Source: Candidatus Omnitrophota bacterium | GTDB lineage: Bacteria; Omnitrophota; Gorgyraeia; JABMRN01; RBG-13-46-9 | Reading direction: 5' to 3' | NCBI GenBank assembly: GCA_013203315.1 | Contig: JABMQJ010000001.1 | Span: 49,179-113,178, forward strand | Length of the DNA: 64,000 nt | In this document: positions 1 to 64,000 of the stretch, in pieces | Position numbering within the stretch: the first letter of the stretch is position 1 | Layout: every line of letters starts with the position of its first letter | Made by a program: the position numbers and the translations under genes | Notes under the pieces: generated by a model | Databases searched by the model: none | The model's input: only the letters and a program-made list of their open reading frames with translations | What the model was told of the DNA's origin: nothing

Positions 1-365
1 TAGGCGGAATAGACTAAGAGAGCTCCGAAAGCTAAGGCCAAAAGACTGATCAGGCGCATGGATAAAATAGGTTTTCCCTGCCACCAGTCAAGATAGGTAT
101 ATATCGATTTTGGTTTTATCACAAGTAAAAGCACACCCTTTATGATCGACCAGATACCAAGTACCTTAATCAGTAATACTATCCTGCACTGCGGGGCAGC
201 AATTAAAAAGACGATACCGAAAAGAAGTGCCAAAATACCGCCGACCTTTAGCCTTTTTTCATTTCTCCAGAACGCAATATATCCTTTTAAAGTATTTTTC
301 CTTACTAAAAAAAGGATTCCAATAACCATAATAATTACACCAAAAAGCCTGACAACCATAACCAT
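1..365 (-). CDS. Small integral membrane protein (~121 aa, about 4 TM); stop codon cut by the window edge
   Basis: Not in the ORF track. Manual translation from ATG at 365 (RBS GGGAGG upstream) gives MVMVVRLFGVIIMVIGILFLV...FGALLVYSA, open to position 3, then TA at the edge. Confidence 0.8.
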   Translation of the reverse strand, partial: MVMVVRLFGVIIMVIGILFLVRKNTLKGYIAFWRNEKRLKVGGILALLFGIVFLIAAPQCRIVLLIKVLGIWSIIKGVLLLVIKPKSIYTYLDWWQGKPILSMRLISLLALAFGALLVYSA

Positions 366-386
366 AAGTACCTCCCTTTTTTACTC

Positions 387-403
387 TTCGACCATTTCAG
401 AAT
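387..403. repeat. Junction motif M copy (TTCGACCATTTCAGAAT)
   Basis: 16/17 match to the copies at 3862-3878 and 9521-9537. Confidence 0.8.
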
Positions 404-442
404 CTGAACTACTGTCTGCTAGCAGGTAGGCTCTACTTTGTC

Positions 443-937
443 TTAAAACCCAAGAAACATTAGCCACCTGGCACGCCTTCCCAGTAAATCAGCTCGTTCA
501 ACCCTGTTAATATCTCGCAGTAATTTATCACGCGTTTCCGTTATGCCACGTTCAGTAATTTTTAGCTTCTCATATTCTATTCCGCCGGCTTTAATAAACT
601 CAACGGCTTTCTGCAATTCTCCTTCATCGAAAAACGTCCCATGTTTTTTACACTTATCGACAACAATTCCCGAGTGATGCATGTAGTTTTTGCGCCACAT
701 CAATCTACTACAACGGGGGCATTTGCAATACTTTACTTTTTCCGTACGCCCCAAAGGTTTATATACCTTGTGTAAATCACGTAGCTCACTCACGGTAAAG
801 ACTTCCGGAATTATCTTCAATACCTGTTTTTCTTCGAACTTATCTACCCATACACCTTTACATTTTGGACAAATGTCGGTTTCGATACCGTTTTCCTTGA
901 ACACCTTCATTTCAATATCACATTTGGGACATTTCAT
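443..937 (-). CDS. Double zinc-ribbon (zf-TFIIB-like) protein
   Basis: Two CPxC...DxCxx(C/H)xG modules: CPKC..ICPKCKGVWVD and CPRC..DKCKKHGTFFD. Confidence 0.8.
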   Translation of the reverse strand: MKCPKCDIEMKVFKENGIETDICPKCKGVWVDKFEEKQVLKIIPEVFTVSELRDLHKVYKPLGRTEKVKYCKCPRCSRLMWRKNYMHHSGIVVDKCKKHGTFFDEGELQKAVEFIKAGGIEYEKLKITERGITETRDKLLRDINRVERADLLGRRARWLMFLGF

Positions 938-1010
938 TTTCCTCTCCTATATAAACTTCTCCCTGCCTATTTAAAATCGCGGACGTTATAAAGCTACCGC
1001 CGGGACAGGC

Positions 1011-1676
1011 CTAAGATCGTGCTTTGCCCCGCCCCATACCTTCCCGGAGGCCAACCACCAGAAATAACATTCCGACTATCTGGATAAGATGAAAAATACC
1101 GTTGTTATCAAATTTCCAAATAAGCCGGGCAGCAATATCCTTGTTAGCTTGAAAAATTGCGGCGATGATTGTGAAGAGAACCCCGATCGCTATTAATCCG
1201 GCGCCGCCGAGTCGCTTTCGCAAGGCCAACCAGCTGTAAGCGATCAAAACAAAGGTCATGGTAATTGCCTCGTAAATAATAAAAACCAGAAAAGTTCTCG
1301 GAAAAAGCAGGTTCACCGCGTAAAAGGCTACCCCAATCGCAAGCATGACCGGAAGCATCCGACGGACAGCAGCGCGGCCCAGCATGTCGTAGATGGCCCC
1401 AAGGATAAATAAAACAACCACGAAACCCAATGCCAAAAAGAGTGGTTGCCACAGAATATTCTCTAATGCCTCGGACATTTTAAGGCCATGCAGTAATGCC
1501 CCCGATGCGGACGAAAAGGTGACCAGCCCAAAGAACCATGACCAGATATTTGTTCTCTGCATATCACGCTGCTTGGTTCGGCGCAGGTAAAAGAGGCAAG
1601 CCGCGGCAACTAAGGCTAAAACCGCATCTGTCACGGCTGTCGTTTGCTCTATTGGTATATTAGTGATTTCCAGCAT
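1011..1676 (-). CDS. Multi-pass membrane protein of unknown function
   Basis: 221 aa with about 7 hydrophobic segments; C-terminal FDNNGIFHLIQ motif. Confidence 0.75.
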   Translation of the reverse strand: MLEITNIPIEQTTAVTDAVLALVAAACLFYLRRTKQRDMQRTNIWSWFFGLVTFSSASGALLHGLKMSEALENILWQPLFLALGFVVVLFILGAIYDMLGRAAVRRMLPVMLAIGVAFYAVNLLFPRTFLVFIIYEAITMTFVLIAYSWLALRKRLGGAGLIAIGVLFTIIAAIFQANKDIAARLIWKFDNNGIFHLIQIVGMLFLVVGLREGMGRGKARS

Positions 1677-1712
1677 TAAATTCGTAACCTTAGACCGTTT
1701 TCGATAAAATGA

Positions 1713-2351
1713 TTATCTATCTATCAGTTTACTGACCGTCTCCATGCAATGATTCACAATCTCTTTAATAATATTTAACATATCAAGATATCGGACCTTT
1801 GCCCATTCATCACAAATTCCCTTTGCTGACCTATCTATATGGTTAAGGCGACTTTTTTCTATTAATGCGTAGAGGGATGATTTATTTTTTAAAATATTTT
1901 TGCCTAACTTCCTATCATTAGTCTTCACCGCCACAATTGTAACTGACAAAATCTCTTCTATATTGTTACATAGCTCCTTATATTCTTGCAATGCTTTGTC
2001 ACTAAATAACAATTTTTCACTAACTTTATACTCAATTCGTTCTACTAAATCTACACATAGATCTCCCATCCTCTTAATTGCGCCGATAATGCTTACCAAA
2101 TCAATGACTATTTTTTTAGCTTTGCCTGATGATTTCTTTTTGGAAATTTCGATTGCTAAGGTAGTTAAATTAGTATAAGCTTCATTAATTTTTGTTTCAT
2201 TCTTAAGCACCTGATCTAAGAGCTTGATATCGTTCTTCATCAAACCATTAAAGTTAGTACGAAACATTATTTGAACCCGTTCTAACATTTCTATGGTCTC
2301 TTGTCTTAATGAAGCTATTTTTCTTAATTCAGCTTTATTTAATTTGGCCAT
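1713..2351 (-). CDS. Stand-alone PhoU-like helical protein (resembles the C-terminal region of Na/Pi cotransporters)
   Basis: All-helical; motifs KRMGD, FSDKALQE, HIDR..KGIC, YLDML. Confidence 0.65.
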   Translation of the reverse strand: MAKLNKAELRKIASLRQETIEMLERVQIMFRTNFNGLMKNDIKLLDQVLKNETKINEAYTNLTTLAIEISKKKSSGKAKKIVIDLVSIIGAIKRMGDLCVDLVERIEYKVSEKLLFSDKALQEYKELCNNIEEILSVTIVAVKTNDRKLGKNILKNKSSLYALIEKSRLNHIDRSAKGICDEWAKVRYLDMLNIIKEIVNHCMETVSKLIDR

Positions 2352-2365
2352 AGTTTTACTCCCTC

Positions 2366-2382
2366 TTTTACCGTCTCAGAAT
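2366..2382. repeat. Junction motif M, degenerate copy (TTTTACCGTCTCAGAAT)
   Basis: 14/17 match to consensus, same orientation, in the 5' region of the PhoU-like gene. Confidence 0.6.
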
Positions 2383-2404
2383 CTAAAACCTGCCTACTAC
2401 TAAT

Positions 2405-2433
2405 ATTGTAGGCTTGGCGTTGTTCAAAGTCAA
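2405..2433 (-). promoter_or_regulatory. Sigma70-type promoter of the PhoU-like gene
   Basis: TTGACT-N17-TACAAT on the minus strand. Confidence 0.6.
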
Positions 2434-2449
2434 GGGGCAAAAAAGTGAC

Positions 2450-2565
2450 ATTTTTGCGGGTACTGCCCTACGGAATGAGAGGGTATTGGCGTGCGGCTTG
2501 GCATTTAACGACGGAGCCCTGCCAATACCCTCTCATTCCGTTGATTGGCAGGGACTCGCAAAAAT
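2450..2565. repeat. ~116 bp nested inverted-repeat element (MITE/REPIN-like)
   Basis: Perfect 21 bp IR 2470-2490/2521-2541; outer 11/12 IR 2450-2461/2554-2565; left half recurs at 63921-63971. Confidence 0.8.
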
Positions 2566-2641
2566 ATGCTTTTATATTGAGGGGTTTTTTGTTATAATTT
2601 TAGTCATTCAAACCGATAAACTATCAAGAAGGAGGAAATCA

Positions 2642-3298
2642 ATGAAGATATTAATTTTAATAGTAGCGATGTGCATGATGGCAGCGAATGTGTTTGCCGA
2701 GGGGGATATGGCAACGCAGGCAAGTCCTTCGGTGACGATAAAACTTCCGACGCCCGAGACGAGCGGAGGCAAACCGTTGATGCAGGCGCTGAAAGATAGA
2801 AAATCGAGTAGAAACTTTAGTGACAAGGAGTTACCACAGCAGGTATTATCCGACCTTTTGTGGGCAGCGTTCGGCATAAACAGGCCGGATTCAGGAATGC
2901 GCACGGCACCCACAGCGCATAATATGCAGGAAATCTATATTTTTGTGGCAATGTCCAAAGGCCTTTATCTTTATGAACCAAAGCAGCATATATTGAAGCT
3001 GATGCTAGCCGAAGATATACGCGCTGTAACCGGTATGCAGGAGTTTGTGGCAACAGCACCGGTGAACCTTATCTATGTGGCGGAATATTCCAAGATGGCC
3101 AATATAGGCAGTGAGAAAGACTTTTACTCAGCTACAGACACCGGATTTATTTCTCAGAATGTATATTTATATTGCGCATCGAAGGGCCTGGCAACAGTCG
3201 TACGCGGCTGGGTAGACAGGAAAGCTCTGGGAAAAGCAATGAACCTACGCCCCGACCAGAAGATAATCCTTGCCCAGACGGTCGGGTACGAAAAATAA
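2642..3298 (+). CDS. SagB/ThcOx-type nitroreductase family protein with predicted signal peptide
   Basis: Start moved from the track (2414) to ATG 2642 after RBS AGGAGG; motifs LMQALKDRKSSR, RTAPTA, DTGFISQNVYL. Confidence 0.85.
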   Translation: MKILILIVAMCMMAANVFAEGDMATQASPSVTIKLPTPETSGGKPLMQALKDRKSSRNFSDKELPQQVLSDLLWAAFGINRPDSGMRTAPTAHNMQEIYIFVAMSKGLYLYEPKQHILKLMLAEDIRAVTGMQEFVATAPVNLIYVAEYSKMANIGSEKDFYSATDTGFISQNVYLYCASKGLATVVRGWVDRKALGKAMNLRPDQKIILAQTVGYEK

Positions 3299-3316
3299 CG
3301 AAGAGTTATTCACAGG

Positions 3317-3345
3317 GCAGGGCGCTCTTGGGGGTGCCCTGCTTG
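3317..3345. repeat. GC-rich hairpin B between convergent genes (terminator-like), duplicated at 8893-8918
   Basis: Stem GCAGGGCGC/GTGCCCTGC; 3320-3345 matches 8893-8918 at 25/26 nt. Confidence 0.75.
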
Positions 3346-3846
3346 CTATAGCACGCCTTTACCCTCTAGATATTCCTCGTAATAATCAGTTACTTTTCTG
3401 TTTTTCGTTGCGCTAAACGACTTATCCGCATGCATGGCCGGTTTATTGGCATGTTTTTTGGTTTTTTGCAAGAATGTTGGGTATTCAACCCGCGCACCGT
3501 GCACGCGAGAGCCATTTCGTACCCGGTTATCATGCGATATGACAGTTATGCTAGATGGCTCCTTCGAATTCTTCACCATGCTTATTATGCGATCATCCGC
3601 TGCTTCTTTGGCGCGCGTAAAAACGCAGTCAATGCCGCCTATCTTTGTGCGGGAATAATCCATAAAGTCGACATCCCTCCCGTCAAATACTATAATAATT
3701 TCCGCATTAACACGGCTACGCTTCCATCCCGCCACATGCATTGCCAGGGCGCTCCTGGCTTCGGCAAGGCTTTCCTTAAGCTTCGCCGTGAGCTCCGAAA
3801 TCCGGTAAATAACGTTATATCCGTCTAGTATAAATATCTTTTTCAT
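3346..3846 (-). CDS. NYN-domain (YacP/Rae1-like) putative ribonuclease
   Basis: Acidic NYN motifs ILDGYNV, IVFDG, AADD, VISHD. Confidence 0.85.
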   Translation of the reverse strand: MKKIFILDGYNVIYRISELTAKLKESLAEARSALAMHVAGWKRSRVNAEIIIVFDGRDVDFMDYSRTKIGGIDCVFTRAKEAADDRIISMVKNSKEPSSITVISHDNRVRNGSRVHGARVEYPTFLQKTKKHANKPAMHADKSFSATKNRKVTDYYEEYLEGKGVL

Positions 3847-3859
3847 ATCCGTGAGTTAT

Positions 3860-3878
3860 CTTTCGACCGTTTCAGAAT
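3860..3878. repeat. Junction motif M copy (CTTTCGACCGTTTCAGAAT)
   Basis: 19/19 identical to 9519-9537. Confidence 0.9.
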
Positions 3879-3907
3879 TTGGGCTCAACGCAGAACAGTG
3901 TATTTAA

Positions 3908-3936
3908 ATTATACCCCTAAAATAGAAACGCCTCAA
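3908..3936 (-). promoter_or_regulatory. Sigma70-type promoter of the NYN gene
   Basis: TTGAGG-N17-TATAAT; near-identical copy at 13993-14021. Confidence 0.6.
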
Positions 3937-3953
3937 GGAAAACCTTGAGGCGT
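3928..3953 (-). terminator. Rho-independent terminator
   Basis: 11 bp stem ACGCCTCAAGG/CCTTGAGGCGT, 4 nt loop, T-rich tail on the minus strand. Confidence 0.75.
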
Positions 3954-3978
3954 CACGGTACACTGTTTCGTTCAAATT

Positions 3979-4806
3979 TTATTCTATATCCTCGTCTTTC
4001 CCGTTAATGAATTGCAACATGGATGCTCTGTTTTTTTGAATACGGTTTGCAATAAGTTTCAGGGACCCTTCGTCTAACTCCGGTTTTTCTGTCTCGGTTT
4101 CGGATTGCGCGGGTGTTTCTGTAATCTTGGTGGTTACTGCAATTGTGCAACCCGTGTTACGAGACGCCTCGAGATCGCTTGAAAAAAAGTTAACCATATA
4201 CGGCTTAGGGTCGTGGTACACAATCGTCTGAACAAGCCAAGCGTCTTCATACCACATTTCACCCTTATCAAGAGGTTCTCCCGGCTGTGGCAGATGTGGC
4301 TGATTATATACAATTAACTGGACAAGCCGGCCATCCTTATAGTTATACTCGGGATAACCGTCTATTTCGCTGGGATCTATCGGAAGGTACTCCCTTATAT
4401 CCATATTGGGAAACTTCAGGTCCACCGGGTATTTTTCGTATTCTTTTTTTGGTATCAACGGTTCTCTGGGCAACTCTATTATCCTGGCAATCGGGTTTTC
4501 TAAGCCTGGCTTCGGAGCCAAACCGCGTACGGGATCGGACCCTATGTCTTTATTAGGGTATTTAATTATCTCGAAACCCTTTTCGGGCAGCTCGATATTA
4601 TCCCCTATTTCTTTTTTCACGATCAACTCTTTTTTCGTTTCTAGCACTTCCTTAAACTGTTTCACGGATCTGCTCGGAATTTCTTTGAGTTCTTTATCTT
4701 TATATGCATTCGCTTTGCCTTTTTCGGCAAGGCAAGGACTCTGAGAAACCACAATACCCAAACAGATTACGAGCACGATAACCTTAATTGTCATTCTGCC
4801 ATTCAT
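3979..4806 (-). CDS. Secreted Pro/Lys/Glu-rich hypothetical protein
   Basis: 275 aa with N-terminal signal peptide; no recognisable domain. Confidence 0.65.
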   Translation of the reverse strand: MNGRMTIKVIVLVICLGIVVSQSPCLAEKGKANAYKDKELKEIPSRSVKQFKEVLETKKELIVKKEIGDNIELPEKGFEIIKYPNKDIGSDPVRGLAPKPGLENPIARIIELPREPLIPKKEYEKYPVDLKFPNMDIREYLPIDPSEIDGYPEYNYKDGRLVQLIVYNQPHLPQPGEPLDKGEMWYEDAWLVQTIVYHDPKPYMVNFFSSDLEASRNTGCTIAVTTKITETPAQSETETEKPELDEGSLKLIANRIQKNRASMLQFINGKDEDIE

Positions 4807-4887
4807 TTCATTTACCCCCTTCTTGCTTACGGTTTTTAAAACTCTTTACTTTCGTGTCAAAAAAATAACTCGAATCTCATACTCTAT

Positions 4888-4912
4888 AACAAAATCACAG
4901 CTTGTTTACTCC
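4888..4912 (-). promoter_or_regulatory. Candidate ECF promoter GGAGT-N16-TGTT
   Basis: Same boxes and spacing upstream of the ECF sigma gene (6975-6999). Confidence 0.5.
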
Positions 4913-4936
4913 TGTTATTTTCTGACTATTTTATTC

Positions 4937-6370
4937 TTAATTTTGCTTACTTCTTATCATTTGAGCTTCAGGGCTTCTCGGGTATTTTCGTAATACAAGC
5001 GCATAATAGTGCTCTGCTTCCTTTGTATTATTCAGTCTTTCTTCATATATAATTCCCGTAGCATACAGTGCCATGCTTGCAAACGTAGACTCGGGATATT
5101 TACGAGAGACCTTTTGGAAAGTCTCTATCGCTTTCTCGGACATGCCAAGATAGTTGTAATAGGCACCTATAAAAAGGAAGATCTGTGGCTTATGGCCCAA
5201 ACTCGGATGCATGGCCATTATCGCTTCCAGCGTCCTAATTCCCTGCAAGTGTTTACTTCTGTCCTTTGTCTTTATCGCATTGTCTATTAACTCAATCGCC
5301 TTCCTAAGGTCAAGAGCGGCTTCTTTCGGCTCGAGGTCAGATATATATAATGGGGCGGGCCTTAAGAGCTCTCTTGTCCTGTATTTTCCATTACTGATTA
5401 AAAGCGCAACCTGGACTTTCTCTCCGATTTCATAGAACTCCGTCATTTCCTGCCATTCTTTTTCCAATAGCTGGCGCGGGGCCATGGGTGCCTCCCCCTT
5501 AAATACTTCTGTTGCCTCCCCGCCACCTAGTATTACCTGCTGCTGTTTAAGCGCTCCTTCTGGTATGAATGTTGACACAACCTTTACCCTGCCGTTTAAT
5601 ACACCAAGCCGCGTCATCATTGAGGGCTGTGCGGAAACATCTACTAAAAAATCAGTTCCCAGCGCCGTGGCTGTGGCTTCGGGAGTTGCCATGACAAAAC
5701 GTGACCCCTTGAATTTTTTGCTTAAACGCACCAGCGTTTTACCTTTTTTGAGGTTGTATACTGTCTTGCCGGGCACATATTTTGGCAATAACTTCGCTAT
5801 TTTTATTTCAGAATTCTGCTTAATCCTGACCCTGTATTTATTTGTATGCGCTATGTCAACAAAAGATCCACTGTCAACGGTTAGCGTATCGTTCTTGCCG
5901 AGTAGTAGCCCTTTGGTTCCTTTGGCCCACTTACGCCCCCTATGACTGTAAATCATTACTTTGCCCTTTACCGTCACAATCTGTACGGGCTGGACCACTA
6001 AATATGTAAGAACCCCGTATGCCGACACAAACAAAAGGAGCGTTACGACAACCCTTGCAAGCATGGGCGCAGGCAGGACAAAGACTTCCCGGGTTCTTTG
6101 AAGAACGCGAGTTACAATGAAACCTATCCTGTTTTCTTCCCTGCTTTTTAAAGTGTTACGCAGTTTTTGATTGAAGGCCCGGTCGAAAGAGGTAGACAGC
6201 TTTTCTCTATCCGCATGCCTAATGACCAGATTCGAATTCTTTAATAAAAGGGCTGTTTTCCTGCAGGATTCGCACTCGCTAAGATGGCTCTCTACCCTTT
6301 CCCTTTCAGGGAGAGAGCACCTCTGATCTATATATCTCGATAATAATTCGAAAGGCATTTTGTGCTTCAT
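4937..6370 (-). CDS. Anti-sigma factor: zf-HC2 + TM + FecR-like + TPR
   Basis: HLSECESC (HxxxCxxC), one TM, TPEATATALGTDF FecR motif, C-terminal TPRs (KYPESTFA, KYPRSPEA). Confidence 0.85.
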   Translation of the reverse strand: MKHKMPFELLSRYIDQRCSLPERERVESHLSECESCRKTALLLKNSNLVIRHADREKLSTSFDRAFNQKLRNTLKSREENRIGFIVTRVLQRTREVFVLPAPMLARVVVTLLLFVSAYGVLTYLVVQPVQIVTVKGKVMIYSHRGRKWAKGTKGLLLGKNDTLTVDSGSFVDIAHTNKYRVRIKQNSEIKIAKLLPKYVPGKTVYNLKKGKTLVRLSKKFKGSRFVMATPEATATALGTDFLVDVSAQPSMMTRLGVLNGRVKVVSTFIPEGALKQQQVILGGGEATEVFKGEAPMAPRQLLEKEWQEMTEFYEIGEKVQVALLISNGKYRTRELLRPAPLYISDLEPKEAALDLRKAIELIDNAIKTKDRSKHLQGIRTLEAIMAMHPSLGHKPQIFLFIGAYYNYLGMSEKAIETFQKVSRKYPESTFASMALYATGIIYEERLNNTKEAEHYYALVLRKYPRSPEAQMIRSKQN

Positions 6371-6954
6371 TTTACGCCACTTTTTTGCGGAATTTTAATT
6401 TTCTTTATAAACTGTTTCCGTGCCCTTGCAAGCCGCGAAGAAATTGTCTTCATATTTGTTTTCAGCACTTTGGCTGCCTCTTCGTAAGAAAGGCCTTCTA
6501 TTACGCAGAGCGCAATGACATCCCTGTAAAGCGGATGAAGGCTTTTCAGGGCATTTTCTATCGCTTCCTTGAGTTCCTTATTTTTCACGAAGGAATCTGC
6601 CGAAAACCCGTCTTTCGTCAATACGCCTTCGAGGTTGATATCCATGTCCCCTTTTCCCGCTCGACCGGACAAAGATACCTGCCGCATCGAACTCCTTTTC
6701 TTTAATTCGTTTTTTGCCAGATTCGAAGCTATTGTATAAATCCAGGCCTTAAAAAGCCCCCTGGGCTCGTATCTATTGATGTTAAGGTATATGTTTATAA
6801 AAACTTCCTGCGTAAGCTCTTCGGCAACCGCCCTATCGCCTATCTTTCTGTTGATGAAATTAAATATTCTTTCCTTGTACGCATTATACAATTCATCAAA
6901 GCAGGCCCGGTCGCCTTCCCTGAATTTCCTTACCAGGGCATCGTCTTTATTCAT
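6367..6954 (-). CDS. ECF sigma factor
   Basis: Region 2 AEELTQEVF, FKAWIYTIA; region 4 GLSYEEAA..SRLARAR; start moved to ATG 6954 (MNKDD) after GAGAGGG. Confidence 0.92.
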   Translation of the reverse strand: MNKDDALVRKFREGDRACFDELYNAYKERIFNFINRKIGDRAVAEELTQEVFINIYLNINRYEPRGLFKAWIYTIASNLAKNELKKRSSMRQVSLSGRAGKGDMDINLEGVLTKDGFSADSFVKNKELKEAIENALKSLHPLYRDVIALCVIEGLSYEEAAKVLKTNMKTISSRLARARKQFIKKIKIPQKSGVK

Positions 6955-6974
6955 TACCCTCTCTATATATATTA

Positions 6975-6999
6975 AACAATATTTTGTGCCGAAAACTCC
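6975..6999 (-). promoter_or_regulatory. Candidate autoregulatory ECF promoter GGAGT-N16-TGTT
   Basis: Matches 4888-4912. Confidence 0.5.
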
Positions 7000-7042
7000 A
7001 CGTTCTATAGACATTCTGTATCAGCTTGCTTTTTTTGTCAAT

Positions 7043-7083
7043 AAAAAAAACGGGACTGGTTTTTACCAAATCCCGTTTTTTTT
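7043..7083. terminator. Bidirectional Rho-independent terminator
   Basis: A8-CGGGA..TGGT/ACCA..TCCCG-T8. Confidence 0.8.
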
Positions 7084-7112
7084 GTTATCTGCGATTTAAC
7101 GCTGATTGTTAC

Positions 7113-8666
7113 TTATTCATCTTCCTCTTCGCTTCCTGTCTCATCTTCGGCATCGTATGAGCTGAAGGCCTCCAGGAGAATTATGGCGCCTTTACCGCCT
7201 GAATAAACAGCACCCGGCGTTTCCCGGAGAATACCTTTAAATGCTTCCTGCAACTTATTTTTGTGCTGCATCCATTCGTTTTCCAACAACGAAATCTTGT
7301 TAACCCGGCCTGTGTTGAAGTTTTTTGCGAAATCCATTTTTGCGGCAGGTACTTTTCCGCGTGTCCCAAACTTTTCGGCTTTTTCAAAAAGATTATTTGG
7401 CTTTGATGCGGATCCCCCCTCCTGTATCGGGCTTTGGTTTTTGCCGGTCTTATAGGCGTAAATCGGTTGCGCTTCATATGCTGCTTTTTGATCTTCGATA
7501 ACCTGTGGCTTATACAATTTAATATCTACGCTTTCGGTTCGCTCATCGTTTAATTTTCCGGCAATCTTTTGCTTGGTAACATTGAGGCCAACGAAAATTT
7601 CCTTTATTTCTGTTATTCTTCCGGGCTCTACGCCGGGTGGCCGCGTATATGTTACTGCTATTGTCCAATCATCATTGGTAATGGTAAGGGTGTATCCTCC
7701 GCCGTAAGCTGATTCTGACAAGCTCAAAACAGTATCTCCAAACTGTTGCGGCATGGGTTGTCCCCAATAGTTTCTGGCAAACCACACCAGTATGACTCCT
7801 AAAAGCTCGCGCATTTCACCGTCCATGCGGGATACGCCAAAACCGCTACTTTCCGGGCCTTCATACCGCGAATACCAGCCCCCGTGAGGCAGCCTATAAA
7901 AGTTTCTGTATTCTTCTATATCATCCAAATCATTGAACTCGCCATCCCCGTTTGTATCAAGGAGATTCTTTGCGAGTTCGTCCAAAAAGTCTCGTAAATC
8001 CTCGTCGATTTGACGCTGAAAAAGTTCGGCGAAGGATTCTTCAACGGGATCCCTTGCATCAACGGGATCCCTTGCATCAATAATAATAAGCTTGCTGTTT
8101 TCGTCGTCCCACTTAATCGTAAAACCATCACCGATCGGTATCTTCATAGAGACACCTTCGTCTTTCTCTTTATCCCCGTCCGGATCTCCGTTATTACCTT
8201 TAAGCGCTTCGAGCGCGCTTTCAAGATCTCTTAATCTAATATCTAATTTTTCACGAATATCTTTTTCCGAATCGTCATCCTGATATATACTGATTATATC
8301 TTCCAGAATATCCGAGAGCCCCTTGCTTGGCAGTCCCTTGTTTAGCAGATTTTCGATCTCTTTATTCAGCAAGCCTTTGTATGTTTCAAGGATTTTTGGC
8401 AAAGGCGGATCATTCTTCGGCTTTATCGTTATGGACAAGTTATCTCTGGATTTCTCAGAGAGACTATTTTTCAATTCCAGGTACTGACTCACCAGGGCTT
8501 CCCGTTGGGGGTTATATACAGCGACAATCTTGCCGGAAACCTTTGCCTTGGGCTTCTCCGAAATGCTTTTTGCGTGCGCAAAATCACAGGGAAGCGTCGA
8601 AGAGACAAAAGCCACCACCACTGACATCGCTAAAATCCTATTAAATATTCTTTTCCTGTTTAACAC
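7113..8666 (-). CDS. Large secreted hypothetical protein with an EF-hand/dockerin-like Ca-binding loop
   Basis: GTG start after GGAG; signal peptide ending AHA; DTNGDGEFNDLD loop; acidic tail. Confidence 0.7.
   Translation of the reverse strand: MLNRKRIFNRILAMSVVVAFVSSTLPCDFAHAKSISEKPKAKVSGKIVAVYNPQREALVSQYLELKNSLSEKSRDNLSITIKPKNDPPLPKILETYKGLLNKEIENLLNKGLPSKGLSDILEDIISIYQDDDSEKDIREKLDIRLRDLESALEALKGNNGDPDGDKEKDEGVSMKIPIGDGFTIKWDDENSKLIIIDARDPVDARDPVEESFAELFQRQIDEDLRDFLDELAKNLLDTNGDGEFNDLDDIEEYRNFYRLPHGGWYSRYEGPESSGFGVSRMDGEMRELLGVILVWFARNYWGQPMPQQFGDTVLSLSESAYGGGYTLTITNDDWTIAVTYTRPPGVEPGRITEIKEIFVGLNVTKQKIAGKLNDERTESVDIKLYKPQVIEDQKAAYEAQPIYAYKTGKNQSPIQEGGSASKPNNLFEKAEKFGTRGKVPAAKMDFAKNFNTGRVNKISLLENEWMQHKNKLQEAFKGILRETPGAVYSGGKGAIILLEAFSSYDAEDETGSEEEDE
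8041..8080. repeat. 18 bp in-frame tandem duplication
   Basis: TCAACGGGATCCCTTGCA x2, encoding DARDPV twice. Confidence 0.9.
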
Positions 8667-8721
8667 TTTTTTAACTCCGTTCTAAAGTGGGTAAAAAAAA
8701 TACCCCTCACACACGGTGTGC

Positions 8722-8735
8722 CTTGTATATACAAG
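8722..8735. promoter_or_regulatory. Perfect palindrome CTTGTATATACAAG, GntR/HutC-like operator
   Basis: Abuts and overlaps an extended -10 (TGGTACACT) on the minus strand upstream of the 517 aa gene. Confidence 0.5.
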
Positions 8736-8892
8736 TGTACCATAAATTAAAGGGTCTTGTGGGGGGAAATATCTTACTTTTTTATAGCCTAACAAGGTTA
8801 AGTGGCATTAGGAATTATTCTAGGGACGGTTCTCGCTAAGTCTTTTATTTACAGTTGGTTGCGGATTGCTTCATCTACTCTTGTACCGTTTC

Positions 8893-8918
8893 GGGCGCTC
8901 TTGGGGGTGTCCTGCTTG
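8893..8918. repeat. Second, truncated copy of hairpin B
   Basis: 25/26 identical to 3320-3345; directly abuts a partial M-like motif at 8876-8892. Confidence 0.8.
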
Positions 8919-8919
8919 T

Positions 8920-9153
8920 TCACTTCCCCTTTGACCCTCTAATTGCCCAGAGGATAAGACGGATAAGTAAATAGACGGGGTATCCGAGAAGCATAAACAT
9001 GAACGCGAATGTGACTATTTGCTGACCGGCTTGTTCACCAACTATTGCAAACTCGGTCATACGCAGGGCAAATATGACAATTGCGGATATGACCACGATG
9101 CCGAGCAATATGAGCCCTTCCTTCTTTATGATTTTTTTTATACCATCTTTCAT
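8920..9153 (-). CDS. Small 2-TM membrane protein (77 aa)
   Basis: Two hydrophobic segments, basic ends, GGAG RBS. Confidence 0.65.
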   Translation of the reverse strand: MKDGIKKIIKKEGLILLGIVVISAIVIFALRMTEFAIVGEQAGQQIVTFAFMFMLLGYPVYLLIRLILWAIRGSKGK

Positions 9154-9166
9154 CCAGACATCTCCT

Positions 9167-9240
9167 TGCCTGCCGGCAGGCAGACTTTAATTAGGCCCCA
9201 GGGACAGTTCTTAATCTGTCCCTTGCCTGAACCGTTCCTA
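9167..9240. repeat. Cluster of REP-like palindromes
   Basis: TGCCTGCCGGCAGGCA (9167-9182), AGGGACAG-N8-CTGTCCCT (9200-9223), GAACCGTTCCTA (9229-9240). Confidence 0.75.
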
Positions 9241-9255
9241 TTTTCAATTTTTGAC

Positions 9256-9483
9256 TTACAGCTCGAACTTGCTTTTATCTACTCTCGCGGTTTTAGAAAA
9301 TTTTTCTTTAACACCATCCAGAGTATCCTGGAGAGCCTTAAATATTTTCTCCACCTCTTCCGGCGTGGATTCGTAACCGGCACCCGATAAATTACCCAAC
9401 AGTTCTATCTTCTTTATCGCATTCGTTACCCTCTGCGTCGCGAGTCTTTTAAACTTATCATGTTTGCTTTCAGATTCTGCCAT
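9256..9483 (-). CDS. Small helical hypothetical protein (75 aa)
   Basis: Strong RBS AGGAGG; KFKRLA..RV..AI..I.LLGNLS...Y motif. Confidence 0.75.
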   Translation of the reverse strand: MAESESKHDKFKRLATQRVTNAIKKIELLGNLSGAGYESTPEEVEKIFKALQDTLDGVKEKFSKTARVDKSKFEL

Positions 9484-9518
9484 ATTTTCCTCCTTTTTTT
9501 AAAATCGTTATTGTTTAG

Positions 9519-9537
9519 CTTTCGACCGTTTCAGAAT
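9519..9537. repeat. Junction motif M copy
   Basis: 19/19 identical to 3860-3878. Confidence 0.9.
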
Positions 9538-9563
9538 CCGGAAATTCTTATCAGCTCGTGCAT
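9531..9563 (-). pseudogene. Orphan gene start / 10 aa mini-ORF MHELIRISGF
   Basis: AGGAGG RBS and ATG right after the upstream stop; the TGA lies inside motif M. Confidence 0.45.
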
Positions 9564-9576
9564 ATCTTCCTCCTAT

Positions 9577-10089
9577 CTAATTTTCGGTTACATGCTCGAT
9601 TACGCTGCTTTTTGCGATGTCACCCGGGGATGTAGTGTCTGCTGTCGGGACTTCTGGGACTATGTCGAGCCCGCCGGAGTTGAAAGCCTCGTAGCAGAGC
9701 TCCGAACAGAAATAATCTTTATCCTTTTGCCACGTATTGGCGATATCTTCAAAGGGGAGTTTAAGCTTTGAGAGAAGTTTTAAAAAACCCAGAAAAAATA
9801 CGCCAAGGTAGTCATATTTATTGTTTAACGCGTCTACTAAATACGATATTGTGTTGTTTATATCAAAGCTATGCCCTTCTTTTATTCTATAAACATCATA
9901 GCCCTGTTTTATTTTCCTTATATCACGGGCCCTTACGCCGCCTTTTGTTATCGCTTCTATCACAAGATTCATTTCCGGGGATACACAAACAGCGACGTGT
10001 GAATATTTACTACCAGTTCCCCACTGTATGATCTTAGATATCCCGTCTTCTCCTTCAAATAAAAGTATATCGCCGGTTTTCATCTGCAT
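9577..10089 (-). CDS. Permuted papain-like NlpC/P60 (YiiX/YebB-like) cysteine hydrolase
   Basis: GDILLF, YSHVA (His), YDY, YFCSEL (Cys) in permuted order. Confidence 0.85.
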   Translation of the reverse strand: MQMKTGDILLFEGEDGISKIIQWGTGSKYSHVAVCVSPEMNLVIEAITKGGVRARDIRKIKQGYDVYRIKEGHSFDINNTISYLVDALNNKYDYLGVFFLGFLKLLSKLKLPFEDIANTWQKDKDYFCSELCYEAFNSGGLDIVPEVPTADTTSPGDIAKSSVIEHVTEN

Positions 10090-10091
10090 AA

Positions 10092-10757
10092 TTAAAACAA
10101 TAGTTTTATTTTTGTGCCCAGCACGTTATAGCTTATCCAATGCTTGGACTTCTTGCTGAATTGCCAGAGATAAAATACGTCCAGGCTTAAGTTTTTTATG
10201 ATTTTAAAGTTGGCGCCTGCGTAGAGCCTGTTTCTGTTTAGTTCGCCCGCATCGAAATCAACAAATACCTCATCAGCTACATACGGCGTAAATTTAAACT
10301 GGTCTAGTTCCAGCGGATACCCCACCGTAAATTTATTTCTATAGCGCCACTTGGTGTTGGAATTTTCGGGCATTCTCCACTCCAACCTACCACGATTACT
10401 CAACGAAAAACCATCTGTCTTATGTTTAAGCGTGGCATTAAAGTGCGGCCTGTTTTCATATTCCCAACCGTTACTTCCCTCTTCAAAAGCCAAGCGATAG
10501 TTAACCCCTACATCGAGCCATTCGGCGAGACCCGCATACGTTACCCCTACATCAGAATGCTGATAATAAAAATCGCTTACGCCGTCTCCGAACCGAAATT
10601 CTTCTTCTACTTTTATTTTCCAGTCCTCATTTATTTTATATGATATATTTTCCGTGTTCCAATACTGAAAATCACCGTCATCAAAAGCAAAACATGCGCC
10701 TGATAAAAACAATATTACAGTTAAAGCAACAAAGAAAATCTTTCCCCGATTCGACAT
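10092..10757 (-). CDS. Outer-membrane beta-barrel protein (DUF2490-like)
   Basis: Signal peptide, alternating beta-strand pattern, ENRP, RYRN, NRLYAG, terminal Phe. Confidence 0.8.
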   Translation of the reverse strand: MSNRGKIFFVALTVILFLSGACFAFDDGDFQYWNTENISYKINEDWKIKVEEEFRFGDGVSDFYYQHSDVGVTYAGLAEWLDVGVNYRLAFEEGSNGWEYENRPHFNATLKHKTDGFSLSNRGRLEWRMPENSNTKWRYRNKFTVGYPLELDQFKFTPYVADEVFVDFDAGELNRNRLYAGANFKIIKNLSLDVFYLWQFSKKSKHWISYNVLGTKIKLLF

Positions 10758-10774
10758 TTTCTCCAGTTTCCTCC

Positions 10775-11992
10775 TTATTTTAGTTCGTATAAAAATACCT
10801 TATCGTTACGACGGGCCTTGAAGGGTAGCTTTATACCCACCCGGTCGCCTTTTTTCGCGGAATCCACGGGGATTTCGTCTTTGTGCATTTCATCTATTTT
10901 CGCAACTCTGGCGGGGGTGGTTTTTCCGCAAATTAATACGTTCTGGCCTTTCTTGATGCCATTATCTATTACAGATACTCCCGCAACATTCACTTTGTTG
11001 TAGAAATTAATAACCTTTCCCACAAAAAGCTTATTGTAGGCGCTCTGCCCCTTTTTGCTGCCGGTATCATTGGGTTGCGAGAAGAAGAAGCCGTCTGTAA
11101 AACCCCTGTTATACGTAAGCGAGAGCCTAATTTTAAGCGCTTTTTTACTTTTCGGGTCAAGCTTGCCGGCGAAAAAAGAATCTATCGCTTCCCTGTAAAC
11201 GGCAGTAACCTCCCCCACGTATTCGGCCGAACGCATACGGCCTTCTATCTTAAAAGCGCTTATACCGGACTCTATTAGTTTATCAATAAACTCAATAGTG
11301 CACAAATCCTTTGTGCTCAACACGTAATCGGTACCTAAAACGTAATCGTTTTCTTTATCTCTGGTATCTTTGATTAAAAATGCGCGCCTGCACGGCTGGA
11401 GGCACATGCCGCGGTTTGCTGATTTTGAAAATGAAGCGTGCGAAAGAAAACATCTGCCGGATATGCTGACGCATAAGGCCCCGTGGATAAAAGTTTCTAT
11501 TTCACAATCCAATTTTTCTTTCTTTACATTTTTAATTATTTCTTTTATATCCGAAAGATTGCACTCCCTGGCAAGAACGATTCTTTTTACGCCTTGGGAA
11601 TGGTAAAATTTGAGCGCGGTGAAATTGGCGACACTTGCCTGTGTTGAGAGGTGGGTTTTTAGTTTCAGGTCTTTTGCGTATTGTAGTGCCGCCATGTCCC
11701 AGAGCATGACAGCGTCAACATTGGCTTTCTTGGCATTTTCTAAAATTTTCTTTATCTTTTTCATGTCGCTATTATACATGATGGTATTAAGCGCAAGATA
11801 ACCCTTCTTCCCGTTATCGTGAAGACGCGACATTACCTTTTTTATTTCGAGCATATCAAAATTAGCGGCCCAGTGCCGCATGTTTAAATTCTTTATGCCG
11901 AAATATACGCTATCTGCGCCGGCTTCTATCGCCGTATTTAAAGCGCACCAATCCCCTGCCGGGGATATTAGTTCCGGTTTTTTGTGCTTCAT
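10775..11992 (-). CDS. Peptidase U32 family Fe-S protein (TrhP/RlhA-like RNA hydroxylation)
   Basis: PELISPAG, GADSVY, HGALCVSISGRC, NRGMCLQPCR, KIEGR. Confidence 0.9.
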   Translation of the reverse strand: MKHKKPELISPAGDWCALNTAIEAGADSVYFGIKNLNMRHWAANFDMLEIKKVMSRLHDNGKKGYLALNTIMYNSDMKKIKKILENAKKANVDAVMLWDMAALQYAKDLKLKTHLSTQASVANFTALKFYHSQGVKRIVLARECNLSDIKEIIKNVKKEKLDCEIETFIHGALCVSISGRCFLSHASFSKSANRGMCLQPCRRAFLIKDTRDKENDYVLGTDYVLSTKDLCTIEFIDKLIESGISAFKIEGRMRSAEYVGEVTAVYREAIDSFFAGKLDPKSKKALKIRLSLTYNRGFTDGFFFSQPNDTGSKKGQSAYNKLFVGKVINFYNKVNVAGVSVIDNGIKKGQNVLICGKTTPARVAKIDEMHKDEIPVDSAKKGDRVGIKLPFKARRNDKVFLYELK

Positions 11993-12717
11993 TACATGGC
12001 TCGGGCGAGGTTATTTAGCTTTTCGCGTATGAGCTCTCTTAGGCGTGCATAGTCTTCGATTTTGTAAGGCGTTGTATCGATCGGCGGCAGAACGGTGAGT
12101 TTGCCGGATACTTTTGTTTTAAAAACCCAGCTACCCTTGGGGATCGCTTCCCTTGTGCCGCCCATAAAAACAGGAAGAATGGGTTTGCCTTCCCTTATGG
12201 CTAGCTTGAAGGCCCCATTCTGGAATTCGTTCATGTCGTCTGTATCACTGCGTGTGCCTTCCGGGAAAAAGAGTACCGACTTACCTTCCCTTAACTTCTG
12301 GGCCGCGGCCCTATACACTTTTTTAATGCTCGCAAAGTCTCCCCTGTTTAGCAAAATATGGTTATTGACCCTGAGAAGGCCTCCGATAAACGGAACCTTA
12401 AGGAGGTTTTTTTTGGCCACCCATTTGAATTGCGTGCGTATTTTGTATATTAGGACAATATCGGCAAGACTCTGGTGATTGGCAACTATGACATATGTTT
12501 TTTTGTGGTCAATATTCTCTAATCCGCTTACCTCCAGATTCCAATAAGGATTTAAGGATACCAAGGCATCCGACCACCAGAAGCACTGCGCGTGGACTAT
12601 TTTTTCTCGCTTGTCAGGCGGAAAAGGCATCTTCGACAGGACCCGGCTCACAAAAATCACAGTCGCGGTAAGGATAGTGCCCACGACCCATATCACGATT
12701 GATATTATAAATCTCAT
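11992..12717 (-). CDS. plsC: 1-acyl-sn-glycerol-3-phosphate acyltransferase
   Basis: NHQSLAD and FFPEGTRS motifs. Confidence 0.9.
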   Translation of the reverse strand: MRFIISIVIWVVGTILTATVIFVSRVLSKMPFPPDKREKIVHAQCFWWSDALVSLNPYWNLEVSGLENIDHKKTYVIVANHQSLADIVLIYKIRTQFKWVAKKNLLKVPFIGGLLRVNNHILLNRGDFASIKKVYRAAAQKLREGKSVLFFPEGTRSDTDDMNEFQNGAFKLAIREGKPILPVFMGGTREAIPKGSWVFKTKVSGKLTVLPPIDTTPYKIEDYARLRELIREKLNNLARAM

Positions 12718-12720
12718 AGG

Positions 12721-13185
12721 TTATCTTGATATCTTCAATATCTTATATTTCAGGGTCCCAGCGGGAACCTGAATTTCAACGATTTCCTTTACCTTGTGGC
12801 CCAATAGGCCCTTACCTACCGGGGAAGTTACGGAAATCTTGTTTTGCGCGAAATCTGCCTCTAATTCGGCTACCAGCATATATTCAAGTTCTTCCCCCGA
12901 ATCCATATCTTTTAGTTTAACTGTTGCGCCGATAAGCGCCTCGTCTTTGGCAATTTTTGTATCATCGAGTATTTGCGAGCTGGCTAATTTCCCTTCTAAT
13001 TCGGCGATTCTTTTCTCATTCATCCCCTGCGCGTCTTTGGCCGCGTCATATTCGGCGTTTTCGCTTATATCTCCGTGCGCGCGCGCCTCCCCTATCGCCT
13101 TGGACAACTTTCGGCGCTTGGTTGTTTTCAGGGTCTCGAGTTTCTTTCTAAGCTTCTCATATCCTTCGGGCGTTAAATAAGACAT
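12721..13185 (-). CDS. greA: Transcription elongation factor GreA
   Basis: ARAHGDISENAEYDAAK, ISVTSPVGKGL. Confidence 0.95.
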   Translation of the reverse strand: MSYLTPEGYEKLRKKLETLKTTKRRKLSKAIGEARAHGDISENAEYDAAKDAQGMNEKRIAELEGKLASSQILDDTKIAKDEALIGATVKLKDMDSGEELEYMLVAELEADFAQNKISVTSPVGKGLLGHKVKEIVEIQVPAGTLKYKILKISR

Positions 13186-13198
13186 TTTTTCTCCCTTT

Positions 13199-13546
13199 TT
13201 ATTTTTTTATAAACGCAATTTTTACGGTAGTATGGGTGTCATCCTGCCAGGGCCAAAACATCGCTATTATAGTACCGTCTTCAAACTCTTTCTTAAAAAG
13301 TGTCTGATTATCAAAAACACCGCCACACTCTTGTGTAATGCGCACGTCTTCTTTTGTGGGTTTTACCTTTGCGGGTTTTGTCGCAGGCCCCAAAATACCG
13401 GTAAGCATCTTTTCCCATTTATTTATTTCATCGGTAGCTACGACATATTCGCAATATTCGTCGTTTACTGTGCGTTTTTCGAAAATATCAAGCGTCTTAG
13501 ATTTTTCAATGATTTCTTTTAGCATGTTATCCGCTTTTTCTGCCAT
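13199..13546 (-). CDS. Hypothetical protein (115 aa)
   Basis: Operonic spacing, RBS AGGAG; AMFWPW motif. Confidence 0.7.
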   Translation of the reverse strand: MAEKADNMLKEIIEKSKTLDIFEKRTVNDEYCEYVVATDEINKWEKMLTGILGPATKPAKVKPTKEDVRITQECGGVFDNQTLFKKEFEDGTIIAMFWPWQDDTHTTVKIAFIKK

Positions 13547-13564
13547 ATAAAGCGCTCCTCTTGT

Positions 13565-13984
13565 TTACTCGCCGATCAGCTTAACGAGGATGCGTTTCCG
13601 GCGGCGTCCGTCAAATTCACCGTAGAAGATCTGCTCCCACGGCCCGAAATCAAATTTACCTTTAGTAACAGCGACGACTACCTCGCGCCCCATTATGGTT
13701 CTTTTAAGATGCGCGTCGGCGTTGTCTTCGCCGGTAAGATTATGCTTATATTGCGAGATAGGCGCGTGTGGGGCAAGTTTTTCGAGCCACTTTTCAAAAT
13801 CTGCGTGAAGGCCTTTTTCGTCATCGTTTATAAAAACGCTCGCTGTTATGTGCATTGTGTTTACAAGGCACAGGCCTTCTTTTATGCCACTTTTTCGTAG
13901 GATCTCTTCAGCCTCGGGGGTTATGTTTATAAACTCTCTCTCGTTTTTCGTATTAACCCAAAGGTATTCGGTATGTGTCTTCAT
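13565..13984 (-). CDS. yjbQ: YjbQ/UPF0047 family protein
   Basis: [25 protein letters not shown]. Confidence 0.9.
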
Positions 13985-13992
13985 GTATACTA

Positions 13993-14021
13993 ATTATACC
14001 CCTAAAAATAAATAGCCTCAA
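13993..14021 (-). promoter_or_regulatory. Sigma70-type promoter, probably leaderless
   Basis: TTGAGG-N17-TATAAT, 8 nt from the yjbQ ATG, no SD. Confidence 0.6.
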
Positions 14022-14827
14022 GATTTATCTAAGGTTTCGTCGAACCAATCGAGTATTAACTTTCTTAGCTTATCGGGATAGAATTGAACAAGCCTTTCCG
14101 CATGAAGGCCGTTTTCTATTATTTCTATTTTTTTGTAAGTCGGCGCCGCATTGTAAAGCGTTTCGGAATGATAGTCTTTAATAATCCAGTCTTTGTCCCC
14201 GTGTATGAAAAACATCGGCGTACGCTTTACTAAGGTTATCGTATCAATGGGTTTTTTCTTCGGAAGAAAAATGTGATCAACCCTTGCGCCCTTTCCTTCC
14301 CATTTACAATCGATATTGTCTTTTAAATCTGATAGCATCCCGGGTTCCCAGAAGTGAAAGTTCACACCCTTAAAACTCGAGGGACAACTTATCAGTATCA
14401 TGCTATCCACGTCATCTCTTTCGGAGACAGCGTTTATTGAGGAAGCGGCGCCCAATGAAAAGGCTAATATGCCTATTTTTTTGTATCCTTCAAGTTTTGC
14501 GTAATCCAATATAGCGTTAATATCCAAATGTTCCCGGGCCCCCCACGAGTATTTTCCCGTGCTCTTTCCGTGCCCCCTTAAATCAAATATTATGACATCG
14601 TGTTCGGACAAGAGTAAATCGACGGTCTTCCGCATCCATCGATTTTCCATGCTGTTATAGAACCCCGGGCATACTACAATTACAGAGTCGAATTCATTTT
14701 TGTACTGCTCGTAAGCAATTGTAATATTATCTTCCGTATAAAGCGTGCCGCTTGTGCAGTTCGGGTTACTCTCCGCATACGCACTTAAAGATAACGTTAC
14801 TATTGCAAGTATAATTATTATCCGCAT
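14018..14827 (-). CDS. Secreted alpha/beta hydrolase
   Basis: Signal peptide; DLRGHGKS, AFSLG nucleophile elbow, HGDKD, GLHAE. Confidence 0.85.
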   Translation of the reverse strand: MRIIIILAIVTLSLSAYAESNPNCTSGTLYTEDNITIAYEQYKNEFDSVIVVCPGFYNSMENRWMRKTVDLLLSEHDVIIFDLRGHGKSTGKYSWGAREHLDINAILDYAKLEGYKKIGILAFSLGAASSINAVSERDDVDSMILISCPSSFKGVNFHFWEPGMLSDLKDNIDCKWEGKGARVDHIFLPKKKPIDTITLVKRTPMFFIHGDKDWIIKDYHSETLYNAAPTYKKIEIIENGLHAERLVQFYPDKLRKLILDWFDETLDKS

Positions 14828-14842
14828 CGCTACTCTTGGTTA

Positions 14843-15835
14843 TTAAACCCTTAACGCGTTTAGTTCTTCTTCACCCATGGGTAAGACTTCGGGGTGGCCG
14901 GTACTTTTCTCTTTGCAGGTAATTTTTAATGGTTGGTTCGGCTCCCCGTCGCTATACCTTGCGACTATACGCCCGGCCTTTAGAATAGAATCTTCGTCAA
15001 AAGCGCCTCTCCCGATGCCGGTCGGGCCGGTTGTATCTAGAGGATAAAAATGAAAATCGTTTTCCTTGGAGAGGCTTGATAGTTTCTTGTTTTCTTCATC
15101 GTTTCTGCCTACAATTAATTTGGCTTTTGTGTTTAGGCGAAAGTGCCTGCCGACTTTGAGAAGCTGCACGTCATTTATAGTGATATCGGGTTTATGTTTT
15201 AGCAAATCACGCATTCTCCTGGCAAAACCCGGATCCGTTAAAAGACATCCGCCCGCGGGACAAGGATAGTCATTGATGCCAAAGTCTTTGGCGAGTTGTA
15301 TTTGCGGTTTTCTTGAGCGTCCGCTTATGGATAGGAACTTTTCCCTGTCAACCAGGCCTTCTTTTTCCGGGATGCTGGGCTCCATGAGCTTGGACGAAAG
15401 CGGCCTTACGATGAATCCCTTTAATCCGCTCTCGTTCTCTATGGTTCGCATGGCGTCTTTTCTCTGCGACATCGGGCGTTCTCCCAATACCTCTCCGGTG
15501 AAAATAAAAGAAGCGCCCGTTTGCTTCATGTACTCACCTGCTTTTCTAAATATGAATATGCGGCAGTCAAGGCACGGATTCATGTTGCTGCCGTAGCCGT
15601 GCTTGGGATTTTTGACTATCTCCAAATATTCTTTGGTTATTTCGAAGACCTTAAGAGGAACACCGAGGGTATCAGCTGCTGATTTGCTGGCAAGGCATGT
15701 TTTTCCGTGGGCAGTACAGTTGCAGAATACGGTTAAAAAGTTAAGCGCTTCTACTTCTATGCCCTGTTCCAGCATAAGCTTCGTAGCTAATATGCTGTCT
15801 AATCCCCCGGAAAGTAATGCTATTGCTTTAGTCAT
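14843..15835 (-). CDS. ThiI/MnmA-like PP-loop tRNA sulfurtransferase (no THUMP domain)
   Basis: SGGLDS PP-loop, NPCLDC, GEVLGERPMSQ, PAGGCLLT, GRHFR. Confidence 0.8.
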   Translation of the reverse strand: MTKAIALLSGGLDSILATKLMLEQGIEVEALNFLTVFCNCTAHGKTCLASKSAADTLGVPLKVFEITKEYLEIVKNPKHGYGSNMNPCLDCRIFIFRKAGEYMKQTGASFIFTGEVLGERPMSQRKDAMRTIENESGLKGFIVRPLSSKLMEPSIPEKEGLVDREKFLSISGRSRKPQIQLAKDFGINDYPCPAGGCLLTDPGFARRMRDLLKHKPDITINDVQLLKVGRHFRLNTKAKLIVGRNDEENKKLSSLSKENDFHFYPLDTTGPTGIGRGAFDEDSILKAGRIVARYSDGEPNQPLKITCKEKSTGHPEVLPMGEEELNALRV

Positions 15836-15848
15836 TTAAAAAAAGTAA

Positions 15849-15885
15849 CAGCGACTATCCTTCATTAATAGAAAAATAGTCGCTG
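15849..15885 (-). terminator. Terminator after thi4
   Basis: 10 bp stem CAGCGACTAT/ATAGTCGCTG followed by a T-tract on the minus strand. Confidence 0.65.
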
Positions 15886-15909
15886 CTCCTTCGTATCTTG
15901 TTTATAAGG

Positions 15910-16734
15910 TTACGCTACTGCTGCTTCCAGTTTGGTAGCTGCCGGTTGCGGTTTGGTGCCGTCTTTTGAAAGCATTTTCATCGCTACCTCAGCCGCTTTT
16001 TTACCGGAAAGGAGCATTCCGCCAAAAGTCGGGCCCATGCGCGGAATTCCGTAAGCAGTGGAAACTGCCATGCCTGCTACGATAAGACCCGGAAAAATCT
16101 CGCCTGTTCTTTTCACTACTAAGTCTTCTGAAGTGTCTGCGTCCATCGGACCGAAAGTGGCCAACTTCAGCATGTGTCTTTTCTCAAGGCTTCTGCATAC
16201 ACAGGCGTCGTGCCCCGTAGCGTCAATTACAACCTTGGACTCCATGGAAATAGGATCAACGCAGGTGATTTGTCTTGGTAGGGCCGCTACAGGTGTCCAG
16301 TTGATAACCGCGCCCTCTACTCTTTTGTTGCGATATACAACGTCGTCAAACCTTGTCATGTTCAAGATCTTTACGCCGGCGTCGCATGCTGACGCTATGA
16401 GTTTTGAGCAGGCGTGCGGGCCATCGGCAACTAATAAGCCGTCTTCTCTTTCCCTGTAGGGGATACCGATCTCGTCTAAAACAGTTTCTGCGGGGGATCT
16501 AAAGGTTATCGTGTTCATCAGATAACCACCTATCCAGAAACCGCCGCCGATATAATTGTTGGCCTCTACTATGAGGGTCTTAACACCCTGTCTCGAAAGG
16601 TCCCTTCCGGCTACAAGGCCACTTGGGCCTCCACCAACTATGATTACGTCGGAAATTATGTAGTCCTCGAACCATTTCGTGAATTCACTTACGATTGCTT
16701 TACTTATTTGCGCTTCACTTACTTTTTTAAACAT
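15910..16734 (-). CDS. thi4: Thiazole synthase THI4 (Cys-type)
   Basis: GGGPSG, GGGFWIGG, TCVDP, DATGHDA, PRMGPTFGGMLLSG. Confidence 0.92.
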   Translation of the reverse strand: MFKKVSEAQISKAIVSEFTKWFEDYIISDVIIVGGGPSGLVAGRDLSRQGVKTLIVEANNYIGGGFWIGGYLMNTITFRSPAETVLDEIGIPYREREDGLLVADGPHACSKLIASACDAGVKILNMTRFDDVVYRNKRVEGAVINWTPVAALPRQITCVDPISMESKVVIDATGHDACVCRSLEKRHMLKLATFGPMDADTSEDLVVKRTGEIFPGLIVAGMAVSTAYGIPRMGPTFGGMLLSGKKAAEVAMKMLSKDGTKPQPAATKLEAAVA

Positions 16735-16754
16735 ACGTACCTCCTTTTTATTAT

Positions 16755-16783
16755 ATTACACCACAGACGTGTTTACATGTCAA
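16755..16783 (-). promoter_or_regulatory. Sigma70-type promoter of thi4
   Basis: TTGACA-N17-TGTAAT, short leader with AAGGAGG. Confidence 0.6.
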
Positions 16784-16818
16784 TGATATTTCTAGAGATC
16801 CGGTTCTATTTTTTTGTA

Positions 16819-17058
16819 TTACTCTACTATGTCTCCCAGGAGCGACTCAACCTTTATGCCTTGCCCGGTAAGATACTTGATGCCTTTTTCGAGATTTTCC
16901 TTCGTGCCCTCCAATTCGAGCGTTACCTCACCTACTGTTTCGGTTACCTTTGCCCTCCTGATGTTGGGAATTACATCGTATTTTTTGGCCATTGTAAAAA
17001 TAGCAGGCTCTTTAATGAGTTTCTGCGGGAATATTAAATGCACCATTTTCTTTGGCAT
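16819..17058 (-). CDS. Stand-alone NIL-domain protein
   Basis: EPAI....KYDVIPNIRRA..GEVTLELEG pattern. Confidence 0.8.
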   Translation of the reverse strand: MPKKMVHLIFPQKLIKEPAIFTMAKKYDVIPNIRRAKVTETVGEVTLELEGTKENLEKGIKYLTGQGIKVESLLGDIVE

Positions 17059-17060
17059 AA

Positions 17061-17876
17061 TTACTCCTCCTTTTTCTTTTTTATACTGCAGAACTGTTCA
17101 TAATCTATTAGCTTAGTTACCGTAGGTTTTTCGCCGCAAATCGGGCACTTTGGGTCTTTTGGGACCTTTACCTGGCGAAAGCTGGAGTCCAGCGCATTAA
17201 ACACAAGGAGTTTTCCGGCTAAAAGATCACCTATGTTTAAAATGTATTTAAGGACCTCGTTTGCCTGGATTACACCGATTGCACCTGCAACTGCGCCGAG
17301 GATCCCTGCTTCCTGACAGCTTGGCACAAACCCCGGAGGCGGCGGTTCGGGAAATAGGCATCTGTAGCATGCGCTTTTGCCCGGTAAAATTGTTATCGCC
17401 TGGCCGTCAAACCTGAATATTCCTCCGTGGGAGAGTGGTTTCTTTTCCAGAACGCATGCATCGTTTACCAAATATCGCGTAGGAAAATTGTCCGATCCGT
17501 CTACAACGATGTCGTATTCTTTTATAACATCGGTTATATTCTTTGACGTGAGACGCATGTTTAACGCTTTTACTTTGACATCCGGATTTATGGCGTTTAA
17601 TCTTTGTTTGGCAGATTCAACTTTTGCGACACCTACGGTATTCGTATCGTGCACAATTTGTCTCTGCAAATTGTTGAGCTCTACTTTATCCGAATCTACG
17701 ATACCGATCGTGCCGATACCGGCTGAGGCCAGATATAAAGCGCATGGCGAGCCTAAGCCACCTGCGCCTATTATGAGAACTTTGCCTCCGAGAAGTTTTT
17801 CCTGGCCCTTTCCGCCGACTCTAGGCAATATAATTTGCCTTGAATAACGTTCTATCTGATCTTCTTTTAGGCTCAT
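17061..17876 (-). CDS. moeB: MoeB/ThiF/HcyF-type sulfur-carrier adenylyltransferase (no rhodanese domain)
   Basis: RYSRQ, GAGGLG, NNLQRQ, CYRC, SCQEAG, CPIC. Confidence 0.9.
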
Positions 17877-18154
17877 CGACTTCCACCTGCTATTGCCGGA
17901 ATTATCGAAACTTCGTCCCCGTCTTTTAAGGGTGTGGCGTCCTGTTTTAAGAAACGCACATCCTCCTCATTTACGTAGATATTTATAAATCTGCGAACCT
18001 TACCTTGGTCGTCACAGATCCTCTCTTTTATCCCGGGAAAATCTTTTTCCAGGTTCTCGATTAACTCCCCTACATTTTTACCGTTTACCTCTACTTCGGC
18101 CCTGTTGCCGGTAAGTTTTTGTAACGGTGTCGGAACTCTTACTTTTACTGCCAT
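17873..18154 (-). CDS. MoaD/CysO-type ubiquitin-like sulfur carrier ending GG-SR
   Basis: Start moved to ATG 18154 ([11 protein letters not shown]); [20 protein letters not shown]. Confidence 0.9.
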
Positions 18155-18155
18155 C

Positions 18156-19394
18156 TTAAACCCCCAGTCGTTTATTTTTAGCTTTTTCAAACGCTTCCAA
18201 ACTCGGTTTTATCTTGAGCGGTTTTCCTATTTTTTCCGCAACAGCTTCCTGAGTTTTTAAACCATTGCCTGTTATACACACGACAATTGATTCATTCTTC
18301 GGAATTTTTCCCTGTTCTATCAGTTTCTTTGTAACGCCAAGCGTTACGCCTCCTGCGGTTTCGGTAAATACGCCTTCGGTCTTGGCCAAAAGCTTAATCG
18401 CTTCTACTATTTCCTCGTCCGATACGTCTTCCGCAAAACCACCCGATTCCTTTACAGTTCCGACAGCATATATGCCGTCAGCAGGATTCCCGATGGCTAA
18501 AGACTTCGCAATGGTATTTGGCTTAATAGGCTTTATGATATCCGAACCTTCTTTTATCGCGGTAACTATCGGCGCGCATCCTGTGGCCTGGGCAGCATAA
18601 ATTTTTGTGTCGACTTTATCAATCAGCCCCAGTTTCTTAAATTCGTGCAAGCCCTTCCATATTTTCGTGATAAGTGAGCCGCCCGCGCAAGGAACTACGA
18701 TGTGCTTGGGCGCTTTCCATCCCAGCTGTTCGGCAATTTCATATCCGTATGTTTTCGACCCTTCGGCGTAATACGGCCTTATGTTTATGTTAACAAAGGC
18801 CCATTTATATTTTGCTGCGACTTCCGAACAAAGCCTGTTAACCTGGTCATAATTCCCTTCGACAGCCACCAAATTTGGATCATATATAAGTGTCCCTATA
18901 ACCTTTCCTTTTTCAAGGTCAGCGGGTATAAATATATATCTTTCCAGGTTAGCTATGGCGGACTGCGCTGCTACTGAATTCGCAAGATTACCCGTCGAAG
19001 CGCATGCAACAGTTTTGAAACCGAATTCCTTCGCCTTTGATAGCGCTACCGCGACCACTCTATCTTTGAAGGAAAGTGTCGGGTGGTTTACAGAGTCGTC
19101 TTTTATGTAGAGTTCTTTCACGCCCAGCACCTTTTCAAGATTCCTGGCTCTTATTAAAGGTGTGTATCCTGAATTTAGACCGTCTGTAGGGTCTTTGTCT
19201 ATGGGCATAAGTTCTCTATAACGCCATAGGTTCTTGGGTCTTGACTCTATTTCCTTCCTGGTCAATATCTTCTTTATCCATTCGTAATCATAGTCCACCT
19301 CTAGCGGCCCGAAACAGTATTCGCATACATATATGGGGTCCTTCGGATAAGCCCTGCCGCATTCCCTGCACTTTAATCCTTTTACATAACTCAT
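18156..19394 (-). CDS. Threonine synthase-like PLP enzyme (possibly O-phosphohomoserine sulfhydrylase)
   Basis: Zn ribbon [29 protein letters not shown]; start ATG 19394. Confidence 0.85.
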
Positions 19395-19398
19395 TTTG

Positions 19399-19638
19399 TC
19401 ACCTCGATTTCCTGACAATAAGATTCCAATACCCGTTTTTTTCTTCAACTTTTAAAATTTCGTGCCCTTCTTCCTTAGTGCTGGCCGTAACGTTCTTAAT
19501 CGGCTCACCGTCGTCAAGGAGAACCTCCAGTATCTTGCCCGCTTGCATCGATTCAAGTTTTAATTTCGTTTTTACAAAATTCATCGGGCAAGGAACGCCC
19601 TTTAAGTCTAATATCTGATCTATTTTTATATCACTCAT
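19399..19638 (-). CDS. tusA: TusA/SirA family sulfurtransferase
   Basis: LDLKGVPCPMNFVKTK motif. Confidence 0.85.
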   Translation of the reverse strand: MSDIKIDQILDLKGVPCPMNFVKTKLKLESMQAGKILEVLLDDGEPIKNVTASTKEEGHEILKVEEKNGYWNLIVRKSR

Positions 19639-20525
19639 AAAATCTTGTCCTTTGCTTTCTTAAGCCCTGTCCTGTCCAGCGCTTCTCCAAATCGCTCACC
19701 CTTGTTTGCTATTTCTTTATAGTACTCGACTGATTTTTCTATGATTTTGGGGATCTTTTTTTCCTCTACAAACTCTGCTATTTCAGTTCCGAATCGAGGA
19801 AAACGTCCCACCTTACCGCCTATGTAAACCTTAAAACCGACTTTCTTTGTTTTCCAGGCGCTTACCGGGCATACCCTCACACAATCCCCTTCGAAGTAAC
19901 AATTTTCTTTTCTGTACACGGGTTTTTTGTCTTTATCCATTACAATAGCCGGTTGCCCTTTTCCCCTTGCGCAGACTTTTTCACAAACCTTTGCGCAAAG
20001 CGTACAGTGTATGCACGCATCAAGATCTACTTCGGGTTCGCCCTGCGCCTGGAATCCCAAATCGTTCTCCTGCGGCTTGGCGCAAGAATTCATGCAGCCT
20101 GTAATTGCTACTTTGAATTTTTTGGGAACCTCTTTGCCAAACGCGACTTTATCAAGTTTCATAGCCAACTTTTCAGCATCAACAAAACCAAATCTACATA
20201 CGCTCGACCCCGGACAGGCAATGAGGTTTCTGGATCTCGGGCCGCATGCGCCTTTTAATATTCCGAACTTCTTCATATCTTTGAGTAAACTATTTATATT
20301 TTTTATGTGTATCCACGGAATTTCTATCCCCTGCCGGGTCGAGACGTGGACATAATCTTTGCCGTATTTTTTGGCAAGTATGGCGTATTTTTTTAGTTTT
20401 TCCGCTTTTAAATGCCCGCCGGGAATTCTTGTACGCAGGATAAAATAATCCTTTTGTATTTGTTTCAAGACCCCGCCGGTTCTCAGATCCAAAAGTTCTG
20501 TTTCATTGTATTTTTTTAATGCCAT
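19635..20525 (-). CDS. Small siroheme-[4Fe-4S] sulfite reductase with ferredoxin insert
   Basis: STRQG, CPGSSVC (Cx5C), GCMNSC (Cx3C), CIHCTLC..C, GGKVGR. Confidence 0.85.
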   Translation of the reverse strand: MALKKYNETELLDLRTGGVLKQIQKDYFILRTRIPGGHLKAEKLKKYAILAKKYGKDYVHVSTRQGIEIPWIHIKNINSLLKDMKKFGILKGACGPRSRNLIACPGSSVCRFGFVDAEKLAMKLDKVAFGKEVPKKFKVAITGCMNSCAKPQENDLGFQAQGEPEVDLDACIHCTLCAKVCEKVCARGKGQPAIVMDKDKKPVYRKENCYFEGDCVRVCPVSAWKTKKVGFKVYIGGKVGRFPRFGTEIAEFVEEKKIPKIIEKSVEYYKEIANKGERFGEALDRTGLKKAKDKIL

Positions 20526-20537
20526 CTCTTTGTCTCC

Positions 20538-21680
20538 TTAGGCCCCAAAATACCTTTCCATCGAAAAGTATCTCTCACCCGTATCGGGTAAAATTGTAAC
20601 TACAAGTTTATCTTTTCCCAACTTTTTAGCGACCTCAAGCGCCGCCCAGACTGCCGCACCTGCGGATATCCCCACAAACAATCCTTCGAGTGTGGCAAGC
20701 TTTCTTGAGGTTGTAAAAGCATCGTCGTCATTTACCTGTATTATTTCATCAATCACTTTTTTATTAAGGACATCCGGAATAAATCCGGCGCCGATACCCT
20801 GTATTTTATGTGGACCGGGCTTCCCGCCGGATAATACTGGGCTCGCCTTTGGTTCAACAGCAATAATTTTAACTTCCGGATATTCTTTTTTTAATGCTTC
20901 TCCTACACCTGTTATGGTCCCGCCCGTCCCAACGCCGGAAACAAAGGCGTCTATCTTTTTATCAACTGCCTCAAGTATTTCTTGAGCGGTTGTATCTCTA
21001 TGAGCCTGCGGGTTTGCCTTATTTTTAAACTGCTGAGGCATAAAGCTATTCGGTGTTTTCTTAAGAAGCTGTTCGGCTTTTTTTATGGAGCCCTGCATCC
21101 CCTCTGCGCCCGGGGTAAGAACTACTTGTGCGCCAAAAGACTTAAGTATGTAAATTCTTTCGAGACTCATGGTTTCAGGCATTGTAAGAATGCATTTATA
21201 ACCCTTTACAGCAGATACCATGGCAAGGCCAATTCCGGTATTCCCGCTTGTCGGTTCAATTATGGTTGCACCTTTTTTCAGGAGGCCCTTACGCTCGGCG
21301 TCTTCTACCATCGAAAGGCATATCCTGTCTTTAACACTGCCGCCGGGATTATAAAATTCAAGTTTTCCAAAAATATCCGCCATGCCGGGCTCGACAATAT
21401 TATTCAGCTTGACCATGGGGGTGTTGCCTATCAATTCTAATATATTGCGCGCCGCTTTTCGGCCGCCTTTTTCACAGCCGCCGCCCATGAAATATACAAA
21501 TTCCAGCTTGTCATTGGTTTTAAGCGAGGTGTCGCTGTATTTACCTCTCTCTATAATCTTCTCGTTTAATTCGACCGTAACGACTTCCGGCTTTATATTC
21601 TTGTCCGCCAGGAGCTCGGCAACGCTCATGTCATCGCCGATTTCTTCCTTTTTGCCATTTAAATAGATTGTCGTCATCAT
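20538..21680 (-). CDS. cysK: ThiS/HcyS-like sulfur carrier fused to cysteine synthase A
   Basis: aa 1-68 ThiS fold ending EFVYFMGGG, then in-frame CysK with SVKDR, EPTSGNTG, GVGTGGT, HKIQGIG. Confidence 0.9.
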   Translation of the reverse strand: MMTTIYLNGKKEEIGDDMSVAELLADKNIKPEVVTVELNEKIIERGKYSDTSLKTNDKLEFVYFMGGGCEKGGRKAARNILELIGNTPMVKLNNIVEPGMADIFGKLEFYNPGGSVKDRICLSMVEDAERKGLLKKGATIIEPTSGNTGIGLAMVSAVKGYKCILTMPETMSLERIYILKSFGAQVVLTPGAEGMQGSIKKAEQLLKKTPNSFMPQQFKNKANPQAHRDTTAQEILEAVDKKIDAFVSGVGTGGTITGVGEALKKEYPEVKIIAVEPKASPVLSGGKPGPHKIQGIGAGFIPDVLNKKVIDEIIQVNDDDAFTTSRKLATLEGLFVGISAGAAVWAALEVAKKLGKDKLVVTILPDTGERYFSMERYFGA

Positions 21681-21692
21681 CCCGATACCTCC

Positions 21693-22976
21693 TTATTTTT
21701 TTAAAACCTCACTGATTACTTCCAAAGTTTTCTCTATGTCCCCCTTGCTGTGCGCAAGGGATAAGAAATTCGCTTCAAATCCGGACGGAGAAAAATATAT
21801 ACCTTGTTTCAATAAGCCGTGAAAAAATCTTTTAAATGAATCCGTATCTTGTTTTTTCGCGGTCCTGTAGTCTACGACAGCCTCATTTGTAAAAAATACG
21901 CTAAACATTGAACCGACGCGGTTTACTCTAAGGGCTATTTTGTCCGCAGCGGCTATTTTTTCTATTCCCTCACATAATTCTTCGGTTTTGTTTTTCAGTT
22001 CTGCGTAAGGATTTTTTTCTTTCAATATATTTAAAGTTGTGATGCCAGCTTTTACGGCTATGGGGTTACCTGATAATGTCCCCGCCTGGTAAACACCACC
22101 CTGGGGCGCCAGAAGCGATATAACATCTTTCCTGCCGCCAAAAGCGCCTACCGGCAGTCCGCCTCCTATGATCTTTCCGAGGCAGGTTATATCCGGTATT
22201 ATACCAAAAAGTGCCTGTGCGCCACCATATAAATACCGAAATCCGGTAATAACCTCATCAAATATTAAAAGTGCACCATGTTGATCAGCTATTTTTCTTA
22301 ACCCTTTAAGGAAACCCGCCTCCGGAGGAATGACGCCACAATTTCCGGCTACAGGTTCAACAATTATGGCGGCCAAATCTTCTTTGTACTTTTCGGCTAT
22401 TTTTTCCGTTTCCTCGATATCATTGTAAGGCGCTACAATCGTGTGCTTGGTAAAGTCTTTCGGCACTCCTAGACTATCGGGCATGCTAAGCGTAGCAGCA
22501 CCGGATCCTGATTTTACCAAAAGATAGTCCGCGTGGCCGTGATATGCGCCTTCGAATTTTATAATTTTGTTTCTTTTGGTATAGCCCCTTGCAAGTCTTA
22601 TAGCACTCATTACCGCTTCTGTGCCGGAGCTGGTAAGCCTCACCTGTTCGACCGAAGGGATCGCTTCAACAATAAGTCGCGCCAACTCTGTCTCTTTTGT
22701 AGTGGCCGCACCGAAGCTCGTCCCATCTTTTACGGCTTTTTCAAGCGCCTTTGTTACTTCCGGATACGCGTGGCCGAGTATCATAGTGCCCCATGAAAGG
22801 CAATAGTCGATGAATTCGCCGCCGCACTCACCGTAAAGCTTTGAGCCGCTGCCGCGCTTTACGAACACGGGATAGCCGCCGACAGCCTTGAAAGATCTTA
22901 CGGGGCTATTTACGCCACCCGGGATGAATCTCTTGGCATCATTTAATAAATCTTTCGCGATTCCTACCCCAGCCAT
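21693..22976 (-). CDS. hemL: Glutamate-1-semialdehyde 2,1-aminomutase
   Basis: IPGGVNSPVR, DEVITGFR, LGKIIGGG, AGTLSGNP. Confidence 0.95.
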   Translation of the reverse strand: MAGVGIAKDLLNDAKRFIPGGVNSPVRSFKAVGGYPVFVKRGSGSKLYGECGGEFIDYCLSWGTMILGHAYPEVTKALEKAVKDGTSFGAATTKETELARLIVEAIPSVEQVRLTSSGTEAVMSAIRLARGYTKRNKIIKFEGAYHGHADYLLVKSGSGAATLSMPDSLGVPKDFTKHTIVAPYNDIEETEKIAEKYKEDLAAIIVEPVAGNCGVIPPEAGFLKGLRKIADQHGALLIFDEVITGFRYLYGGAQALFGIIPDITCLGKIIGGGLPVGAFGGRKDVISLLAPQGGVYQAGTLSGNPIAVKAGITTLNILKEKNPYAELKNKTEELCEGIEKIAAADKIALRVNRVGSMFSVFFTNEAVVDYRTAKKQDTDSFKRFFHGLLKQGIYFSPSGFEANFLSLAHSKGDIEKTLEVISEVLKK

Positions 22977-23887
22977 TTTATAACCTCTTTTCCGAAATAA
23001 GTTATTATACGATCCGCACCTGCTCTTTTCATAGAAGTTAGCGCCTCCAGCACAAGTTCTTTTTCCTTGGCACTGTCTCCATCGGCAAGTTTTTTAATCA
23101 TGGTATATTCTCCGCTTACGCTGAAAGCGGCTATTGGTGTCTTAAATTTTTTCTTTGCTTTGTAAAGGATGTCCAGGTACGCAAGTGCGGGTTTAACCAT
23201 GACGAGATCCGCACCTTCTTTAATATCCTCTTCTATTTTCGCTAAACCCCGATCGGTGTTTCTGGGGTCCAGTTGATAACTCGTTCTATCCCCAAACTTG
23301 GGCGACGAATTAAGCGCCTCTCTAAACGGCCCATAGAAATTAGACGCGTACTTGGCTGAATAAGCCAGTATCTTTGTGGATTTGAAGCCTTCGCAGTCTA
23401 AGGCGTGTCTTATCACCGCGACTTGGCCGTCCATCACAGCAGAAGGCGCAACAAAATCCGCCCCTGCCCTAGCGTGTGAGACGGCAATTTTAGCCAGCGT
23501 CTCCAATGTAGCTTTTTTATCTACGGCCAGCTTCGCTTTTTGCTTTCCTTTTTTTAATATCCTGCAATGCCCGTGAGAGGTATAAGCGCAAAGGCAAACA
23601 TCCGTAACAACTTTTAAGTTTTTGAATTCTTTCTTTATTGCCCTTATGGCTTTCTGGATGAGGCCGAATTCATGATAAGCGGCAGAAGCTGTATCGTTTT
23701 TTGTTTTGGACACGCCAAAAAGAAGCACCTCTTCGATGCCCCGGGCCGATCTTATGTCCTTGATCAAGTTATCGACAGAAAAGTGATAAATACCGGGCAT
23801 CGAACGGATAGGCCGCTTCACATCCTTACCACCAACAACAAAATAAGGAGTAATTATGTCTTTTTTCTTTAGTTTAAAAGTCCGCAT
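22964..23887 (-). CDS. hemB: Porphobilinogen synthase (Zn-type, divergent)
   Basis: DVCLCAYTSHGHC, YSAKY, MVKP; likely start ATG 23887. Confidence 0.9.
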   Translation of the reverse strand: MRTFKLKKKDIITPYFVVGGKDVKRPIRSMPGIYHFSVDNLIKDIRSARGIEEVLLFGVSKTKNDTASAAYHEFGLIQKAIRAIKKEFKNLKVVTDVCLCAYTSHGHCRILKKGKQKAKLAVDKKATLETLAKIAVSHARAGADFVAPSAVMDGQVAVIRHALDCEGFKSTKILAYSAKYASNFYGPFREALNSSPKFGDRTSYQLDPRNTDRGLAKIEEDIKEGADLVMVKPALAYLDILYKAKKKFKTPIAAFSVSGEYTMIKKLADGDSAKEKELVLEALTSMKRAGADRIITYFGKEVIKWLG

Positions 23888-25272
23888 CGTTTCGCCTCTT
23901 TTAGTGTCACGCGACCTATGCATCTAATCTTTACGGCCTTGGGCACTTTCTTATATCTTTTTTTGAAACTTCTCACCGTTGACGGGCTCGTAAACATTAT
24001 CTCGTCGAAATTCGTAATATCAAGATCCGGAAGATTATCCGGTATTGTATTTTTGTAAGCTACGCATGGAAAAATCGTGGCGCCTTCTTTTTTTAATCCC
24101 TCGGTCAGGCCCTTGTCAGCAATATCCGAACGCGGTAACAAAATATTCTTTTTGATAAGATTTATTTTTTTCAGTTCCGCAAGCAACCCCTTCGAAGATT
24201 CGTCCTTCGGGACAAGATCCGGAAATACGCCGAACTCTTTTAATTTTTCGGCAGTAGAGTTTCCGATAGCGGCAACCTTGATACCCCCCATTTTACGGGT
24301 GTCGAGCCTGAGTTTAAACAGCCGCTCGAAGAAGTAGAGCGCGGCGTAACGGCTCGTAAAGACAATCCAATCAAAAGCTTTAAGTTTTCTTATAAGCTCG
24401 TCAAGCTTTGTATAATCTTTTAGAGGTTTTATTTCAATAAGCGGAAGATGAAAAATTAAACCCTTCTCATAAGGCCTGTGATTTGAGAGTCCCGTGAAAA
24501 GAATTTTCCTGGATTTTTTAAACCAGCCAAATTCTTTTTCTTTCCTCACCACTTCGCCGATTATAATAATTGCGGGCGCTTTTATATTTTCTTTTTTGAC
24601 AATAGCGCCTATATACTTTAATCTGCCGGTTACTGTCCTTTGGTTTATTTTCGAAACGTTGGAAATAACGGCAACGCTTGTGTTTTTGTTTTTGCCTTTT
24701 GAGATAAGCGTATCCGCGATCCGGGAAATGCTTCCTACTGCCATGTATAAAACAATCGTTCCACCTTTTGCAAGCTCATCCCAATTGATAGAGCTTTTTT
24801 TCTTTTTAGGGTCCTCATGCCCGGTAACAAATGCAACGCTTGAAGCGAAACCCTTTGACGTAAGCGGAATACCACTATAACAGGCTGCCGCTTGAGCTGC
24901 GGTAACTCCGGGAATCACGGAAAACTCTATTCCTTTCTTGATTAAACCCCTGATTTCTTCAGTGGCCCTGCCAAAGACAAAAGGATCTCCGTTTTTTAGC
25001 CTCATTACATTTTTACCCTTTTGGGCCCTATCTACAAGCAGCTTGTTTATCAAATTCTGCCTTTTGGAAAATCCGTCGCTATGACGGACCCTGTCCAGTT
25101 TATCGGCGCATACGAGTTCTGAGGCGGGGTTTGCGTATTGCAAAACCCTCTTATCTACAAGCCGGTCGTATACAATAACATCGGCCTGCTTAAGAGCCTC
25201 TAGGCCCTTGACCGTGATCAAATCCGGCTCGCCGGGCCCTGCGCCTGCTAAAAAAACTTTACCCTTTTTCAT
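23869..25272 (-). CDS. cobA: Uroporphyrinogen-III C-methyltransferase / synthase fusion (CobA-HemD)
   Basis: GAGPG, RLKNGDPFVFGR, VTGHE; C-terminal VFTS, AAIG, FTSPSTV. Confidence 0.9.
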   Translation of the reverse strand: MKKGKVFLAGAGPGEPDLITVKGLEALKQADVIVYDRLVDKRVLQYANPASELVCADKLDRVRHSDGFSKRQNLINKLLVDRAQKGKNVMRLKNGDPFVFGRATEEIRGLIKKGIEFSVIPGVTAAQAAACYSGIPLTSKGFASSVAFVTGHEDPKKKKSSINWDELAKGGTIVLYMAVGSISRIADTLISKGKNKNTSVAVISNVSKINQRTVTGRLKYIGAIVKKENIKAPAIIIIGEVVRKEKEFGWFKKSRKILFTGLSNHRPYEKGLIFHLPLIEIKPLKDYTKLDELIRKLKAFDWIVFTSRYAALYFFERLFKLRLDTRKMGGIKVAAIGNSTAEKLKEFGVFPDLVPKDESSKGLLAELKKINLIKKNILLPRSDIADKGLTEGLKKEGATIFPCVAYKNTIPDNLPDLDITNFDEIMFTSPSTVRSFKKRYKKVPKAVKIRCIGRVTLKEAKRCGLLN

Positions 25273-25949
25273 ATTACAGCCGTTTCTCTTGAATCTATTT
25301 TTGAGAGAATTTCTATTAAGTCAGAATCCTCCGCCCTTGCGATAACTGCAAGACGCCCCTGCAAGGGGTGCGGCTCAAGTATATGTGGCGGTAAAATTTC
25401 GGTTATTCTTTCTTCTAATCCCAGACGAATCAAGCCTGCAGCGGCTATTACTATGGCATTTAAGCTTGTTGTTTCCAATATCTTAAGTCTTTCCTGGATA
25501 TTACCCCGGATATCTACAAGCTCAAAATCCGGCCTGAATTTCTTCAATGCCTCTTTACGGCGAATGCTGCTTGTCCCGATCCGCGCGCCAAATGGTAGAC
25601 TATCTAACTTTAATCCATCTCTTGAAACTAAAACATCGTACGGATCGATCGATTCCGTAAGCGCTGCTATGTGAAACCCCTCCGCTAAAACAAAAGGCAC
25701 GTCTTTTGCGCTATGCACGGCAAAATCAATTTCACCTAAAAGAAGCGCCTGATCTATCTCTTTTGTAAAGAAGTCCTCACCTTCTATATACGATATGGGT
25801 GTGAACTTATCTTTGTCGCCGCAGGTATCTATACCCACTATTTCGGCTTTAAGGGACGTTCCTGCGTCATTTAAAGCATTTAAAATTTCTTCTACCTGCT
25901 TTAACGCGAGAGGACTAGTTCTGGTTCCGATTTTGTAAGTTTTCGCCAT
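25269..25949 (-). CDS. hemC: Hydroxymethylbilane synthase, short form lacking domain 3
   Basis: IGTRTSPLA, FTKEI, AVHSAKD, GTSSIRR, IRGN; only 226 aa. Confidence 0.85.
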   Translation of the reverse strand: MAKTYKIGTRTSPLALKQVEEILNALNDAGTSLKAEIVGIDTCGDKDKFTPISYIEGEDFFTKEIDQALLLGEIDFAVHSAKDVPFVLAEGFHIAALTESIDPYDVLVSRDGLKLDSLPFGARIGTSSIRRKEALKKFRPDFELVDIRGNIQERLKILETTSLNAIVIAAAGLIRLGLEERITEILPPHILEPHPLQGRLAVIARAEDSDLIEILSKIDSRETAVI

Positions 25950-26932
25950 ACTGTACCTGCTTCTATATCTATAATTTGTCTTACTTTTTTTGCGATTTCT
26001 GTTTTCTTTTCTATATTTTCTTTAATCACAGTATCCAAGTCTTCCAGGCCGAATAAATCTACGTTTTCGATTCTTTTTACCTCGGGATCAACGTCCCTTG
26101 GTAAGGCAAGATCTATTATTAATAGTTTCCCGTTTTGCTTCTCTTTGAAGGTTTCTTTCTTGATTATAAAATGCGGGCTGGCGGTAGCCGTTATAACGAT
26201 ATCCGCCTTACCCAGTGATTCTCTTAGGTTATCAAATCTTACCGCCTGCGCCCCGATCTGGGAAGCAAACTCTCGTGCCCTGGAAAAGGTCCTATTTGAT
26301 ACGAAAACTACAGAGGCCCTTTCTTTTTCCAGGTATTTCAAAACAAGTTCCGTAACCTTCCCTACCCCTATGATCAAAATTATTTTATTTTCCAGCCGGC
26401 CTATTTTTTTCTTTATAAAGTCTATGGCCACGCTTCCCACCGATACTTTCCCCTCGGATATCTTCGTCGTCGCATGCATGTCCTTGGCAAAGAAGAACGC
26501 AGAATTAAATACGCCGTCTAATAGCTTATCCGTAAAACCAATGCTTTGACTTTTTAAAAAGGAGGCCCTAACCTGGCCCAGCACTTGTGTTTCGCCGAGT
26601 ATAAGAGAATCAGTTCCACTCGCAACTGAGAACAAATGCTTTAACGCTCCCTCGTCCGCATACCTATATAGGTAAGGCGAGATACTTTCTTTATCGATTT
26701 GGTGATACCGTGAAATAAAGTCTTCCAATTCCCATAGCCCCTTATCTTTATTGTCTGTGCTTGCATAAATCTCTGTTCTATTACACGTCGAGATTATAAT
26801 AGCTCCGTTTAAACCGGTGTTTTCCTTTAAAAAAGAGATCTCATCCCTTACCCGCTTTTTGGAAAAAGCGATTCTTTCCCTGAACTCTACCGGACTATAT
26901 TTATGGTTTGTTCCTACTAATATGAGATTCAC
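25901..26932 (-). CDS. hemA: Glutamyl-tRNA reductase, short form
   Basis: STCNRTE, GETQVLGQ, DLALPRD; 343 aa. Confidence 0.9.
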   Translation of the reverse strand: MNLILVGTNHKYSPVEFRERIAFSKKRVRDEISFLKENTGLNGAIIISTCNRTEIYASTDNKDKGLWELEDFISRYHQIDKESISPYLYRYADEGALKHLFSVASGTDSLILGETQVLGQVRASFLKSQSIGFTDKLLDGVFNSAFFFAKDMHATTKISEGKVSVGSVAIDFIKKKIGRLENKIILIIGVGKVTELVLKYLEKERASVVFVSNRTFSRAREFASQIGAQAVRFDNLRESLGKADIVITATASPHFIIKKETFKEKQNGKLLIIDLALPRDVDPEVKRIENVDLFGLEDLDTVIKENIEKKTEIAKKVRQIIDIEAGTVWRKLTKSEPELVLSR

Positions 26933-27372
26933 TTTATTTCTATTTCCTCTTCGGTGATCTTGCCTTCTACGATCTTAAATGATCTTACGCTTGGACTTGC
27001 CTCATCCTTTATTGAAACTATCACGTATGACGAGTCAGGATAGTAGGCCAGCTTCACATCATGCGACGAAGGAAAGGCTTCTGTTTCTAAATGTGAGTGG
27101 TATATGCCAACCATTTCCAGGCCCAGGGTTCTTATCTCTTTGGTGACTTTAAGCTGTTCTTTAGGGTCCATTAAAAATGTCTGTCCGCTGTTGTCCGCAT
27201 TGGCCATAAGATATATCTTCGTTACTTTTGATATCCGCCGAAGCCTACCTGCTGCGAATTTCTCCTCTGGCGTAGGCGGACCGGCAAGTATACCGCAAGC
27301 CTCGCTGGGGGCCTCTTTCTTTGAATACTCCACTAAATCATCTATATGCTTCCGGCTTAAAGAAATCATCAC
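26929..27372 (-). CDS. JAMM/MPN+ (M67; Mec/HcyD-like) metalloprotease
   Basis: EACG..YHSH-x7-S-x2-D; carries an in-frame palindromic insertion. Confidence 0.9.
   Translation of the reverse strand: MMISLSRKHIDDLVEYSKKEAPSEACGILAGPPTPEEKFAAGRLRRISKVTKIYLMANADNSGQTFLMDPKEQLKVTKEIRTLGLEMVGIYHSHLETEAFPSSHDVKLAYYPDSSYVIVSIKDEASPSVRSFKIVEGKITEEEIEIK
27234..27280. repeat. REP-like palindrome inside the JAMM coding sequence
   Basis: Arms TCCGCCGAAGCC / GGCGTAGGCGGA, 10/12 complementary. Confidence 0.65.
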
Positions 27373-27380
27373 AGGGCTCC

Positions 27381-28346
27381 TTAAATCTTGTCAAGTACTG
27401 CTGTCAGTAAAAATGATATGATAAGCGCAATAATCGGTGTCACGATCCAGGTCATATATGTTTTTCTTGTTACAGGGTTAGTAAATGTTGTCTTATGTCC
27501 GTTTTTTAGACCTCCTACGGCAAACAGACAAGCCACTTTGATCATTACAAAGGACTGCGGCACACCTAAGAGAGAGGCCACTATCATAAGCGTTCCGGTA
27601 ACAAGGCATACAATCGTCGCCGATAAAACGCCTAACGGCACTATTTTTTCGCCCGCGGTCTTAAGCGAGCCATGGAATACAAGGCTTCCTAACCCAAAAA
27701 TAGGCGCGATTAAAATAAGTCCGAGCGTTGTACTTAAAATTCCGGCCCCGGAAAGCGGACCCACGACATTGGCTACATTATTCGCGCCCACTGAAAAGGC
27801 GTTATAGCAACTTGCAATTATCACGAATAGTTTCAACCTATCGGTGTGATTAACCAGTTTTTCATAGATCCAGAAATTATTATTTTTCGGCGGATATACG
27901 ACTTTTCCCAAAAGATATGTTAAGAAATAGCCTAAAACCGGCAAAAGTACCCAAAAAGGCACCAGGTATAATAAGGTTTTGGTGTATACACTCCTGTAAT
28001 ACAGACCCACACCTAATATAGATGCGACCGTAACCAGGCTCGTGGACTGTGGCACATGCAATCTATTCGCCACAAATAAACTGAGCGTCGCTGAAATCAA
28101 AATCACGAGGATAACGTTAATCCCCATAAGCTCATGCGGAATGATCTTATTGCCCAAAGTCTCTGAAACAGGCTTACCTATAAGAACAGCCCCTAGAAAG
28201 ACAAATATAGCAAAAAGAATCTGCGCCCGAGCTCTGGTGATAATTTTGCCACCGTGCGCGGCGGCAAAAGAAGCGCCAAAGTTGCTTCCGCCCATATTAA
28301 GAGCGAAAAGAATAGCCAGTATTGCTAAAACGATATAGTGTGCCAA
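27381..28346 (-). CDS. PiT-family anion permease (CysP-like sulfate permease)
   Basis: NMGGSN, PQSTS, GANNVAN signatures; located in a sulfur operon. Confidence 0.8.
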   Translation of the reverse strand: MAHYIVLAILAILFALNMGGSNFGASFAAAHGGKIITRARAQILFAIFVFLGAVLIGKPVSETLGNKIIPHELMGINVILVILISATLSLFVANRLHVPQSTSLVTVASILGVGLYYRSVYTKTLLYLVPFWVLLPVLGYFLTYLLGKVVYPPKNNNFWIYEKLVNHTDRLKLFVIIASCYNAFSVGANNVANVVGPLSGAGILSTTLGLILIAPIFGLGSLVFHGSLKTAGEKIVPLGVLSATIVCLVTGTLMIVASLLGVPQSFVMIKVACLFAVGGLKNGHKTTFTNPVTRKTYMTWIVTPIIALIISFLLTAVLDKI

Positions 28347-28367
28347 GTATTGCCTCTTCTAGATACC

Positions 28368-29090
28368 TTAGATGCCGTCGCCGCCAATATTTTTAAGGGG
28401 TCTGGTGTGAATACCGCATTCACCGCCGCATTTGCTCGTGCCGATCCAGCGGCCCGCGCGCTCATCGTCTTCAACTGTAATTTTTGTGCAGGGCGCGCAG
28501 CCCAATGAACGGTACCCTAACCCATAGAGAGGATTTACTTTTACTTCGTTAAGCGCCAGATACTCCCAGACCTCTCTTTCCTTCCAGATAAGAATCGGAT
28601 TTAATTTTACAAGGCCCTTGTCCCGCTCCTCTACCTCTTTAAAGTCTGTACGAGTTCTGCCTTCGGTGCAACGCAGGCCCGTAATCCAGCATGTTACCTT
28701 CATCTCTTCTACGGCTTTTCTTGTGGGCTCTACCTTTAATATATCGCAGCACTTATCAGGTTTAGTTTCGTAAAGCTTATCCGGTATTTCAACGTCATTT
28801 TTGTAAACCTTGAGCTCCGGGAACCTGGCAACTTCTTCATTCATAAATTTAATGGTTGCCTTTGGTTTATAGCGCGTAGTTACTATAAAGCCTCTTATCT
28901 TGGGGTTTACTTTTCTTGCAAGATCCCAAATAGCAACGGAATCTTTCCCCAGGCTATTGGCCACCACAAGCCCATCACCGTATTTCTTATACGCTTCTTC
29001 GATAAGCGCAAGCGACCTTTCAACTTTTTCTTTAAAATTCAGCGTGTCGACTAGTTTTTTTAGATCATCGTTGTTCTTCAATATGCTCAC
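28368..29090 (-). CDS. cysH: APS reductase (Fe-S type CysH)
   Basis: SLGKDS, CCDILKVEP, SLGCAPCT, ERAGRW, ECGIH. Confidence 0.9.
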   Translation of the reverse strand: MSILKNNDDLKKLVDTLNFKEKVERSLALIEEAYKKYGDGLVVANSLGKDSVAIWDLARKVNPKIRGFIVTTRYKPKATIKFMNEEVARFPELKVYKNDVEIPDKLYETKPDKCCDILKVEPTRKAVEEMKVTCWITGLRCTEGRTRTDFKEVEERDKGLVKLNPILIWKEREVWEYLALNEVKVNPLYGLGYRSLGCAPCTKITVEDDERAGRWIGTSKCGGECGIHTRPLKNIGGDGI

Positions 29091-29117
29091 TTTCTTTTCC
29101 TCCTTTACAATACATCG

Positions 29118-29540
29118 TTATATTTGGTAAGCAAATGCTCCCCTTTTTCCTTTGGACCTCTCCGCTATATCTTCAAAAGTGACTTTATCCAGTATTTTGG
29201 CTATAGCGCCATCGACCTCATCCCAAATCGCCGCAAATACAGATTCTCTTTTTGCAACTGATTTGGACGCAGTTAAAAGAGGGCCTCCTATCCGGCGCAT
29301 CACTTCGCCCAGCGTTATTTCATTCGGAGGCTTGGCCAGGTTATACCCGCCGTCCTTACCTCTTATGCTCGAGACCTGACCCATTCTTTTGAGTTGAATT
29401 AGAATTTGTACCAAGTATCTAATAGGTATACTCTGTCTATCGGATATAGTGTGAATTTGTAGCGGCGCATCCCCCGGCCAATGCAGTGATAGCTCCAAAA
29501 GCGCCTTACATGCATAGTCACATCTTGCTGAAATTCTCAT
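29118..29540 (-). CDS. Rrf2 family regulator (CymR-like, lacks the IscR 3-Cys motif)
   Basis: YLVQIL, RGKDGGY, ITLGEV. Confidence 0.9.
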   Translation of the reverse strand: MRISARCDYACKALLELSLHWPGDAPLQIHTISDRQSIPIRYLVQILIQLKRMGQVSSIRGKDGGYNLAKPPNEITLGEVMRRIGGPLLTASKSVAKRESVFAAIWDEVDGAIAKILDKVTFEDIAERSKGKRGAFAYQI

Positions 29541-29576
29541 ATTAACTCCCTACTTGCCGCCGGCAAGCTTTATTGC

Positions 29577-29612
29577 TATACTTTACTATGTTTATCAACA
29601 TAGTAAAGTATA
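29577..29612. promoter_or_regulatory. Perfect 16 bp inverted repeat, probable Rrf2 operator
   Basis: TATACTTTACTATGTT-N4-AACATAGTAAAGTATA overlapping the -10. Confidence 0.7.
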
Positions 29613-29635
29613 CACTAAAAGAGCCATACTGTCAA
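29607..29635 (-). promoter_or_regulatory. Sigma70 promoter of the sulfur operon
   Basis: TTGACA-N17-TATACT. Confidence 0.8.
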
Positions 29636-29680
29636 GAAAAACTTTATTTTTTTATAGGTGTGTTTAAAAGCCGGCTTGCG

Positions 29681-30247
29681 CTACTCGACCAGGTCTTTTC
29701 CAAGCTCAAATGCCTTATCCAGGTAATCGGGGTGTTTTAAGATGTCTTCCTTCCCCTCAATCCCCTGGCAGAAAAGCTCAAGCTTATAGGCCGCATCTAT
29801 GCTGACGAAGAAATTCTTCACTATGGATTTGGCGTTATCGAAAAAGTCCTGCCTTTTTGAGGCCTCTACGGAAATAAAGGCGCCTCGTTTGGTTTTTTCA
29901 CGGTGAGCTTCCTTATTTAATATGTATTTATATCTCCAATCGCACTGAAAGCGATCAATCATGATTTTGGTCTGCGCACTTAAAGATCCGAAAAATATGG
30001 GAGACGCTATAATAATGGCGTCGGCTTTTTTAATCTTCTCGTAAACCGGCTGAAAGTCGTCTTCCAGTATACATGTCCCGTCATCCCTTACATATTCGCA
30101 TTCCTGGCAGGCCATTATTCTAAAGGTATTCAAAATAACCTTCTCTACTTCAGCGCCTTTTGATTTTGCGCCTTCGAGGGCCTTATCGAGCAGGGTATCG
30201 GTATTTCCGTGTATTCTAGGGCTACCATTTATTCCCAATACGTACAT
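29681..30247 (-). CDS. Iron-sulfur flavoprotein / flavodoxin family protein
   Basis: GSPR..GNT, CQEC, ASPIFFG, KIMIDR. Confidence 0.85.
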   Translation of the reverse strand: MYVLGINGSPRIHGNTDTLLDKALEGAKSKGAEVEKVILNTFRIMACQECEYVRDDGTCILEDDFQPVYEKIKKADAIIIASPIFFGSLSAQTKIMIDRFQCDWRYKYILNKEAHREKTKRGAFISVEASKRQDFFDNAKSIVKNFFVSIDAAYKLELFCQGIEGKEDILKHPDYLDKAFELGKDLVE

Positions 30248-30271
30248 CTTTGTGTCCTCCGTTCGTTTTTT

Positions 30272-31261
30272 TTAAAGATACGTTCCGCTTTCTAAGTAAT
30301 TTACGTAATCTTTTACAGCTTTCTCTAAACTATGGAATTCGTGAAGATCGAAAAACTTATGTATTTTGTTCGCTTCTTTCAGCTTCTTAAGATCCGCTTC
30401 GGTGAAATACTGGTATTTATCTTTAAGGGTCTCCGGCATGTCAAAATATTCGATTTTGGGTTTCATGCCAAGGGCTGAAAAGATCGCGTTTGCCAGTTCG
30501 TTCCAGGTCCCGGCCTTACCGGTTCCTATATTGTAAAGGCCTCTTGCCTCGGGGTGCTCAACAAAATGATACACAAGCTCCACGGCGTCTTTTACGTAAA
30601 CAAAATCTCTTTTTTGTTCTCCGGCTTTATATTTTGGTTTATACGAATTAAAAAGGCGTATCATGCCTTTTGTTTTTATCTGTTTGTACCCTTTATTAAC
30701 CATGCTGCGCATGTCGCCCTTATGGCCTTCGTTTGGGCCGAAGACATTGAAAAATTTAAATCCTACGAATTCCTCCTCGAGGCCGTTTCTTAAAACCCAC
30801 AGATCAAAGGCGTGCTTGGAATAACCATAGACGTTTAGCGGCTTAAGCCTGGGGGTTACTTCATCGGTGTCGGAATAACCCTCTTCGCCTGCGCCGTAGG
30901 TTGCCGCGCTTGAGGCATATAAAAATCTTTTCTTAGTTTTAAGAGCCCAATCGGCAATTCTTCTTGAATAGACATAGTTATTCTCCATCATGTATGTTGC
31001 GTTTTGCTCGGTTGTGGAAGTGCATGCGCCCAGATGAATAACAATGTCTATATTCCGATTTAGCTTACCGCTTTCCAGGTAATCCAAAAATTTGTCCTTC
31101 TCAAAGTAGTTCTCAAAACGTTTTCCGGTTAAATTTTTCCACTTCTCGGAGGAACCCAGATGGTCAACTACCGTAATATCCGTAATCCCGGCGTTATTAA
31201 GCCTCCAAAGCATGCAGCTTCCGATAAAGCCCGCTCCGCCTGTAAGTAAAACTTTCATCAT
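30272..31261 (-). CDS. hldD: ADP-L-glycero-D-manno-heptose 6-epimerase
   Basis: TGGAGFIG, YASSAATYG, PLNVYGYSK, YQYFTEAD. Confidence 0.92.
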   Translation of the reverse strand: MMKVLLTGGAGFIGSCMLWRLNNAGITDITVVDHLGSSEKWKNLTGKRFENYFEKDKFLDYLESGKLNRNIDIVIHLGACTSTTEQNATYMMENNYVYSRRIADWALKTKKRFLYASSAATYGAGEEGYSDTDEVTPRLKPLNVYGYSKHAFDLWVLRNGLEEEFVGFKFFNVFGPNEGHKGDMRSMVNKGYKQIKTKGMIRLFNSYKPKYKAGEQKRDFVYVKDAVELVYHFVEHPEARGLYNIGTGKAGTWNELANAIFSALGMKPKIEYFDMPETLKDKYQYFTEADLKKLKEANKIHKFFDLHEFHSLEKAVKDYVNYLESGTYL

Positions 31262-31267
31262 TACCTC

Positions 31268-32416
31268 CTAGCTATCTATAATTTTTACAATCTTGTCGAT
31301 GTCAATGTGACGCTTTACCATGTTAACGATTATGCCAATCTTGGCCTTGTCTTCGGGTTTTATTTTTATTTTCATGGTGTGTATCTTGGCCGCGATCGAA
31401 TACGTATCATGGTCGGAAAGAAGAGTCGGTATTTTAGCTTTCTCAAGGAGCGCTAAAACTTTGGGAGGAGGAACTATGCCCCCTGATAAGACAAGGCCTG
31501 ATATTTTACAGGGCCTACGCAGCTTCCCGTTTTGGAGATCAATTATGGCCCGGATCATGTCCATTCTATCTGAGGGCGTTATGACCAATGAATTATTCAC
31601 CATGTAATTAAGCGCTTCCCCAACTTCCATGGCGCCGATTAATATTTTATCTACCACGTTTTCCAAATAATCTTTTCCGCAAAGGAGTTTTATTTTTACT
31701 TCCTCGAATATTTCTCTTATAGTAGGAAGGTCAAGCCTTTTCTGGTAAGGCATCACGCCTAAAACAGGGAGCTTTTTCTTGGCGAGCCCCATCCGCACGT
31801 ATTTACTTATTTTACTGAATTTATCAGATAACACCTTGTTGACTACTACGCCCGCAAGCTTGACGTCCTCTTTGTCAAAAAGTGCCCTGTTTAACATGAA
31901 TTCGTCTATGGGCCTCCCTATCCCGCCGGGGCCAAGAAGGATAACCTTCGAATTAAGAAGCTTGGCGACAGTAGCGTTGGAAAGATCAAAAACCGACCCT
32001 ACACCGGCGTGCCCAGTACCTTCGATTATTACAAGGTCCTTATCCTTGGCGACTCTATTGAAAGAATCGACTATATCTTTCGCGTAGTTACCCTTAGAAG
32101 TACCCTCGATATATCTTTCCGTGAAGCCTTTTTCAACCGCAACCGGTGATAAATCTTTTATGCTTAAGTTTTTCGATATGCCGAAAATTCTCTCTATAAG
32201 AACCGAGTCCTCATCAACCTTGAAGCCCTGTTCCATGAGATAGCGCTGGCCGATGGGTTTAATAAAACCTATGTTTTTATACTTTTTGAGAAGTGCTGCT
32301 ATCAGGCCGAGAGAGAAAGTGGTTTTTCCGGCATTTTGCCCGGTTGCTGATATAAAGATGCGTCGTGTCTTGCTTATTTTTTTAAACGTAATGCCCAAAG
32401 CTATTTTTTCTCCCAT
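31268..32416 (-). CDS. Pta N-terminal-like protein (BioD-like P-loop + DRTGG), no catalytic Pta domain
   Basis: NAGKT, FIKPIG, IEGTGH, IGAM..ITPSDR. Confidence 0.8.
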   Translation of the reverse strand: MGEKIALGITFKKISKTRRIFISATGQNAGKTTFSLGLIAALLKKYKNIGFIKPIGQRYLMEQGFKVDEDSVLIERIFGISKNLSIKDLSPVAVEKGFTERYIEGTSKGNYAKDIVDSFNRVAKDKDLVIIEGTGHAGVGSVFDLSNATVAKLLNSKVILLGPGGIGRPIDEFMLNRALFDKEDVKLAGVVVNKVLSDKFSKISKYVRMGLAKKKLPVLGVMPYQKRLDLPTIREIFEEVKIKLLCGKDYLENVVDKILIGAMEVGEALNYMVNNSLVITPSDRMDMIRAIIDLQNGKLRRPCKISGLVLSGGIVPPPKVLALLEKAKIPTLLSDHDTYSIAAKIHTMKIKIKPEDKAKIGIIVNMVKRHIDIDKIVKIIDS

Positions 32417-33693
32417 CTTAAGAGCTCAATCACTTTAGCGAGGGTAGAACCCTTGTCTATTTCATGCCTTAGCCTATTTTCCTGTTCTAAAATACTCATC
32501 GCGCGGTTTGCAATTTCGGTTACCTTTTCCTTAGGGATACGAACTACTCCGTCGTCATCGCCAAGTATCCAGTCACCATTACATACTCTCGTACCGCCGA
32601 TGTTTACAGGAACGCCTATTTCCCCGAAACCCTTGGGTTCACCTGCGGTGGGTGTTACAAGTTTAGAAAACACGGGAAACTTTAATTTGCGTATTTCCGC
32701 GGTATCGCGGGTTGCGCCGTCTATGACTACGCCCGCTATTTTGCGTTGGATCGCTCCGTGCGTAGCCAACTCTCCCCATACGGCCGGCCCTACACCGCCG
32801 GCGTCTATTACTATGACCTGGCCCTTTTCCGCTCTGTCAATTGCCTCGACGGTTTTCGCCCAGTCACCGGGATAGGTGCGCACCGTGAGCGCGGGACCTG
32901 CCATTTTTACCCCCTGCAGAACCGGATAGATTCCTTTTAAATCGCCTGACCTATGCATCGCGTCTGAAAGGTTAGAAGTTGACACAAGCTTCAGGGCTTT
33001 ACCGACATCTTCTGTCGAAACTCTTTTGAAAAGCTCGGTTTTTATTATTTTTCCCGTAGTGATTGCCTTTTTTATGCGTTTTGCAGCAAGAGTGGGATCT
33101 TTGGCTTTATTTATTGCTCCGCCGACTATTACGATTTTTGCTCCTGCCTTTACGGCGCGGGCAGCGGTTTCGGAATTTATTCCGCCTGCGCAAGCGACGG
33201 GAATATTTACTGCCTTAACGATCCTGCAAAGCCGCAGGAACGGATCCTTGCCACGCATCTGTTCGTCAATGGCAATATGCACTCCTATATAATCTACGCC
33301 TAACTTTTCCATGTCTTTTGCGCGTTTTTCTAATTTATTCTCACTAATTTCTATTAAATCGGCTTCAATTTTAACGCCGTAATTTCTTCCTGCTTCCACG
33401 CATTCGGTTATTGTGCTATCAGAGGCTGCTGCCAAAACACAAACTATGTTTGCGCCGGCTTTCGCGGCTGCTTCTGTTTCGATTCTTCCGACATCCATGA
33501 TTTTCATGTCGGCCACGATAGTTACCGTGGGAAATTTTTTCCTTAGCTCCCTTACGGCGTCCAGGCCCTCACTCTTTATAAGAGGCGTTCCTGCCTCAAG
33601 CCAATCAACCCCACCACGCACCGCCTCTTCGGCAACTTTTAGCGCGCGCTTAAGATTCAGAAAATCTAATGCTAACTGTAATTTTGGTTTCAT
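32401..33693 (-). CDS. hxlA: 3-hexulose-6-phosphate synthase fused to an RraA/MenG-like domain
   Basis: LQLALD, EAGTPLIK, ADMKIMD; C-terminal NLSDAM, AVWGEL, DGATRD, GDDDGV. Confidence 0.85.
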   Translation of the reverse strand: MKPKLQLALDFLNLKRALKVAEEAVRGGVDWLEAGTPLIKSEGLDAVRELRKKFPTVTIVADMKIMDVGRIETEAAAKAGANIVCVLAAASDSTITECVEAGRNYGVKIEADLIEISENKLEKRAKDMEKLGVDYIGVHIAIDEQMRGKDPFLRLCRIVKAVNIPVACAGGINSETAARAVKAGAKIVIVGGAINKAKDPTLAAKRIKKAITTGKIIKTELFKRVSTEDVGKALKLVSTSNLSDAMHRSGDLKGIYPVLQGVKMAGPALTVRTYPGDWAKTVEAIDRAEKGQVIVIDAGGVGPAVWGELATHGAIQRKIAGVVIDGATRDTAEIRKLKFPVFSKLVTPTAGEPKGFGEIGVPVNIGGTRVCNGDWILGDDDGVVRIPKEKVTEIANRAMSILEQENRLRHEIDKGSTLAKVIELLRWEKK

Positions 33694-34110
33694 CTATTCT
33701 CCAATAATTTGTAAAACTATATCCCGTGTTCTGGGACGGTTATCGAAATCTATAAAAATAATCTGCTGCCATGTTCCGAGGGTCAATTTTCCGGACGAAA
33801 AAGGAACCGTAATCGAAGGCCCTAAAAGCGAGGCCCTTACATGCGAAAAGCCGTTACCGTCGTGCCATCTTTCATTATGCGCATACTTTCCGTCGCGTGG
33901 CGCCAACTTTTCGAATGCCATTTTTAAATCGCTTACAAGCCCCGGTTCATATTCAACAGTGGTAAGCCCGCCCGTCGCGCCGGAAACAAATACAGTAACT
34001 GTGCCGTTTTTAAGTTTCGCGCCACCGACAGCATTCTCCACTTCGCTAGTTATATTAATTATGTCTGTCTCGCCCTTTGATTTTAATTTTATGTGCTTAG
34101 TTTTTACCAT
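33694..34110 (-). CDS. YjbQ/UPF0047 family protein (second paralogue)
   Basis: TTVEYEPG, DGNGFSH, LGTWQQI, DFDNRPR. Confidence 0.88.
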   Translation of the reverse strand: MVKTKHIKLKSKGETDIINITSEVENAVGGAKLKNGTVTVFVSGATGGLTTVEYEPGLVSDLKMAFEKLAPRDGKYAHNERWHDGNGFSHVRASLLGPSITVPFSSGKLTLGTWQQIIFIDFDNRPRTRDIVLQIIGE

Positions 34111-34118
34111 TTTTTAAA

Positions 34119-34907
34119 CTATCTTTTCCTGTATGAATCAAGAAATGAGTCGCAGTATATATTTTTATTCAAAATAAGCTCTGAGGTGATCGCCGCATTC
34201 ATGAGTTCCTTATCAAGCGGGTCCATGATGGCCGCTGTTAAACCGTTCGTTATCGCCATCACAAGATATGTTCTGTTTATAAGCGGGCGCGTTTTCGTGC
34301 CTTGAGAAATATTACTAAGCCCCACGACTGTTTTAGGCGCCGGATCGCAAAGAAGTTTAAATTCCTTTATGGCTTCGAGCACTTCTATGCCTTGCGCCTG
34401 CGCGACATTTACTGGAAGTACTATCGGATCCAGGTAAAGATCGCTTAAATTAAATCCTATTTCCTGGCATTTCGTTATAATTGTTACCGCGTGTTCGGTT
34501 CTTTCGTTTTTATCACGTGGGATTCCTTTTTTGTCCATCGTAAGTCCTATAAGAAAAGCGTTGTATTTCTTCGCCAGCGGCACAATTGTATTCAACTTTT
34601 CTTCATCGGCATTTGCGGAATTTACCATGGCCTTTTTCTTTACGAGCTTAAGCCCCTCTTCTATAACGTCCGCTTTTGTGCTATCAAGCGCAAGAGGGAC
34701 GTCGGTTACCTCCTGAATTGTTTCCACAAGCCACTTCATGGCGTCTTTCGGGTTTTTTTCGTACGGTCCTGTGTTTACATCAAGCATTCCCGCGCCGGCG
34801 GCGACCTGGTCCTTAGCTACTTTTTGTATAACCTTTTTATCACGATCCGCTATCGCTTTACCTACGGCTTTAAACATTCCGTTTATCAATTCACCGATTA
34901 CTAGCAT
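34119..34907 (-). CDS. acsE: Methyl-THF:corrinoid Fe-S protein methyltransferase
   Basis: IGELING, LALDST, GLSNISQ; located in the acs cluster. Confidence 0.9.
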   Translation of the reverse strand: MLVIGELINGMFKAVGKAIADRDKKVIQKVAKDQVAAGAGMLDVNTGPYEKNPKDAMKWLVETIQEVTDVPLALDSTKADVIEEGLKLVKKKAMVNSANADEEKLNTIVPLAKKYNAFLIGLTMDKKGIPRDKNERTEHAVTIITKCQEIGFNLSDLYLDPIVLPVNVAQAQGIEVLEAIKEFKLLCDPAPKTVVGLSNISQGTKTRPLINRTYLVMAITNGLTAAIMDPLDKELMNAAITSELILNKNIYCDSFLDSYRKR

Positions 34908-34926
34908 CTATCCTCCTAGTTTGTGC

Positions 34927-35889
34927 CTATCCCTTCTTCATCAAACTATCGATATACTTCCTGACTTCCTCGACCGCCTTTGGATGGCGCATGACCAGGA
35001 TGTCGCCGCCTGTCTGCAGCACGGCTACAGCGGTTTGCGCCTCCCACAAAGGACCGCGCTCCGATTCATCGCCCCATTCCGGATGTTCGGATGAAGTGGC
35101 TTTTGCTTCTTTAGCGCGCCACGCTTCCTGCCCGACAAAACAGATAAAAGGCATGGAAAGCATTTTATCGCCAAGTAGAGCCGCGTTTCTCGCGCGCTCC
35201 ATTATGGAATAGGCATATTCTAATCCGTATCCAAGAGCACCTATTGTTGGGTTTACCACGATCCTGTCTAAGGGAAATCCCATCTCGCTTATTAAAATAT
35301 TCACCTGTTTGGCTATGTTTATGTCTATGGGGGACTCTCCTATTATGTTGTGGCCGTCCGCAAGACAGCTTGCCGCAAGGGTTTTATAGTTTTTCTCAGT
35401 GGCATCGCCTATCAGGCACTTCTCGCCTTTGGCAGCCTCGCTTGCTTTTGCCAGGACAGTGTTGTCTTTTTCATCGTCACCTGATCCTAAAATTATAAGC
35501 GGGACCTTCACTGCCTGCAAAATATCTTTAACTAATTTGGCTGCGTCCGCAGCGGATTTATTGCCGAAGTCGGGATGCGTTCCTATCAGCTTTACGCATA
35601 TGAGCCGGGCCTTATACTCTTCAACACATTTAACCGCCCACTTAACAGGGTCTTTCAACGCATCGCCAAAAGGTTTTTTTAAAACTTCGGGCCAATCAGT
35701 GGGCTCTGCGTCCAAAACCTCCATCGCGATAACAGGCGCATGCGGAATGTCGCCTTCTTTAAAAAGAAACGGGAGCGCTGTCTCGCCTCCGACCGTAATT
35801 TGTGAAGTACGGGTCCCGCCTTCTTTTTCCGTAGCGCCGAGCGTAACGGTATTGATCTTACCTGTCCAGCATTCCTTCATTAAATCCAT
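34927..35889 (-). CDS. acsD: Corrinoid Fe-S protein small subunit
   Basis: GGETALPF, SPIDINIAKQ, ALGYGLEY, MRHP. Confidence 0.93.
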   Translation of the reverse strand: MDLMKECWTGKINTVTLGATEKEGGTRTSQITVGGETALPFLFKEGDIPHAPVIAMEVLDAEPTDWPEVLKKPFGDALKDPVKWAVKCVEEYKARLICVKLIGTHPDFGNKSAADAAKLVKDILQAVKVPLIILGSGDDEKDNTVLAKASEAAKGEKCLIGDATEKNYKTLAASCLADGHNIIGESPIDINIAKQVNILISEMGFPLDRIVVNPTIGALGYGLEYAYSIMERARNAALLGDKMLSMPFICFVGQEAWRAKEAKATSSEHPEWGDESERGPLWEAQTAVAVLQTGGDILVMRHPKAVEEVRKYIDSLMKKG

Positions 35890-35894
35890 ACTTC

Positions 35895-36653
35895 CTACCT
35901 CTTTTCAGCTACCGGAATTTTTATTGTTTCTTTTATCGTGTTTAGCAATACATTATCTTTTAGCTCGAAAACAGATTTATTATTTATAGCCGCATCTTCG
36001 ATTTCGGCGTTTTGCGGCAAAACTATTTTTAAATTGAGTCCCACTTTATCTATTTCTGCCCGGAGTGGACCCAGATCACCTTTGGATTTATTTAAAATCA
36101 GGGAGCGCTCTTTAGTTTTCACTTTCAATTCATCTACGAGTTTTGAAATTCTTGCCGCGGCCCTTATCCCGATAACGGAGCTATCACTTATCATGAAAAG
36201 CCTGTCAATATCGCGAACCAGGCGCCTGGAAAGATGCTCCATGCCGGCTTCGTTATCAATAACAACGTGGGAGTAGTTTTTCATGAGCTTGGTGATAAGC
36301 GCGCGGAGCATGTTATTAACGAAACAATAGCATCCCGGCCCTTCTGGACGACCCATGCTTAAAAGGTCGAAGCCATCTTCTTCGTTTAGAGATTCCTGAA
36401 CTTTTAAATTTATGAACCTATCCTTGGTCATGCCTTTCGGAACCTGGTCCGGGTCCTTGGAGATGTCGTCTATAATATCTACAATGGTTGATATGTCTTT
36501 CACGCCCAACAATTCTCCGAGATTTGAGTTGGGATCCGCGTCAATGGCCAGAATTGAGCCGGCATTCTCTTCCTTAAGCGCCCTTATAACCAAAGACGCA
36601 AACGTTGTCTTCCCCGTTCCGCCTTTGCCCGCTATTGCTATTATGTTACTCAT
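35895..36653 (-). CDS. acsF: CooC/AcsF-type nickel-insertion ATPase
   Basis: GKGGTGKT, GPGCYC, DNEAGMEH. Confidence 0.88.
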   Translation of the reverse strand: MSNIIAIAGKGGTGKTTFASLVIRALKEENAGSILAIDADPNSNLGELLGVKDISTIVDIIDDISKDPDQVPKGMTKDRFINLKVQESLNEEDGFDLLSMGRPEGPGCYCFVNNMLRALITKLMKNYSHVVIDNEAGMEHLSRRLVRDIDRLFMISDSSVIGIRAAARISKLVDELKVKTKERSLILNKSKGDLGPLRAEIDKVGLNLKIVLPQNAEIEDAAINNKSVFELKDNVLLNTIKETIKIPVAEKR

Positions 36654-36657
36654 TTTT

Positions 36658-38589
36658 TTACTTCTTCACGCTCGGAAACTTCTCAAGGTCCGTGTGCGGG
36701 AAAAATAAACTCGAGACATACTCGTCCATGTACGACGGATCCTTGCTAAGTTCTATATAAGTCATCTTTCTGGCGATTTCTTCGGCTTTCTTCATGGTGT
36801 CATACGAAAGAAGTATTTCACGCGAACCGATAAGAGAGCTATTTCCCACGAATTTGAATTTGCTCCTGTCCAAGTCCGGTAAAAGCCCGATCGAGATCGC
36901 GCTATCTATGTCAAGAAATGTACCGAATCCGCCCGCTATATAGATTCTATCCAAATCACTGAATTTTAGATCGAATTTTTTAACCAGGATCGCGGCAGCC
37001 GAGTAAATTGCGCCTTTTGAGCGTTTTATGTTTTCGATGTCGGACTCTTTTATGACGATGTCATAGTCGCAGCAGGCGTCCTTTTTGAAAACAATAACAT
37101 ATTCGTATTCGCCGTCTTTTTGCCTGATTCTTTTGGTTTTCAGGTCACGGTTTATCTTACCGTCTCTTTTTACTATGTCTCTTTTGAACATACAAGATAT
37201 AAGATCTATGTACCCCGAACCGCAAATGCCCATTGCTTTTTCATCACCTTTTACTTTTACCTTGGGCTCAAATTTAGAATTTATCTCTACCCTTTCAACG
37301 GCCCCTTTGATCGCCCTCATGCCGCAGGATACACCACTGCCTTCGAACGCGGGCCCTGCTGAGGCAGAACAGCACGCCATCCATTCTTTATTGCCCAAAA
37401 CTATTTCGCCGTTTGTGCCGACGTCTATAAGAAGTGTGAGTTTGTCCTCATTATTTATGCCACAGGCTACCGTGCCCGCTATTATGTCGCCTCCAACATA
37501 AGTGCTGACACCGGGTATGCAAGCCAAGAGGCCCCTCGGATGAACTTTTATGCCGGCTTCGGACGCCCTTATGACCGGAACAAAGTTTGCGGTTGAAACA
37601 TAAGGCTCCCTTCTTATGTGCGTGGGATCGACTCTTAGCAAAAGATGGATCATAGTTGTGTTGCCCGCGCAAATAACGCCCGTTACCTGGTTTAGCGGAA
37701 CGCTATACTCTGTAGTTAATGCCCTTATGATCGAATTCATGTTGTCTATGACAGCGTGGTGCAATCTTTCCAGGCCGCTTTCCTCTTTCGCGAACACGAT
37801 TCTCGTGATTACGTCATCCCCGAAAATTATTTGTTTATTATAAGTTGCTTTTGTGCCGAGTATCTCTTTGGTGTTTAAGTTTATGAGCTGTCCGGAAACT
37901 GTTGTGGTGCCTATATCAAAGGCGACGCCGTAGTTTTCCCCGGAGGAATCGCCGGGCTCTATAATTACAACTTCGGTCGTCTCGTTTCTTTTGCCGAGCG
38001 TCACTGTTACCTTCCAGTCACTGTGCCGGAGAACACTTCCAAGCCTTCGCAGATTCCTGAGGCCGGTCTGCATCATGGGAATATCGTATTTTTCTTTTAT
38101 TTTCCTTACCAGGCGCTCATAATCGCTTACGCTGTCATCCAAGGTCGGCGGCGGCAACTCAAGATAGATCTTCGTAGATATTGGGCTGTGCGTAAATATT
38201 TCCTCGCTTATGATTGGCTTTCCTTTGTCAATGTCTACCGCTTCCGAATACATGCCTTTTAAGCGGTGCAGCCTTGCTTCTTCATCTTTAACTTTAGTTA
38301 GATCAAGCCGGGACTCCCTGGGAACAAATACCTCAAGATTATCCTCGACAGTAGTAAGGCACGCTAAGACGTAACCTTTTTTTCGTTCCTCGTGCGAAAT
38401 TCTTCCGGTGGGCTCTGTCCTGAATTTTCCCTTTTTAATTACAACCTTACACCTTCCGCACACACCCTCGCCGCCGCAGCTTGAATTTATAAAAAGCCCG
38501 CACGATACGGCAGCCGCCAATAGGTCAGCGCCTTTTTTTACTTCCGCAATCTTTCCTGAAGGTTTAAATTTTACTTTGAACTTTTCCAT
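36658..38589 (-). CDS. acsV: Corrinoid activation/regeneration protein (RACo/ASKHA)
   Basis: CGGEGVCGRC 2Fe-2S, DIGTTT, DVGTNGE, AGPAFEG, AGGFG. Confidence 0.9.
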   Translation of the reverse strand: MEKFKVKFKPSGKIAEVKKGADLLAAAVSCGLFINSSCGGEGVCGRCKVVIKKGKFRTEPTGRISHEERKKGYVLACLTTVEDNLEVFVPRESRLDLTKVKDEEARLHRLKGMYSEAVDIDKGKPIISEEIFTHSPISTKIYLELPPPTLDDSVSDYERLVRKIKEKYDIPMMQTGLRNLRRLGSVLRHSDWKVTVTLGKRNETTEVVIIEPGDSSGENYGVAFDIGTTTVSGQLINLNTKEILGTKATYNKQIIFGDDVITRIVFAKEESGLERLHHAVIDNMNSIIRALTTEYSVPLNQVTGVICAGNTTMIHLLLRVDPTHIRREPYVSTANFVPVIRASEAGIKVHPRGLLACIPGVSTYVGGDIIAGTVACGINNEDKLTLLIDVGTNGEIVLGNKEWMACCSASAGPAFEGSGVSCGMRAIKGAVERVEINSKFEPKVKVKGDEKAMGICGSGYIDLISCMFKRDIVKRDGKINRDLKTKRIRQKDGEYEYVIVFKKDACCDYDIVIKESDIENIKRSKGAIYSAAAILVKKFDLKFSDLDRIYIAGGFGTFLDIDSAISIGLLPDLDRSKFKFVGNSSLIGSREILLSYDTMKKAEEIARKMTYIELSKDPSYMDEYVSSLFFPHTDLEKFPSVKK

Positions 38590-38599
38590 AAATGAGTAT

Positions 38600-39937
38600 C
38601 TACTTAGTTAAATTTCTTAAGAAAACAGGTATCCCTGAAGCCTCTCTCGGGCCTACGGTAACTTTCCAGCCGGAAGCTTCTTCGAGTTTTCCGCTTAGAA
38701 CCGACACGTAACCCGGTATAATCAGGTCCTTGTGCGCTACCTTATCCTTTATTCCAAAACTCTCGAGGGCCTTTGCGATACTTTCCGCTGTAAATTTCTC
38801 TGCTGCCCAGGCAGTGAGAACAGACATTCCCTCTGAATCGCAGGACACTATATAGGTAGGAACCTTGCTTGATTCCACCTCTGCTTCAACCGTATAATAT
38901 GTAAGAGAGAAATTGGTTGTAACTATAACAGGTGATTTATCCTCAACTTTTCCTATCTCATACACCTTTGCTTCAACCTGCAGCGGCTTCTGCGGGTCAG
39001 TATATATATTTTGCCTCATGGTCAATATCGGTAAAACTACCCACGGGTCTCTATTTTTTAACATTACTATGCCGGCGTATTTTGAAACGTACGTAGAGGC
39101 TTCAGCTGCTTCCTGAAATTTATCCGCGTTTTGCGTAAACGCTATAACCGGATATCCGAAGGGCCTGAATGCTTTTTTAAGCGCCAGGCGCCTGATTTGC
39201 GTTAAATCCCAGAGTTTATCCGCTATGCTTTTTTTGCCAGTATCCAGAACGATATCCTCGACGCCTTCTGTGTTAAGGTTCTTGACTAAAGTTTCGAGTT
39301 CTTCTAAAGTCGGCGCGCTTGCCACGAGGGGCACTTTATTGTCTTTGGCGAGTTTTGCCATCTCTTTATAATTAGCGCTCGTCGCTCCGCACAAAAGAGG
39401 CACTCTTTCTTTTGACGCTTCAAGGGCTTTGGCAATAAAGCTTGCGTCATCACTTACTAAAGCGAGTGCGAGTTTAGTGTTTTCCAAAACAGTTTTTACA
39501 ACAACTTGAAATTTTGACGCGTCTTTAGATTCGCAGGATATTCCTACGATATTTACGTTAATCCTCTGCCCTACTCTTTCAAAATCAAGTTTATTTATTT
39601 CTCCGAGCGCTTTTTTAATATCTTCTTCGGAAGATGTGTCTTCTATGATAAAACCAATTCCCGTTGGATGATAGAATTTTTCCTCGTGCCTGAAAAGAAC
39701 GGTTTCGTTTCCGATTTCCAGTTTTTCGTCCCCCGAACCTACGGTAATAAGTTTAATCGGAGGCTGCGAAGCGCTCTCTAATGCCTTCTTTGTCTCTTGG
39801 GAAACATCCGGGCACTTATCCAGCGACACCTTTTTTGCGGCAAGCTGCATCGCAAAAGCAAGGCATGTAGGAAACCCGCATTTCTTGCAGTTTGTTTTGG
39901 GTAATAACTTGTAAATTCCTAGTCCCGATAAAGCCAT
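38600..39937 (-). CDS. acsC: Corrinoid Fe-S protein large subunit
   Basis: LPKTNCKKCGFPTC, IYTDPQKP, TTNFSLTY, SVLTAWAA. Confidence 0.95.
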   Translation of the reverse strand: MALSGLGIYKLLPKTNCKKCGFPTCLAFAMQLAAKKVSLDKCPDVSQETKKALESASQPPIKLITVGSGDEKLEIGNETVLFRHEEKFYHPTGIGFIIEDTSSEEDIKKALGEINKLDFERVGQRINVNIVGISCESKDASKFQVVVKTVLENTKLALALVSDDASFIAKALEASKERVPLLCGATSANYKEMAKLAKDNKVPLVASAPTLEELETLVKNLNTEGVEDIVLDTGKKSIADKLWDLTQIRRLALKKAFRPFGYPVIAFTQNADKFQEAAEASTYVSKYAGIVMLKNRDPWVVLPILTMRQNIYTDPQKPLQVEAKVYEIGKVEDKSPVIVTTNFSLTYYTVEAEVESSKVPTYIVSCDSEGMSVLTAWAAEKFTAESIAKALESFGIKDKVAHKDLIIPGYVSVLSGKLEEASGWKVTVGPREASGIPVFLRNLTK

Positions 39938-39949
39938 ATATTTCCTCCC

Positions 39950-42127
39950 TTACATCAAAGGTGGCAGGGTTAGTGCCGGGTGATTTTTCTCCTGTAAAGT
40001 TTTTACAAGCGCTTCTGATTCGGTGGCAACGGTCTCATCGGCAATTTTATCGAATAGATCCGGCACACCTTCTTCTTCGCAGCGCTTCTTAAGTTTACCG
40101 CTTAGGGCTTCTTTCAGCTCTTTGGGCATCCACACAAGCCTTTTAAGCCCGCCGTCTGCGGATAAGAATTTCTTGCTTATCGTATAAAGCCTTCCGACGC
40201 CCATGAAGCCGGGTGTTTGGTTGCCGCCGCCGACAGATCCGGCAAGCGTCGAGAACTTCATCCCCGCGGGAGTAAACCCCGCATATTCCCTGTTAACAAC
40301 CATGAATCCGTTTGCTTCCGGTAAAATCGCGATTATGCATTCGAAACACCCGCAAGAAGTTTCGGGAAACGTCATGATAGAATAACCGTGAAATCTTTCA
40401 AGCGTTTTATTGGACGTTTGATTTATAAAATCATTTACGCCTTTCCATTCGCCGCGCTCGGCGTCCAGGACCTGGAGCTTCTTAATCGGCTGGTTCGGCC
40501 CTGTCGGATTTAATTCAAAACAGGCCTTCGCGTCAAGCCAGCTATAAGCGCCGCATAATCCTGAGCGTTCCGGCTTTACTATGCACACATGGTTAGGCGC
40601 AAAGGACTGGCAAAGTGTGCAACTGTAAAACGTGTCTATGCTTTCGTCTGTCATGCCTGCAAGGCGCGTGTCACGTTCTTCATAGACCTTCACGGCCTCG
40701 GGCATTATTCTTTCTACATCTTCTTTTTTCGTATAAATCGTAACTTGCGCTTTATCTACAATTTTCCCATATGTGTCATGAAACCTGGCGTGAAGAATCG
40801 TGCCGAAATGTTTCATTTTAAAGCCTTTTTTCTGGGCTTCTTTTGAAATTCTTATCCAGCACATGTTACGCTGGCCCATGTGGAATAGCCCCATCGCTTC
40901 GTTTAGAAACGAGTGCATTTGCCTTTCAAGTATGGGTTCAAAGTCGTGCTGCATTTTTCTTCCGGCAACATCAACTACAATACCCAACGGAAATGCCGCG
41001 CCTTCTTTCATCTCGTCTATTTCCGGCCCTACGACCTCTATTTTTCCGTCAAGAACTTCATTTAACTCTTTTGTGCGCACATATTCAAAGGCCGATGAGA
41101 ATTTCCCTCCGAACTGGGCATACATCTGTTCGCGCCTTACCCTCTCACCCTCAAACGCGGCGCTGTAAGAAACAGGGATAGGTATTTTGGCTACTTTCAC
41201 TTTCACGCCGCGAACCTCGATACACTTTTGCACGATCTTTTTGTAGTCGAACTCCTTAACAAGGTGCTCATAGGTGCATATGCCTGTCGGTTTAATTTCC
41301 GGTATCTCCGTATCCGCTATAACAGGAAAGCCCATGTTAATTGCACCGGCGCCTGATGCATATTTAATATCATCAAGCGGTCCAAGTGCGAGGCCAAAGG
41401 CAAAAACTCTCTCCTTGCAATACATTAAACAGTCTTTCGCGTTACCGGCTTTTATCCCTCCGAACGTGAGCGCTCCTCTTATGGCCCAGTGCAGGGGATA
41501 AATCAAAGATATGGTGTCCCTTCCGTAAGGAACAATGTAAGTATCCCAACCCATTTCGACTTTTTCTTCTTTAAGCTGGTCTATGATGCTTTTTCCGTTC
41601 GAGCTTGATCCGACAAATGTCATTATGCTTCTTTTCTGAAATTCTCTTACGATTTCTACGGCTGTTTTATTGTCGGGAGCGGCGCCCAATATTGCCGCAA
41701 AACCCGGCATCCTTCCGTCTACAAGCTGTATACCCAGCGTGCGAAGTATGGTGTCGGTAAAAAATCCGTTGCAGTCAGGCTGCGGTTCAATACCCTTTAA
41801 GTATCGTATTGCGCAAATAATTTCTTCCGCTAAGAGTGCGGCGATACCCGAATCAAGCGCGCCGCCCAGGTAAGGAAGCCACAAATCCTTGGTGGGTTCG
41901 TCATGCAAGAGGGACTTTGCTTCTTTAAGTATGGGCAGGGCCTCGTTTAACGTTTTTACCTCAGCGCCCAGTAACGCGTTTGCCATCGGAAGGAAAAATG
42001 CCGTTTCGGGGAATTCTAATTTTTGATCCTTGCCCTTTTCCTCAATGGCTTTGTTTACAAGTTTTTCTGCCTCGGTTACAAGCGCTTTTGCGCCCCTCAT
42101 CGCGGCTGCTGCTACAATTTTTGACAT
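39950..42127 (-). CDS. acsB: Acetyl-CoA synthase (A-cluster subunit)
   Basis: FYSCTLCQSFAPNHVC, GLCGA, TSCGCFEC. Confidence 0.96.
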   Translation of the reverse strand: MSKIVAAAAMRGAKALVTEAEKLVNKAIEEKGKDQKLEFPETAFFLPMANALLGAEVKTLNEALPILKEAKSLLHDEPTKDLWLPYLGGALDSGIAALLAEEIICAIRYLKGIEPQPDCNGFFTDTILRTLGIQLVDGRMPGFAAILGAAPDNKTAVEIVREFQKRSIMTFVGSSSNGKSIIDQLKEEKVEMGWDTYIVPYGRDTISLIYPLHWAIRGALTFGGIKAGNAKDCLMYCKERVFAFGLALGPLDDIKYASGAGAINMGFPVIADTEIPEIKPTGICTYEHLVKEFDYKKIVQKCIEVRGVKVKVAKIPIPVSYSAAFEGERVRREQMYAQFGGKFSSAFEYVRTKELNEVLDGKIEVVGPEIDEMKEGAAFPLGIVVDVAGRKMQHDFEPILERQMHSFLNEAMGLFHMGQRNMCWIRISKEAQKKGFKMKHFGTILHARFHDTYGKIVDKAQVTIYTKKEDVERIMPEAVKVYEERDTRLAGMTDESIDTFYSCTLCQSFAPNHVCIVKPERSGLCGAYSWLDAKACFELNPTGPNQPIKKLQVLDAERGEWKGVNDFINQTSNKTLERFHGYSIMTFPETSCGCFECIIAILPEANGFMVVNREYAGFTPAGMKFSTLAGSVGGGNQTPGFMGVGRLYTISKKFLSADGGLKRLVWMPKELKEALSGKLKKRCEEEGVPDLFDKIADETVATESEALVKTLQEKNHPALTLPPLM

Positions 42128-42145
42128 CGGTTAAATCTCCCTTTC

Positions 42146-43438
42146 TTACGGTTTATAGCTTGCTATCGTGTCCTGATATTCTTCCTCTTTAAACTTATCA
42201 CTGAATTTTTTGACTAGCGGCATTATTTTCGCGTAGTCAAATTTCGTCTCGCACAGTATATGCTTTACGCTTGAAACGTCGATTCCTTTTTTTATCAAAG
42301 CGCTTACGACGCCTGCGCATTTTATGTCGCCTACTAAAACCATGCCGACAATTTTATTATTTCTTAGCACGAATTTCTTATAAGAATGTTCTGAAGACTT
42401 TGAAATTATTTCATAACCTTCTTCTTTCGGCTTTGTTATTCCCATCGAGATGCATCTTAAGCCGAAAAAATCAACCGAGTTCATGGAAAGCGACCCGTCA
42501 TACGCCGCTTCTTTGCCGAGCATGTTAAGCGCCGCAATGTTGCCTTGTTCTACCGCGCACGGCCATAGGGCGTTTATACGGTTAGCCTGCCTTGCGACAT
42601 CATAAGTCTCGGCAACATCGCCTGCCGCAAAAATATTTTTATCAGATGTCTTAAGAAATTTATCCACTTTTATTCCGTCTTCTACTTTTAAACCCGCGGA
42701 AGAGGCGATATCCGTATTCGGTTTTACGCCTTTGCCTATTATAACAAGCTGGCACTTAAGTTTTTTCCCGTCATCTAGTAATATTTCATTAACAGAATCA
42801 CCACCCAGGAATTCTTTTGCGGCTAATCCCGTCATTATCTTTATTCCGTTTTTCTCGAGGGTCGAGGCTATCACGCCTGAGGCGCCTTTATCTACCATTT
42901 GAGATAAAATATGCGGGCTTTTTACGATAACGAAAACGTCTTTTCCTTTTTTTCCGAGCGCGTATGCGTCTCTTAAGCCTATTAATCCTCCGCCCAGGAC
43001 AGCTACTTCCTTTACGCCATCCAGCATCCCTATTATCGTGCGGGCTTCATCTATTTTTCTTATTGTAAAAATACCTTTTTTATCCACACCCGGGATGTTA
43101 ACTGATTTTGGCGTGGCGCCCGTTGCGATTAAAAGCTTGTCGTAGGAAACAGTTGTCCCGCCTTCCAACGTAACCGCTTTTTTCTTGGGATCAATTGAAA
43201 TCGCCTTCTTGCCGAGAAGGGTTTTTATGTTATTTTTCTCATAGAAGTCCTTGCCCTTAAATATAAGTTTTTCTTCATCTATGGCGCCGGCTATCAAATA
43301 CGTTAAAAGGCACCTTGAGTAAAGTGTCAATTTCTCATCCGATATAATCGTTATGGACGCTTTCTTATCGTTTTTTCTTAAAGTCTCGGCTGCGGCTACG
43401 CCCGCTGCGCTTGCGCCTATAATTACATGATCCGCCAT
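42146..43438 (-). CDS. FAD/NAD(P)H-dependent oxidoreductase (FNOR)
   Basis: IIGASAAG, LLIATG, GGGLIG, FAAGDV; start ATG 43438 after GGAGGA. Confidence 0.88.
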   Translation of the reverse strand: MADHVIIGASAAGVAAAETLRKNDKKASITIISDEKLTLYSRCLLTYLIAGAIDEEKLIFKGKDFYEKNNIKTLLGKKAISIDPKKKAVTLEGGTTVSYDKLLIATGATPKSVNIPGVDKKGIFTIRKIDEARTIIGMLDGVKEVAVLGGGLIGLRDAYALGKKGKDVFVIVKSPHILSQMVDKGASGVIASTLEKNGIKIMTGLAAKEFLGGDSVNEILLDDGKKLKCQLVIIGKGVKPNTDIASSAGLKVEDGIKVDKFLKTSDKNIFAAGDVAETYDVARQANRINALWPCAVEQGNIAALNMLGKEAAYDGSLSMNSVDFFGLRCISMGITKPKEEGYEIISKSSEHSYKKFVLRNNKIVGMVLVGDIKCAGVVSALIKKGIDVSSVKHILCETKFDYAKIMPLVKKFSDKFKEEEYQDTIASYKP

Positions 43439-43479
43439 ATTCGCTCCTCCACACACTTCCGTGTGTGGTTTCCTTCGTT

Positions 43480-43980
43480 TTACTTCTTTTTCTTAGTTAG
43501 CTTTTTTTCAAATTCTTTTTTTGTGCCGGCAAAAAGCGCACCTGTCGGGCACGTAGCGACGCACGCGTAGTCGTCCCTATCCGGACAAAGGTCGCATTTA
43601 ACGGCTATGTGTTTGGCGCTGTCCCCGACTATGGCGCCAAAGGGGCATGTCATTACGCACATCCAGCATCCCACGCATTTTTCGTTATCCTGGAGTGTCG
43701 CGCCTGTTTTTTCATCTTTTGAAAGGGCCCCGCTCATGCAAGCCGTTACGCACGGCGCTTCCTTACAATGCTGGCAATGAACAGAAATGGATTTACCGTT
43801 TATCGCCGATACAGTGAGCCTTTTTCTCGGCGTATCCTTTTCAATTATAGAGTTGGCCAAATCTTTGCTCTTCGAATGCTCAACTGCGCAGGCAAGTTCA
43901 CACGTTCTGCATGCTACGCATTTTGTAACATCGCAATATATCGTGATGTCTTTATCTTTTTTTACCTTTACCTTGCTCAT
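43480..43980 (-). CDS. cooF: CooF-like 4x[4Fe-4S] electron-transfer protein
   Basis: CVACRTC, CQHC, CVGCWMC, KCDLC. Confidence 0.88.
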   Translation of the reverse strand: MSKVKVKKDKDITIYCDVTKCVACRTCELACAVEHSKSKDLANSIIEKDTPRKRLTVSAINGKSISVHCQHCKEAPCVTACMSGALSKDEKTGATLQDNEKCVGCWMCVMTCPFGAIVGDSAKHIAVKCDLCPDRDDYACVATCPTGALFAGTKKEFEKKLTKKKK

Positions 43981-43982
43981 GT

Positions 43983-45896
43983 CTACTTGGCCTTCGTTGT
44001 TTCTGATTTATACATTACATCGCCCAACTTAAGGGCTTTTCGTTTTTTATCGATGTGCTTTATTATTATATGCGCACCCTTAATCGGGTCCTTTTCAAAC
44101 GCCCACTTTCCGCCTGTAACCTTTTCAACGTCTTCTGTGACGTATTTCATCATATTTTTGCTGCCGCTTACCGGAAATTCGTTTCCGAAAACAACAAGTG
44201 CACCTGATGCTACGAAATACCAGCCTATCGCAATCGCTTTTTCGCTCATCCATTCGGGTGCGGCGCCCGCGACCGGAAGTTCGTCTATCCCTTCGCCTAT
44301 TCCGCCCTCTTTTACCATGTTCGTGCAAGCTATAAGAATTCTTGAGTTATCAACGCACGAGCCAAGGTGTAACACCGGCGGTATACCTACTGCTTCGCAC
44401 ACCTCTTGAATGCCTTTGCCTGCAAACTTCCCAGCGGCTTCAGGTACGAGAAGTCCTTCTCTAGCGCAGGCTAAAGCTGAACAGCCGGTTTGCACCACTA
44501 ACACGTCGTGTTTTATTAACTCTTTTACCATTTGCATATGTGCCTTACTGCTTTGAATCTTGGGGTTATCACAACCAACAACACCTGCAACACCCCTTAT
44601 TCTTCCACTTATAATTGCGTCATTCAGTGGTCTGTAAGTTCCTCGGTATTTGCCGCCGAGATAATAGAATATGTTTTCTGCCGTAAATCCGGCGATAAGT
44701 TCCATTTTCTCTTTTGGAATATTTACCTTTTTCTTGTCTCGTTTCGGATAATTCTCAATGGCTTTTGTCACGATTTCCTTAGCTACTTCAAGAGCCTTTT
44801 CTTCCTCGAACTCTATATGCTCCATTCCCGGAAACTTCGCCTTTGGATGCGTTGAGATCAATTTTGTGTGAAAATACGACGCGACTGTCGTAAGGCCCGG
44901 TAAAATACACTGTAAATCAACAACCATCGCCTCCACCGCACCTGTTGCAATTGCCAATTCCTGTTGCAGGAAGCTACCTGCAACGGGTACCCCTCTTCGC
45001 ATTAGGATCTCGTTAGCCGTGCAGCATATACCGGCTATTGTAATGCCTTTTGCACCTTTGGACTTCGCTAATTTCAGCATCTCTTCATCTCGTGTAGCCG
45101 TAACTATGACATCGCTTAGAAGCGGTACGTGCCCATGAATGATTATGTTCACTTCGTCATCTTTTAAAACGCCCAGGTTCACCTGCGATCTAATTGCTTG
45201 CGGCGCGCCGAATAAAATATCGCTTGCCTCGGTAGCAATCATCGATCCTGCCCAACCGTCAGCAAGACTTGTTTTCATGGTGCCTAACATAATATTTTTA
45301 TAGTCGGCGTCCACACCTATATTTGTTCGTGACATCATCTCTACTATGGGTCTATCGATACCTTGTGGGACGATCTTAAGGTTTTTCCATATTTTCTGTT
45401 GTTTCTTCGGTGCCCTTTTGAAAAATACGGGCGCCTCATTTTGTTTCCCGAAATCCGCCAGCATTGCATTTCCTAAGTCGACTGCAATTTCTTCGTTTTT
45501 TCTGCCTTCTATCTTTATTCCGTATTCTCCGGCAACTTTTTTTAGTTTTTCCTCGCTCTTTATAGCATAACTCGGTGCTTTACCTTGCCCAAAAAGCAAG
45601 AGCGTGCGCGCAATTTCCCTTCCGTGGTCGGAGTGACAGGCACTTCCAGCCGCTGCGTGCCTTGCAAGATTCCTTGCGCTTATAGTATCGGCATTCGCTC
45701 CGCATGTTCCTACTTGCGGACCTTCGCCAAACGGGTCTATCCTGCACGGGCCCAGGTTGCAATTCTTGCAACAAAGCCCTAAAGTGCCGAATCCGCAGTG
45801 CGGGTCCTGTGCATCATAACGCTGCCATATAGTTTCAATACCGCAGGAGTAACAAATCTCATGAAGTTTTTCTGCGCTTATTTTTTCTTTAGCCAT
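43983..45896 (-). CDS. cooS: Ni,Fe carbon monoxide dehydrogenase
   Basis: B/D-cluster CGFG..CCKNCNLGPC; C-cluster ligands HGH, CCT, DLQC, GCDN, TGCS, GSCVD; SEKA. Confidence 0.96.
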   Translation of the reverse strand: MAKEKISAEKLHEICYSCGIETIWQRYDAQDPHCGFGTLGLCCKNCNLGPCRIDPFGEGPQVGTCGANADTISARNLARHAAAGSACHSDHGREIARTLLLFGQGKAPSYAIKSEEKLKKVAGEYGIKIEGRKNEEIAVDLGNAMLADFGKQNEAPVFFKRAPKKQQKIWKNLKIVPQGIDRPIVEMMSRTNIGVDADYKNIMLGTMKTSLADGWAGSMIATEASDILFGAPQAIRSQVNLGVLKDDEVNIIIHGHVPLLSDVIVTATRDEEMLKLAKSKGAKGITIAGICCTANEILMRRGVPVAGSFLQQELAIATGAVEAMVVDLQCILPGLTTVASYFHTKLISTHPKAKFPGMEHIEFEEEKALEVAKEIVTKAIENYPKRDKKKVNIPKEKMELIAGFTAENIFYYLGGKYRGTYRPLNDAIISGRIRGVAGVVGCDNPKIQSSKAHMQMVKELIKHDVLVVQTGCSALACAREGLLVPEAAGKFAGKGIQEVCEAVGIPPVLHLGSCVDNSRILIACTNMVKEGGIGEGIDELPVAGAAPEWMSEKAIAIGWYFVASGALVVFGNEFPVSGSKNMMKYVTEDVEKVTGGKWAFEKDPIKGAHIIIKHIDKKRKALKLGDVMYKSETTKAK

Positions 45897-46657
45897 TAAC
45901 TTAATTCCTCCTTTAATAGATTCTTTATCTTTTCCATGCCGGTTGATATCTTTTTTGAAACAACTGAAAAACCCTCATATTTATCCTGTTTTAAAAGTTC
46001 TTCGTCAAAATCTATCGTTTCGATTAATTTTATTTTCCCGAGTTCTTTTTCTATAAATGTTTTATCGGCAACCGTTCTCACTTTATTGCCGATCGCGTAA
46101 ACTTTCTTTACTCCTATGTCTTTTGCAAGTTCGTTTACATTTTTAGCGGTTTGTATGGAGTTCAAAGACGGCTCAACTACCGCAAGAACAAAGTTGCACC
46201 CCTCAGCAGTACCCCTTCCGAAGTGCTCAAGACCGGCCTCCATGTCCATTACAAGATTCTCGTCTCTTTTTAAGACAAGGTGGCTTATTAAATTCTTTAC
46301 AAACGCGTTTTCCGGGCACATGCAGCCTGCTCCGCCTTCTTTTACGGCACCCATCACGATTAATTTTACATTGCCGTTCGTGCGGGAAAACTTATCGGGT
46401 ATATCGTCTATTTTTGGGTTTAATTTATAAAAAGACTTCTTCCCCTTTTCGACACCCATGCGTTTGTTTATCATGTCTTCCATTTTAACGATGGGTTTTA
46501 TTTTTTCCGCGTCACCAAATCCGAGATTTCTCGCCAGATTACTGTCCGGATCACAATCAATCGCGAGAACCTCTCCCTCTTTAGAAAGAACGTTTACAAA
46601 AATACTAGCAAGCGTTGTCTTCCCGACCCCGCCTTTTCCCGTAAAAGCTATTTTCAT
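45896..46657 (-). CDS. cooC: CODH nickel-insertion ATPase
   Basis: GKGGVGKT, GCMCPEN, DMEAGLEH. Confidence 0.92.
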   Translation of the reverse strand: MKIAFTGKGGVGKTTLASIFVNVLSKEGEVLAIDCDPDSNLARNLGFGDAEKIKPIVKMEDMINKRMGVEKGKKSFYKLNPKIDDIPDKFSRTNGNVKLIVMGAVKEGGAGCMCPENAFVKNLISHLVLKRDENLVMDMEAGLEHFGRGTAEGCNFVLAVVEPSLNSIQTAKNVNELAKDIGVKKVYAIGNKVRTVADKTFIEKELGKIKLIETIDFDEELLKQDKYEGFSVVSKKISTGMEKIKNLLKEELS

Positions 46658-47517
46658 ATTTTGTTCTGCAGCTTAAAAGCACTTACGACGTTTCGTAGGA
46701 GCATTGTTACCGTGAGCGGGCCTACGCCGCCGGGTACGGGTGTAATAAACTCAGCCTTTTCTTTTGCCTTCTCGAACTCTACGTCGCCTACGAGTTTACC
46801 GTCAACCCTGTTAATCCCTACATCTATAACTATAGCGCCTTCTTTTACCCAGTCACCCTTAACAATCCCTGCCTTGCCGACAGCGACTACTAAAATTTCC
46901 GCTTTCTTTACATGCTCGGGCAAAACACCGCGCTCGCCTGTTGCGATATGGCAAACGGTAGTAGTGACAAACTTGTTTAAGAGCAGAAGCGAAAGCGGCT
47001 TTCCAACGATTTCTGAATGTCCGACAATCACGGCTTCCTTACCGTAGAGCTTCACTCCGCTGGACTCTATAAGCTCCATCGCTGCCTGTGCCGTGCAGGG
47101 AGCAAGCTTCGCATCGCCCAAAAGCACGTGGCCCAGGTTTTCCGGGTGCATACCCTCGGCATCTTTCCCCGGAGCAATGCTACTCATAACCAGCTTATGG
47201 TCTACGCCTTTCGGAAGCGGGAGTTGGACGATTATGCCCGATACACTTTTATCCTGATTTAATTTTTGTATCTCCCCTATTAAAGCGTCCTCGGTCATGC
47301 CGGCGTCGAGTGTCTTTAATTCATACTCGATCCCTAAGTTTTCGGCGTTTTTCTTTTGCGATTTTATATAAACTGCTGATGCCGCGTTCTCGCCTACCTG
47401 GATACTGACAAGCTTTGGCGTTTTACCGGTTTTTTGCTTTAAAGACTCGATTTCTTTTTTTAAGCCTTCTTTTATCTTACCGGCAATAGTTTTTCCTTCT
47501 AATAGCTTTGCACTCAT
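46654..47517 (-). CDS. folD: Methylene-THF dehydrogenase (FolD family)
   Basis: IVQLPLP, PCT, IVGKP, DVGIN, TPVPGGVGP. Confidence 0.93.
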   Translation of the reverse strand: MSAKLLEGKTIAGKIKEGLKKEIESLKQKTGKTPKLVSIQVGENAASAVYIKSQKKNAENLGIEYELKTLDAGMTEDALIGEIQKLNQDKSVSGIIVQLPLPKGVDHKLVMSSIAPGKDAEGMHPENLGHVLLGDAKLAPCTAQAAMELIESSGVKLYGKEAVIVGHSEIVGKPLSLLLLNKFVTTTVCHIATGERGVLPEHVKKAEILVVAVGKAGIVKGDWVKEGAIVIDVGINRVDGKLVGDVEFEKAKEKAEFITPVPGGVGPLTVTMLLRNVVSAFKLQNKI

Positions 47518-47519
47518 GA

Positions 47520-48392
47520 TTAACCCCTTACCCTATTTATCACTTCTCGTGTCGGCTCTACTTTATTCAAAGAATAAAAGTGAAGTCCCGGCGCGCCACC
47601 CTTAAGCAATTCCCTGCATTGGTCTACCGCGAAATCCACGCCTGCTTTGTACGTAGCCTCGAGGTTATCCGCTAAGGGCTTAAATATATCGTGCACCTTT
47701 TCGGGAATCGTGGCCCCACAAGTAGCACAGAACCTAAGTAGCGTTTTGTAATTTGTTATTGTCAGCATTCCAGGAAAAATACGCGCGTTTACGCCGACTT
47801 TTTTGGTTCTTTCCAGATATTCGAAATAATCCTTATTGTCAAAGAAAAGCTGTGTCATTATGAACTCTCCGCCCGCGTCCATCTTGATCTTAAGGTGCTT
47901 GGAGTCCGTTTCCTTATCAGGACAATGGATGTGCCCCTCGGGAAAACCCGCTACGCCTATACTGAAAAAATCACCAAACGACTTGATAAGCTCGACAAGC
48001 TGGTAGGAATACTCAAAGCCGTCCGGGGAAGGCGTCCAGAACTCTTCGCCTTCCGGCGCGTCACCGCGAAGTGCGAGAACGTTACATATATTTTTTTCTT
48101 TCATTTTTCCGAGTATCTTTTTCAGCTCTTCCTGGCTGTGGCCTACACAGGTAAAGTGATGCATTACCGGCACGTCGAATTTCTTCTGAAGTTCTTCTAC
48201 GATCTCCATCGTAGCTTCCCTCGTGGATCCGCCCGCGCCATAAGTCACGGAAAACCAATCTATGCCCATCTCGGTAAAAACCTTCGCGACCTCGGGAAGT
48301 TTCGCCCTTCCTTTTTCTGTTTTTGGCGGAAAAAATTCAATAGAATAAGTGCGTTCTTTTTCTTTCAGGATGTCCGATATTTTCTTTATCAC
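47520..48392 (-). CDS. metF: Methylene-THF reductase
   Basis: IEFFPPKT, SVTYGAGG, LALRGD, TQLFFD, HFYSLN. Confidence 0.93.
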   Translation of the reverse strand: MIKKISDILKEKERTYSIEFFPPKTEKGRAKLPEVAKVFTEMGIDWFSVTYGAGGSTREATMEIVEELQKKFDVPVMHHFTCVGHSQEELKKILGKMKEKNICNVLALRGDAPEGEEFWTPSPDGFEYSYQLVELIKSFGDFFSIGVAGFPEGHIHCPDKETDSKHLKIKMDAGGEFIMTQLFFDNKDYFEYLERTKKVGVNARIFPGMLTITNYKTLLRFCATCGATIPEKVHDIFKPLADNLEATYKAGVDFAVDQCRELLKGGAPGLHFYSLNKVEPTREVINRVRG

Positions 48393-49000
48393 TTTATCCC
48401 CTCCTCTACCCCTTTTGCTACCTCTTGGTCAATTTTATTTATTTCCTCCCGCATCGACATAAGGTTCTCCCTTACAGCGTGCGCAAGCGTCTTATCTTTT
48501 ATGCTTTTAAGGTTTATTTCTACATTGAGAAGCGCTGAGCCGAATGCGCAGTCAAGCATGAGGGCAGCGTCACCCACGTCTGTTATTAAATTTTTGTTGC
48601 CCTTCTTGCAAAGCGATAAACATAGCTCAAAAGCCTTGTTAACAGTCTGGCAAACTTCGAAAGGCACCTGCATTGCTTCTTTTAAGGCCGCCTTTAGCTT
48701 TTTAGCACGCACTTCCCCTTTTGGCATTTTGAAAACTTTTGAAAGTTTTTTGTACGCTTTTGCGTCGTCCGAGCAGAGTTTCATGAATTCACCGCGCAGG
48801 GCCTCGGCGCAATTTAAAACGTCTTTCATTTCGTCTTCGACGCCCCTATACTTTTCCTTACCTATTGTAAAGTTTGCGACTTTGCTTAAAAGCGCTGCCC
48901 CTACCGCACCGACAAGCGCCGCTGCGCTTCCGCCTCCGGGGATGGGTGACTTCGACGCCAGTTCTTTCAGGTATTTATTTATTGTTCCTTTACCGTACAT
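48389..49000 (-). CDS. fchA: Methenyl-THF cyclohydrolase (FTCD-C family)
   Basis: PIPGGGSAAA, GNKNLITD, NVEINL. Confidence 0.88.
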   Translation of the reverse strand: MYGKGTINKYLKELASKSPIPGGGSAAALVGAVGAALLSKVANFTIGKEKYRGVEDEMKDVLNCAEALRGEFMKLCSDDAKAYKKLSKVFKMPKGEVRAKKLKAALKEAMQVPFEVCQTVNKAFELCLSLCKKGNKNLITDVGDAALMLDCAFGSALLNVEINLKSIKDKTLAHAVRENLMSMREEINKIDQEVAKGVEEGIK

Positions 49001-50703
49001 TAGAATAACCCCACTGTTTTTCCGTCTTTATCAATGTCTACCTTCTCACCCGCCGGATGCGTCGGAAGCCCCGGCATGGTGCGCATTGTTCCGCATAAGG
49101 GATATAAAAATCCCGCACCCACGGATGCGCGCACGTCCCTTACCGGTAAAGTAAAGCCTTCGGGACGACCTTTCAGCTTCGGATCGTGTGAAATAGAAAG
49201 ATGTGTCTTTGCCATGCAAAGAGGTAATTTGTCGTAACCCAGTTTTGTATAAAGCTCTATTGATTTCTCAGCGGCCTCTTCATAATGGACATCTTTTGCG
49301 CCGTAAATTTTAGTCGCAATTGTTTCTATTTTTTCCTTTATAGATAAATCCGCCGGATAAAGAAGCTTGAAGTTTGATTTTTTCTCTGCGGCGCGCACTA
49401 CTGCCTTTGCCACCTCAGTTCCGCCCTTTCCGCCTTCGGCCCAAACTTCGCTAAGGACAGCGTCTTCCGCGCCAGCTGCTATTGCCTTTTTGCGGATAAG
49501 ATCTATCTCTTTTTTCGTATCGGTAGTAAATTTATTTACAGCGACAACTACCGGTATACCGAAAAGCTTCATGTTTTCTATGTGCTTTTCCAAGTTTACG
49601 CAGCCTTCCGCGAGTGATTCCAGATCCTCCTCCAGGAGTTTCGGATCAAGCGGCTTACCGGCTACGACTTTAAATTTTCCGGAATGCATTTTAAGCGCCC
49701 GCACGGTGGCTACCATGACTACACAGTCGGGTTTAAGACCGCTCATTCTGCATTTTATGTCAAAGAATTTTTCCGCGCCGCAGTCCGCGCCAAAACCGGA
49801 CTCTGTTACAACGTAATCCGAGAGCTTAAGCGCTATCTTGTCGGCAATTATAGAACTATTTCCGTGCGCAATGTTGGCAAATGGGCCCGCGTGCACAAAA
49901 CACGGCGTATTTTCAAGTGTCTGAAGCAGGTTCGGCTTAAGCGCATTCTTTAAAAGGACAGCCATCGCGCCCGCTACCTTTATATCTTCAGCCGTAACCG
50001 GTTTTCCGTCTTTTGTCGTAGCGAGAACAATTTTCCCTAAGCGTTTACGCAAATCTTTCAAGCCATCGGTAAGCGCAAGTATCGCCATTACTTCGCTCGC
50101 GACCGTAATATCGAATCCCGAGTCGCGTGGAATACCGTCGTTTGGCGTACCAAGCCCGATCTTTATATTACGTAGGAATCTATCCGAGACGTCCACGACA
50201 CGTCGCCACTTTATCGAAGACGGATCAATGTTCAAAGGGTTTCCTTTTAAAACAGAGTTGTCCAAAAATGCCGCGCAAAGATTGTGTGCCAAACCAACCG
50301 CGTGAACATCGCCGGTAAGGTGTAGGTTGAAATCCTCCATCGGCACTACCTGTGAGTAACCCCCGCCTGCTGCGCCGCCCTTTATGCCGAACACCGGCCC
50401 CAGGGACGGTTGGCGTATGCAAACAATTGCATTCTTGCCGATCCGATTAAGAGCCATGGCAAGGCCGATCGTGTTAACGGTCTTTCCTTCCCCTAAGGGA
50501 GTGGGTGTGATTGCGGTAACATCGATGTATTTTCCGTTTTTTCTTGCCTTTAGGCGATCCGTTACAGAAAGCGACACTTTCGCCATGTGATCCCCGTAAA
50601 GATAAAGGTCTTTTTCTTTTAAGCCTATTTTTTTGGCGATTTTCTTTATGGGTTCAAGATGCGCTTTTTGCGCAATTGCCAAATCAGATGGTACCTTTTT
50701 CAT
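49000..50703 (-). CDS. fhs: Formate-tetrahydrofolate ligase
   Basis: TPTPLGEGKT, KGGAAGGGY, HAGPFANIAHG, TMPGLP. Confidence 0.97.
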   Translation of the reverse strand: MKKVPSDLAIAQKAHLEPIKKIAKKIGLKEKDLYLYGDHMAKVSLSVTDRLKARKNGKYIDVTAITPTPLGEGKTVNTIGLAMALNRIGKNAIVCIRQPSLGPVFGIKGGAAGGGYSQVVPMEDFNLHLTGDVHAVGLAHNLCAAFLDNSVLKGNPLNIDPSSIKWRRVVDVSDRFLRNIKIGLGTPNDGIPRDSGFDITVASEVMAILALTDGLKDLRKRLGKIVLATTKDGKPVTAEDIKVAGAMAVLLKNALKPNLLQTLENTPCFVHAGPFANIAHGNSSIIADKIALKLSDYVVTESGFGADCGAEKFFDIKCRMSGLKPDCVVMVATVRALKMHSGKFKVVAGKPLDPKLLEEDLESLAEGCVNLEKHIENMKLFGIPVVVAVNKFTTDTKKEIDLIRKKAIAAGAEDAVLSEVWAEGGKGGTEVAKAVVRAAEKKSNFKLLYPADLSIKEKIETIATKIYGAKDVHYEEAAEKSIELYTKLGYDKLPLCMAKTHLSISHDPKLKGRPEGFTLPVRDVRASVGAGFLYPLCGTMRTMPGLPTHPAGEKVDIDKDGKTVGLF

Positions 50704-50704
50704 G

Positions 50705-51397
50705 TCAGGCTCCTTTGGAAATTTCTTTCGCGATGTCTTGAAGTTTTTTTAAACTTTTCTCGCAGTCTTCTGCTTTGTAAAGAGGCGTACCCATCCCGCA
50801 AGGTAGGGTTATCAAATCTCCTGCCTTAAAATCTTTAACGTCTTTTGCTTCTTTTGCGCCCCAGGAGATCCTTTTCCCGCTTCTATACTTGGAATATTTC
50901 GTAAGATCAAACTGCGAGGCGTCAAAGCTTATTATCTGGATATTTGAGTCAAATAAAAGATCCCAATCCATGTTGCCGCAAACATGCACGCCGCGAATTA
51001 CAGAAATACTTGAAAAGAGCGCTTCCCACAGGTCTTTGTAGTTTATGCCGGATTGCCCGAGGGCAGGTTCGTCAAGGTAAAGTATCGTCTCCTTGGCATC
51101 TAAACCATCCATGACAACCGTTACATGATCGAGTATTCTTGCAATAGCCTCATCCGGATTATACCCGGCCAGGGTCAATGTCGCCGGGCCTACGCACTGT
51201 ATTTTTACTGTTTCGAATTTGTTTTTCTTGAATTCGCTAAGACAGCTTAACTTACCTGGGGTTTTAATGTATTCCAGCATAGCATCCCCTTTTTTCGGAA
51301 GTTCCGGTAAAAAGGGAATATCGTGTTTTAAGCTATAGGCTACGGCCATCTTTACATCTTCAAGCGGTAAAGATCCTACTTGTGTGATTGTTTTCAT
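50705..51397 (-). CDS. Miniature core (MesB-like) methionine synthase
   Basis: [28 protein letters not shown] and PCG zinc-ligand motifs; 230 aa. Confidence 0.65.
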
Positions 51398-51948
51398 TTT
51401 ATAAGCGCCAACGTCTCGGCTCGCGTCTTAGAGTTAGTCCTAAAGATACCCCTTACTGCGCTTGTTATGGTTACGGTTCCCGGTTTCTTTACTCCGCGCA
51501 TCGTCATGCAGAGGTGTTCTGCCTCAATTACCACCATGACGCCTTTGGGCCGGAGCTTTTTTACGATAGTATCGGCAACTTGAGTTGTGAGCCTTTCCTG
51601 AACCTGCAAACGCTTCGATAACACGTCGACAACCCTCGCGAGCTTACTTAAACCCGTTACCCTATTACCTTGAGGAACATATGCAACATGCGCCTTGCCG
51701 ACAAAGGGTAAAAGATGATGTTCACATATTGAATAAAGTGGGATGCCTTTTAGAAGGACTACCTCGTCATGGCCTCCGGATAAGAGAACTTCAAGCTCTT
51801 TACCGGGATCTTTTTTCATGCCGCTTAGTATTTCTTCGTACATTTCGGCTACCCGGCGCGGGGTATCCAAAAGGTCCTGCCTTTTCGGGTTATCCCCTAC
51901 TGCTTCAAGTATCTCTTTTACTGCCTTGGTTATTTTTTTCTTATCCAT
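51394..51948 (-). CDS. folE: GTP cyclohydrolase I
   Basis: [30 protein letters not shown]. Confidence 0.96.
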
Positions 51949-51951
51949 TGT

Positions 51952-53523
51952 TTAGTGCTTGAAATGCCTGGCGCCGGTAAACACCATGCTGATACCGTAT
52001 TCGTCGCAGGCTTTTATAATTTCTTCGTCGCCCTTTGACCCGCCGGGCTGAATTATAGACGTTATGCCGGCTTTATGCGCCTGATCTATGGCGTCGCGCT
52101 TCGGGAAGAAAGCGTCACTGGCGAGTGTAGCGCCGCGCGTTTTTTCTTTTGCTTTGCGGCAGGCGATAATTACGGAATCAACCCTGGACATCTGGCCTGC
52201 GCCGATACCGACAGTCTTTGTTCCGTCGCATATGACTATCGCGTTACTCTTTACATGCTTTACGATAATCCACCCGAAAAGAAGCGAGTCTATATCTGTC
52301 TTTGTAGGCTTGGCCTTCGTTACTACTTTAAGGTCTTTTTCGGTTACAACCTTTAAATCCATGTCCTGGAGAAGAATTCCGCCCACTACCCTTTTATAAT
52401 CCATTTCGCCTTTTTGCGTTTTCTTAAAATTCGGTACTTCCAGAAGCCTTAAATTCTTTTTCTTCAAAAACATGTCCTGCGCGTCGCTTTCAAAAGAAGG
52501 CGCTATAATGCATTCTACAAAATCTGCTTCCTTCATGATAACTTCGGCAAGTTTTTCGTCTACTTTGCCGTTAAATCCCACTATACTGCCAAAAGCGCTT
52601 AGCCTGTCGCAGCTTAAAGCATTGAGATAGGCCTGCGCTAGTGAGTTTGCCACTGCTGCGCCGCAGGGATTGGTATGTTTTATAACACTCGCGGCCGGTT
52701 TATCAAAATCCTTGACTATCTCGATAGCGGCATTTAAATCTATGATGTTATTAAACGACAGCTCCTTGCCTTGAAGTTGTCTTGCGTTACATATCCCGGA
52801 TTCACGTGAGCTCGGGTCCTTATAAAATGCTGCTGTTTGATGCGGGTTTTCGCCGTATCTTAAATCCTGCACTTTTTCAAACGTTAAATTTAATTGTTTA
52901 GGAAAAGTGCCGGCTGCGGTTTCCTCGGACGCTGCACCCTTGCTCAAATAGCTGTATATGGCACTGTCGTATTCTGACGTGCGTTTAAATACCTCGATTG
53001 CCAATGCGTTAATAGTGGCCTCTGAAAGCGAGCCATCGCTACTTTTAAGTTCTTTAATTATATCCGGATATTTCGCGGGGTTTGTGATGACAGCTACTGA
53101 TTTATGGTTCTTTGCCGCGCTTCTTAGCATCGAAGGCCCGCCTATGTCTATATTCTCTATGGCCTCTTCAAGCTTTACGCCTTCTTTTGCTACGGTTTTT
53201 TCAAAGGGATAGAGATTTACAATAACCATGTCGATCATTTCGATCTTGTGCTCTTTTGCCTGGCCCATATGGGATTCGTTATCTCTTAAAGCCAGGAGCC
53301 CCCCGTGTATCTTGGGATGGAGTGTTTTTACACGGCCGTTCATCATCTCGGGAAAACCTGTATATTCGGAGACGTCTTTTACGGGTATGCCTAAATCCTT
53401 TATTCGTTTTGCGGTGCCACCGGTAGACAGCATCTCTACGCCAAATTCGTTAAGTGTTTTAACTAAATCGTCTAAACCTGTCTTGTCAGATACGCTGATT
53501 AAAGCCCTTTTGATCTTTGCCAT
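51952..53523 (-). CDS. purH: AICAR transformylase / IMP cyclohydrolase
   Basis: ALISVSDK, RVKTLHP, RYGENPHQ, ASDAFFP; start ATG 53523. Confidence 0.96.
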   Translation of the reverse strand: MAKIKRALISVSDKTGLDDLVKTLNEFGVEMLSTGGTAKRIKDLGIPVKDVSEYTGFPEMMNGRVKTLHPKIHGGLLALRDNESHMGQAKEHKIEMIDMVIVNLYPFEKTVAKEGVKLEEAIENIDIGGPSMLRSAAKNHKSVAVITNPAKYPDIIKELKSSDGSLSEATINALAIEVFKRTSEYDSAIYSYLSKGAASEETAAGTFPKQLNLTFEKVQDLRYGENPHQTAAFYKDPSSRESGICNARQLQGKELSFNNIIDLNAAIEIVKDFDKPAASVIKHTNPCGAAVANSLAQAYLNALSCDRLSAFGSIVGFNGKVDEKLAEVIMKEADFVECIIAPSFESDAQDMFLKKKNLRLLEVPNFKKTQKGEMDYKRVVGGILLQDMDLKVVTEKDLKVVTKAKPTKTDIDSLLFGWIIVKHVKSNAIVICDGTKTVGIGAGQMSRVDSVIIACRKAKEKTRGATLASDAFFPKRDAIDQAHKAGITSIIQPGGSKGDEEIIKACDEYGISMVFTGARHFKH

Positions 53524-53579
53524 CCCTGTCCTCCGCATCAGTTATATACTATTATTATGACACAGTATAGTAGAAGAAA

Positions 53580-53608
53580 ATTTTAGCATAGAGACGGGCA
53601 AAATACAA
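53580..53608 (-). promoter_or_regulatory. Candidate promoter of the purH-WLP cluster
   Basis: TTGTAT-N17-TAAAAT with an extended TG. Confidence 0.5.
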
Positions 53609-53623
53609 GCAGAAAAGGAAGGA

Positions 53624-54364
53624 TTACCTATTCAAAATCAGGCTCAAAAAAGCGATAACCAGGCAGTAATAGCCGAACTTGTCGAAATTCTTGCTTATAA
53701 GCATTTTTCGCACGATAAACAAGGCCAATATCCCGAATAAAAATGCAGCTATCCCCCCTTTTACCATGTCCGCAAGAGGAACCACGGAATTAAGAAACTC
53801 TTTAACCTTTAGCAGGGAAACTAGGGAAATTATCGGGATAGCCATTAAAAACGACAGGGTAAAAGCTTCTTTTGCCTTAAAGCCGCGTTTTAATAAACCG
53901 GCTATTGTAATGCCTGAACGCGAGATCCCCGGTAAAACCGCAAAACCCTGAAGTGCTCCCATGATAAGCGCATCTTTTAATTTAAAAGCGTCTCTGTCTT
54001 TTTTTTCGGGCGCGTTTCTTGTCTTAAGAAGAATTCCGGCATTTAAAAGCAGGAAAAAGCTCACGAAATACTTGCTATCAAATAGGTTCTTTGCGAACAT
54101 ATCGATAAAAAGACCTAAAGCAGCAGTAATGGCTGTAATAATACCGATGTGAATCAATAACTTTTTGTTTGTCAGGGTTTTTATTATTTCTTTGCGTAAA
54201 AATATGCAAACGGCTAAAAGGGTGACAAAGTGCAGAAAAACAAAAAAAGGAAGAAGATTCCCGGACATGCCCAGGTAATTCTTTATGAGATAAAGGTGCC
54301 CGGAACTGCTTATGGGCAGGAATTCGGTAAGCCCCTGAACGATGCCGAGGAATATGATCTCCAT
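53624..54364 (-). CDS. uppP: Undecaprenyl-diphosphate phosphatase
   Basis: QGLTEFLPISSSGH, PGISRSG. Confidence 0.93.
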   Translation of the reverse strand: MEIIFLGIVQGLTEFLPISSSGHLYLIKNYLGMSGNLLPFFVFLHFVTLLAVCIFLRKEIIKTLTNKKLLIHIGIITAITAALGLFIDMFAKNLFDSKYFVSFFLLLNAGILLKTRNAPEKKDRDAFKLKDALIMGALQGFAVLPGISRSGITIAGLLKRGFKAKEAFTLSFLMAIPIISLVSLLKVKEFLNSVVPLADMVKGGIAAFLFGILALFIVRKMLISKNFDKFGYYCLVIAFLSLILNR

Positions 54365-54367
54365 GAA

Positions 54368-54928
54368 TTACACGCTCATTCTTATTTTAGCCACTGCCTC
54401 CTCGGCAGTGTCAACAAATGCGATTAAATCGCGACAGGACAAAGCGTTGAAGCGAGACCTTGTCTCTTCGTTTAAGACAGGCTCGCCGGCGAGTCTTTCA
54501 GCAATACTTTTCCAAAAATCGCCGAATGCTATAATGGGTTTTGGTTTCGCGAGGCCCTTGTTAACATGCTCGAGGCAGGCCGCAAGCTCAAGAAGCGTGC
54601 CGGTCCCTCCCGGTAGCACAATAAAGGCGTCTGATTTTTTCATCATAACGGTTATCCGTTCAAAAAGATTTTCAGTTTCTATTTCTTCATCTATATATTT
54701 ATTTGCTCCCCTTAGAAGAATTTTCTTACCCTTGTAAAACGTGACACCTATTGTTTTTCCGCCGCCACTCTTTGCGCCCTTTGAGATGTCCTCCATCGTC
54801 CCGCCGAAGCCGCCGGATATAACTTCAAAGCCGCTCTCGGCAAGGAGTTTCCCTAGCCCCACGACATCTTCTTTTTCTTTTTTTCCTAAGTCCTTGTAGC
54901 TACCGAATACACAAACTCTTTTTTTCAT
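54368..54928 (-). CDS. LOG family nucleotide phosphoribohydrolase
   Basis: SGGFGG.M, PGGTGTLLE. Confidence 0.85.
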   Translation of the reverse strand: MKKRVCVFGSYKDLGKKEKEDVVGLGKLLAESGFEVISGGFGGTMEDISKGAKSGGGKTIGVTFYKGKKILLRGANKYIDEEIETENLFERITVMMKKSDAFIVLPGGTGTLLELAACLEHVNKGLAKPKPIIAFGDFWKSIAERLAGEPVLNEETRSRFNALSCRDLIAFVDTAEEAVAKIRMSV

Positions 54929-55829
54929 ACTTAGCGCCTTGTTTCGTGCCTCTTTTTTTAAATTCTTTTTCTATCTCCCCGGCTACCTGGTGCTTTCGGT
55001 TCATCCATTCCGGGGCTATCAGGATATGGGGTTTTGCGTCGGATATAATCCTTAATATAACACATTCCGGGTTTAAATGCTCCAAAAAATCGCACGCTAA
55101 AGAAACATATTCATTCTTCTTCAATAATTTTATTCGGCCGCTTTTAAATAATTTTTCCGATTCTGTATCGCGCAACACGTGAAAGGCGTGAAGCTTTATT
55201 CCCGATATCGGAAGGCTCGCTATCATCTTCGCCGTTTGGATTACGTCATCACGCGACTCACCGGGAAGCCCCAGAATAATATGCGCGCCTACTTTTATAT
55301 TTCGTTTGGCAGTATTTTCTATTGCCTCAAGGCTTTTTTTAAAAGTGTGGGCGCGTTTTATTTTTTTAAGCGACGCTTCATGAATGCTTTGCACCCCGTA
55401 TTCTATCCACACCTCGTAATCTTTTGTATAGCTTTCGATCAAATCTAGCTTTTCCCCGTCGACACAGTCCGGCCGCGTGGATATGGCAAGACCGATTATT
55501 TCCGGAAAGAGTTTTATCGTGTCATAGGCTTCTTTTAGTTCCGCTGGAGAGGCGTAAGTATTAGTGGAATTTTGAAAGTAGGCTATGAATTTTTTTGCTT
55601 TAAAGCGTTTTTTGACAGGCCCGATTGAATCCCTGATCTGCGCTTCAATCGGCGGATACGTATCCGTAAAATACGCGAAGCTTTTTTGGTTGCAGAAAAT
55701 ACAGCCGGCCCTGCCCTTGCTCTCATCTGTATTTGGACAGTTAAATCCGGCGTTTAGGCTAATCCGGTGAGCCCTTTGGCCGAATCTTTTCCGAAGGTAC
55801 GCGTTAAAGGAGTGATAATGGCTATCCAT
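54900..55829 (-). CDS. Radical SAM protein, YhcC/YtqA (TIGR01212-like) family
   Basis: FNCPN..GCIFC split Cys motif, YFQ..TNTY, STRPDC, HIILGLPGE. Confidence 0.88.
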   Translation of the reverse strand: MDSHYHSFNAYLRKRFGQRAHRISLNAGFNCPNTDESKGRAGCIFCNQKSFAYFTDTYPPIEAQIRDSIGPVKKRFKAKKFIAYFQNSTNTYASPAELKEAYDTIKLFPEIIGLAISTRPDCVDGEKLDLIESYTKDYEVWIEYGVQSIHEASLKKIKRAHTFKKSLEAIENTAKRNIKVGAHIILGLPGESRDDVIQTAKMIASLPISGIKLHAFHVLRDTESEKLFKSGRIKLLKKNEYVSLACDFLEHLNPECVILRIISDAKPHILIAPEWMNRKHQVAGEIEKEFKKRGTKQGAKYEKKSLCIR

Positions 55830-55832
55830 TAC

Positions 55833-57626
55833 TTAGTCAGCGTTTTGCGCGCGAAGCTTTACCATTAAAAGCGTTATTGCAACCGGAGTTACGCCGGATA
55901 TGCGTGAGGCCTGGCCCAGGGAATTCGGCCTGAACTTGGAAAGCTTTTCCTTTATTTCACTTGAGAGCCCCGGTACGTTCAAATAATCAAAGCCATCCGG
56001 TATGCGCATGCGCTCAATTTTTTTAAATTTATCTATAAAAGACTTTTCTCTTTTGATGTAGCCTTTGTATTTTACATCAACTTCGACCCGGGTCTTTTCA
56101 TAATAGGAAAATTTGCCTTCCGGATGTGCGGATTTTATTATGTCATCAAATGAAACTTCCGGTCTTTTAAGTAATTTATAGAGTGCGGGTTTTGATTTCA
56201 GCTTTTTTACTGTCGATTCAATGTTTTCTTGCATTTCTTCCACTTTATTAAGTTTTTCCCGGGAAAGTAACCCGACGGAGAATCCTTTTTTGCTCAATCT
56301 GGCGGTAGCGTTATCTTCCCTTACTGTCAGCCTATACTCAACCCTGGAGGTAAACATCCTGTAAGGCTCGTTGGTTCCCTTGGTAATGAGGTCATCTATC
56401 AAAACGCCTATGTAGGCTTCGGATCTATCAAGAATTAATGGTTTTTTCTTTTTCACTTTCATCGCCGCATTGATGCCTGCCATGAGCCCTAAGCTTGCGG
56501 CCTCTTCGTAGCCGGTAGTTCCGTTTATCTGGCCCGCAAGAAAAAGCCCTTCTATATTTTTGGTTTCAAGTGTCGCTTTAAGTTCGGTAGGGTCAACGAT
56601 GTCGTACTCGATACCGTAACCGGGCTTTATTATTTTGGCTTTCTCCAGGCCCTTTATGCTATGCACCATGCGCTCCTGCACATCGCGCGGTAGGCTCGTG
56701 GAAATTCCGTTGGGATAATATTCATCTACGCTCAGGCCTTCGGGTTCCAAAAATATAGTATGCGAGTCCCTTGTCGGAAATTTTACGATTTTATCCTCGA
56801 TTGAGGGACAGTACCTGACGCCTGTAGATTTTATTTTCCCGGAATAAAGCGGCGAGCGGTCAAGATTTTTTCTTATTATATCGTGGGTGCGCTGATTCGT
56901 CTGGGTCAGGAAGCAGGGTTTTTGTTCTATATCGATTTTTTTCGTCCAGAATGAAAACGGAATGATTTTTTCGTCGCCTTTCTGCGCAATCAGCTTTGAA
57001 AAATCTATTGTTTTCTTATCCAGACGCGGGGTAGTGCCGGTCTTTAGCCTGGCCATCCTAAGGCCGAGCGACAGTAAGCTTTCAGGTAAGTCGCATGCCG
57101 CGTCCTCTCCCATCCTTCCGCCTCCGGAATGTTCCAGGCCTATGTGAATGACCCCGTTTAAAAAGGTTCCGGGCGTAAGAATAAGCGTTTTCCCATTGAT
57201 AACACCGTGCTTTTTTGTTTTTACACCGCTCGATAGATTACCTTTGGCGTCTACGCCCATTGCTTCGTCTTCCAAAACCTCGAGATTCTCTTCGGCCAGA
57301 ATCGTATCGCGCATGCAGTGATTATATTTTTTACTGTCGGCTTGGGCGCGTGATGACCTGGCAGCATAACCTTTTGAGGAATTAAGCATGCGGAATTGTA
57401 TAAGCGTTTTATCTATGGCGTTACCCATTTCGCCGCCCAGGGCATCGATCTCTTTTACAAGCTGCCCCTTGCCGACACCGCCTATTGCAGGATTACAAGA
57501 CATAACGCCGATTTTTTCAATCTCGAGAGTAATGAGTAATGTTTTGCAGCCAAGCCGCGCGCCTGCCAACGCTGCCTCACAGCCGGCATGTCCGCCGCCT
57601 ACTACTATAATATCGAAGTGCTTCAT
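55833..57626 (-). CDS. mnmG: tRNA U34 carboxymethylaminomethyl modification enzyme
   Basis: [39 protein letters not shown]. Confidence 0.97.
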
Positions 57627-58720
57627 TTTTGCTTTTTAGCGATAGCACAGATGAGTTTGTCGAAGGAGGTTTGGAAGGAGCCGACACCGGCGTCCTGGAT
57701 TTCCTGACAAAGGCTGTCTATGTTTATACCGAGGGATTTTATCTTGGCAAGATTTGATCTTGCCTTATCCATGTCTTTTTCGATTGTCAATTCCACCTTG
57801 CCGTGCCGAAGGAATGCGTCAACGGTTTTTGGAGGCATGGTATTTATCGTATTCGGGCCGATGAGGTCCTCAACGTACATAACATCACGATAAGAAGGGT
57901 TTTTCGTGCTTGTAGAGGCCCATAGAACGCGCTGGGCATTAGCGCCCTTGGATTTTAGACCTTTAAAATCGCTGCTCTCGAATATTTCCTTGAATTTTTG
58001 ATAGATCATTTTCATATAAGATACGGCGATCTTACCTTTTAATTCCAGGTTTTCTTTTTCGTCCAGAATCTTGTCAATCCTGCTATCTATGCGGCTTACG
58101 AATACGCTTGCCACCGAAATTATATTCTTTACATCCTTTTTTTCTTTCAGCCTGTCTTTTATACCACCTGTATACGCATTTGCGATTTTTTCGTAATGTC
58201 CTACGGAAAAAAGAAGCGTTGCGTTCACGTTTATGCCTTCTTTTATTAACACGCGGATCGCTTCCCGGCCTTCGGTGGTGCCGGGAACCTTTATCATTAT
58301 GTTCGGCCTATTAAGTGTTTTAAAAATTCTCCTGGCATATTCGACTGTTTTTTTCGCATCATGCGCAAATTCCGGCCAAACCTCGATACTCACATAACCG
58401 TCAACGTGGTTTGTTTTTTCGTAAGTACCTATCAGAAGATCTGCCGCGGCTGCAACGTCTTCGGTGGTAAGAATATCATAAATTTCGAGCGGTTTTTTAC
58501 CCTCGAGAGAAAGCTCCTTTATCTGGGGATCATATATATCGGAGGCGCTAACGGCTTTCTCGAAAATCGTGGGGTTTGAGGTAACCCCCAGAATCCCGCT
58601 ATCAAAAAGTTCTTTCAGTTTGCCGTTTTTTACAAACCTGCGGTCTATATTGTCGTACCAGGGGCTTTGACCTATGCGGGCGAGGGCGGTGAGCGTGTTT
58701 ACCTTGGATTTAGTTTCCAC
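57623..58720 (-). CDS. tal: Transaldolase
   Basis: [28 protein letters not shown]. Confidence 0.93.
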
Positions 58721-59369
58721 AAACTTTTATTTTTTTCATCTCGGCGATAAGCTTTTTCATATTTTTAGCGCCAAAAAGATATGTTCCGGCGATAAAAACG
58801 TTCGCTCCGGCAGCGGCAGCCTCGCATGCATTTTCATAAGTTATACCGCCGTCAACACTTATGTCGCGGGCAAAATTCTTTCTTATCTCTCTTATCTTGG
58901 GAACCTCACTTTTCATGAACTTCTGCCCCGCGAATCCCGGCTCCACGGTCATTACGAGAACTTCGTCTAAAAGCGGAAGTAACTTGCGTATAGAGCTTAC
59001 CTTCGTTTTAGGCTTTATGCAAACACCTGCTTTTTTACCGAGACTTTTTATTCGCCGGATAAGGGCCTTCGCATTCTTAGTAGTCTCGATATGAAATATA
59101 ATCGTATCACTGCCGGCTTTGGCGAATTCCTTTACGTATTTTTCCGGGTTTTCGATCATTAAGTGTGTTATTAAAGGAAGCTTTGTAACCTTTCGCATAG
59201 CGCGCACTATGAAGGGCCCGAGCGTTATATTGGGAACAAAATGCCCGTCCATGACATCAACGTGCAGCATGTCAGCCCCTGCCTTTTCTGCTTTTTTAAT
59301 CTCCGAGGCAAGACAGCCAAAGTCAGCCGATAATAAACTTGGCGTAATTTTGATTTTATTCTTTTTCAT
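58710..59369 (-). CDS. rpe: Ribulose-phosphate 3-epimerase
   Basis: HVDVMDGHFVPN, MTVEPGFAGQ, VDGG. Confidence 0.95.
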   Translation of the reverse strand: MKKNKIKITPSLLSADFGCLASEIKKAEKAGADMLHVDVMDGHFVPNITLGPFIVRAMRKVTKLPLITHLMIENPEKYVKEFAKAGSDTIIFHIETTKNAKALIRRIKSLGKKAGVCIKPKTKVSSIRKLLPLLDEVLVMTVEPGFAGQKFMKSEVPKIREIRKNFARDISVDGGITYENACEAAAAGANVFIAGTYLFGAKNMKKLIAEMKKIKVCGN

Positions 59370-59403
59370 GGCATGCTTACTTTATCATACGAAGCCTTTT
59401 CCG

Positions 59404-60504
59404 TCAATGCGAAATTATCGTGGGCCCTTTAAGCACTTCTTCGTAGACGGAAAGCGTGTCTTTGGCCATTTTATCAAGCGTAAAGGACTCTTCAACTTTT
59501 CTGCGAAGGGCTCGGCTGCATCTCTTGCAAAGCTCCCTGTCGCTTAGCATCTTAAGAATCGCGCCTGCCATTTTAAAATCATCTCCCGGCGGAAAAAGTA
59601 ACCCGGAAGTACCGTCGTCTATAATCTCTTTTACGCCTCCTATGTCCGATGCGCACGAAGCAGTGCCCACAGCACCCGCTTCGATTATGACTCTACCGAA
59701 CCCCTCCGGGACATTGCTCGAGAGCACAAGGCAGTCTGCTTTTTTCAATAAATCCTGTATATCTGGCCTTAGGCCAAGAAATTTAACATGCTTTTCTAAC
59801 CCTGATTTCTTTACCAGGCTCTTCAAGTCGTTCAAATAAAACTCTCGTGCGCCTTCTGCCCCGCCTACAATCCACGCCTCTGCGCGGTTTTTTTCATTTA
59901 CAACGCGCTCCATTGCTTTTATAAATTCGAGCTGGCCTTTAATCGGTGTGATCCTTCCTATATTTATAATTATAGGGGTTTCTTTTTCCTTATCATACTT
60001 ATTCGGATAGTATGGATACTTCTCTAGGTCCAGGCCTCTATATATAAGCCGTATTTTTTCTTTCGGGACGCCAAAGTCCTCGATCATCCTTTTTTCCACG
60101 GTTTTAGAAATAACCATCACAAGTTCACCCCAGCCCATAACACGGCTAAAAAAATGCGTGGAATAAAATCCGTGGCAGCTTGTGACAAATTTTACGCCTG
60201 CTAGTTTACAGGTGAGATATCCTATCCATGCGGGCACACGGCTTGAGGCGTGGACAATGTCTATCTTTTTTAACCGTAGGATATTCGCTATCTTTGGCAC
60301 CAAAAAAAGAGAGTGCGGTGATTTTATGTGCACGGGAAGGCAGATATGCTCAATTCCGTTGTCTTCCAAAGCCCTCACAAGCCGGCCGCCGTTTGAAATC
60401 ACGGTAACAGTGTGCCCGAGCTGTTTAAGTGACAAAGCCAGATCGACCGTGCCTGTCTCGACACCGCCCGATTCCATGGCGGGAACAAGGTGTAGGATAT
60501 TCAT
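59404..60504 (-). CDS. GT4 family glycosyltransferase
   Basis: GGVE, GRITPIKG, EGFGRVIIEA. Confidence 0.9.
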   Translation of the reverse strand: MNILHLVPAMESGGVETGTVDLALSLKQLGHTVTVISNGGRLVRALEDNGIEHICLPVHIKSPHSLFLVPKIANILRLKKIDIVHASSRVPAWIGYLTCKLAGVKFVTSCHGFYSTHFFSRVMGWGELVMVISKTVEKRMIEDFGVPKEKIRLIYRGLDLEKYPYYPNKYDKEKETPIIINIGRITPIKGQLEFIKAMERVVNEKNRAEAWIVGGAEGAREFYLNDLKSLVKKSGLEKHVKFLGLRPDIQDLLKKADCLVLSSNVPEGFGRVIIEAGAVGTASCASDIGGVKEIIDDGTSGLLFPPGDDFKMAGAILKMLSDRELCKRCSRALRRKVEESFTLDKMAKDTLSVYEEVLKGPTIISH

Positions 60505-60508
60505 GTAA

Positions 60509-61765
60509 TTAGATTACCGTGTTGGGGGGTATTGTAGCGTTTTTGTGGACAATTACTATGCCGTCTTTTATGGAGTAATTTGTACCTTCGAAATTTTCTA
60601 ATTTTTTGTCGTTTATTATTTTAACATTGCCGCCCATTTTTACGTTTTTGTCGAGAATGGCTTTTCTTATCACGCAATTCCTTCCCACGCCCATGATCGG
60701 GCGGCCTGCTTTTCTGTCGGCAATAATTTCATCCAGGGACTGATAAAAGTCGCAGCCTATGATAATTGAATCTTCAATTACAGCTTTCTCCTCGATCCTG
60801 CTTCGGAGGCCAATAACCGAATGCGCTATGTTAGCGGATTCTATGATGCAGCCGTCTGATATTATGGACCTTGAGATGTGGCTATCTTTAATTTTTGACG
60901 GGGGAAGGTGCCTGGGACGCGTAAATGTCTGCCAGTCTTCGTCGAAAAAGTCTATCGGCGGAACGGGTTCCGTAAGCACCAGGTTTTCGTCATAGAAGTT
61001 CTTTATGGAACCTATGTCACGCCAATATCCTTTATAGATAAAGGCTTCCGTTACTTTGTGCGCAAAGGAGCTTGGTATTATTCCCTTTCCGAAATCAACT
61101 TTATCGTTTTTTGTCAAAAGTTCAATGAGAACGTCCCTATTAAATATGTATATGCCCATGGAAATCAGGAAAGATTTTTTTCCGTCTATCGTAATTGCGG
61201 CACTTTTTAGTTTATCGGAATCGCCGGGTTTTTCAAAAAAGTCCACTATTCTATTATTTTCACCTAATCTTATAACACCGAGTTCCTCTAAATTCACTTT
61301 TCCGTGGGCAGGGTTGCAGGCCAGCGTTATGTCCGCGCCTTTTTCTTTATGAAAATCGAGCATTGCTTTAAAATCCATCTTGTATAACTGGTCCCCTGAG
61401 AGAACAACTATGTATTTGGTGGCAGGGTCATTGAAGTGCCTGAGACACTGCCTAACCGCATCGGCCGTGCCTTGAAACCACTCCGTGTTCTGCATGGTCT
61501 GTTCGGCCGCCATGACTTCCACGAACCCGTCAGAGAAGGCGTCCAACTTATAGGTCCTGGTTATATGCTTATTGAGCGATTCGGAATTGAACTGCGTCAG
61601 GACATAAATTCTATTAAATCCGGAATTAATGCAGTTTGATACAGGGATATCAATCAGGCGGTATTTTCCGGCTACAGGAACTGCCGGCTTACACCTCTCC
61701 TTCGTTAAGGGATAGAGCCTCGTGCCTCTTCCCCCACCCATTATTACGCATAATACGTCTCTCAT
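60509..61765 (-). CDS. glgC: Glucose-1-phosphate adenylyltransferase
   Basis: GGRGTRLYPLT..KPAV, WFQGTADA, YWRDIG. Confidence 0.95.
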   Translation of the reverse strand: MRDVLCVIMGGGRGTRLYPLTKERCKPAVPVAGKYRLIDIPVSNCINSGFNRIYVLTQFNSESLNKHITRTYKLDAFSDGFVEVMAAEQTMQNTEWFQGTADAVRQCLRHFNDPATKYIVVLSGDQLYKMDFKAMLDFHKEKGADITLACNPAHGKVNLEELGVIRLGENNRIVDFFEKPGDSDKLKSAAITIDGKKSFLISMGIYIFNRDVLIELLTKNDKVDFGKGIIPSSFAHKVTEAFIYKGYWRDIGSIKNFYDENLVLTEPVPPIDFFDEDWQTFTRPRHLPPSKIKDSHISRSIISDGCIIESANIAHSVIGLRSRIEEKAVIEDSIIIGCDFYQSLDEIIADRKAGRPIMGVGRNCVIRKAILDKNVKMGGNVKIINDKKLENFEGTNYSIKDGIVIVHKNATIPPNTVI

Positions 61766-61850
61766 GACATGCCTCTCATATCATATAACTATATACAATA
61801 AACGGCTATAAATCAAGGGTAGGCGTAATAATAATGCGGTTTCGCCCTTT

Positions 61851-62537
61851 TTACTTGCTGCCCTTTTCGCGCCTCAATTTTTCGTCAAAAAAGTCAAGGT
61901 CGCTAACAGGTAGTATCACAGAAGAGCCTATATTTGCGAGGTGCGCAGATACACGTTTGAAGTATCTGGCAAGAAGCGCAAGGCATACGGCCTCGTTTGT
62001 AGGAAGATTACCTTTGGCCAATTTTTTCAGGATATCATCGCAGTCTATTACGATCCCTCTTTCTATGGAAAGGATCTCTTTTGCTACTTTTTCGTCTGAC
62101 TCCATAAAGGCCTTCACCGTTTTGTCGAATTGTTGCAAAATCTTTTTATCAATGCCGTTAAAAAATTCTGCAAAATGGGTTCTTTCTAACGAACCTTCAA
62201 GAAGTTCTGTAACTTCAAAAAGATTTTTGCAGTAATCCCCTACTCTTTCCGCGTCCTTTACGACACTCATAAGCACTAAAGACACCGGGATCTCCACGGA
62301 TGGCTGAATGGAAAGATGCTCTACGATTCTCTTTCTTATTTCTTTCTCGCGAAGGTTTACTTTTTTATCAACCTTGTAAACCTTTGCTTCTAGATCCGGC
62401 CCCTTGCGTCCTTCTATAAGAGCGTCGCATACGGATTCAAACATGCTCTTTGTGTCGTTCAACATTTCTTTAAATGCTTCAAGAACCTCAGCCAGGAAAT
62501 CTTTTCCCTTCCAGAATGCTAATAGATTTTTAAACAT
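61851..62537 (-). CDS. PhoU-family phosphate uptake regulator
   Basis: KDAERVGDY, RYFKRVSAH; adjacent to a Na/Pi transporter. Confidence 0.8.
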   Translation of the reverse strand: MFKNLLAFWKGKDFLAEVLEAFKEMLNDTKSMFESVCDALIEGRKGPDLEAKVYKVDKKVNLREKEIRKRIVEHLSIQPSVEIPVSLVLMSVVKDAERVGDYCKNLFEVTELLEGSLERTHFAEFFNGIDKKILQQFDKTVKAFMESDEKVAKEILSIERGIVIDCDDILKKLAKGNLPTNEAVCLALLARYFKRVSAHLANIGSSVILPVSDLDFFDEKLRREKGSK

Positions 62538-62549
62538 GGTACACCTCTC

Positions 62550-63671
62550 TTATTTTTTGAAAAATTTTGACAAGAAAATCAAACTTATAGGTAAAACATA
62601 AAATAAACCTAATACATAGGCAAGAGCAAATATTTTGTTTTTTGCAGATATTTCCGCTATAAAACGCGCAAATCTAATCGGAATGCTCCTTAAAAACTTC
62701 ACGGGATAGATGATAAGAATCCCCGTAATGTTAAAGACTAAATGTACAAATGCAATGGTTATGCCCGCGATATTACCCGTAAGAGCAGCGAGGAGAGCCG
62801 TAACCGTCGTTCCGACGTTGGCGCCCAAAACTACGGGAAAGGCGTGTTCTAATTCCAGGACACCGGCAGCGATCAAAGGTACAAGTAATGACGTAGTAAT
62901 GGAGCTCGATCGCACTATAATCGTAAATAGCATGCCCATCACCATGGCAAATATCGCGTTTCTCCTGATAACTCTGTCAAATACCATATCCGCTCTTTTC
63001 ATGACCAATGATTTCATTACACGGGTAATATTAAATAAAGAGAGCAAAAGGAAAATTAACGCAACGATAAGAAAAACAACGCTTAAAAGTGTATTTGATC
63101 CACCGAAAAGCGGGCGCAATGTGCCGTCAATTGCGTTTACGGCGGGTTTTACAATAAATTTTATGGGGCTTGTAATCGCTGCCCCTCCCATGTTGCTAAA
63201 AGTAGAGGACAAAAACATCCCTGCTTTTTCAAGATAGTGCGTGCTCATTTCTATCGGGAAAAGGATAAGAACAGTTAGCACATTAAAGGAATCATGCACA
63301 ATAGAACCGCTAAATGCCCTTTTGAATTCGTTTTTTCGGGTAATATGGCCCATGGCAACAAGCGCGCATGTAACGGTCGTCCCGATATTAGCTCCCATGA
63401 CAATGGGGATAGCACTTCGAACAGAAAGCATGCCTGAGGCCACAAAGGCTACAACCATGGATGTAGTTGTCCCGGAGCTTTGAATAAGGCTCGTGGCAAG
63501 GATACCTATAAATAGGCCAACGAAAGGATTTGAGGTTGTTGTTATGAGACGTTCAGCAAAGCCGCTGCCGAAGCCACCGAAGGCATGGCTCATCAGGCTT
63601 ATGCTGACGAAGAATAGATAAAAGAAAAAAAGAATCTTGAGTACTTTATAAGTTCTGGATAGGATTTTCAC
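62550..63671 (-). CDS. Na+/phosphate cotransporter (NptA family)
   Basis: QSSGTT / RSSSITT and two GANIGTT/GANVGTT repeats. Confidence 0.9.
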   Translation of the reverse strand: MKILSRTYKVLKILFFFYLFFVSISLMSHAFGGFGSGFAERLITTTSNPFVGLFIGILATSLIQSSGTTTSMVVAFVASGMLSVRSAIPIVMGANIGTTVTCALVAMGHITRKNEFKRAFSGSIVHDSFNVLTVLILFPIEMSTHYLEKAGMFLSSTFSNMGGAAITSPIKFIVKPAVNAIDGTLRPLFGGSNTLLSVVFLIVALIFLLLSLFNITRVMKSLVMKRADMVFDRVIRRNAIFAMVMGMLFTIIVRSSSITTSLLVPLIAAGVLELEHAFPVVLGANVGTTVTALLAALTGNIAGITIAFVHLVFNITGILIIYPVKFLRSIPIRFARFIAEISAKNKIFALAYVLGLFYVLPISLIFLSKFFKK

Positions 63672-63700
63672 TTATTTTTCCGTGGAAGCCGGATATTTTT

Positions 63701-63841
63701 TTACTTAAGCGGCCTGAAAACATTGAACCCACTATAGAAATGTTCGTCGGGATTTTTTCCCTTCTTCGTGAGCTTGAGTCTCTTCTTTTTTCTCTTCGCT
63801 TTTTGCTTAAGTTTTAATTGATATCTTGTTTTGATTCCCAT
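63701..63841 (-). CDS. Small highly basic protein (46 aa), missed by the ORF track
   Basis: MGIKTRYQLKLKQKAKRKKKRLKLTKKGKNPDEHFYSGFNVFRPLK; SD-like AAGGGTG; promoter TTGAAG-N17-TATATT at 63867-63895. Confidence 0.7.
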   Translation of the reverse strand: MGIKTRYQLKLKQKAKRKKKRLKLTKKGKNPDEHFYSGFNVFRPLK

Positions 63842-63920
63842 ATTTTTCACCCTTCTTTTGGCTCACAATATAGCACAACTCCCCCTCCACTTCAAGTAAA
63901 TTAATAAGAAGCGAGAGAGG

Positions 63921-63971
63921 TACGGAATGAGAGGGTATTGGCGAGGGCGGCTTGCAATTAAACGACGGAGC
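63921..63971. repeat. Half copy of the 2450-2565 element
   Basis: 23 bp identical to 2469-2491 plus AACGACGGAGC identical to 2507-2517. Confidence 0.85.
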
Positions 63972-64000
63972 TCTTTCTTCTTCAAAAAATTGTAGTAAGC

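Follow-up and report, generated by a model that had tools for sequence, protein, structure and literature searches.

At the left end of the window, meaning the whole analysed stretch of 64,000 nucleotides from a Candidatus Omnitrophota genome, a 17-nt motif recurs at the junctions of unrelated genes, always on one strand, and the question is what kind of sequence it represents. The first-pass annotation considered three origins, namely the scar of an undescribed gene-cassette system, a relic end of an insertion sequence (IS), and a 5' UTR protein-binding site. The second comes near the evidence, as the motif forms the terminal part of arms that stand in inverted orientation around a RAYT-like Y1 transposase gene and also build REPIN-like doublets. 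With a probability of roughly 0.72, the 17-mer is the outer arm terminus of a small non-autonomous repeat family of a RAYT-like transposase of the TIRYT/TIRtron type, and the solitary tails at the gene junctions are relics of this family and substrates for reshuffling.

On the minus strand, which also carries all of the flanking genes, the 17-mer reads ATTCTGAAACGGTCGAA. Allowing up to 3 mismatches, the whole window contains five matches versus 0.33 expected by chance, a number reached in 0 of 100 shuffles. Four of these are strong sites that had been recognized before, all on one strand (two exact, one with 1 mismatch and one with 3); they are collected in Table 1 together with the weaker candidates. 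The 19-bp identity reported between 3860-3878 and 9519-9537 is correct, and the copies do lie close to gene starts, at distances that measure 14-37 nt instead of the 14-35 nt first given. The two weak variants were harder to confirm: 8876-8892 amounts to no more than a marginal half match, and 1691-1707 is negative with the profile but has the core of the relatives' copies. The fifth match (36355-36371; opposite strand, 3 mismatches, intragenic) looks like a chance occurrence.

Table 1. Copies of the motif and related features in the window (positions are those of the window; a dot marks a feature without strand).
Feature	Positions	Strand	Motif content	Scores	Neighboring genes
Solo tail copy E_a	9513..9551	-	17-mer at 9521-9537, exact	R1 27.2 bits, E 3.6e-6; fold z +0.3	Between C92-peptidase-like ORF (9577-10089) and 75-aa ORF (9256-9483); 37 nt 5' of ATG at 9483
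Solo tail copy E_b	3854..3892	-	17-mer at 3862-3878, exact	R1 32 bits	15 nt 5' of ATG at 3846 (NYN_YacP ORF)
Degenerate tail copy E_c	2358..2396	-	17-mer at 2366-2382, 3 mismatches	R1 23 bits	14 nt 5' of ATG at 2351 (PhoU-domain ORF)
Tail copy E_d	379..432	-	17-mer at 387-403, 1 mismatch	R1 31.1 bits; fold z +0.5	21 nt 5' of ATG at 365 (121-aa membrane ORF)
Marginal half copy	8874..8892	-	GAAACGGTACAAGAG	nhmmer E = 4.4, without statistical support	27 nt past stop of 77-aa ORF; 209 nt from next start
Possible decayed relic	1691..1707	-	Contains AAACGGTCTAA, the relatives' core	No profile match at E <= 10 (nhmmer)	14 nt 5' of DUF6962 ORF start
GC palindrome without tail	9160..9183	.	CCTGCCGGCAGG		Directly 5' of SD/ATG of 77-aa ORF

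The sequences on the 5' side of the four strong copies differ. E_b follows a terminator-like hairpin (3927-3954) as well as a promoter-like TTGAGG-17-TATAAT (3908-3936), E_c follows a promoter-like TTGACT-17-TACAAT (2405-2433), and E_d a short palindrome (412-431), while no hairpin was found 5' of E_a. E_d resembles a copy at C1:46997-47034, on the same contig outside the window, over about 50 nt. The type of GC palindrome that stands without a tail at 9160..9183 also precedes the tail in five copies outside the window or at its edge. Lying downstream of promoter-like boxes, E_b and E_c are probably transcribed, and an effect on the mRNA is possible. A promoter and terminator scan of positions 1-10200 of the window returned 25 sigma-70-like and 13 terminator-like sites versus 20.8 and 11.1 in shuffles, and thus no enrichment.

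For the genome as a whole, the earlier observation that the motif is missing from the 10-64 kb core holds within the window, but three further copies lie just to the left of it (C1:49120-49136, 48619-48635 and 47004-47020), the start of contig C6 cuts through another one, and full-length diverged relatives are found on six other contigs. The family comprises two arms flanking the RAYT-like gene, four head-to-head doublets, two single arms and eight tail-only copies, or about 20 arms in 1.5 Mb, in an assembly of 32 contigs from which some copies may be missing. Seven of the eight tail-only copies are crowded into 11.7 kb at the window's left end, at consecutive gene junctions and on one strand; all seven are co-oriented with the downstream gene, and six end 14-37 nt from its start codon, the seventh at 94 nt. 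This zone also contains an ECF sigma/anti-sigma pair and an NYN RNase gene, and no tRNA genes that might serve as island borders were found in C1:36001-65178. The zone tails correspond to the distal ~30 nt of the arm only, are mostly joined to short GC palindromes and form a subtype of their own (AGTTCAG followed by ATTCTGAAAYGGTCGAA). The chance of seven tails clustering in 11.7 kb has a rough bound of 1e-11, and this counts against the relic interpretation, which explains neither the clustering nor the shared orientation.

The complete form of the repeat was recovered with a profile built from 14 elements of related genomes, which places the 17-mer at the outer terminus of an arm of about 60 nt and finds such arms on contigs C24, C19, C10, C3/C9, C2, C5 and C18. 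A full arm runs from a GGG(G/T)ACA(C/G) box to a terminal GAAACGGT(C/A)(G/T/C)AA, the ends on C24 being AAATCTGAAACGGTACAA. The arm heads read GGGGACAC on C2, GGGACACC or AGGGACAC on C24, C3, C19 and C10, and GGGTACAC on C18; compared by eye, they fit a GGGGWSAS box at 8/8 positions in the C2 copy and at 7/8 in most others. The arms have no self-complementarity, and the alignments contain no conserved GTAG tag. The four head-to-head doublets measure about 135 bp, with the terminal inverted repeats TGTACCGTTT...AAACGGTACA, and the three that were folded as DNA form near-perfect hairpins (-50.3, -56.1 and -50.5 kcal/mol; z -15.4 to -16.3), whereas the seven zone copies fold no better than shuffles (z -2.1 to +1.1). 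The motif had been described as non-palindromic, which is true of the 17-mer taken alone; elsewhere in the genome, however, it is the arm tip of a long palindromic doublet. No clean empty doublet site was found in G001, a genome of the same genus, in which the flanks lie 867 nt apart, on different contigs, or are represented by one flank only.

The link to a transposase comes from contig C18, which carries a RAYT-like Y1/HUH gene (C18:80273-80764) that is the only one of its type in the genome. Its 3' end and flank align end to end with the element of a relative (score 48 versus 12.8 +/- 2.0 in shuffles, z 17.3), the 17-mer falling opposite ATTCAAAATCGCAAACGTTACAA in this alignment. An inverted-repeat search showed that the gene is flanked by inverted arms, complementary in three segments (I1, 19 nt, 89%; I2, 23 nt, 74%; I3, 22 nt, 77%). 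In the extracted C18 locus (L146), the arms occupy positions 1337-1397 and 1928-1998, are 74-89% complementary and have the equivalent of the 17-mer outermost; the right arm overlaps the last codons of the gene. The encoded protein matches Pfam Y1_Tnp with 67.8 bits (cut-off 23), and its best NCBIfam match is REP_Tyr_transpos with 75.5 bits, just below the cut-off of 80, compared with 29.6 bits for the IS200 model (cut-off 55). By eye, its translation shows NHVHLL and YIEENPVRA, and thus the HUH motif and the catalytic tyrosine. The zone tails belong to a subtype that differs from the arms beside this gene, and the C18 enzyme is thus at most a candidate for the cognate of that subtype. A second Y1 gene, which is IS200-like, is located on C25 with no arm of the 17-mer family nearby.

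Related genomes repeat this association. In G003 (C55) the motif adjoins the 3' side of a RAYT C-terminal remnant, in G004 (C9) it follows an intact RAYT-like gene on the 3' side at a distance of about 90 nt, and in G011 (C33) it is fused to a RAYT N-terminal remnant; inverted arm pairs are also present in G012 and G010. Profile model R1 matches nine of the 13 genomes of the taxonomic family and, weakly, all four of the sister family, with one to seven matches per relative; in the rest of the class only 5 of 43 genomes match, at E-values of 0.004-0.035. On these profile matches, the repeat family is limited to one Omnitrophota family, the sister family matching weakly. Two pattern scans of species genomes, both of which may lack records of the genome studied here and of its closest relatives, gave at least 119 single matches to the 17-mer among 185,579 genomes, in unrelated taxa and at chance level by a rough estimate, and eight single matches to the inner-arm pattern, also in unrelated taxa.

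The doublets are MITE-like, being about 135 bp long with terminal inverted repeats, and one could therefore regard the copies as terminal remnants of an ordinary IS or DDE-type MITE that resemble the Y1 flanks through a chance insertion. Such an origin seems highly improbable, given that the arms lie in inverted orientation on both sides of the Y1 gene, the right one reaching into its last codons, and that three other genomes contain remnants of the Y1 gene attached to arms. In addition, no target-site duplication was visible by eye at the four doublets and, besides the two Y1 genes of the genome, no transposase domain was found among the 23 ORFs around the zone.

If it works like TnpA-REP and the IS200/IS605 enzymes, the Y1 transposase would move the hairpin doublets as single-stranded DNA, and the solo tails would be its immobile relics. 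As short direct repeats at gene boundaries, these tails may serve as substrates through which the intervening genes are deleted, inserted and reshuffled, which would explain why the breakpoints of close strains are often at or beside tails.

The arrangement of the zone copies could also suggest a cis-regulatory element in the 5' leaders that co-regulates the genes, such as a sequence bound by a protein or small RNA, a point of processing by an RNase, or a portion of an alternative-sigma promoter. The uniform orientation toward the downstream gene and the short distance to its start in six of seven cases would suit this, as would the promoter-like boxes upstream of E_b and E_c, the same-strand start within 76 nt that accompanies about 9 of the 19 copies in relatives, and the ECF sigma/anti-sigma pair and NYN RNase gene of the zone. 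However, the downstream genes are unrelated both within the genome and across genera. Among the 19 relatives' copies, the downstream ORF matches zone genes only for two G001 orthologues, and about seven have no plausible downstream gene. The idea of a regulon was dropped after the genes downstream of the relatives' copies proved to be unrelated or missing. Orthologous copies decay inside one genus, RNAalifold found no consensus RNA structure for 14 elements from relatives (energy 0.0), and Rfam 15 gave no match in the window at the gathering score, with a single chance-level match (E 0.61) in an E-value scan of seven loci with copies. Promoter readings were set aside on comparison by eye with consensus sequences, in which sigma-70, sigma-54, sigma-28 and ECF promoters misfit in spacing or hexamers (in spacing for the last three). 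A one-directional leader, moreover, cannot explain arms that are arranged as palindromic doublets and inverted around a transposase gene. A regulatory element, and with it the protein-binding site proposed earlier, is therefore unlikely, and the 14-37 nt position of the tails is better attributed to very short intergenic gaps between co-directional genes than to a shared regulatory role.

For the relation of the copies to gene order, the closest comparison is with G001. Copies are present in both genomes at three places (downstream of a lipoprotein gene, at PhoU and at the 75-aa gene); one copy is identical, that at PhoU carries further changes and a 1-nt deletion, and that at the 75-aa gene differs at 3 of 17 positions. 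The NYN, PhoU and 75-aa genes have other neighbors and another order in G001, and homology at E_b breaks off just beyond the 17-mer's 3' end. Of about eight ends of homology blocks between the window's genome and contig C45 of G001, four have a copy at most 21 nt away in one or the other genome, and at least three lie at no copy; the G001 NYN gene, for instance, is joined inside the remnant of another gene, not at a tail, and synteny is broken elsewhere as well, e.g., where NifU is followed by a different gene. Contigs from other samples, which leave the DNA between the two sides of their joints unseen, show a joint 379->2393 that skips the PhoU, DUF6962 and Zn-ribbon genes and ends beside two copies, as well as a joint 9500->3346, of which one variant, 9504->3347, is without the 17-mer. 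Another joint, 426->9167, was set aside, with just 23 letters on one side. The expectation that gene gain and loss would break at the motif is thus borne out for about half of the breakpoints, which lie at or beside copies, and not for some others, which lie away from any copy. This association between close strains is suggestive, and the copies probably serve as recombination substrates.

Much of the same evidence could be taken to mean that the solo tails are minimal recognition sites still in use for recombination, where a Y1/HUH enzyme works in trans to cut out the genes between two tails and insert them again, in an integron-like single-stranded DNA array without an integrase. Unrelated small genes on one strand, with a tail before each, would be expected of such an array, and so would the reordering of the three genes in G001, the joint that omits exactly three genes between two tails, and the end of homology just past the E_b 17-mer; the genome encodes a RAYT-like enzyme with arms of its own that terminate in related sequence, and the uniform strand of the tails, their clustering and the reshuffling between strains would all be accounted for. 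The zone copies, however, are decaying and lack the hairpin known to be needed by Y1 enzymes, several junctions lie away from tails, and the same joints are explained without an enzyme by short direct repeats that recombine or slip during replication. The assembled contigs, moreover, showed no circular or excised form. Neither does any recombinase adjoin the zone: no recombinase or transposase domain occurs in the 23 ORFs around it, the three tyrosine recombinases of the genome (Phage_integrase matches) being on C25, C17 and C2, and none on C1. An enzymatically active array of this kind is very unlikely, and the undescribed gene-cassette system first proposed, for which attC structure and a consistent placement of breakpoints at the copies are likewise missing, is not upheld.

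Among known systems, the closest described kind is, on the parts of the paper that describe it, the TIRtron/TIRYT variant of REP-RAYT systems, in which RAYT-like genes lie between long terminal inverted repeats (TIRs) that share GGGGWSAS and form moderately abundant families with dimers and clusters (Di Nocera, De Gregorio & Rocco 2013, PMC3733652). To that extent the present family agrees, with a Y1/HUH gene that has long inverted repeats on its two sides in place of GTAG-tagged REPs, a GGGGWSAS-type box at the gene-proximal arm end, a right arm overlapping the 3' end of the ORF, and moderately abundant arms that occur as singles, dimers and clusters. It differs in its Omnitrophota lineage and its arm sequence, as set against that paper's description rather than its TIR sequences, and in that the zone copies are for the most part truncated tails joined to GC palindromes, all pointing the same way at successive gene junctions. 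REPIN-RAYT systems, as far as they are outlined in the sections considered, share with it a single-copy transposase flanked by the repeat it presumably mobilises, head-to-head doublets that fold into a long hairpin, decaying singlets, and extragenic repeats in a family confined to one lineage (Bertels & Rainey 2011, PMC3116915; Bertels et al. 2017, PMC5581495). Unlike in those descriptions, the arms here are about 60 nt long, not self-palindromic and without a GTAG tag, and number about 20 versus tens to hundreds per genome. The C18 protein also stays just under the cut-off of the NCBIfam RAYT model, and the arms do not have the form of a REP/REPIN unit, which is 20-40 nt, self-palindromic and carries an unpaired GTAG or CGTC tag. 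A literature search found no paper linking Omnitrophota with repetitive extragenic palindromic repeats.

With IS200/IS605 elements the family shares the Y1/HUH fold (Pfam Y1_Tnp) and, by analogy, a presumed mechanism of single-stranded hairpin recognition. The tnpA gene of those elements is present in multiple identical or near-identical copies with subterminal hairpins, and the elements are not known to have terminal inverted repeats; here, in contrast, a single-copy gene with a low IS200 score has inverted arms of about 60 nt. The resemblance to integron cassettes consists in short repeats between small, unrelated, co-directional genes whose order varies between strains. There is, however, no IntI nearby or on the contig. 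The attC sites of integrons are imperfect palindromes that form hairpins and have R'' and R' cores of the consensus RYYYAAC ... GTTRRRY. The first-pass annotation saw no attC pattern in the motif, and rightly so, as by eye the copies have neither the R''-L''/L'-R' imperfect palindrome nor the GTTRRRY core, do not fold, and are related instead to the arms of a Y1 transposase.

The junction copies are thus best seen as worn leftovers of a known kind of element and therefore not as a new gene-cassette system, so that what appeared to be a new cassette signal leads back to a described kind of element. Were the tails active sites after all, the 12-kb zone would be an integrase-free, single-stranded DNA analogue of an integron cassette array. 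For annotation, the ~60-nt arm model and the 135-bp doublet can be used to mask or track this repeat in the Omnitrophota family. As a case worked through in an uncultivated phylum whose genomes are very small, the locus illustrates how worn ends of transposase-associated repeats persist at gene boundaries and coincide with differences in gene order between close strains.

A search of the 64-kb window for the 17-mer with up to three mismatches returned five matches (0.33 expected; 5 reached in none of 100 shuffles). Four of them, all on one strand, are the main sites of the first-pass annotation and are real; the fifth looks like a chance occurrence. Because every neighbouring ORF lies on the minus strand, the sense of the motif is taken as ATTCTGAAACGGTCGAA, and its end lies 37, 15, 14 and 21 nt upstream of the ATG codons at 9483, 3846, 2351 and 365, respectively. 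Two weaker variants had also been proposed: the half match at 8876-8892 is only marginal (nhmmer E 4.4), and the profile does not pick up 1691-1707. In the whole assembly of the source genome (G000; 1.5 Mb, 32 contigs), where the window occupies C1:49179-113178, copies with at most one mismatch are confined to C1:48619-58715, all on the minus strand, and a 39-nt profile adds two more, at C1:46997-47033 and at the start of contig C6, which cuts it. Seven of the eight copies thus known lie within 11.7 kb (rough bound for chance origin of this clustering, 1e-11), all of them intergenic, with 14-94 nt up to the following start and 39-259 nt back to the preceding gene.

The conserved element is longer in relatives, at about 60-70 nt, with a head GGG(G/T)ACA..T(C/T)TAAGTTCA, followed by CAGGTTGAA and a terminus TTCTGAAACGGTC(T/G)AA. 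A sequence-only model of the 17-mer and its flanks, searched in 61 related genomes, had hits in 9 of 13 from the same taxonomic family, in all four of a sister family (weakly) and in 5 of 43 others of the class (E 0.004-0.035 only), with one to seven copies per matched genome. A 17-mer scan of one genome per species yielded, among the matches listed, only single ones in unrelated taxa, a frequency that we estimate to be chance level, one of the records being Candidatus Omnitrophota. A profile built on 14 full elements from relatives identified head-to-head pairs of arms (doublets) and single arms elsewhere in G000. DNA folding of three doublets yielded energies of -50.3, -56.1 and -50.5 kcal/mol, with z from -15.4 to -16.3; for the seven zone copies, folded with 55 nt upstream, z was -2.1 to +1.1. 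The doublets end in TGTACCGTTT...AAACGGTACA, their flanks are unrelated, and their loci differ between G000 and the same-genus relative G001. The C24 arms terminate in AAATCTGAAACGGTACAA, which agrees with the 17-mer at 14 of 17 positions; from this and the doublet ends we conclude that the 17-mer forms the outer tip of an arm, of which the zone copies retain roughly the distal 30 nt only. Five such truncated tails are joined to a CCTGCC..GGCAGG-type GC palindrome; in one relative (G011), this palindrome is embedded in an arm that is otherwise complete. The same palindrome (CCTGCC(N0-12)GGCAGG) stands alone at four other loci, directly 5' of a Shine-Dalgarno sequence and start of unrelated genes, where it may represent 5' stem-loops or a further small repeat family. 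By eye, one of the genes behind a solo palindrome resembles ribosomal protein L35.

The arms are associated with Y1 (HUH) transposase genes. In relatives, the element is found immediately 3' of a Y1 C-terminal remnant (...DYKWSSYKERC...RVQV*; G003:C55), as an exact 17-mer about 90 nt 3' of an intact Y1 homologue (G004:C9), and fused to a Y1 N-terminal remnant (G011:C33). One of the two Y1 genes of G000, at C18:80273-80764, encodes a protein with 67.8 bits to Pfam Y1_Tnp, and its top NCBIfam match is REP_Tyr_transpos at 75.5 bits, below the cut-off of 80 (IS200, 29.6); this gene, resembling a REP-associated tyrosine transposase (RAYT), is the single copy of its type in the genome. An end-to-end alignment of an element from a relative with the last codons of this gene and its 3' flank scored 48, against 12.8 +/- 2.0 for shuffles (z 17.3), and placed ATTCAAAATCGCAAACGTTACAA opposite the 17-mer. 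On both sides the gene has inverted arms, in which three inverted-repeat pairs overlap (74-89% complementarity) and the 17-mer equivalent is outermost. The suggestion of a relic IS end was thus essentially right, the motif being the tip of arms that flank a Y1 gene and form doublets; this reading offers no explanation for the clustering of seven tail fragments on one strand. Several further features of Y1 genes were observed. Both of those in G000, one RAYT-like and the other IS200-like, have a common conserved stretch just 5' of the start (ATGCAGCAAAA ... GTTGTCTATATATATGAGGGGTG). In G001, a 38-nt unit including the arm terminus is tandemly duplicated in the 3' flank of the RAYT-like gene (190-290 of locus L221, on C2). 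Y1 genes of the COG1943 type are very frequent in the class, being matched in 51 of 61 genomes with up to 10 per genome, and many carry a GTCCCC/GACCCC box directly 3' of the stop, which is the head box GGGG(A/T)C in reverse complement.

Coordinates of repeats and associated features in the window, G000 and related loci
Feature	Location	Strand	Remarks
17-mer copy	window 3862-3878	minus	exact
17-mer copy	window 9521-9537	minus	exact
17-mer copy	window 387-403	minus	1 mismatch
17-mer copy	window 2366-2382	minus	3 mismatches
Fifth 17-mer match	window 36355-36371	opposite to other four	3 mismatches; intragenic
Head-to-head arm pair	C24:18702-18839		arm profile
Head-to-head arm pair	C19:3892-4042		arm profile
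Head-to-head arm pair	C10:19380-19517		arm profile
Head-to-head arm pair	C3:49756-49884, continuing into C9:21-84		arm profile
Single arm	C2:6093-6171		arm profile
Single arm	C5:56606-56658		arm profile
Stretch common to two Y1 genes	C18:80225-80272; C25:111780-111830		
Solo GC palindrome	window 9160-9183; G000 C14:1658, C18:105889, C19:2773		CCTGCC(N0-12)GGCAGG
Terminator-like hairpin repeat	window 3305-3345, 8893-8925; L001 ~10270-10300, ~10770-10800		GGGC.C....AAGAG.GCCC
~170-nt repeat	window 2461-2540; at least 15 G000 contig ends; both ends of L141 (G001:C45)		

A 5'-UTR protein-binding site had been considered as well. Promoter-like boxes lie upstream of the copies 5' of the NYN_YacP and PhoU ORFs, and both copies are probably transcribed, with no indication of a common function. 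Among 19 copies in relatives, the first downstream ORF matches a zone gene only in the two G001 orthologues, and about seven have no plausible gene downstream; RNAalifold found no consensus structure in the relatives' elements, and Rfam gave no match in the window or the loci with copies. The shared genes of G000 and G001 are 87-95% identical. Between these two genomes, the copy of the 75-aa gene differs at 3 of 17 positions and that of PhoU shows further differences and a deletion; the copy 3' of the lipoprotein gene is identical. With downstream genes unrelated or missing, no consensus structure and copies diverging between orthologous sites, the protein-binding reading is not supported.

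The third proposal, an undescribed gene-cassette system, is likewise not supported, as the zone ORFs include no recombinase and the zone copies do not fold. Pfam analysis of 23 ORFs around the zone revealed small, mutually unrelated genes (tautomerase, lipoproteins, RF-1 domain, Zn-ribbon, DUF6962, PhoU, nitroreductase, NYN_YacP, an ECF sigma/anti-sigma pair and C92 peptidase among their domains) and no recombinase or transposase domain; the three tyrosine recombinases of G000 are all on contigs other than C1, and no tRNA gene was found within C1:36001-65178. Two other repeats occur in the zone: a terminator-like hairpin that recurs just 3' of stop codons of unrelated genes, and a separate repeat of ~170 nt with inverted ends (ACGGAATGAGAGGGTATTGGCG...), which accounts for assembly breaks at many contig ends. 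Contigs from four runs branch or end at its site (2470-2520); the repeat also has a short hairpin form, situated between the promoter of PhoU and the nitroreductase gene.

Gene order gives a mixed picture of breakpoints at the motif. On G001:C45 the sigma/anti-sigma/lipoprotein block is ordered as in G000, with the PhoU and NYN genes across the block in reversed order, 5' of the 75-aa gene, and a Memo/AMMECR1 gene in G001 occupies the place of NYN in G000. Among about eight ends of homology blocks, four are no more than 21 nt from a copy in one or the other genome, including both blocks that end at the NYN_YacP copy just past the 17-mer, one lies at another repeat family, one beside the possible relic at 1691-1707 and two at no repeat. 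At 12060-12125 of locus L141 (G001:C45), the NYN gene follows the first 14 or so codons of the 77-aa gene, and this junction, which is not at a repeat, arose by illegitimate recombination. Synteny is lost elsewhere too: in G001, for instance, the gene after NifU is a different one. Coincidence with the motif holds for about half of the block ends, but others lie at no repeat or inside a gene remnant. Assembled contigs of other samples (90-95% identical relatives), which show the sides of joints and mostly not the intervening letters, include a joint of 379 to 2393 that skips the PhoU, DUF6962 and Zn-ribbon genes and has two copies adjoining its ends, joints of 9500 to 3346 and 3852 to 1712 with gene order as in G001, and a variant without the 17-mer (9504 to 3347, 15 letters between). 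We read the coincidence as passive recombination between short repeats; residual enzyme action on the tails is very improbable.

The defining features of integron attC/IntI were not found in the zone, nor those of IS200/IS605 in the arm-flanked Y1 gene of G000, nor the short self-palindrome with a GTAG tag and high copy number of GTAG-type REPs in the arm family. A search of one literature collection found no paper on repetitive extragenic palindromic sequences in Omnitrophota. The RAYT hallmark as worded in PMC5581495, a single-copy gene with repeated flanking sequence, is present in G000, albeit with a low copy number. Di Nocera et al. 2013 (PMC3733652), in the passages on such elements, describe RAYT-like genes with long inverted repeats in place of GTAG REPs, named TIRtrons and encoding TIRYT; many of their terminal inverted repeats (TIRs) carry a common GGGGWSAS box, they sometimes overlap the ORF end, and the TIR families are moderately abundant, as dimers or clusters. 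All four features of TIRtrons in those passages, namely the flanking long inverted repeats, the GGGGWSAS box, the overlap with the ORF end and moderately abundant TIRs in dimers or clusters, are found in G000, and the 17-mer family belongs to an already described kind of element.

Follow-up and report, generated by a model that had tools for sequence, protein, structure and literature searches.

Probable relics of a hairpin-forming, Y1-transposase-linked repeat family between chromosomal genes of an Omnitrophota bacterium

The window analysed here is a 64,000-nucleotide stretch of contig C1 of a Candidatus Omnitrophota genome (G000), and it overlaps a repeat-bearing stretch of 12.5 kb (C1:46.2-58.7 kb) bounded by NifS/NifU genes and by C92/U32 peptidase genes; a compositional test does not mark the region as foreign. 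Positions below are those of the window unless a contig is named. Two short sequences recur at this locus, and the original prediction had read them as the left end (B) and right end (M) of two cassette-like modules with exchangeable cargo, inserted serially at one site. The repeats themselves are real. B is a 26-mer at 3320-3345 and 8893-8918 that agrees at 25 of 26 positions (one difference); with up to 3 mismatches allowed it has 2 matches in the window and none in any of 100 shuffled sequences. M is a 19-mer that is identical (19/19) at 3860-3878 and 9519-9537, with a third copy at 385-403 that carries 3 mismatches; shuffled sequences held 0.03 matches on average, and 3 were reached in 0 of 100. 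Both repeats are longer than first described, and both continue outside the window: B1 and a copy at C1:46749-46792 share 86% identity over 44 nt, and the upstream M copies run on into the palindrome TTCAGA-A-TCTGAA and a GC-rich hairpin.

The first M-type half-unit in the window, TCTTCGACCATTTCAGAAT followed by the palindrome and the remnant of a GC hairpin (385-430, plus strand), lies 19 nt upstream of the start of a 121-aa membrane-protein gene that begins outside the window; covariance model R1 (see below) matches it at 5565-5585 of locus L106 with E=1.3. A degenerate half-unit (2366-2394, plus strand; L106 7544-7572, R1 E=0.06, model positions 3-35) stands upstream of a PhoU-like gene (1713-2351, minus strand), and its counterpart in the related contig G001:C45 (locus L009) is longer and retains the hairpin. 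B1 (3304-3347, core 3317-3345) is a hairpin with a GC-rich stem of 8-9 bp (-17 kcal/mol, z -3.99) between convergent nitroreductase (plus strand) and NYN (minus strand) genes, and it runs up to the NYN stop codon. The cargo of the first module is this gene, which encodes a YacP-like NYN domain protein of 166 aa (3346-3846, minus strand; PF05991, 7.7e-22); the outer end of M1 (3860-3889, plus strand; nhmmer E=0.012; R1 E=0.0015, model positions 2-30), the proximal end of a repeat unit, lies 13 nt from its start codon. Between the two modules, as predicted, is an ECF block that is wholly on the minus strand (3979-8666) and encodes a 275-aa protein, a FecR/zf-HC2/TPR anti-sigma factor of 477 aa, an ECF sigma factor of 215 aa and a 517-aa protein; the 275-aa gene ends in a canonical intrinsic terminator with a 12-bp stem and T run (3927-3954, minus strand; L106 9132-9105). 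The block is 87-95% identical in DNA to L009, the 517-aa gene excepted, and the right flank of M1 remains with it in the related contig.

Beyond the ECF block lies the partial copy M' (CTCTTGTACCGTTTC; 8874-8892, plus strand; R1 match at L106 14059-14070, E=1.4), whose sequence agrees with the canonical terminus of the unit, TTGTACCGTTT, and which, as the prediction had it, is joined directly to B2 (8893-8918). B2 had also been called a hairpin; it has no left arm and does not fold (-3.4 kcal/mol, z +1.06). The 77-aa predicted membrane protein (8920-9153) and a 75-aa ORF without a family match (9256-9483; 89% DNA identity to L009), both on the minus strand, are as claimed, as are the gaps between B and the neighboring stop codon (0 nt for the stop at 3346 and 1 nt for the stop at 8920). 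Two GC-rich hairpins separate these genes (9164-9222; -31.7 kcal/mol, z -3.23), one of them being H, CCTTGCCTGCCGGCAGGCAG, and the other GGGACAG-N8-CTGTCCC. M2 (9519-9539, plus strand; R1 E=0.025, model positions 2-21) consists of the proximal end alone; it lies 35 nt before the start codon of the 75-aa ORF, and its similarity ends after CAGAAT. Since the minus strand holds 62 of the 67 ORFs of at least 90 aa in the whole window, the shared orientation of the cargo genes is not special.

Over the full 12.5 kb there are eight M-type half-units on one strand only and four B hairpins, each in a spacer between minus-strand genes: the M-type sites are all on the plus strand of C1:47003-58715, with one more at a contig end (C6:1), and the four B copies fall within C1:46275-58096. 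B is followed by M in three of four cases, where random order expects 2.7 (hand calculation), and only three of the eight M copies are preceded by B. The reading of B and M as paired left and right ends is therefore not borne out; pairing is absent, as it would be for independently distributed repeats, but an orientation bias is present. Along the genes, an array spacer leads from a stop codon through a hairpin and M to the start codon that follows, and what recurs is better described as an intergenic spacer element (M, usually with GC hairpin H or B after it on the plus strand); the supposed module is made up of the hairpin of one spacer and the M of its neighbor. On C1, the GC skew of the plus strand is negative in 11 of 11 bins and almost every gene is carried by the minus strand, so the single orientation of M is also a single orientation relative to replication, as has been described for IS200/IS605-type elements (PMC6006769).

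To place M, we built an nhmmer profile from 12 units of five genomes and a covariance model, R1, from 20 full units, neither including an array copy. These point to a longer repeat unit of about 37-66 nt, of which M is best explained as the outer (terminal) 20-35 nt or so. Of 14 genomes in the taxonomic family, 12 contain the unit, in 1 to 41 copies (at E<=0.01, 13 in G000, 36 in G012 and 41 in G003), and the unit forms inverted doublets that fold into long hairpins in G000 and 11 of 13 family relatives. With nhmmer, G000 has 12 full units (E 2e-16 to 1.8e-06) on C2, C3, C9, C10, C18, C19 and C24, 10 of which form five inverted pairs; doublet pairs lie on C3, C10, C19 and C24, the units on C24 reading GTACCGTTTCAGATTT, and short doublets of about 78 nt occur in G012, G003 and G001. 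Folded as single-stranded DNA, doublets reach -34 to -50 kcal/mol (z -12 to -14). Array M copies are among the next nhmmer matches (E 0.012, 0.087, 0.13 and 0.51, the best being 0.012). When R1 was run unfiltered over an 18-kb stretch, its top five matches were five M sites (E 0.0015-0.06), the other three M sites having E 1.2-1.4; all eight matched on the plus strand and started at model position 2-3. Searched genome-wide at E<=0.01, R1 gave 13 matches in G000 with no array copy among them. M' is identical to the canonical terminus TTGTACCGTTTGC at 12 of 13 positions. The M copies of the window thus appear to belong to the family because of their ranking, model position and strand and because of a tandem copy in G004 (below), although genome-wide significance is weak, the array copies being short and diverged.

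An alternative reads M as a cis-regulatory signal (operator, part of a promoter or 5' leader) common to a local regulon, for example that of the ECF sigma factor, with B and H as ordinary terminators and the likeness among copies due to function. The ends of six of the eight M copies do lie 12-35 nt before start codons, on the coding strand, the 6-1-6 palindrome TTCAGA-A-TCTGAA of the upstream copies is typical of a dimer-binding site, and the hairpins adjoin stop codons. However, M1 and M2 have no second palindrome half, M copies share no conserved -10 element after TGAAAC, and the region upstream of the sigma gene has a sigma-70-like TTGACA-N17 and no M; nor did the 20-kb locus L001 give an Rfam match. 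The same sequence also ends hairpin doublets and flanks Y1 transposase genes, and the M end of the unit, which lies at start codons in G000, is found at stop codons in G003 and G012, a reversal more readily expected of a DNA element than of a transcript signal. We consider a regulatory origin of the family unlikely, while the position of M before start codons could mean an expression function, and M may have a secondary, co-opted regulatory role.

The link to a transposase comes from a single RAYT-like Y1 gene in G000 (C18:80273-80767), which lies between inverted units at 80154-80217 (plus strand) and 80752-80815 (minus strand). Inverted units also flank a Y1 gene in G009:C126 and in G004:C9, making three genera in all, and G004:C9 also has an exact copy of the M 19-mer, in tandem with the inner one of the units flanking its Y1 gene. 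No such flanks were observed around the Y1 genes in G001, G003 or G012; the flanked arrangement is found in only 3 of 12 unit-bearing genomes, and the copy-richest, G003 and G012, are not among them. The Y1 protein of G000 exceeds the cut-off of PF01797, and its best NCBIfam match is REP_Tyr_transpos (NF047646) with 75.5 bits against a cut-off of 80; the G009 homologue (62% identity) scores 82.9 bits. A single-sequence search of the PDB returned nothing at E<=0.01, and a profile of 31 homologues has E. coli TnpA-REP (4er8) as its best match (E 1.5e-06, residues 1-144, an alignment that covers the HUH, WQxRF and YIxxNPV motifs), compared with 8.7e-04 for the IS200/IS605 transposase TnpA (2xm3). 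The second Y1 gene of G000, on C25, is of the IS200 type (NF033573, 69.5 bits).

B is a separate family of short GC hairpins with five copies in G000, matched by neither the nhmmer profile nor R1, and it replaces H beside stop codons. By eye, B resembles the unit's distal end (TTAAG(A)GTG..CCC). Its best-preserved relative is a perfect palindrome of 11-6-11 geometry, AGTAGGGCAC[A/T] CTTAAG [A/T]GTGCCCTACT, which occurs once per genome in G000 (C28:25864), G003, G009, G012 and G013 in non-syntenic contexts. This geometry, single occurrence in five genomes and the two Xer-sized tyrosine recombinases of G000 would suit dif-like Xer sites, with the modules as pdif-type or IMEX-type insertions; like pdif elements, the array places short palindromic sites beside exchangeable small modules, and the core of B is like an 11-6-11 recombinase site. 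The chromosomal copy of the 28-nt dif site marks the replication terminus, and the palindromes of G000 and G012 do not appear to: that on C28 has co-directional neighbor genes and positive GC skew to either side of it, with no switch of skew or gene strand, and that of G012 (one contig of 1.43 Mb) lies 272 kb from dnaA. The B copies of the array are moreover degenerate, chromosomal and, judged by their flanks, all facing one way where pdif sites alternate, and B2 lacks an arm altogether. We regard an Xer origin as highly improbable.

More is to be said for true mobile gene cassettes, in which segments between B and M, or between two direct M copies, would be excised and reinserted in the same orientation by an integron- or Xer-like recombinase or by the Y1 enzyme using two ends on the same strand, as happens in IS200/IS605. 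The related contig L009 and contigs of two other studies (runs X5 and X6) carry these genes in a different order without a change of orientation, and homology blocks end at or near repeats where gene orders differ. The slot of the 77-aa gene is occupied in the related contig by an unrelated 94-aa ORF (E=32; joint 13980->14434), the cargo is a mixture of small unrelated functions, and elsewhere a MazE/ParE-like pair (G003:C55) and a segment of about 540 nt (G001:C44) lie between two direct unit copies. However, the known arrangements number just two, and every block end is in a spacer; since most of these spacers contain a repeat in any case, finding block ends and repeats together is not independent evidence. 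The NYN gene is in another position in L009 (91% aa identity), and neither there nor in the contigs of the two other studies does it have B or M as in the module: in the alternative arrangement an M-type repeat, not B, lies beyond its stop codon and no M precedes its start. The conserved NYN block between two contigs is essentially the ORF alone, and thus B, cargo and M do not travel as a unit.

The pairing of B and M at chance level and the composition of the region, which is not foreign, also speak against cassettes, as does the lack of an enzyme nearby. The prediction was right that the window has no recombinase: among the 74 ORFs scanned (23 + 51, window and left flank) there is no Pfam recombinase or transposase, C1 has no PF00589 match that could be an IntI, and no tyrosine recombinase or Y1 transposase gene of G000 lies on C1. 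The three tyrosine recombinases of G000 are two Xer-sized proteins on other contigs and one beside a tRNA fragment. No rearrangement joints were found in contigs of runs X1 and X4, from the population holding this sequence, contigs being a form of data that drops rare variants. What survives of the cassette claim is that real, locally clustered, one-orientation repeats bracket unrelated genes and that gene-order differences end at or near them; serial insertion at one site does not, as NYN moves without its supposed ends and M is an end of a dispersed, Y1-linked family. We judge cassettes of this kind improbable.

The prediction had the locus resembling integron cassettes or pdif modules and matching neither; the closer likeness is to REPIN/RAYT or TIRtron-type systems. 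With integron arrays the locus shares small unrelated genes of one orientation, a recurring structured element and a gene order that varies with orientation kept; unlike them, it has no IntI, attI or Pc nearby, and its uniform orientation is shared by the window at large. By eye, the G000 spacers have two adjacent small hairpins and no bulged R''/L''/L'/R' hairpin as in attC sites (imperfect inverted repeats of 57-141 nt with extrahelical bases), and GTTCAGA/TCTGAAC does not fit the attC boxes RYYYAAC...GTTRRRY. REPINs are doublets of REP sequences that form hairpins (PMC3116915, PMC3337134, PMC5581495). Taking as references the REPIN-RAYT system of Pseudomonas fluorescens SBW25 and the REP/BIME repeats of E. 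coli with TnpA-REP, we find in common a single Y1/HUH gene nearest E. coli TnpA-REP with inverted repeat flanks, an extragenic repeat, mostly in inverted hairpin doublets, that is inherited across genera of one family, and single or partial copies and local clusters. The Omnitrophota unit differs in its length (37-66 nt versus 20-40 nt), in an over-represented but low copy number (tens, about 13 full units and 8 relics, versus hundreds), in its host, and in a G000 protein just under the NCBIfam cut-off. It also lacks the GTAG tag, which is found only in the B-type palindromes, the unit terminus being TTGTACCG or TTCGACCG; we therefore place it with the 'TIR' type of PMC3733652. In TIRtrons (TIRYT), RAYT-like genes are bordered by long terminal inverted repeats, which make up repeat families of moderate abundance (Di Nocera et al., 2013, PMC3733652), and here too a Y1 gene lies between inverted repeats of about 62 nt, unrelated to GTAG REPs, that form a moderately abundant family elsewhere. 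A one-strand array of half-units over eight consecutive spacers, in contrast, is not described in the accessible part of PMC3733652. Non-autonomous elements derived from IS200/IS605 (MITE- or PATE-like) share hairpin ends recognized on one strand, a replication strand bias and intergenic clustering with other repeats, and mosaic intergenic repeat regions are known in Neisseria (PMC3733652). They differ in that no TnpB or omega-RNA-like partner is seen here and in that the doublets have perfect inverted, REPIN-like symmetry, in contrast to IS200/IS605 elements, whose left and right ends differ from each other.

M is thus best explained as the eroded remnant of a small repeat family that forms hairpins and is linked to a transposase-like gene, and its copies sit among ordinary genes of the chromosome; we think it likely that REPIN/RAYT-like (MITE-like, non-autonomous) elements account for it as worn half-units in successive gene spacers, with B as something separate. 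On this view the Y1 enzyme, transposing single strands in a strand-specific manner, would have deposited half-units that later decayed, retained hairpins may now act as 3'-end or terminator structures, and the repeats may serve as recombination substrates that reshuffle neighboring genes. A tight one-orientation cluster of one diverged subtype is atypical of dispersed REPINs, and the REPIN/RAYT model alone does not account for it. There is a slim chance that the half-units are still working ends, so that a RAYT-like Y1 enzyme, or recombination begun at single-stranded hairpins, excises and reinserts segments between two same-strand units. If true, this would account for order differences with orientation kept, for the slot with unrelated small genes, for the toxin-antitoxin pair between direct units in G003 and for a 7.4-kb block that has 87-95% identity in genomes about 70% alike elsewhere, and would amount to integron-like shuffling and exchange of small genes in Omnitrophota without an integrase.

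Our literature search, in the sources as far as they were accessible, found no description of REP or RAYT in Omnitrophota. The unit, doublet form and distribution given here point to a repeat system of the REPIN/RAYT (or 'TIRtron') type in these small genomes. Decayed half-units in successive spacers can mimic conserved cassette ends, which is a caution for scans of raw sequence generally, and the stretch offers a compact natural test bed for asking whether such repeats merely mark changes of gene order or take part in them.

Repeats B and M lie in the window as the original prediction placed them. The two copies of B (B1, 3320-3345; B2, 8893-8918) are 26 nt long and identical at 25 of 26 positions, with 0 matches in 100 shuffles, and the two copies of M (M1, 3860-3878; M2, 9519-9537) are 19 nt long and identical at 19/19 (shuffle mean 0.03); a weaker third copy of M lies at 385-403. 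The cargo had also been read correctly: a YacP-like NYN gene on the minus strand (3346-3846) in the first module, ORFs of 77 and 75 aa in the second, for which no family match was found, and between the modules an ECF block made up of a 275-aa gene, a FecR-type anti-sigma, an ECF sigma and a 517-aa gene. B1 and B2 stand 0 and 1 nt from a stop codon, B2 is directly adjoined by a partial M (M', 8874-8892), and a scan of ORFs located no recombinase or transposase in the window or in its left flank. The observation itself is therefore confirmed, except that the hairpin ascribed to B forms strongly in B1 (-17 kcal/mol, z -3.99) but not in B2, which has lost its left arm and gives no fold.

The window is C1:49179-113178 in the 1.5-Mb, 32-contig assembly of the source genome (G000), and the names that public sources give to homologues of its proteins place it in Candidatus Omnitrophota. 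Across the assembly, the four copies of B all fall within C1:46275-58096, one further relative being a perfect palindrome at C28:25864. The eight M-type sites share the plus strand and lie within C1:47003-58715 (at 47003, 48617, 49118, 49563, 51549, 53038, 58052, which is M', and 58697), and an additional site lies at a contig end, C6:1. Copies upstream reveal a longer element than first described: aCTCTTCGACCGTTTCAGAAT is followed by CTGAAC, which completes the palindrome TTCAGA-A-TCTGAA, and then by H, a hairpin rich in GC (CCTGYCTGCCGGCAGG...). Followed in the direction of the minus-strand genes, the spacers run from stop codon to hairpin (H or B) to M to the next start codon, M ending 12-35 nt from the start codon in 6/8 cases and 92 and 209 nt away in the other two; B stands along the stretch where H otherwise stands, beside stop codons.

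The original prediction took B and M to be the paired, conserved ends of mobile cassettes inserted serially at one site. The pairing is not borne out: the elements run B, B, M, M, M, M, M, B, M, M', B, M, and M follows B in 3/4 cases where random order gives 2.7 (hand calculation). A related contig from a genome of the same genus (L009, G001:C45) shares the ECF block, the 75-aa gene, the NYN gene and a PhoU-like gene with G000 at 87-95% identity, compared with about 67-76% for the remainder of G001. Its order is ECF block, 94-aa ORF, 75-aa gene, M, NYN, PhoU, M, and that of G000 is PhoU, M, (repeat, nitroreductase, B), NYN, M1, ECF block, M'B, 77-aa gene, hairpins, 75-aa gene, M2. In L009 an M-type repeat rather than B follows the NYN stop codon and no M precedes the NYN start, so that the conserved block is the NYN ORF alone, and B, NYN and M do not travel together. 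M1 remains with the ECF block in L009, with a Memo/AMMECR1 gene instead of NYN on its other side, and the 77-aa and 94-aa ORFs occupy the same slot with unrelated sequences. This arrangement is genuine and no assembly slip, because the L009 joints reappear in contigs of runs X5 and X6 (two studies, one run possibly not independent of G001), with an identical 12 letters between in the joint that leads from the 75-aa gene through M to NYN. None of the joints was seen in runs X1 and X4, which carry the window's own form, in a search of contigs, where rare variants are invisible.

Gene order and content do differ, then, at spacers that bear M or B. Five of seven block ends lie no more than 31 nt from a repeat, a co-location that is no independent evidence, since all block ends fall in spacers and these are mostly repeat-bearing. 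What stands of the cassette interpretation is that the repeats are real, their neighbours exchangeable and the rearrangements real; paired ends and serial insertion at one site are not supported. The shared 7.4-kb block (L009 5528-12945, window 1712-9500) runs from M1 to an M plus the dispersed repeat described below, the remainder of G001 and the left 5.5 kb of L009 being about 67-76% identical to G000 or unmatched, a pattern that points to recent transfer or to misbinning of the contig. Within it, the first gene of the ECF operon, which has no firm family, encodes 517 aa in G000 (7113-8666) and 582 aa in L009 (8998-10746) with about 35% protein identity, the rest of the operon being 88-95% identical; this neighbour of a conserved sigma/anti-sigma pair is either fast-diverging or replaced.

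Segments between repeats also occur in relatives: a MazE-like/ParE-YoeB-like toxin-antitoxin pair lies between direct units 875 nt apart in G003 (C55, L010 10085-11020), and a segment of about 540 nt lies between two repeat doublets in G001 (C44:825-1579, L126). A search of G012 for an empty site corresponding to the toxin-antitoxin segment found no orthologous locus, and G001 was unusable as a source of empty sites, being poorly syntenic and about 67-76% identical in DNA outside C45; 6 of the 46 proteins of C1:36-72 kb have a match in 60 kb of G001:C48. A metagenome scan with the anti-sigma protein as query returned a single 3.4-kb locus that ends short of the repeats. In 185,579 species genomes the exact motif has 14 matches against about 17 by chance (hand estimate), only two of them in Omnitrophota records (L093, L100).

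M recurs in relatives from the same taxonomic family, as the outer end (TTGTACCG/TTCGACCG) of a longer repeat unit. We tested this link with an nhmmer profile of 12 units and with R1, a covariance model of 20 full units, both built without the array copies. In G000 the profile found 12 full units (E 2e-16 to 1.8e-06). Ten are paired in inverted orientation, the five pairs lying on C3, C10, C19 and C24 and around a gene on C18, and the array copies of M come after the full units (E 0.012-0.51). With R1, members turn up in 12 of the 14 genomes of the taxonomic family (copy numbers: G003 41, G012 36, G001 14, G000 13, G004 10). Run without filters on the 18-kb stretch, it places five M sites as its top five matches (E 0.0015-0.06) and gives the remaining three E-values of 1.2-1.4; the eight matches share the plus strand and a start at model position 2-3. 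M' (CTTGTACCGTTTC) is nearly identical to the canonical unit terminus. M1 had looked by eye like a full 62-nt unit, a reading we rejected since the models match it at model positions 2-30 only. Many copies in G003, G012 and G001 are proximal halves of about 37 nt arranged in inverted doublets of about 78 nt, whose single-stranded DNA has a folding energy of about -35 kcal/mol (z about -12.5); a G000 doublet of about 140 nt reaches -50 kcal/mol (z -14). Because H occupies the position of the doublets' central hairpin (AACCTGTCCC-loop-GGGGACAGGTT), M with H looks like a doublet that may have lost most of its second half.

Readings of M as an expression signal fare less well. The units of G003 and G012 face the other way relative to genes, their M end adjoining stop codons, which speaks against transcript signalling as the primary role of M. 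An ECF-sigma or sigma-54 promoter was rejected for want of a conserved -10 or -12 element after the motif, and the region upstream of the sigma gene itself has no M. No Rfam family matched the 20-kb locus L001 at E<=1, a search for RNA runs came back empty, and an RNA structure for the G003/G012 units was discarded when the stem of two copies proved, by eye, not to be kept in the other four. Terminator-like sites were not enriched (17, against 14.5 +/- 4.2 in shuffles), and for the B and H hairpins the scan mostly chose the plus strand, not the strand of the genes.

The likely partner of such units is a Y1 transposase-like gene. In G004 an exact M 19-mer lies beside a Y1 (IS200-like, PF01797) transposase gene that has inverted repeats with M-like outer ends on both sides, and the Y1 genes of G000 (C18:80273-80767) and G009 each stand between inverted units of about 62 nt. 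The best NCBIfam match of the G000 protein is the REP-associated tyrosine transposase family, at 75.5 bits against a cut-off of 80, which the G009 homologue passes with 82.9 bits. A profile of 31 homologues has E. coli TnpA-REP (4er8) as its best match (E 1.5e-06), aligned over the HUH, WQxRF and YIxxNPV stretches and with IS200/IS605 transposases ranking behind; the G000 protein as a single-sequence query found nothing among structures. REPINs have been described as hairpin-forming REP doublets dispersed by single-copy RAYTs (PMC3116915, PMC3337134, PMC5581495), and the hairpin-forming Omnitrophota doublets and TnpA-REP-like gene agree with these descriptions. The unit lacks the GTAG tag of REPs and is for that reason closer to the second, 'TIRtron'-like type of RAYT-linked repeat (PMC3733652). 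The literature searched yielded no description of REP/RAYT systems in Omnitrophota.

The three tyrosine recombinases and two Y1 genes of G000 all lie on contigs other than C1. The genes' common orientation is a trait of the window at large. Since 62/67 ORFs in the whole window are on the minus strand and the GC skew of C1 is negative in 11/11 bins, the single orientation of M is also a single orientation relative to replication, which would fit strand-specific single-strand transposition like that of IS200/IS605 elements (PMC6006769). A foreign island was rejected, since neither GC content nor tetranucleotide distance takes the stretch outside the range of the genome (percentiles 0-82). What looks like a complete gene set for CO dehydrogenase/acetyl-CoA synthase (Wood-Ljungdahl) at 34119-47517, with heme and thiamine/sulfur-carrier genes upstream and formate-THF ligase at 49000-50703, is ordinary metabolism for the phylum and unconnected with the repeats.

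B is matched by neither model, and the by-eye idea of B as a doubled distal end of the unit was dropped on that result; we treat it as a small hairpin family of its own. Its best relative is a perfect palindrome of about 30 nt with GTAG/CTAC ends, AGTAGGGCAC[A/T]CTTAAG[A/T]GTGCCCTACT, present once per genome, with differing neighbours, in five genomes of four genera (G000:C28:25864-25898, G012:C1:1069841-1069872, G003:C70:38761-38792, G009:C179:3210-3241 and G013:C6:9949-9980). A dif-like role is unlikely and was rejected on position, because the G000 copy coincides with no skew or strand switch and the G012 copy lies 272 kb from dnaA. One copy of B (C1:46765-46790, L001 8765-8790) overlaps the 3' end of a 67-aa 4-oxalocrotonate-tautomerase-like ORF, whose final six codons and stop codon lie inside the hairpin. 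B is probably a 3'-end structure and perhaps a GTAG-type REP.

Other repeats lie nearby. A second, unrelated dispersed repeat of about 100-130 nt (2450-2545, 63919-64000 and C1:44226-44298) has an internal inverted repeat (2470-2490 and 2521-2541) and adjoins M-type units at 2366-2394 and C6:1-64. Matches to it lie at or close to the ends of no fewer than 14/32 contigs (among them C5, C10, C11, C12, C13, C14, C16, C22, C23, C24, C30, C31, C32 and the end of C1) and at both ends of L009, and it probably breaks the assembly. Contigs C3 and C9 are probably neighbours, since the end of one (49838-49885) and the start of the other (1-85) carry the same repeat doublet. A 39-nt direct repeat of 79% identity (TGTAT..AATTATACCCCTAAAA..GCCTCAAG) lies just outside gene ends at 3899-3937, after M1 and with a minus-strand TATAAT and TTGAGG 17 nt upstream, and at 13984-14022, where a UPF0047 gene starts; G012 (L041) also has a repeat unit upstream of a UPF0047 gene.

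We consider it fairly probable that the B/M stretch holds decayed half-units of a REPIN/RAYT-like ('TIRtron'-like) family, clustered locally on one strand and lodged in intergenic spacers. Movement of gene segments bounded by units, driven by the Y1 system, seems improbable; if it occurred, it would be an analogue of cassette shuffling that needs no integrase.

Follow-up and report, generated by a model that had tools for sequence, protein, structure and literature searches.

A ThiS-type sulfur carrier fused to cysteine synthase in an Omnitrophota bacterium: a putative JAMM-processed polyprotein

Described systems and the locus compared with them

In eukaryotes, ubiquitin-ribosomal protein precursors place a Gly-Gly beta-grasp protein before an unrelated protein, and a specific protease frees them. 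In the Mec+/CysO/CysM/MoeZ pathway of M. tuberculosis, the E1 reportedly activates the carrier and a JAMM protease releases cysteine from the carrier-Cys adduct. In the HcyS-Ala/HcyD/HcyF/Sir/MetY set of W. succinogenes, in which HcyF is the E1, the JAMM protein HcyD was reportedly found by Krishnamoorthy and Begley in 2011 to remove the C-terminal extension of the carrier. Linear fusions of a carrier to an enzyme have also been described. According to the accessible text of the respective papers, the natural MoaD-MoaE fusion DR2607 of D. radiodurans is cut by the JAMM protease DR0402 (DRJAMM), leaving a C-terminal Gly (PMC8832034), and MoaX of M. tuberculosis must be cut at Gly82 to function (PMC4326299); both fusions depend for their activity on a cut behind Gly, which in Deinococcus is made by a JAMM. 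The accessible portion of a 2006 survey by Iyer, Burroughs and Aravind describes the operon type considered here as class 4e and lists fusions of ThiS to ThiG, of MoaD to MoaE and of sulfite reductase to a C-terminal ThiS; a carrier-cysteine synthase fusion is absent from that portion (PMC1779556). A literature search, with most subscription journals and supplements outside its reach, returned no description of a ThiS/CysO-cysteine synthase fusion or of a ThiS-topoisomerase fusion.

Such a carrier-cysteine synthase fusion is present in an uncultured freshwater Omnitrophota bacterium with a 1.5-Mb genome, from which a window of 64,000 nucleotides, the whole stretch of DNA analysed, was examined. 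As in the MoaD-MoaE fusions, the carrier is N-terminal to its partner enzyme and Gly-Gly lies at the junction; unlike in those systems, the partner is a PLP-dependent cysteine synthase rather than the molybdopterin synthase MoaE, and cleavage is predicted. The locus resembles the M. tuberculosis Mec+/CysO/CysM genes in having a JAMM, a small GG carrier and a cysteine synthase as neighbours. However, carrier and synthase are separate proteins in M. tuberculosis and one chain here, the M. tuberculosis CysM belongs to a distinct, O-phosphoserine-specific subfamily whereas the present enzyme scores as CysK, and the E1 lacks a rhodanese domain, a TusA gene being present instead. With W. succinogenes the locus shares an operon type that combines sulfite reductase, a rhodanese-free E1, a JAMM and a C-terminally extended carrier, but the extension is a single alanine there and an entire enzyme here, and the sulfhydrylase is MetY there and CysK here. 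A fused form of exactly the W. succinogenes set was found in genome G125, where ThiS is fused to a MetY-type enzyme and followed by ThiF and then JAB, with overlapping genes. Eukaryotic ubiquitin fusions differ in the type of protease and in serving signalling rather than sulfur transfer.

The fusion gene, its domains and its operon

The fusion is encoded by one ORF of 380 aa at 20538..21680 on the minus strand (ORF list and sequence reading; stop included), with an ATG start directly downstream of an AGGAGG-type ribosome site. Residues 1-68 (21477..21680, minus strand), ending in FMGGG, match the ThiS/MoaD (beta-grasp) family over their whole length, by Pfam ThiS (PF02597; residues 10-68, 45.6 bits, cut-off 22.5) and by NCBIfam thiS TIGR01683 (residues 5-68, 68.8 bits, cut-off 37.45, profile positions 1-64 of 64). 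The nearest solved chain, 2k5p/3cwi, likewise carries the triglycine, as FLYFMGGG. An 11-residue linker, CEKGGRKAARN (residues 69-79; 21444..21476, minus strand), leads into a CysK domain of the O-acetylserine sulfhydrylase A type (residues 80-380 and stop; 20538..21443, minus strand). The first-pass annotation had described a 68-aa ThiS/HcyS-like carrier that runs in frame into a complete cysteine synthase with no start of its own, and both its coordinates and its identification of the two parts were correct. The frame FMGGG-CEKGGRKAARN-ILELIGNTP is open, with neither stop nor frameshift; no in-frame ATG or GTG lies between G68 and the IGNTP strand, and TTG (Leu83), the sole in-frame start-type codon near the junction, has no preceding purine-rich site and leaves no usable inner start.

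The junction is also intact in contigs of sequencing runs. Logan contigs from runs X1 and X2, which may be the source samples, showed 0 differences over 20400-21800, and a contig of run X4 from the same study showed 0 differences over 21372-21627, so that the interval 21440-21490, for which a read check had been proposed, is free of discrepancies in all three. For RNA, no run was listed as holding this stretch; the shares in X5-X7 were small, and X5 reached 7 of 30 bins, with lower likeness. Because the contigs of three runs match without a difference and the same architecture recurs in 120 relatives, the join is genuine and assembly error is excluded.

The synthase is a canonical CysK. Its domain matched Pfam PALP (residues 81-366, 260.9 bits) and the equivalog model cysK TIGR01139 (468.6 bits, cut-off 350.95), while both cysM models scored under their cut-offs (291.5 vs 394.2 and 283.3 vs 413), placing it outside the CysM subfamily of Mec+/CysO/CysM-type synthesis. 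The nearest PDB chains are the CysK enzymes 2egu, 8srt and 2q3b, the last being M. tuberculosis CysK1, and no CysM entry was found among the best 60 PDB matches. S115, K117, D118 and R119 and the TSGNTG motif (T144-G149), which we take to be the PLP-lysine motif and the asparagine (substrate) loop, are invariant in 34 fused sequences. Apart from the fusion, the genome has no CysK match. O-acetylserine can be supplied by a bona fide serine acetyltransferase on contig C28 (cysE TIGR01172, 240 bits vs 210.65), which ends in Ile.

By gene content, the surrounding operon is a sulfate-assimilation operon, all on the minus strand. It is headed by an Rrf2-family regulator (29118..29540; best equivalog CymR, 84 bits, under the cut-off of 195), which ends in AYQI and so has a C-terminal Ile. 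There follow the PAPS/APS reductase CysH (28368..29090), with a 12-residue tail ending in GDGI; a CysP-like sulfate permease (27381..28346; 237.6 bits, under the cut-off of 400); the JAMM; the tetrapyrrole/siroheme-precursor genes hemA, hemC, cobA-hemD, hemB and hemL (21693..26932); and the fusion. Downstream of it, Pfam and NCBIfam assignments give a small sulfite-reductase-like protein (NIR_SIR and 4Fe-4S; 19635..20525), a TusA/SirA-family sulfurtransferase (Pfam; 19399..19638), a threonine-synthase-like PLP enzyme (18156..19448), a second, MoaD/SAMP1-like carrier ending in AGG-SR (17873..18190, start codon uncertain), an E1-type adenylyltransferase (MoeB/ThiF/UbaA-like, without a rhodanese domain; 17061..17876) and a stand-alone NIL-domain protein (Pfam; 16819..17058). 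The E1 is the one PF00899 gene in the genome. The threonine-synthase-like protein is a candidate MetM-like homocysteine synthase; a homocysteine-synthesis pathway with a MetM-like enzyme is described in the accessible text of 10.1101/2024.10.14.618325. Consensus matching placed the top promoter-like site of the minus strand at 29635-29607 and the strongest terminator-like hairpin at 15887-15847; the two positions are compatible with a single long unit running from Rrf2 to Thi4, but as mere consensus matches they are not evidence of it.

The JAMM/MPN+ metalloprotease at 26929..27372 on the minus strand (PF14464, 78.1 bits) is the sole Prok-JAB match in the 1.5-Mb genome. It lies 5.2 kb upstream of the fusion on the same strand, where the first-pass annotation had assumed a JAMM within the operon. 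Its motif (E...HxH...S..D) is intact, with E24, H92, S93, H94, S102 and D105 invariant in 14 orthologues, and its gene is linked to both carrier and synthase.

Fused and split forms among relatives

The fusion is not a singleton. ThiS and PALP were carried together by all of the best 120 database relatives, from many assemblies, with the frame open in 120/120. The glycine motif, whose decay in fused orthologues would have spoken against processing, is preserved: MGGG was kept in 119 of these 120, the exception, P0061, having MCGG. The linker behind it varies freely, with 86 distinct sequences of 6-20 residues among 110 parsed relatives. AF2 prediction of the whole fusion gave two confident domains but did not place the carrier confidently on CysK (pTM 0.72); residues 63-74 and 76-86, around and within the linker, had a pLDDT below 50. 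The linker is thus short and unconserved, and probably flexible.

Within the phylum, 9 of 201 sampled genomes held the fusion, and in all nine a JAMM over the cut-off was encoded upstream on the same contig and strand, the co-occurrence that had been proposed as a check; a JAMM over the cut-off was present in 77/201 genomes overall, and the relatives are non-independent samples. The distance from JAMM to fusion was 5.3-5.9 kb in seven genomes, 59 nt in G085 and about 200 nt in G047. Split forms were found in three further genomes (G063, G035, G091), in which JAMM, thiS and cysK lie side by side, a stop and a start codon overlapping as ATGA, and the carriers have 2-28 extra residues past GGG. 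The split CysK of G105 begins with MPFSDRIA, a sequence found as the "linker" in many fused forms. In a CysK tree, fused and split forms interleave within one 100/100 clade; support for its inner forks (92/89 and 86/86) is not strong. These data suggest that the two forms interconvert among close kin, with the carrier unchanged.

A homology search with residues 1-130 against species-representative genomes yielded 80 loci, of which L016, from an Omnitrophica MAG, was the only fused one. A Bacillota MAG locus (L025) matched over residues 5-130 but proved to be split, its thiS ending in GGGR and its cysK following 5 nt later; this cluster contains an M20 amidohydrolase gene, and a JAMM was not seen in the stretch read. 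Three other candidates (L040, L074, L091) were chance upstream extensions, their frames lacking a ThiS domain. Among the best 150 representatives of a whole-library profile search, only P0121 and the fragment P0183 aligned from the carrier part. P0122-P0128 and P0130 were rejected as double PALP or PALP-CysE proteins by a Pfam scan, which covered 10 of the 150.

Processing of the fusion and its consequences

In the primary product the triglycine is internal, with 312 residues after it, so a free carrier end requires cleavage. A complex of the JAMM, Zn and fusion residues 1-95 was modelled. The JAMM/carrier ipSAE was 0.72, compared with 0.01 for the best control, a result that may stem from similarity to JAMM/Ubl complexes already solved; the calibration mark for ipSAE was reached by 58/80 solved complexes and 2/110 mismatched pairs, and the present model, unlike the calibration, was built from custom alignments and with a riding Zn. 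Three runs agreed in at least 80% of contacts, with a partner pLDDT of 76. In the model, carrier residues 62-71 (VYFMGGGCEK) contact JAMM residues 24, 26, 92, 94 and 102-105, the GGG-linker tail being laid across the catalytic residues.

On the strength of sequence, modelling and analogy, we think it reasonably probable that the fusion is a precursor polyprotein cut after GGG, which would free a CysO/HcyS-like carrier. The single JAMM of the operon would make this cut, giving carrier and CysK in equal amounts, and would also remove SR, the two residues by which the second carrier extends beyond its Gly-Gly. The single E1 would then adenylate the freed Gly carboxylate, and the adenylated carrier would be converted to the thiocarboxylate with sulfur from the adjacent sulfite reductase, from TusA or from both. 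From gene linkage, CysK may apply the carrier-COSH to the aminoacrylate formed from O-acetylserine, and the same JAMM would hydrolyse the resulting carrier-Cys adduct, as happens in the Mec+/CysO/CysM and HcyD/HcyS/MetY pathways. A parallel route through the second carrier and the ThrC-like enzyme would lead to homocysteine. Between the two fates first suggested for the fusion, JAMM cleavage and retention as a docking or regulatory module, cleavage is favoured by the JAMM in nine of nine fused genomes, the MGGG, the interconversion of fused and split forms and the model; nothing specific pointed to a docking or regulatory module. The gene complement also supports the reading: the genome encodes one JAMM, one E1 and one CysK, its two ThiS-family domains, those of the fusion and of the MoaD-like carrier, both lie inside this operon, and it has neither a free ThiS nor a ThiG. 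Several findings count against it: the JAMM is 5 kb off, behind five heme genes, in seven of the nine fused genomes; the enzyme is a canonical CysK rather than an M. tuberculosis-type CysM; with a CysE present, free sulfide could be enough for it; P0061 has MCGG; some fused relatives, though not this window, have a possible inner start at the junction; and the split Bacillota cluster L025 showed an M20 amidohydrolase gene but no JAMM in the stretch read.

The JAMM might cut the fusion without the carrier being the donor of CysK. The fusion would then secure only co-expression and stoichiometry, CysK would use free sulfide, and the carrier thiocarboxylate would serve another acceptor or a sulfur buffer. 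Because a bona fide CysE is present in the genome and a sulfite reductase gene adjoins the fusion, free sulfide could suffice for this canonical CysK. Further, ThiS-type domains in Omnitrophota are also fused to topoisomerase I, an enzyme without sulfur chemistry. In view of such fusions, the joining of two domains is not in itself proof of a carrier/acceptor pair. However, in all cases examined the carrier clade adjoins or is fused to a CysK or MetY-like sulfhydrylase, and the order JAMM, carrier, synthase is reportedly that of M. tuberculosis. ThiG, another thiocarboxylate-using enzyme, was not found in the genome search, the one candidate, a weak 29-bit match, being an OMPdecase and RraA protein. 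We regard a cut fusion whose carrier does not feed CysK as doubtful, though with some chance of being right.

A permanent ThiS module on CysK, never cut and serving in docking to E1, TusA or sulfite reductase or in auto-regulation, with the MoaD-like protein as the sole working carrier, is improbable in our estimate. In its favour, the operon encodes a second, free carrier, cleavage is a prediction, and beta-grasp/enzyme fusions with a suggested distinct role are described, such as the Ub-like domain on ThiF in the accessible text of PMC1779556. Against this, a permanent domain needs no invariant GGG before a freely varying linker, close kin interconvert split and fused forms with the carrier unchanged, the clade members that stand alone are complete carriers whose extensions can be trimmed, and a JAMM accompanies every one of the nine fused genes. 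A sequencing artefact, or CysK made from an inner start with the fusion as by-product, is very improbable and largely refuted for this window: Met directly follows GGG in 23/110 parsed relatives, and an in-frame ATG or TTG follows an SD-like run of Gly codons at 5/10 fused junctions read, where free CysK might arise without cleavage, but this window has no such start, its junction and those of its relatives read through as described, and an inner start would still leave the carrier C-terminus blocked.

If the cut after GGG is real, a PLP sulfhydrylase joins molybdopterin synthase as a second class of enzyme produced in the form of a sulfur-carrier polyprotein. The pairing of carrier and cysteine synthase is new; since the MoaD-MoaE fusions DR2607 and MoaX are cut after Gly-Gly, the strategy of linear carrier/enzyme fusions has already been demonstrated, and the pairing is a variant of it. 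The fusion genes are annotated merely as 'cysteine synthase A', so pathway tools miss the carrier and thiS seems absent from such genomes. A broader view, which we hold to be unlikely, is that ThiS-type domains are general JAMM-processed polyprotein leaders in Omnitrophota, like the ubiquitin-fusion genes of eukaryotes. The phylum joins such domains to CysK, to a MetY-like enzyme and to the housekeeping topoisomerase I, in each case with GGG intact, and in 3/5 genomes tested the topoisomerase-fused copy is the sole ThiS-family domain, with ThiG present. Cutting would then be the regulated step, timing the release of CysK to bind three Ile-tailed partners, namely CysE, the CymR-like Rrf2 protein and CysH, which carries a copy of the GDGI plug of CysE in its tail; if true, sulfate reduction, cysteine synthesis and gene control would be tied together via one active site. 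For the precursor cut after GGG itself, a real cut would mean that the processing protease is encoded in the same operon as its polyprotein, would add a canonical CysK to the enzymes of protein-thiocarboxylate cysteine synthesis and would provide a clean, testable bacterial model for ubiquitin-precursor-style processing.

Architecture and integrity of the ThiS-CysK fusion

The first-pass annotation had described a ThiS/HcyS-like carrier fused to a whole CysK with no separate start, and this architecture was confirmed by ORF, Pfam, TIGR01683 and TIGR01139 analysis. The fusion (20538-21680, minus strand) is a single ORF of 380 aa with an ATG start, preceded by a strong ribosome site. Residues 1 to 68 form a complete ThiS-type carrier with an FMGGG end (Pfam ThiS, 45.6 bits; TIGR01683, 68.8 bits, all 64 profile positions covered), and an 11-residue linker, CEKGGRKAARN, joins this end directly to a complete cysteine synthase. 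The synthase part scored 468.6 bits with the cysK model TIGR01139 (cut-off, 350.95), while the cysM models remained under their cut-offs. The closest solved chains to this part were ordinary CysK enzymes (2egu, 8srt and M. tuberculosis CysK1, 2q3b), and the closest solved carrier to the ThiS domain was 2k5p/3cwi, which also has FLYFMGGG. At the window's junction, no in-frame ATG or GTG was found between GGG and the first CysK core strand. Contigs from three public runs, all of one study and two of them possibly of the source samples, showed no differences to the window at the junction, and neither a stop nor a frameshift was seen across it.

The architecture was not a singleton. ThiS and PALP domains were present together in all of the 120 best matches among 5.8 billion clustered proteins (identity 71-77%, one identical), which, where named, bore no label other than "cysteine synthase A" (Candidatus Omnitrophota). 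MGGG was intact in 119 of the 120, the remaining one having MCGG. The 110 relatives with a parsed junction had 86 distinct linkers of 6 to 20 residues; the residue directly after GGG was S in 34, M in 23, E in 17, Q in 9, C in 8, L in 7, G in 5 and others in 7. The Cys at this position in the window mimics a carrier-Cys adduct and is not conserved, since it is found in only 8 of these 110. Among the best 150 of an all-against-all representative library, alignment from the carrier part was limited to P0121, representing a full-length 50%-identity cluster, and the fragment P0183, and a scan of species-representative genomes recovered the fused form in one Omnitrophica MAG only.

AF2 modeling with 34 fused sequences gave two confident domains (mean pLDDT 80.7, pTM 0.72), with pLDDT below 50 at residues 63-74 and 76-86 and no readable docking of the carrier on CysK. 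In this model, both the linker and the tail of the carrier appear exposed and flexible.

Linkage to JAMM and the apparent interchange of fused and split forms

The first-pass annotation had proposed that the operon's JAMM protease (26929-27372, minus strand) cleaves the fusion to carrier and CysK in a 1:1 ratio, or that the uncleaved domain is a docking or regulatory module. This reading gained partial support, in that genomic linkage, split forms of the genes and a complex model favored cleavage as the more probable of the two. In 201 genomes spread evenly over the phylum, which are related and hence not independent of one another, the fusion was present in nine (frames of 379-394 aa). A JAMM above the Pfam cut-off lay upstream on the same contig and strand in all nine; overall, 77 of the 201 genomes had one. 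The JAMM-fusion distance was 5.3-5.9 kb in seven of the nine, with heme genes between as in the window, and the two genes were directly adjacent in G085 and G047.

Among the sampled genomes, close relatives had these genes in split form. In G063, G035 and G091, JAMM, thiS and cysK are consecutive, the thiS stop overlaps the cysK start (ATGA), and the carriers have 2-28 residues past GGG. In G105, an insertion of 60 nt, which brings a ribosome site of its own, separates the genes, and CysK starts MPFSDRIA. Many fused linkers have this same sequence, and thus GGG was joined directly to the former initiator Met. In the CysK tree, one 100/100 clade, apart from that of the window's gene, holds two fused and three split genes, which interleave at moderately supported forks (92/89 and 86/86). 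The tree and the differing junction structures therefore indicate that the genes were joined or separated at least twice independently. From these sequences, the fused and split states seem functionally interchangeable, as would be expected if cleavage of the fusion gave the two proteins that the split genes encode. Inside the 28-residue post-GGG extension of the G063 carrier lies a perfect GC-rich palindrome of ~30 nt (L104, ~1690-1776), which resembles a short hairpin element that was inserted between the two genes, thiS and cysK.

Related gene sets were also found. A Bacillota MAG (L025) has sulfite reductase, ThiS with a GGGR end, TusA and CysK genes unfused and consecutive in the order sulfite reductase, TusA, ThiS, CysK; no JAMM was seen within the stretch read, and an ORF between cysK and E1 (L025:9178-10395) reads as M20-type amidohydrolase-like. 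In G125 (L178:344-2984), an FLYFMGGG-type carrier forms one chain with a Cys/Met PLP sulfhydrylase of MetY type (479 aa, junction FMGGG-SGLRF) and is followed by overlapping E1 (ThiF) and JAB genes, a set that amounts to a fused edition of the one known from W. succinogenes. Carrier and MetY-type gene are separate in G195, where the carrier ends GGG-SLNGSV. Thus, the fusion partner is twice a PLP enzyme inserting sulfur.

The JAMM residues E24, H92, S93, H94, S102 and D105 were invariant in 14 orthologues. When JAMM, Zn and fusion residues 1-95 were modeled together, the complex scored 0.72, compared with 0.01 for the best of three controls; in the calibration, which lacked the separate alignments and riding zinc of this run, 58 of the 80 solved complexes reached this mark, as did 2 of the 110 mismatched pairs. 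Contact agreement between runs was at least 80%, partner pLDDT was at least 76, and fusion residues 62-71 (VYFMGGGCEK) contacted JAMM residues 24, 26, 92, 94 and 102-105. JAMM/Ubl complexes have already been solved, and the score may therefore reflect likeness rather than binding of this pair. The model supports, without demonstrating, binding of this fragment by JAMM. Given these lines of evidence, we consider it moderately likely that the fusion product is a precursor cut by the operon's JAMM.

Gene content of the operon and genome

The fusion sits in a co-directional minus-strand array whose neighboring genes overlap or lie at most 12 nt apart. Its order is Rrf2 regulator, CysH, CysP-like sulfate permease, JAMM, hemA, hemC, cobA-hemD, hemB, hemL, ThiS-CysK, small sulfite-reductase-like protein, TusA, threonine-synthase-like (ThrC-like) enzyme, MoaD/SAMP1-like carrier, E1 without a rhodanese domain (17061-17876) and NIL protein. 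We infer that the heme genes supply siroheme precursor for sulfite reductase. The ThrC-like gene overlaps that of the second carrier (together 17873-19448, minus strand), with E1 and a stand-alone NIL protein next. This carrier has an AGG-SR C-terminus and therefore also needs trimming.

Whole-genome searches of the 1.5-Mb, 97% complete genome found one JAMM, one E1 and one CysK, and two ThiS-family domains, both within this operon; a bona fide CysE lies outside it. The architecture of the fusion, its conservation, its linkage to JAMM and E1 and the absence of any free ThiS were observed directly. The ThiG search gave one weak match, rejected as an OMPdecase-RraA protein: a 430-aa product (32401-33693, minus strand) with an OMP-decarboxylase/HUMPS-family and an RraA-like domain. 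A Thi4-type enzyme gene adjoins the operon and presumably makes the thiazole; with ThiG lacking as well, the carrier is accordingly not a thiamine ThiS.

A ThiS domain with intact GGG (..HFVGGG) was also seen at the N-terminus of 672-871 aa frames in 29 of the 201 genomes (loci L110, L117 and L119 among others), 26 of which have a JAMM above cut-off. Pfam identified topoisomerase I in both frames tested. In three of five genomes tested (G017, G027 and G029), the topoisomerase-fused copy is the sole ThiS-family domain and a full ThiG is present. The window's genome lacks this fusion.

Several C-termini end in Ile. CysH (ORF 28368-29090) has a 12-residue tail past its ECGIH motif (28371-28406, minus strand) ending GDGI, and a G-x-G-I end is found in 13 of 28 close orthologues, including all seven fused genomes of the window's clade. 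CysE conserves GDGI as its last four residues, and its terminal Ile blocks the active site of CysK like a plug (10.1101/2025.03.26.645513); the CysH tail is a possible CysK-docking tail. The operon-heading Rrf2 regulator (29118-29540, minus strand), for which CymR was the best equivalog model, under its cut-off, ends AYQI; the genome's CysE (L126:1423-2148) ends NENI; and in L014 and L015 the Rrf2 protein encoded upstream of a stand-alone cysK ends YEYSI. S. aureus CymR binds CysK via a C-terminal peptide (10.1101/2024.09.19.614015). As judged from sequence, CysK may act as a hub that binds three Ile-tailed proteins of this genome (CysH, Rrf2 and CysE), and the tails suggest several competitors for its active site.

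Proposed sulfur route and known systems

We infer each catalytic step of the route, the cut included. JAMM would cut the fusion after GGG and would also remove SR from the second carrier; the single E1 would adenylate the glycine freed by the cut, and sulfur from sulfite reductase and/or TusA would yield the carrier thiocarboxylate. CysK would combine this with O-acetylserine, and JAMM would then free cysteine from the adduct. The weakest step is that a canonical CysK would take its sulfur from carrier-COSH, in a genome where CysE and a sulfite reductase are encoded as well. The MoaD-like carrier (17873-18190) and ThrC-like enzyme (18156-19448) would make homocysteine by a Streptomyces-type route. 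That route comprises MetO, MetM, Mec and MoeZ (10.1101/2024.10.14.618325), and the window's ThrC-like enzyme, AGG-SR carrier, E1 and NIL set fits its MetM/MetO thiocarboxylate chemistry.

Iyer, Burroughs and Aravind (2006; PMC1779556) described an operon type in which the carrier stands with JAB, SirA, PAPS reductase, sulfite reductase and an E1 that lacks rhodanese. In the available part of that survey, the stated fusions are ThiS-ThiG, MoaD-MoaE and a C-terminal ThiS on sulfite reductase, with none to cysteine synthase. A search of largely open-access literature found no description of a fusion of carrier and cysteine synthase. The novelty assigned by the first-pass annotation was nevertheless overstated: the natural D. 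radiodurans MoaD-MoaE fusion is cut after Gly by DRJAMM (PMC8832034), and cleavage after Gly is established for M. tuberculosis MoaX, another natural carrier-enzyme fusion (PMC4326299). Thus, carrier-enzyme fusions cut after Gly were already known, and it is the pairing with cysteine synthase that is new as far as searched.
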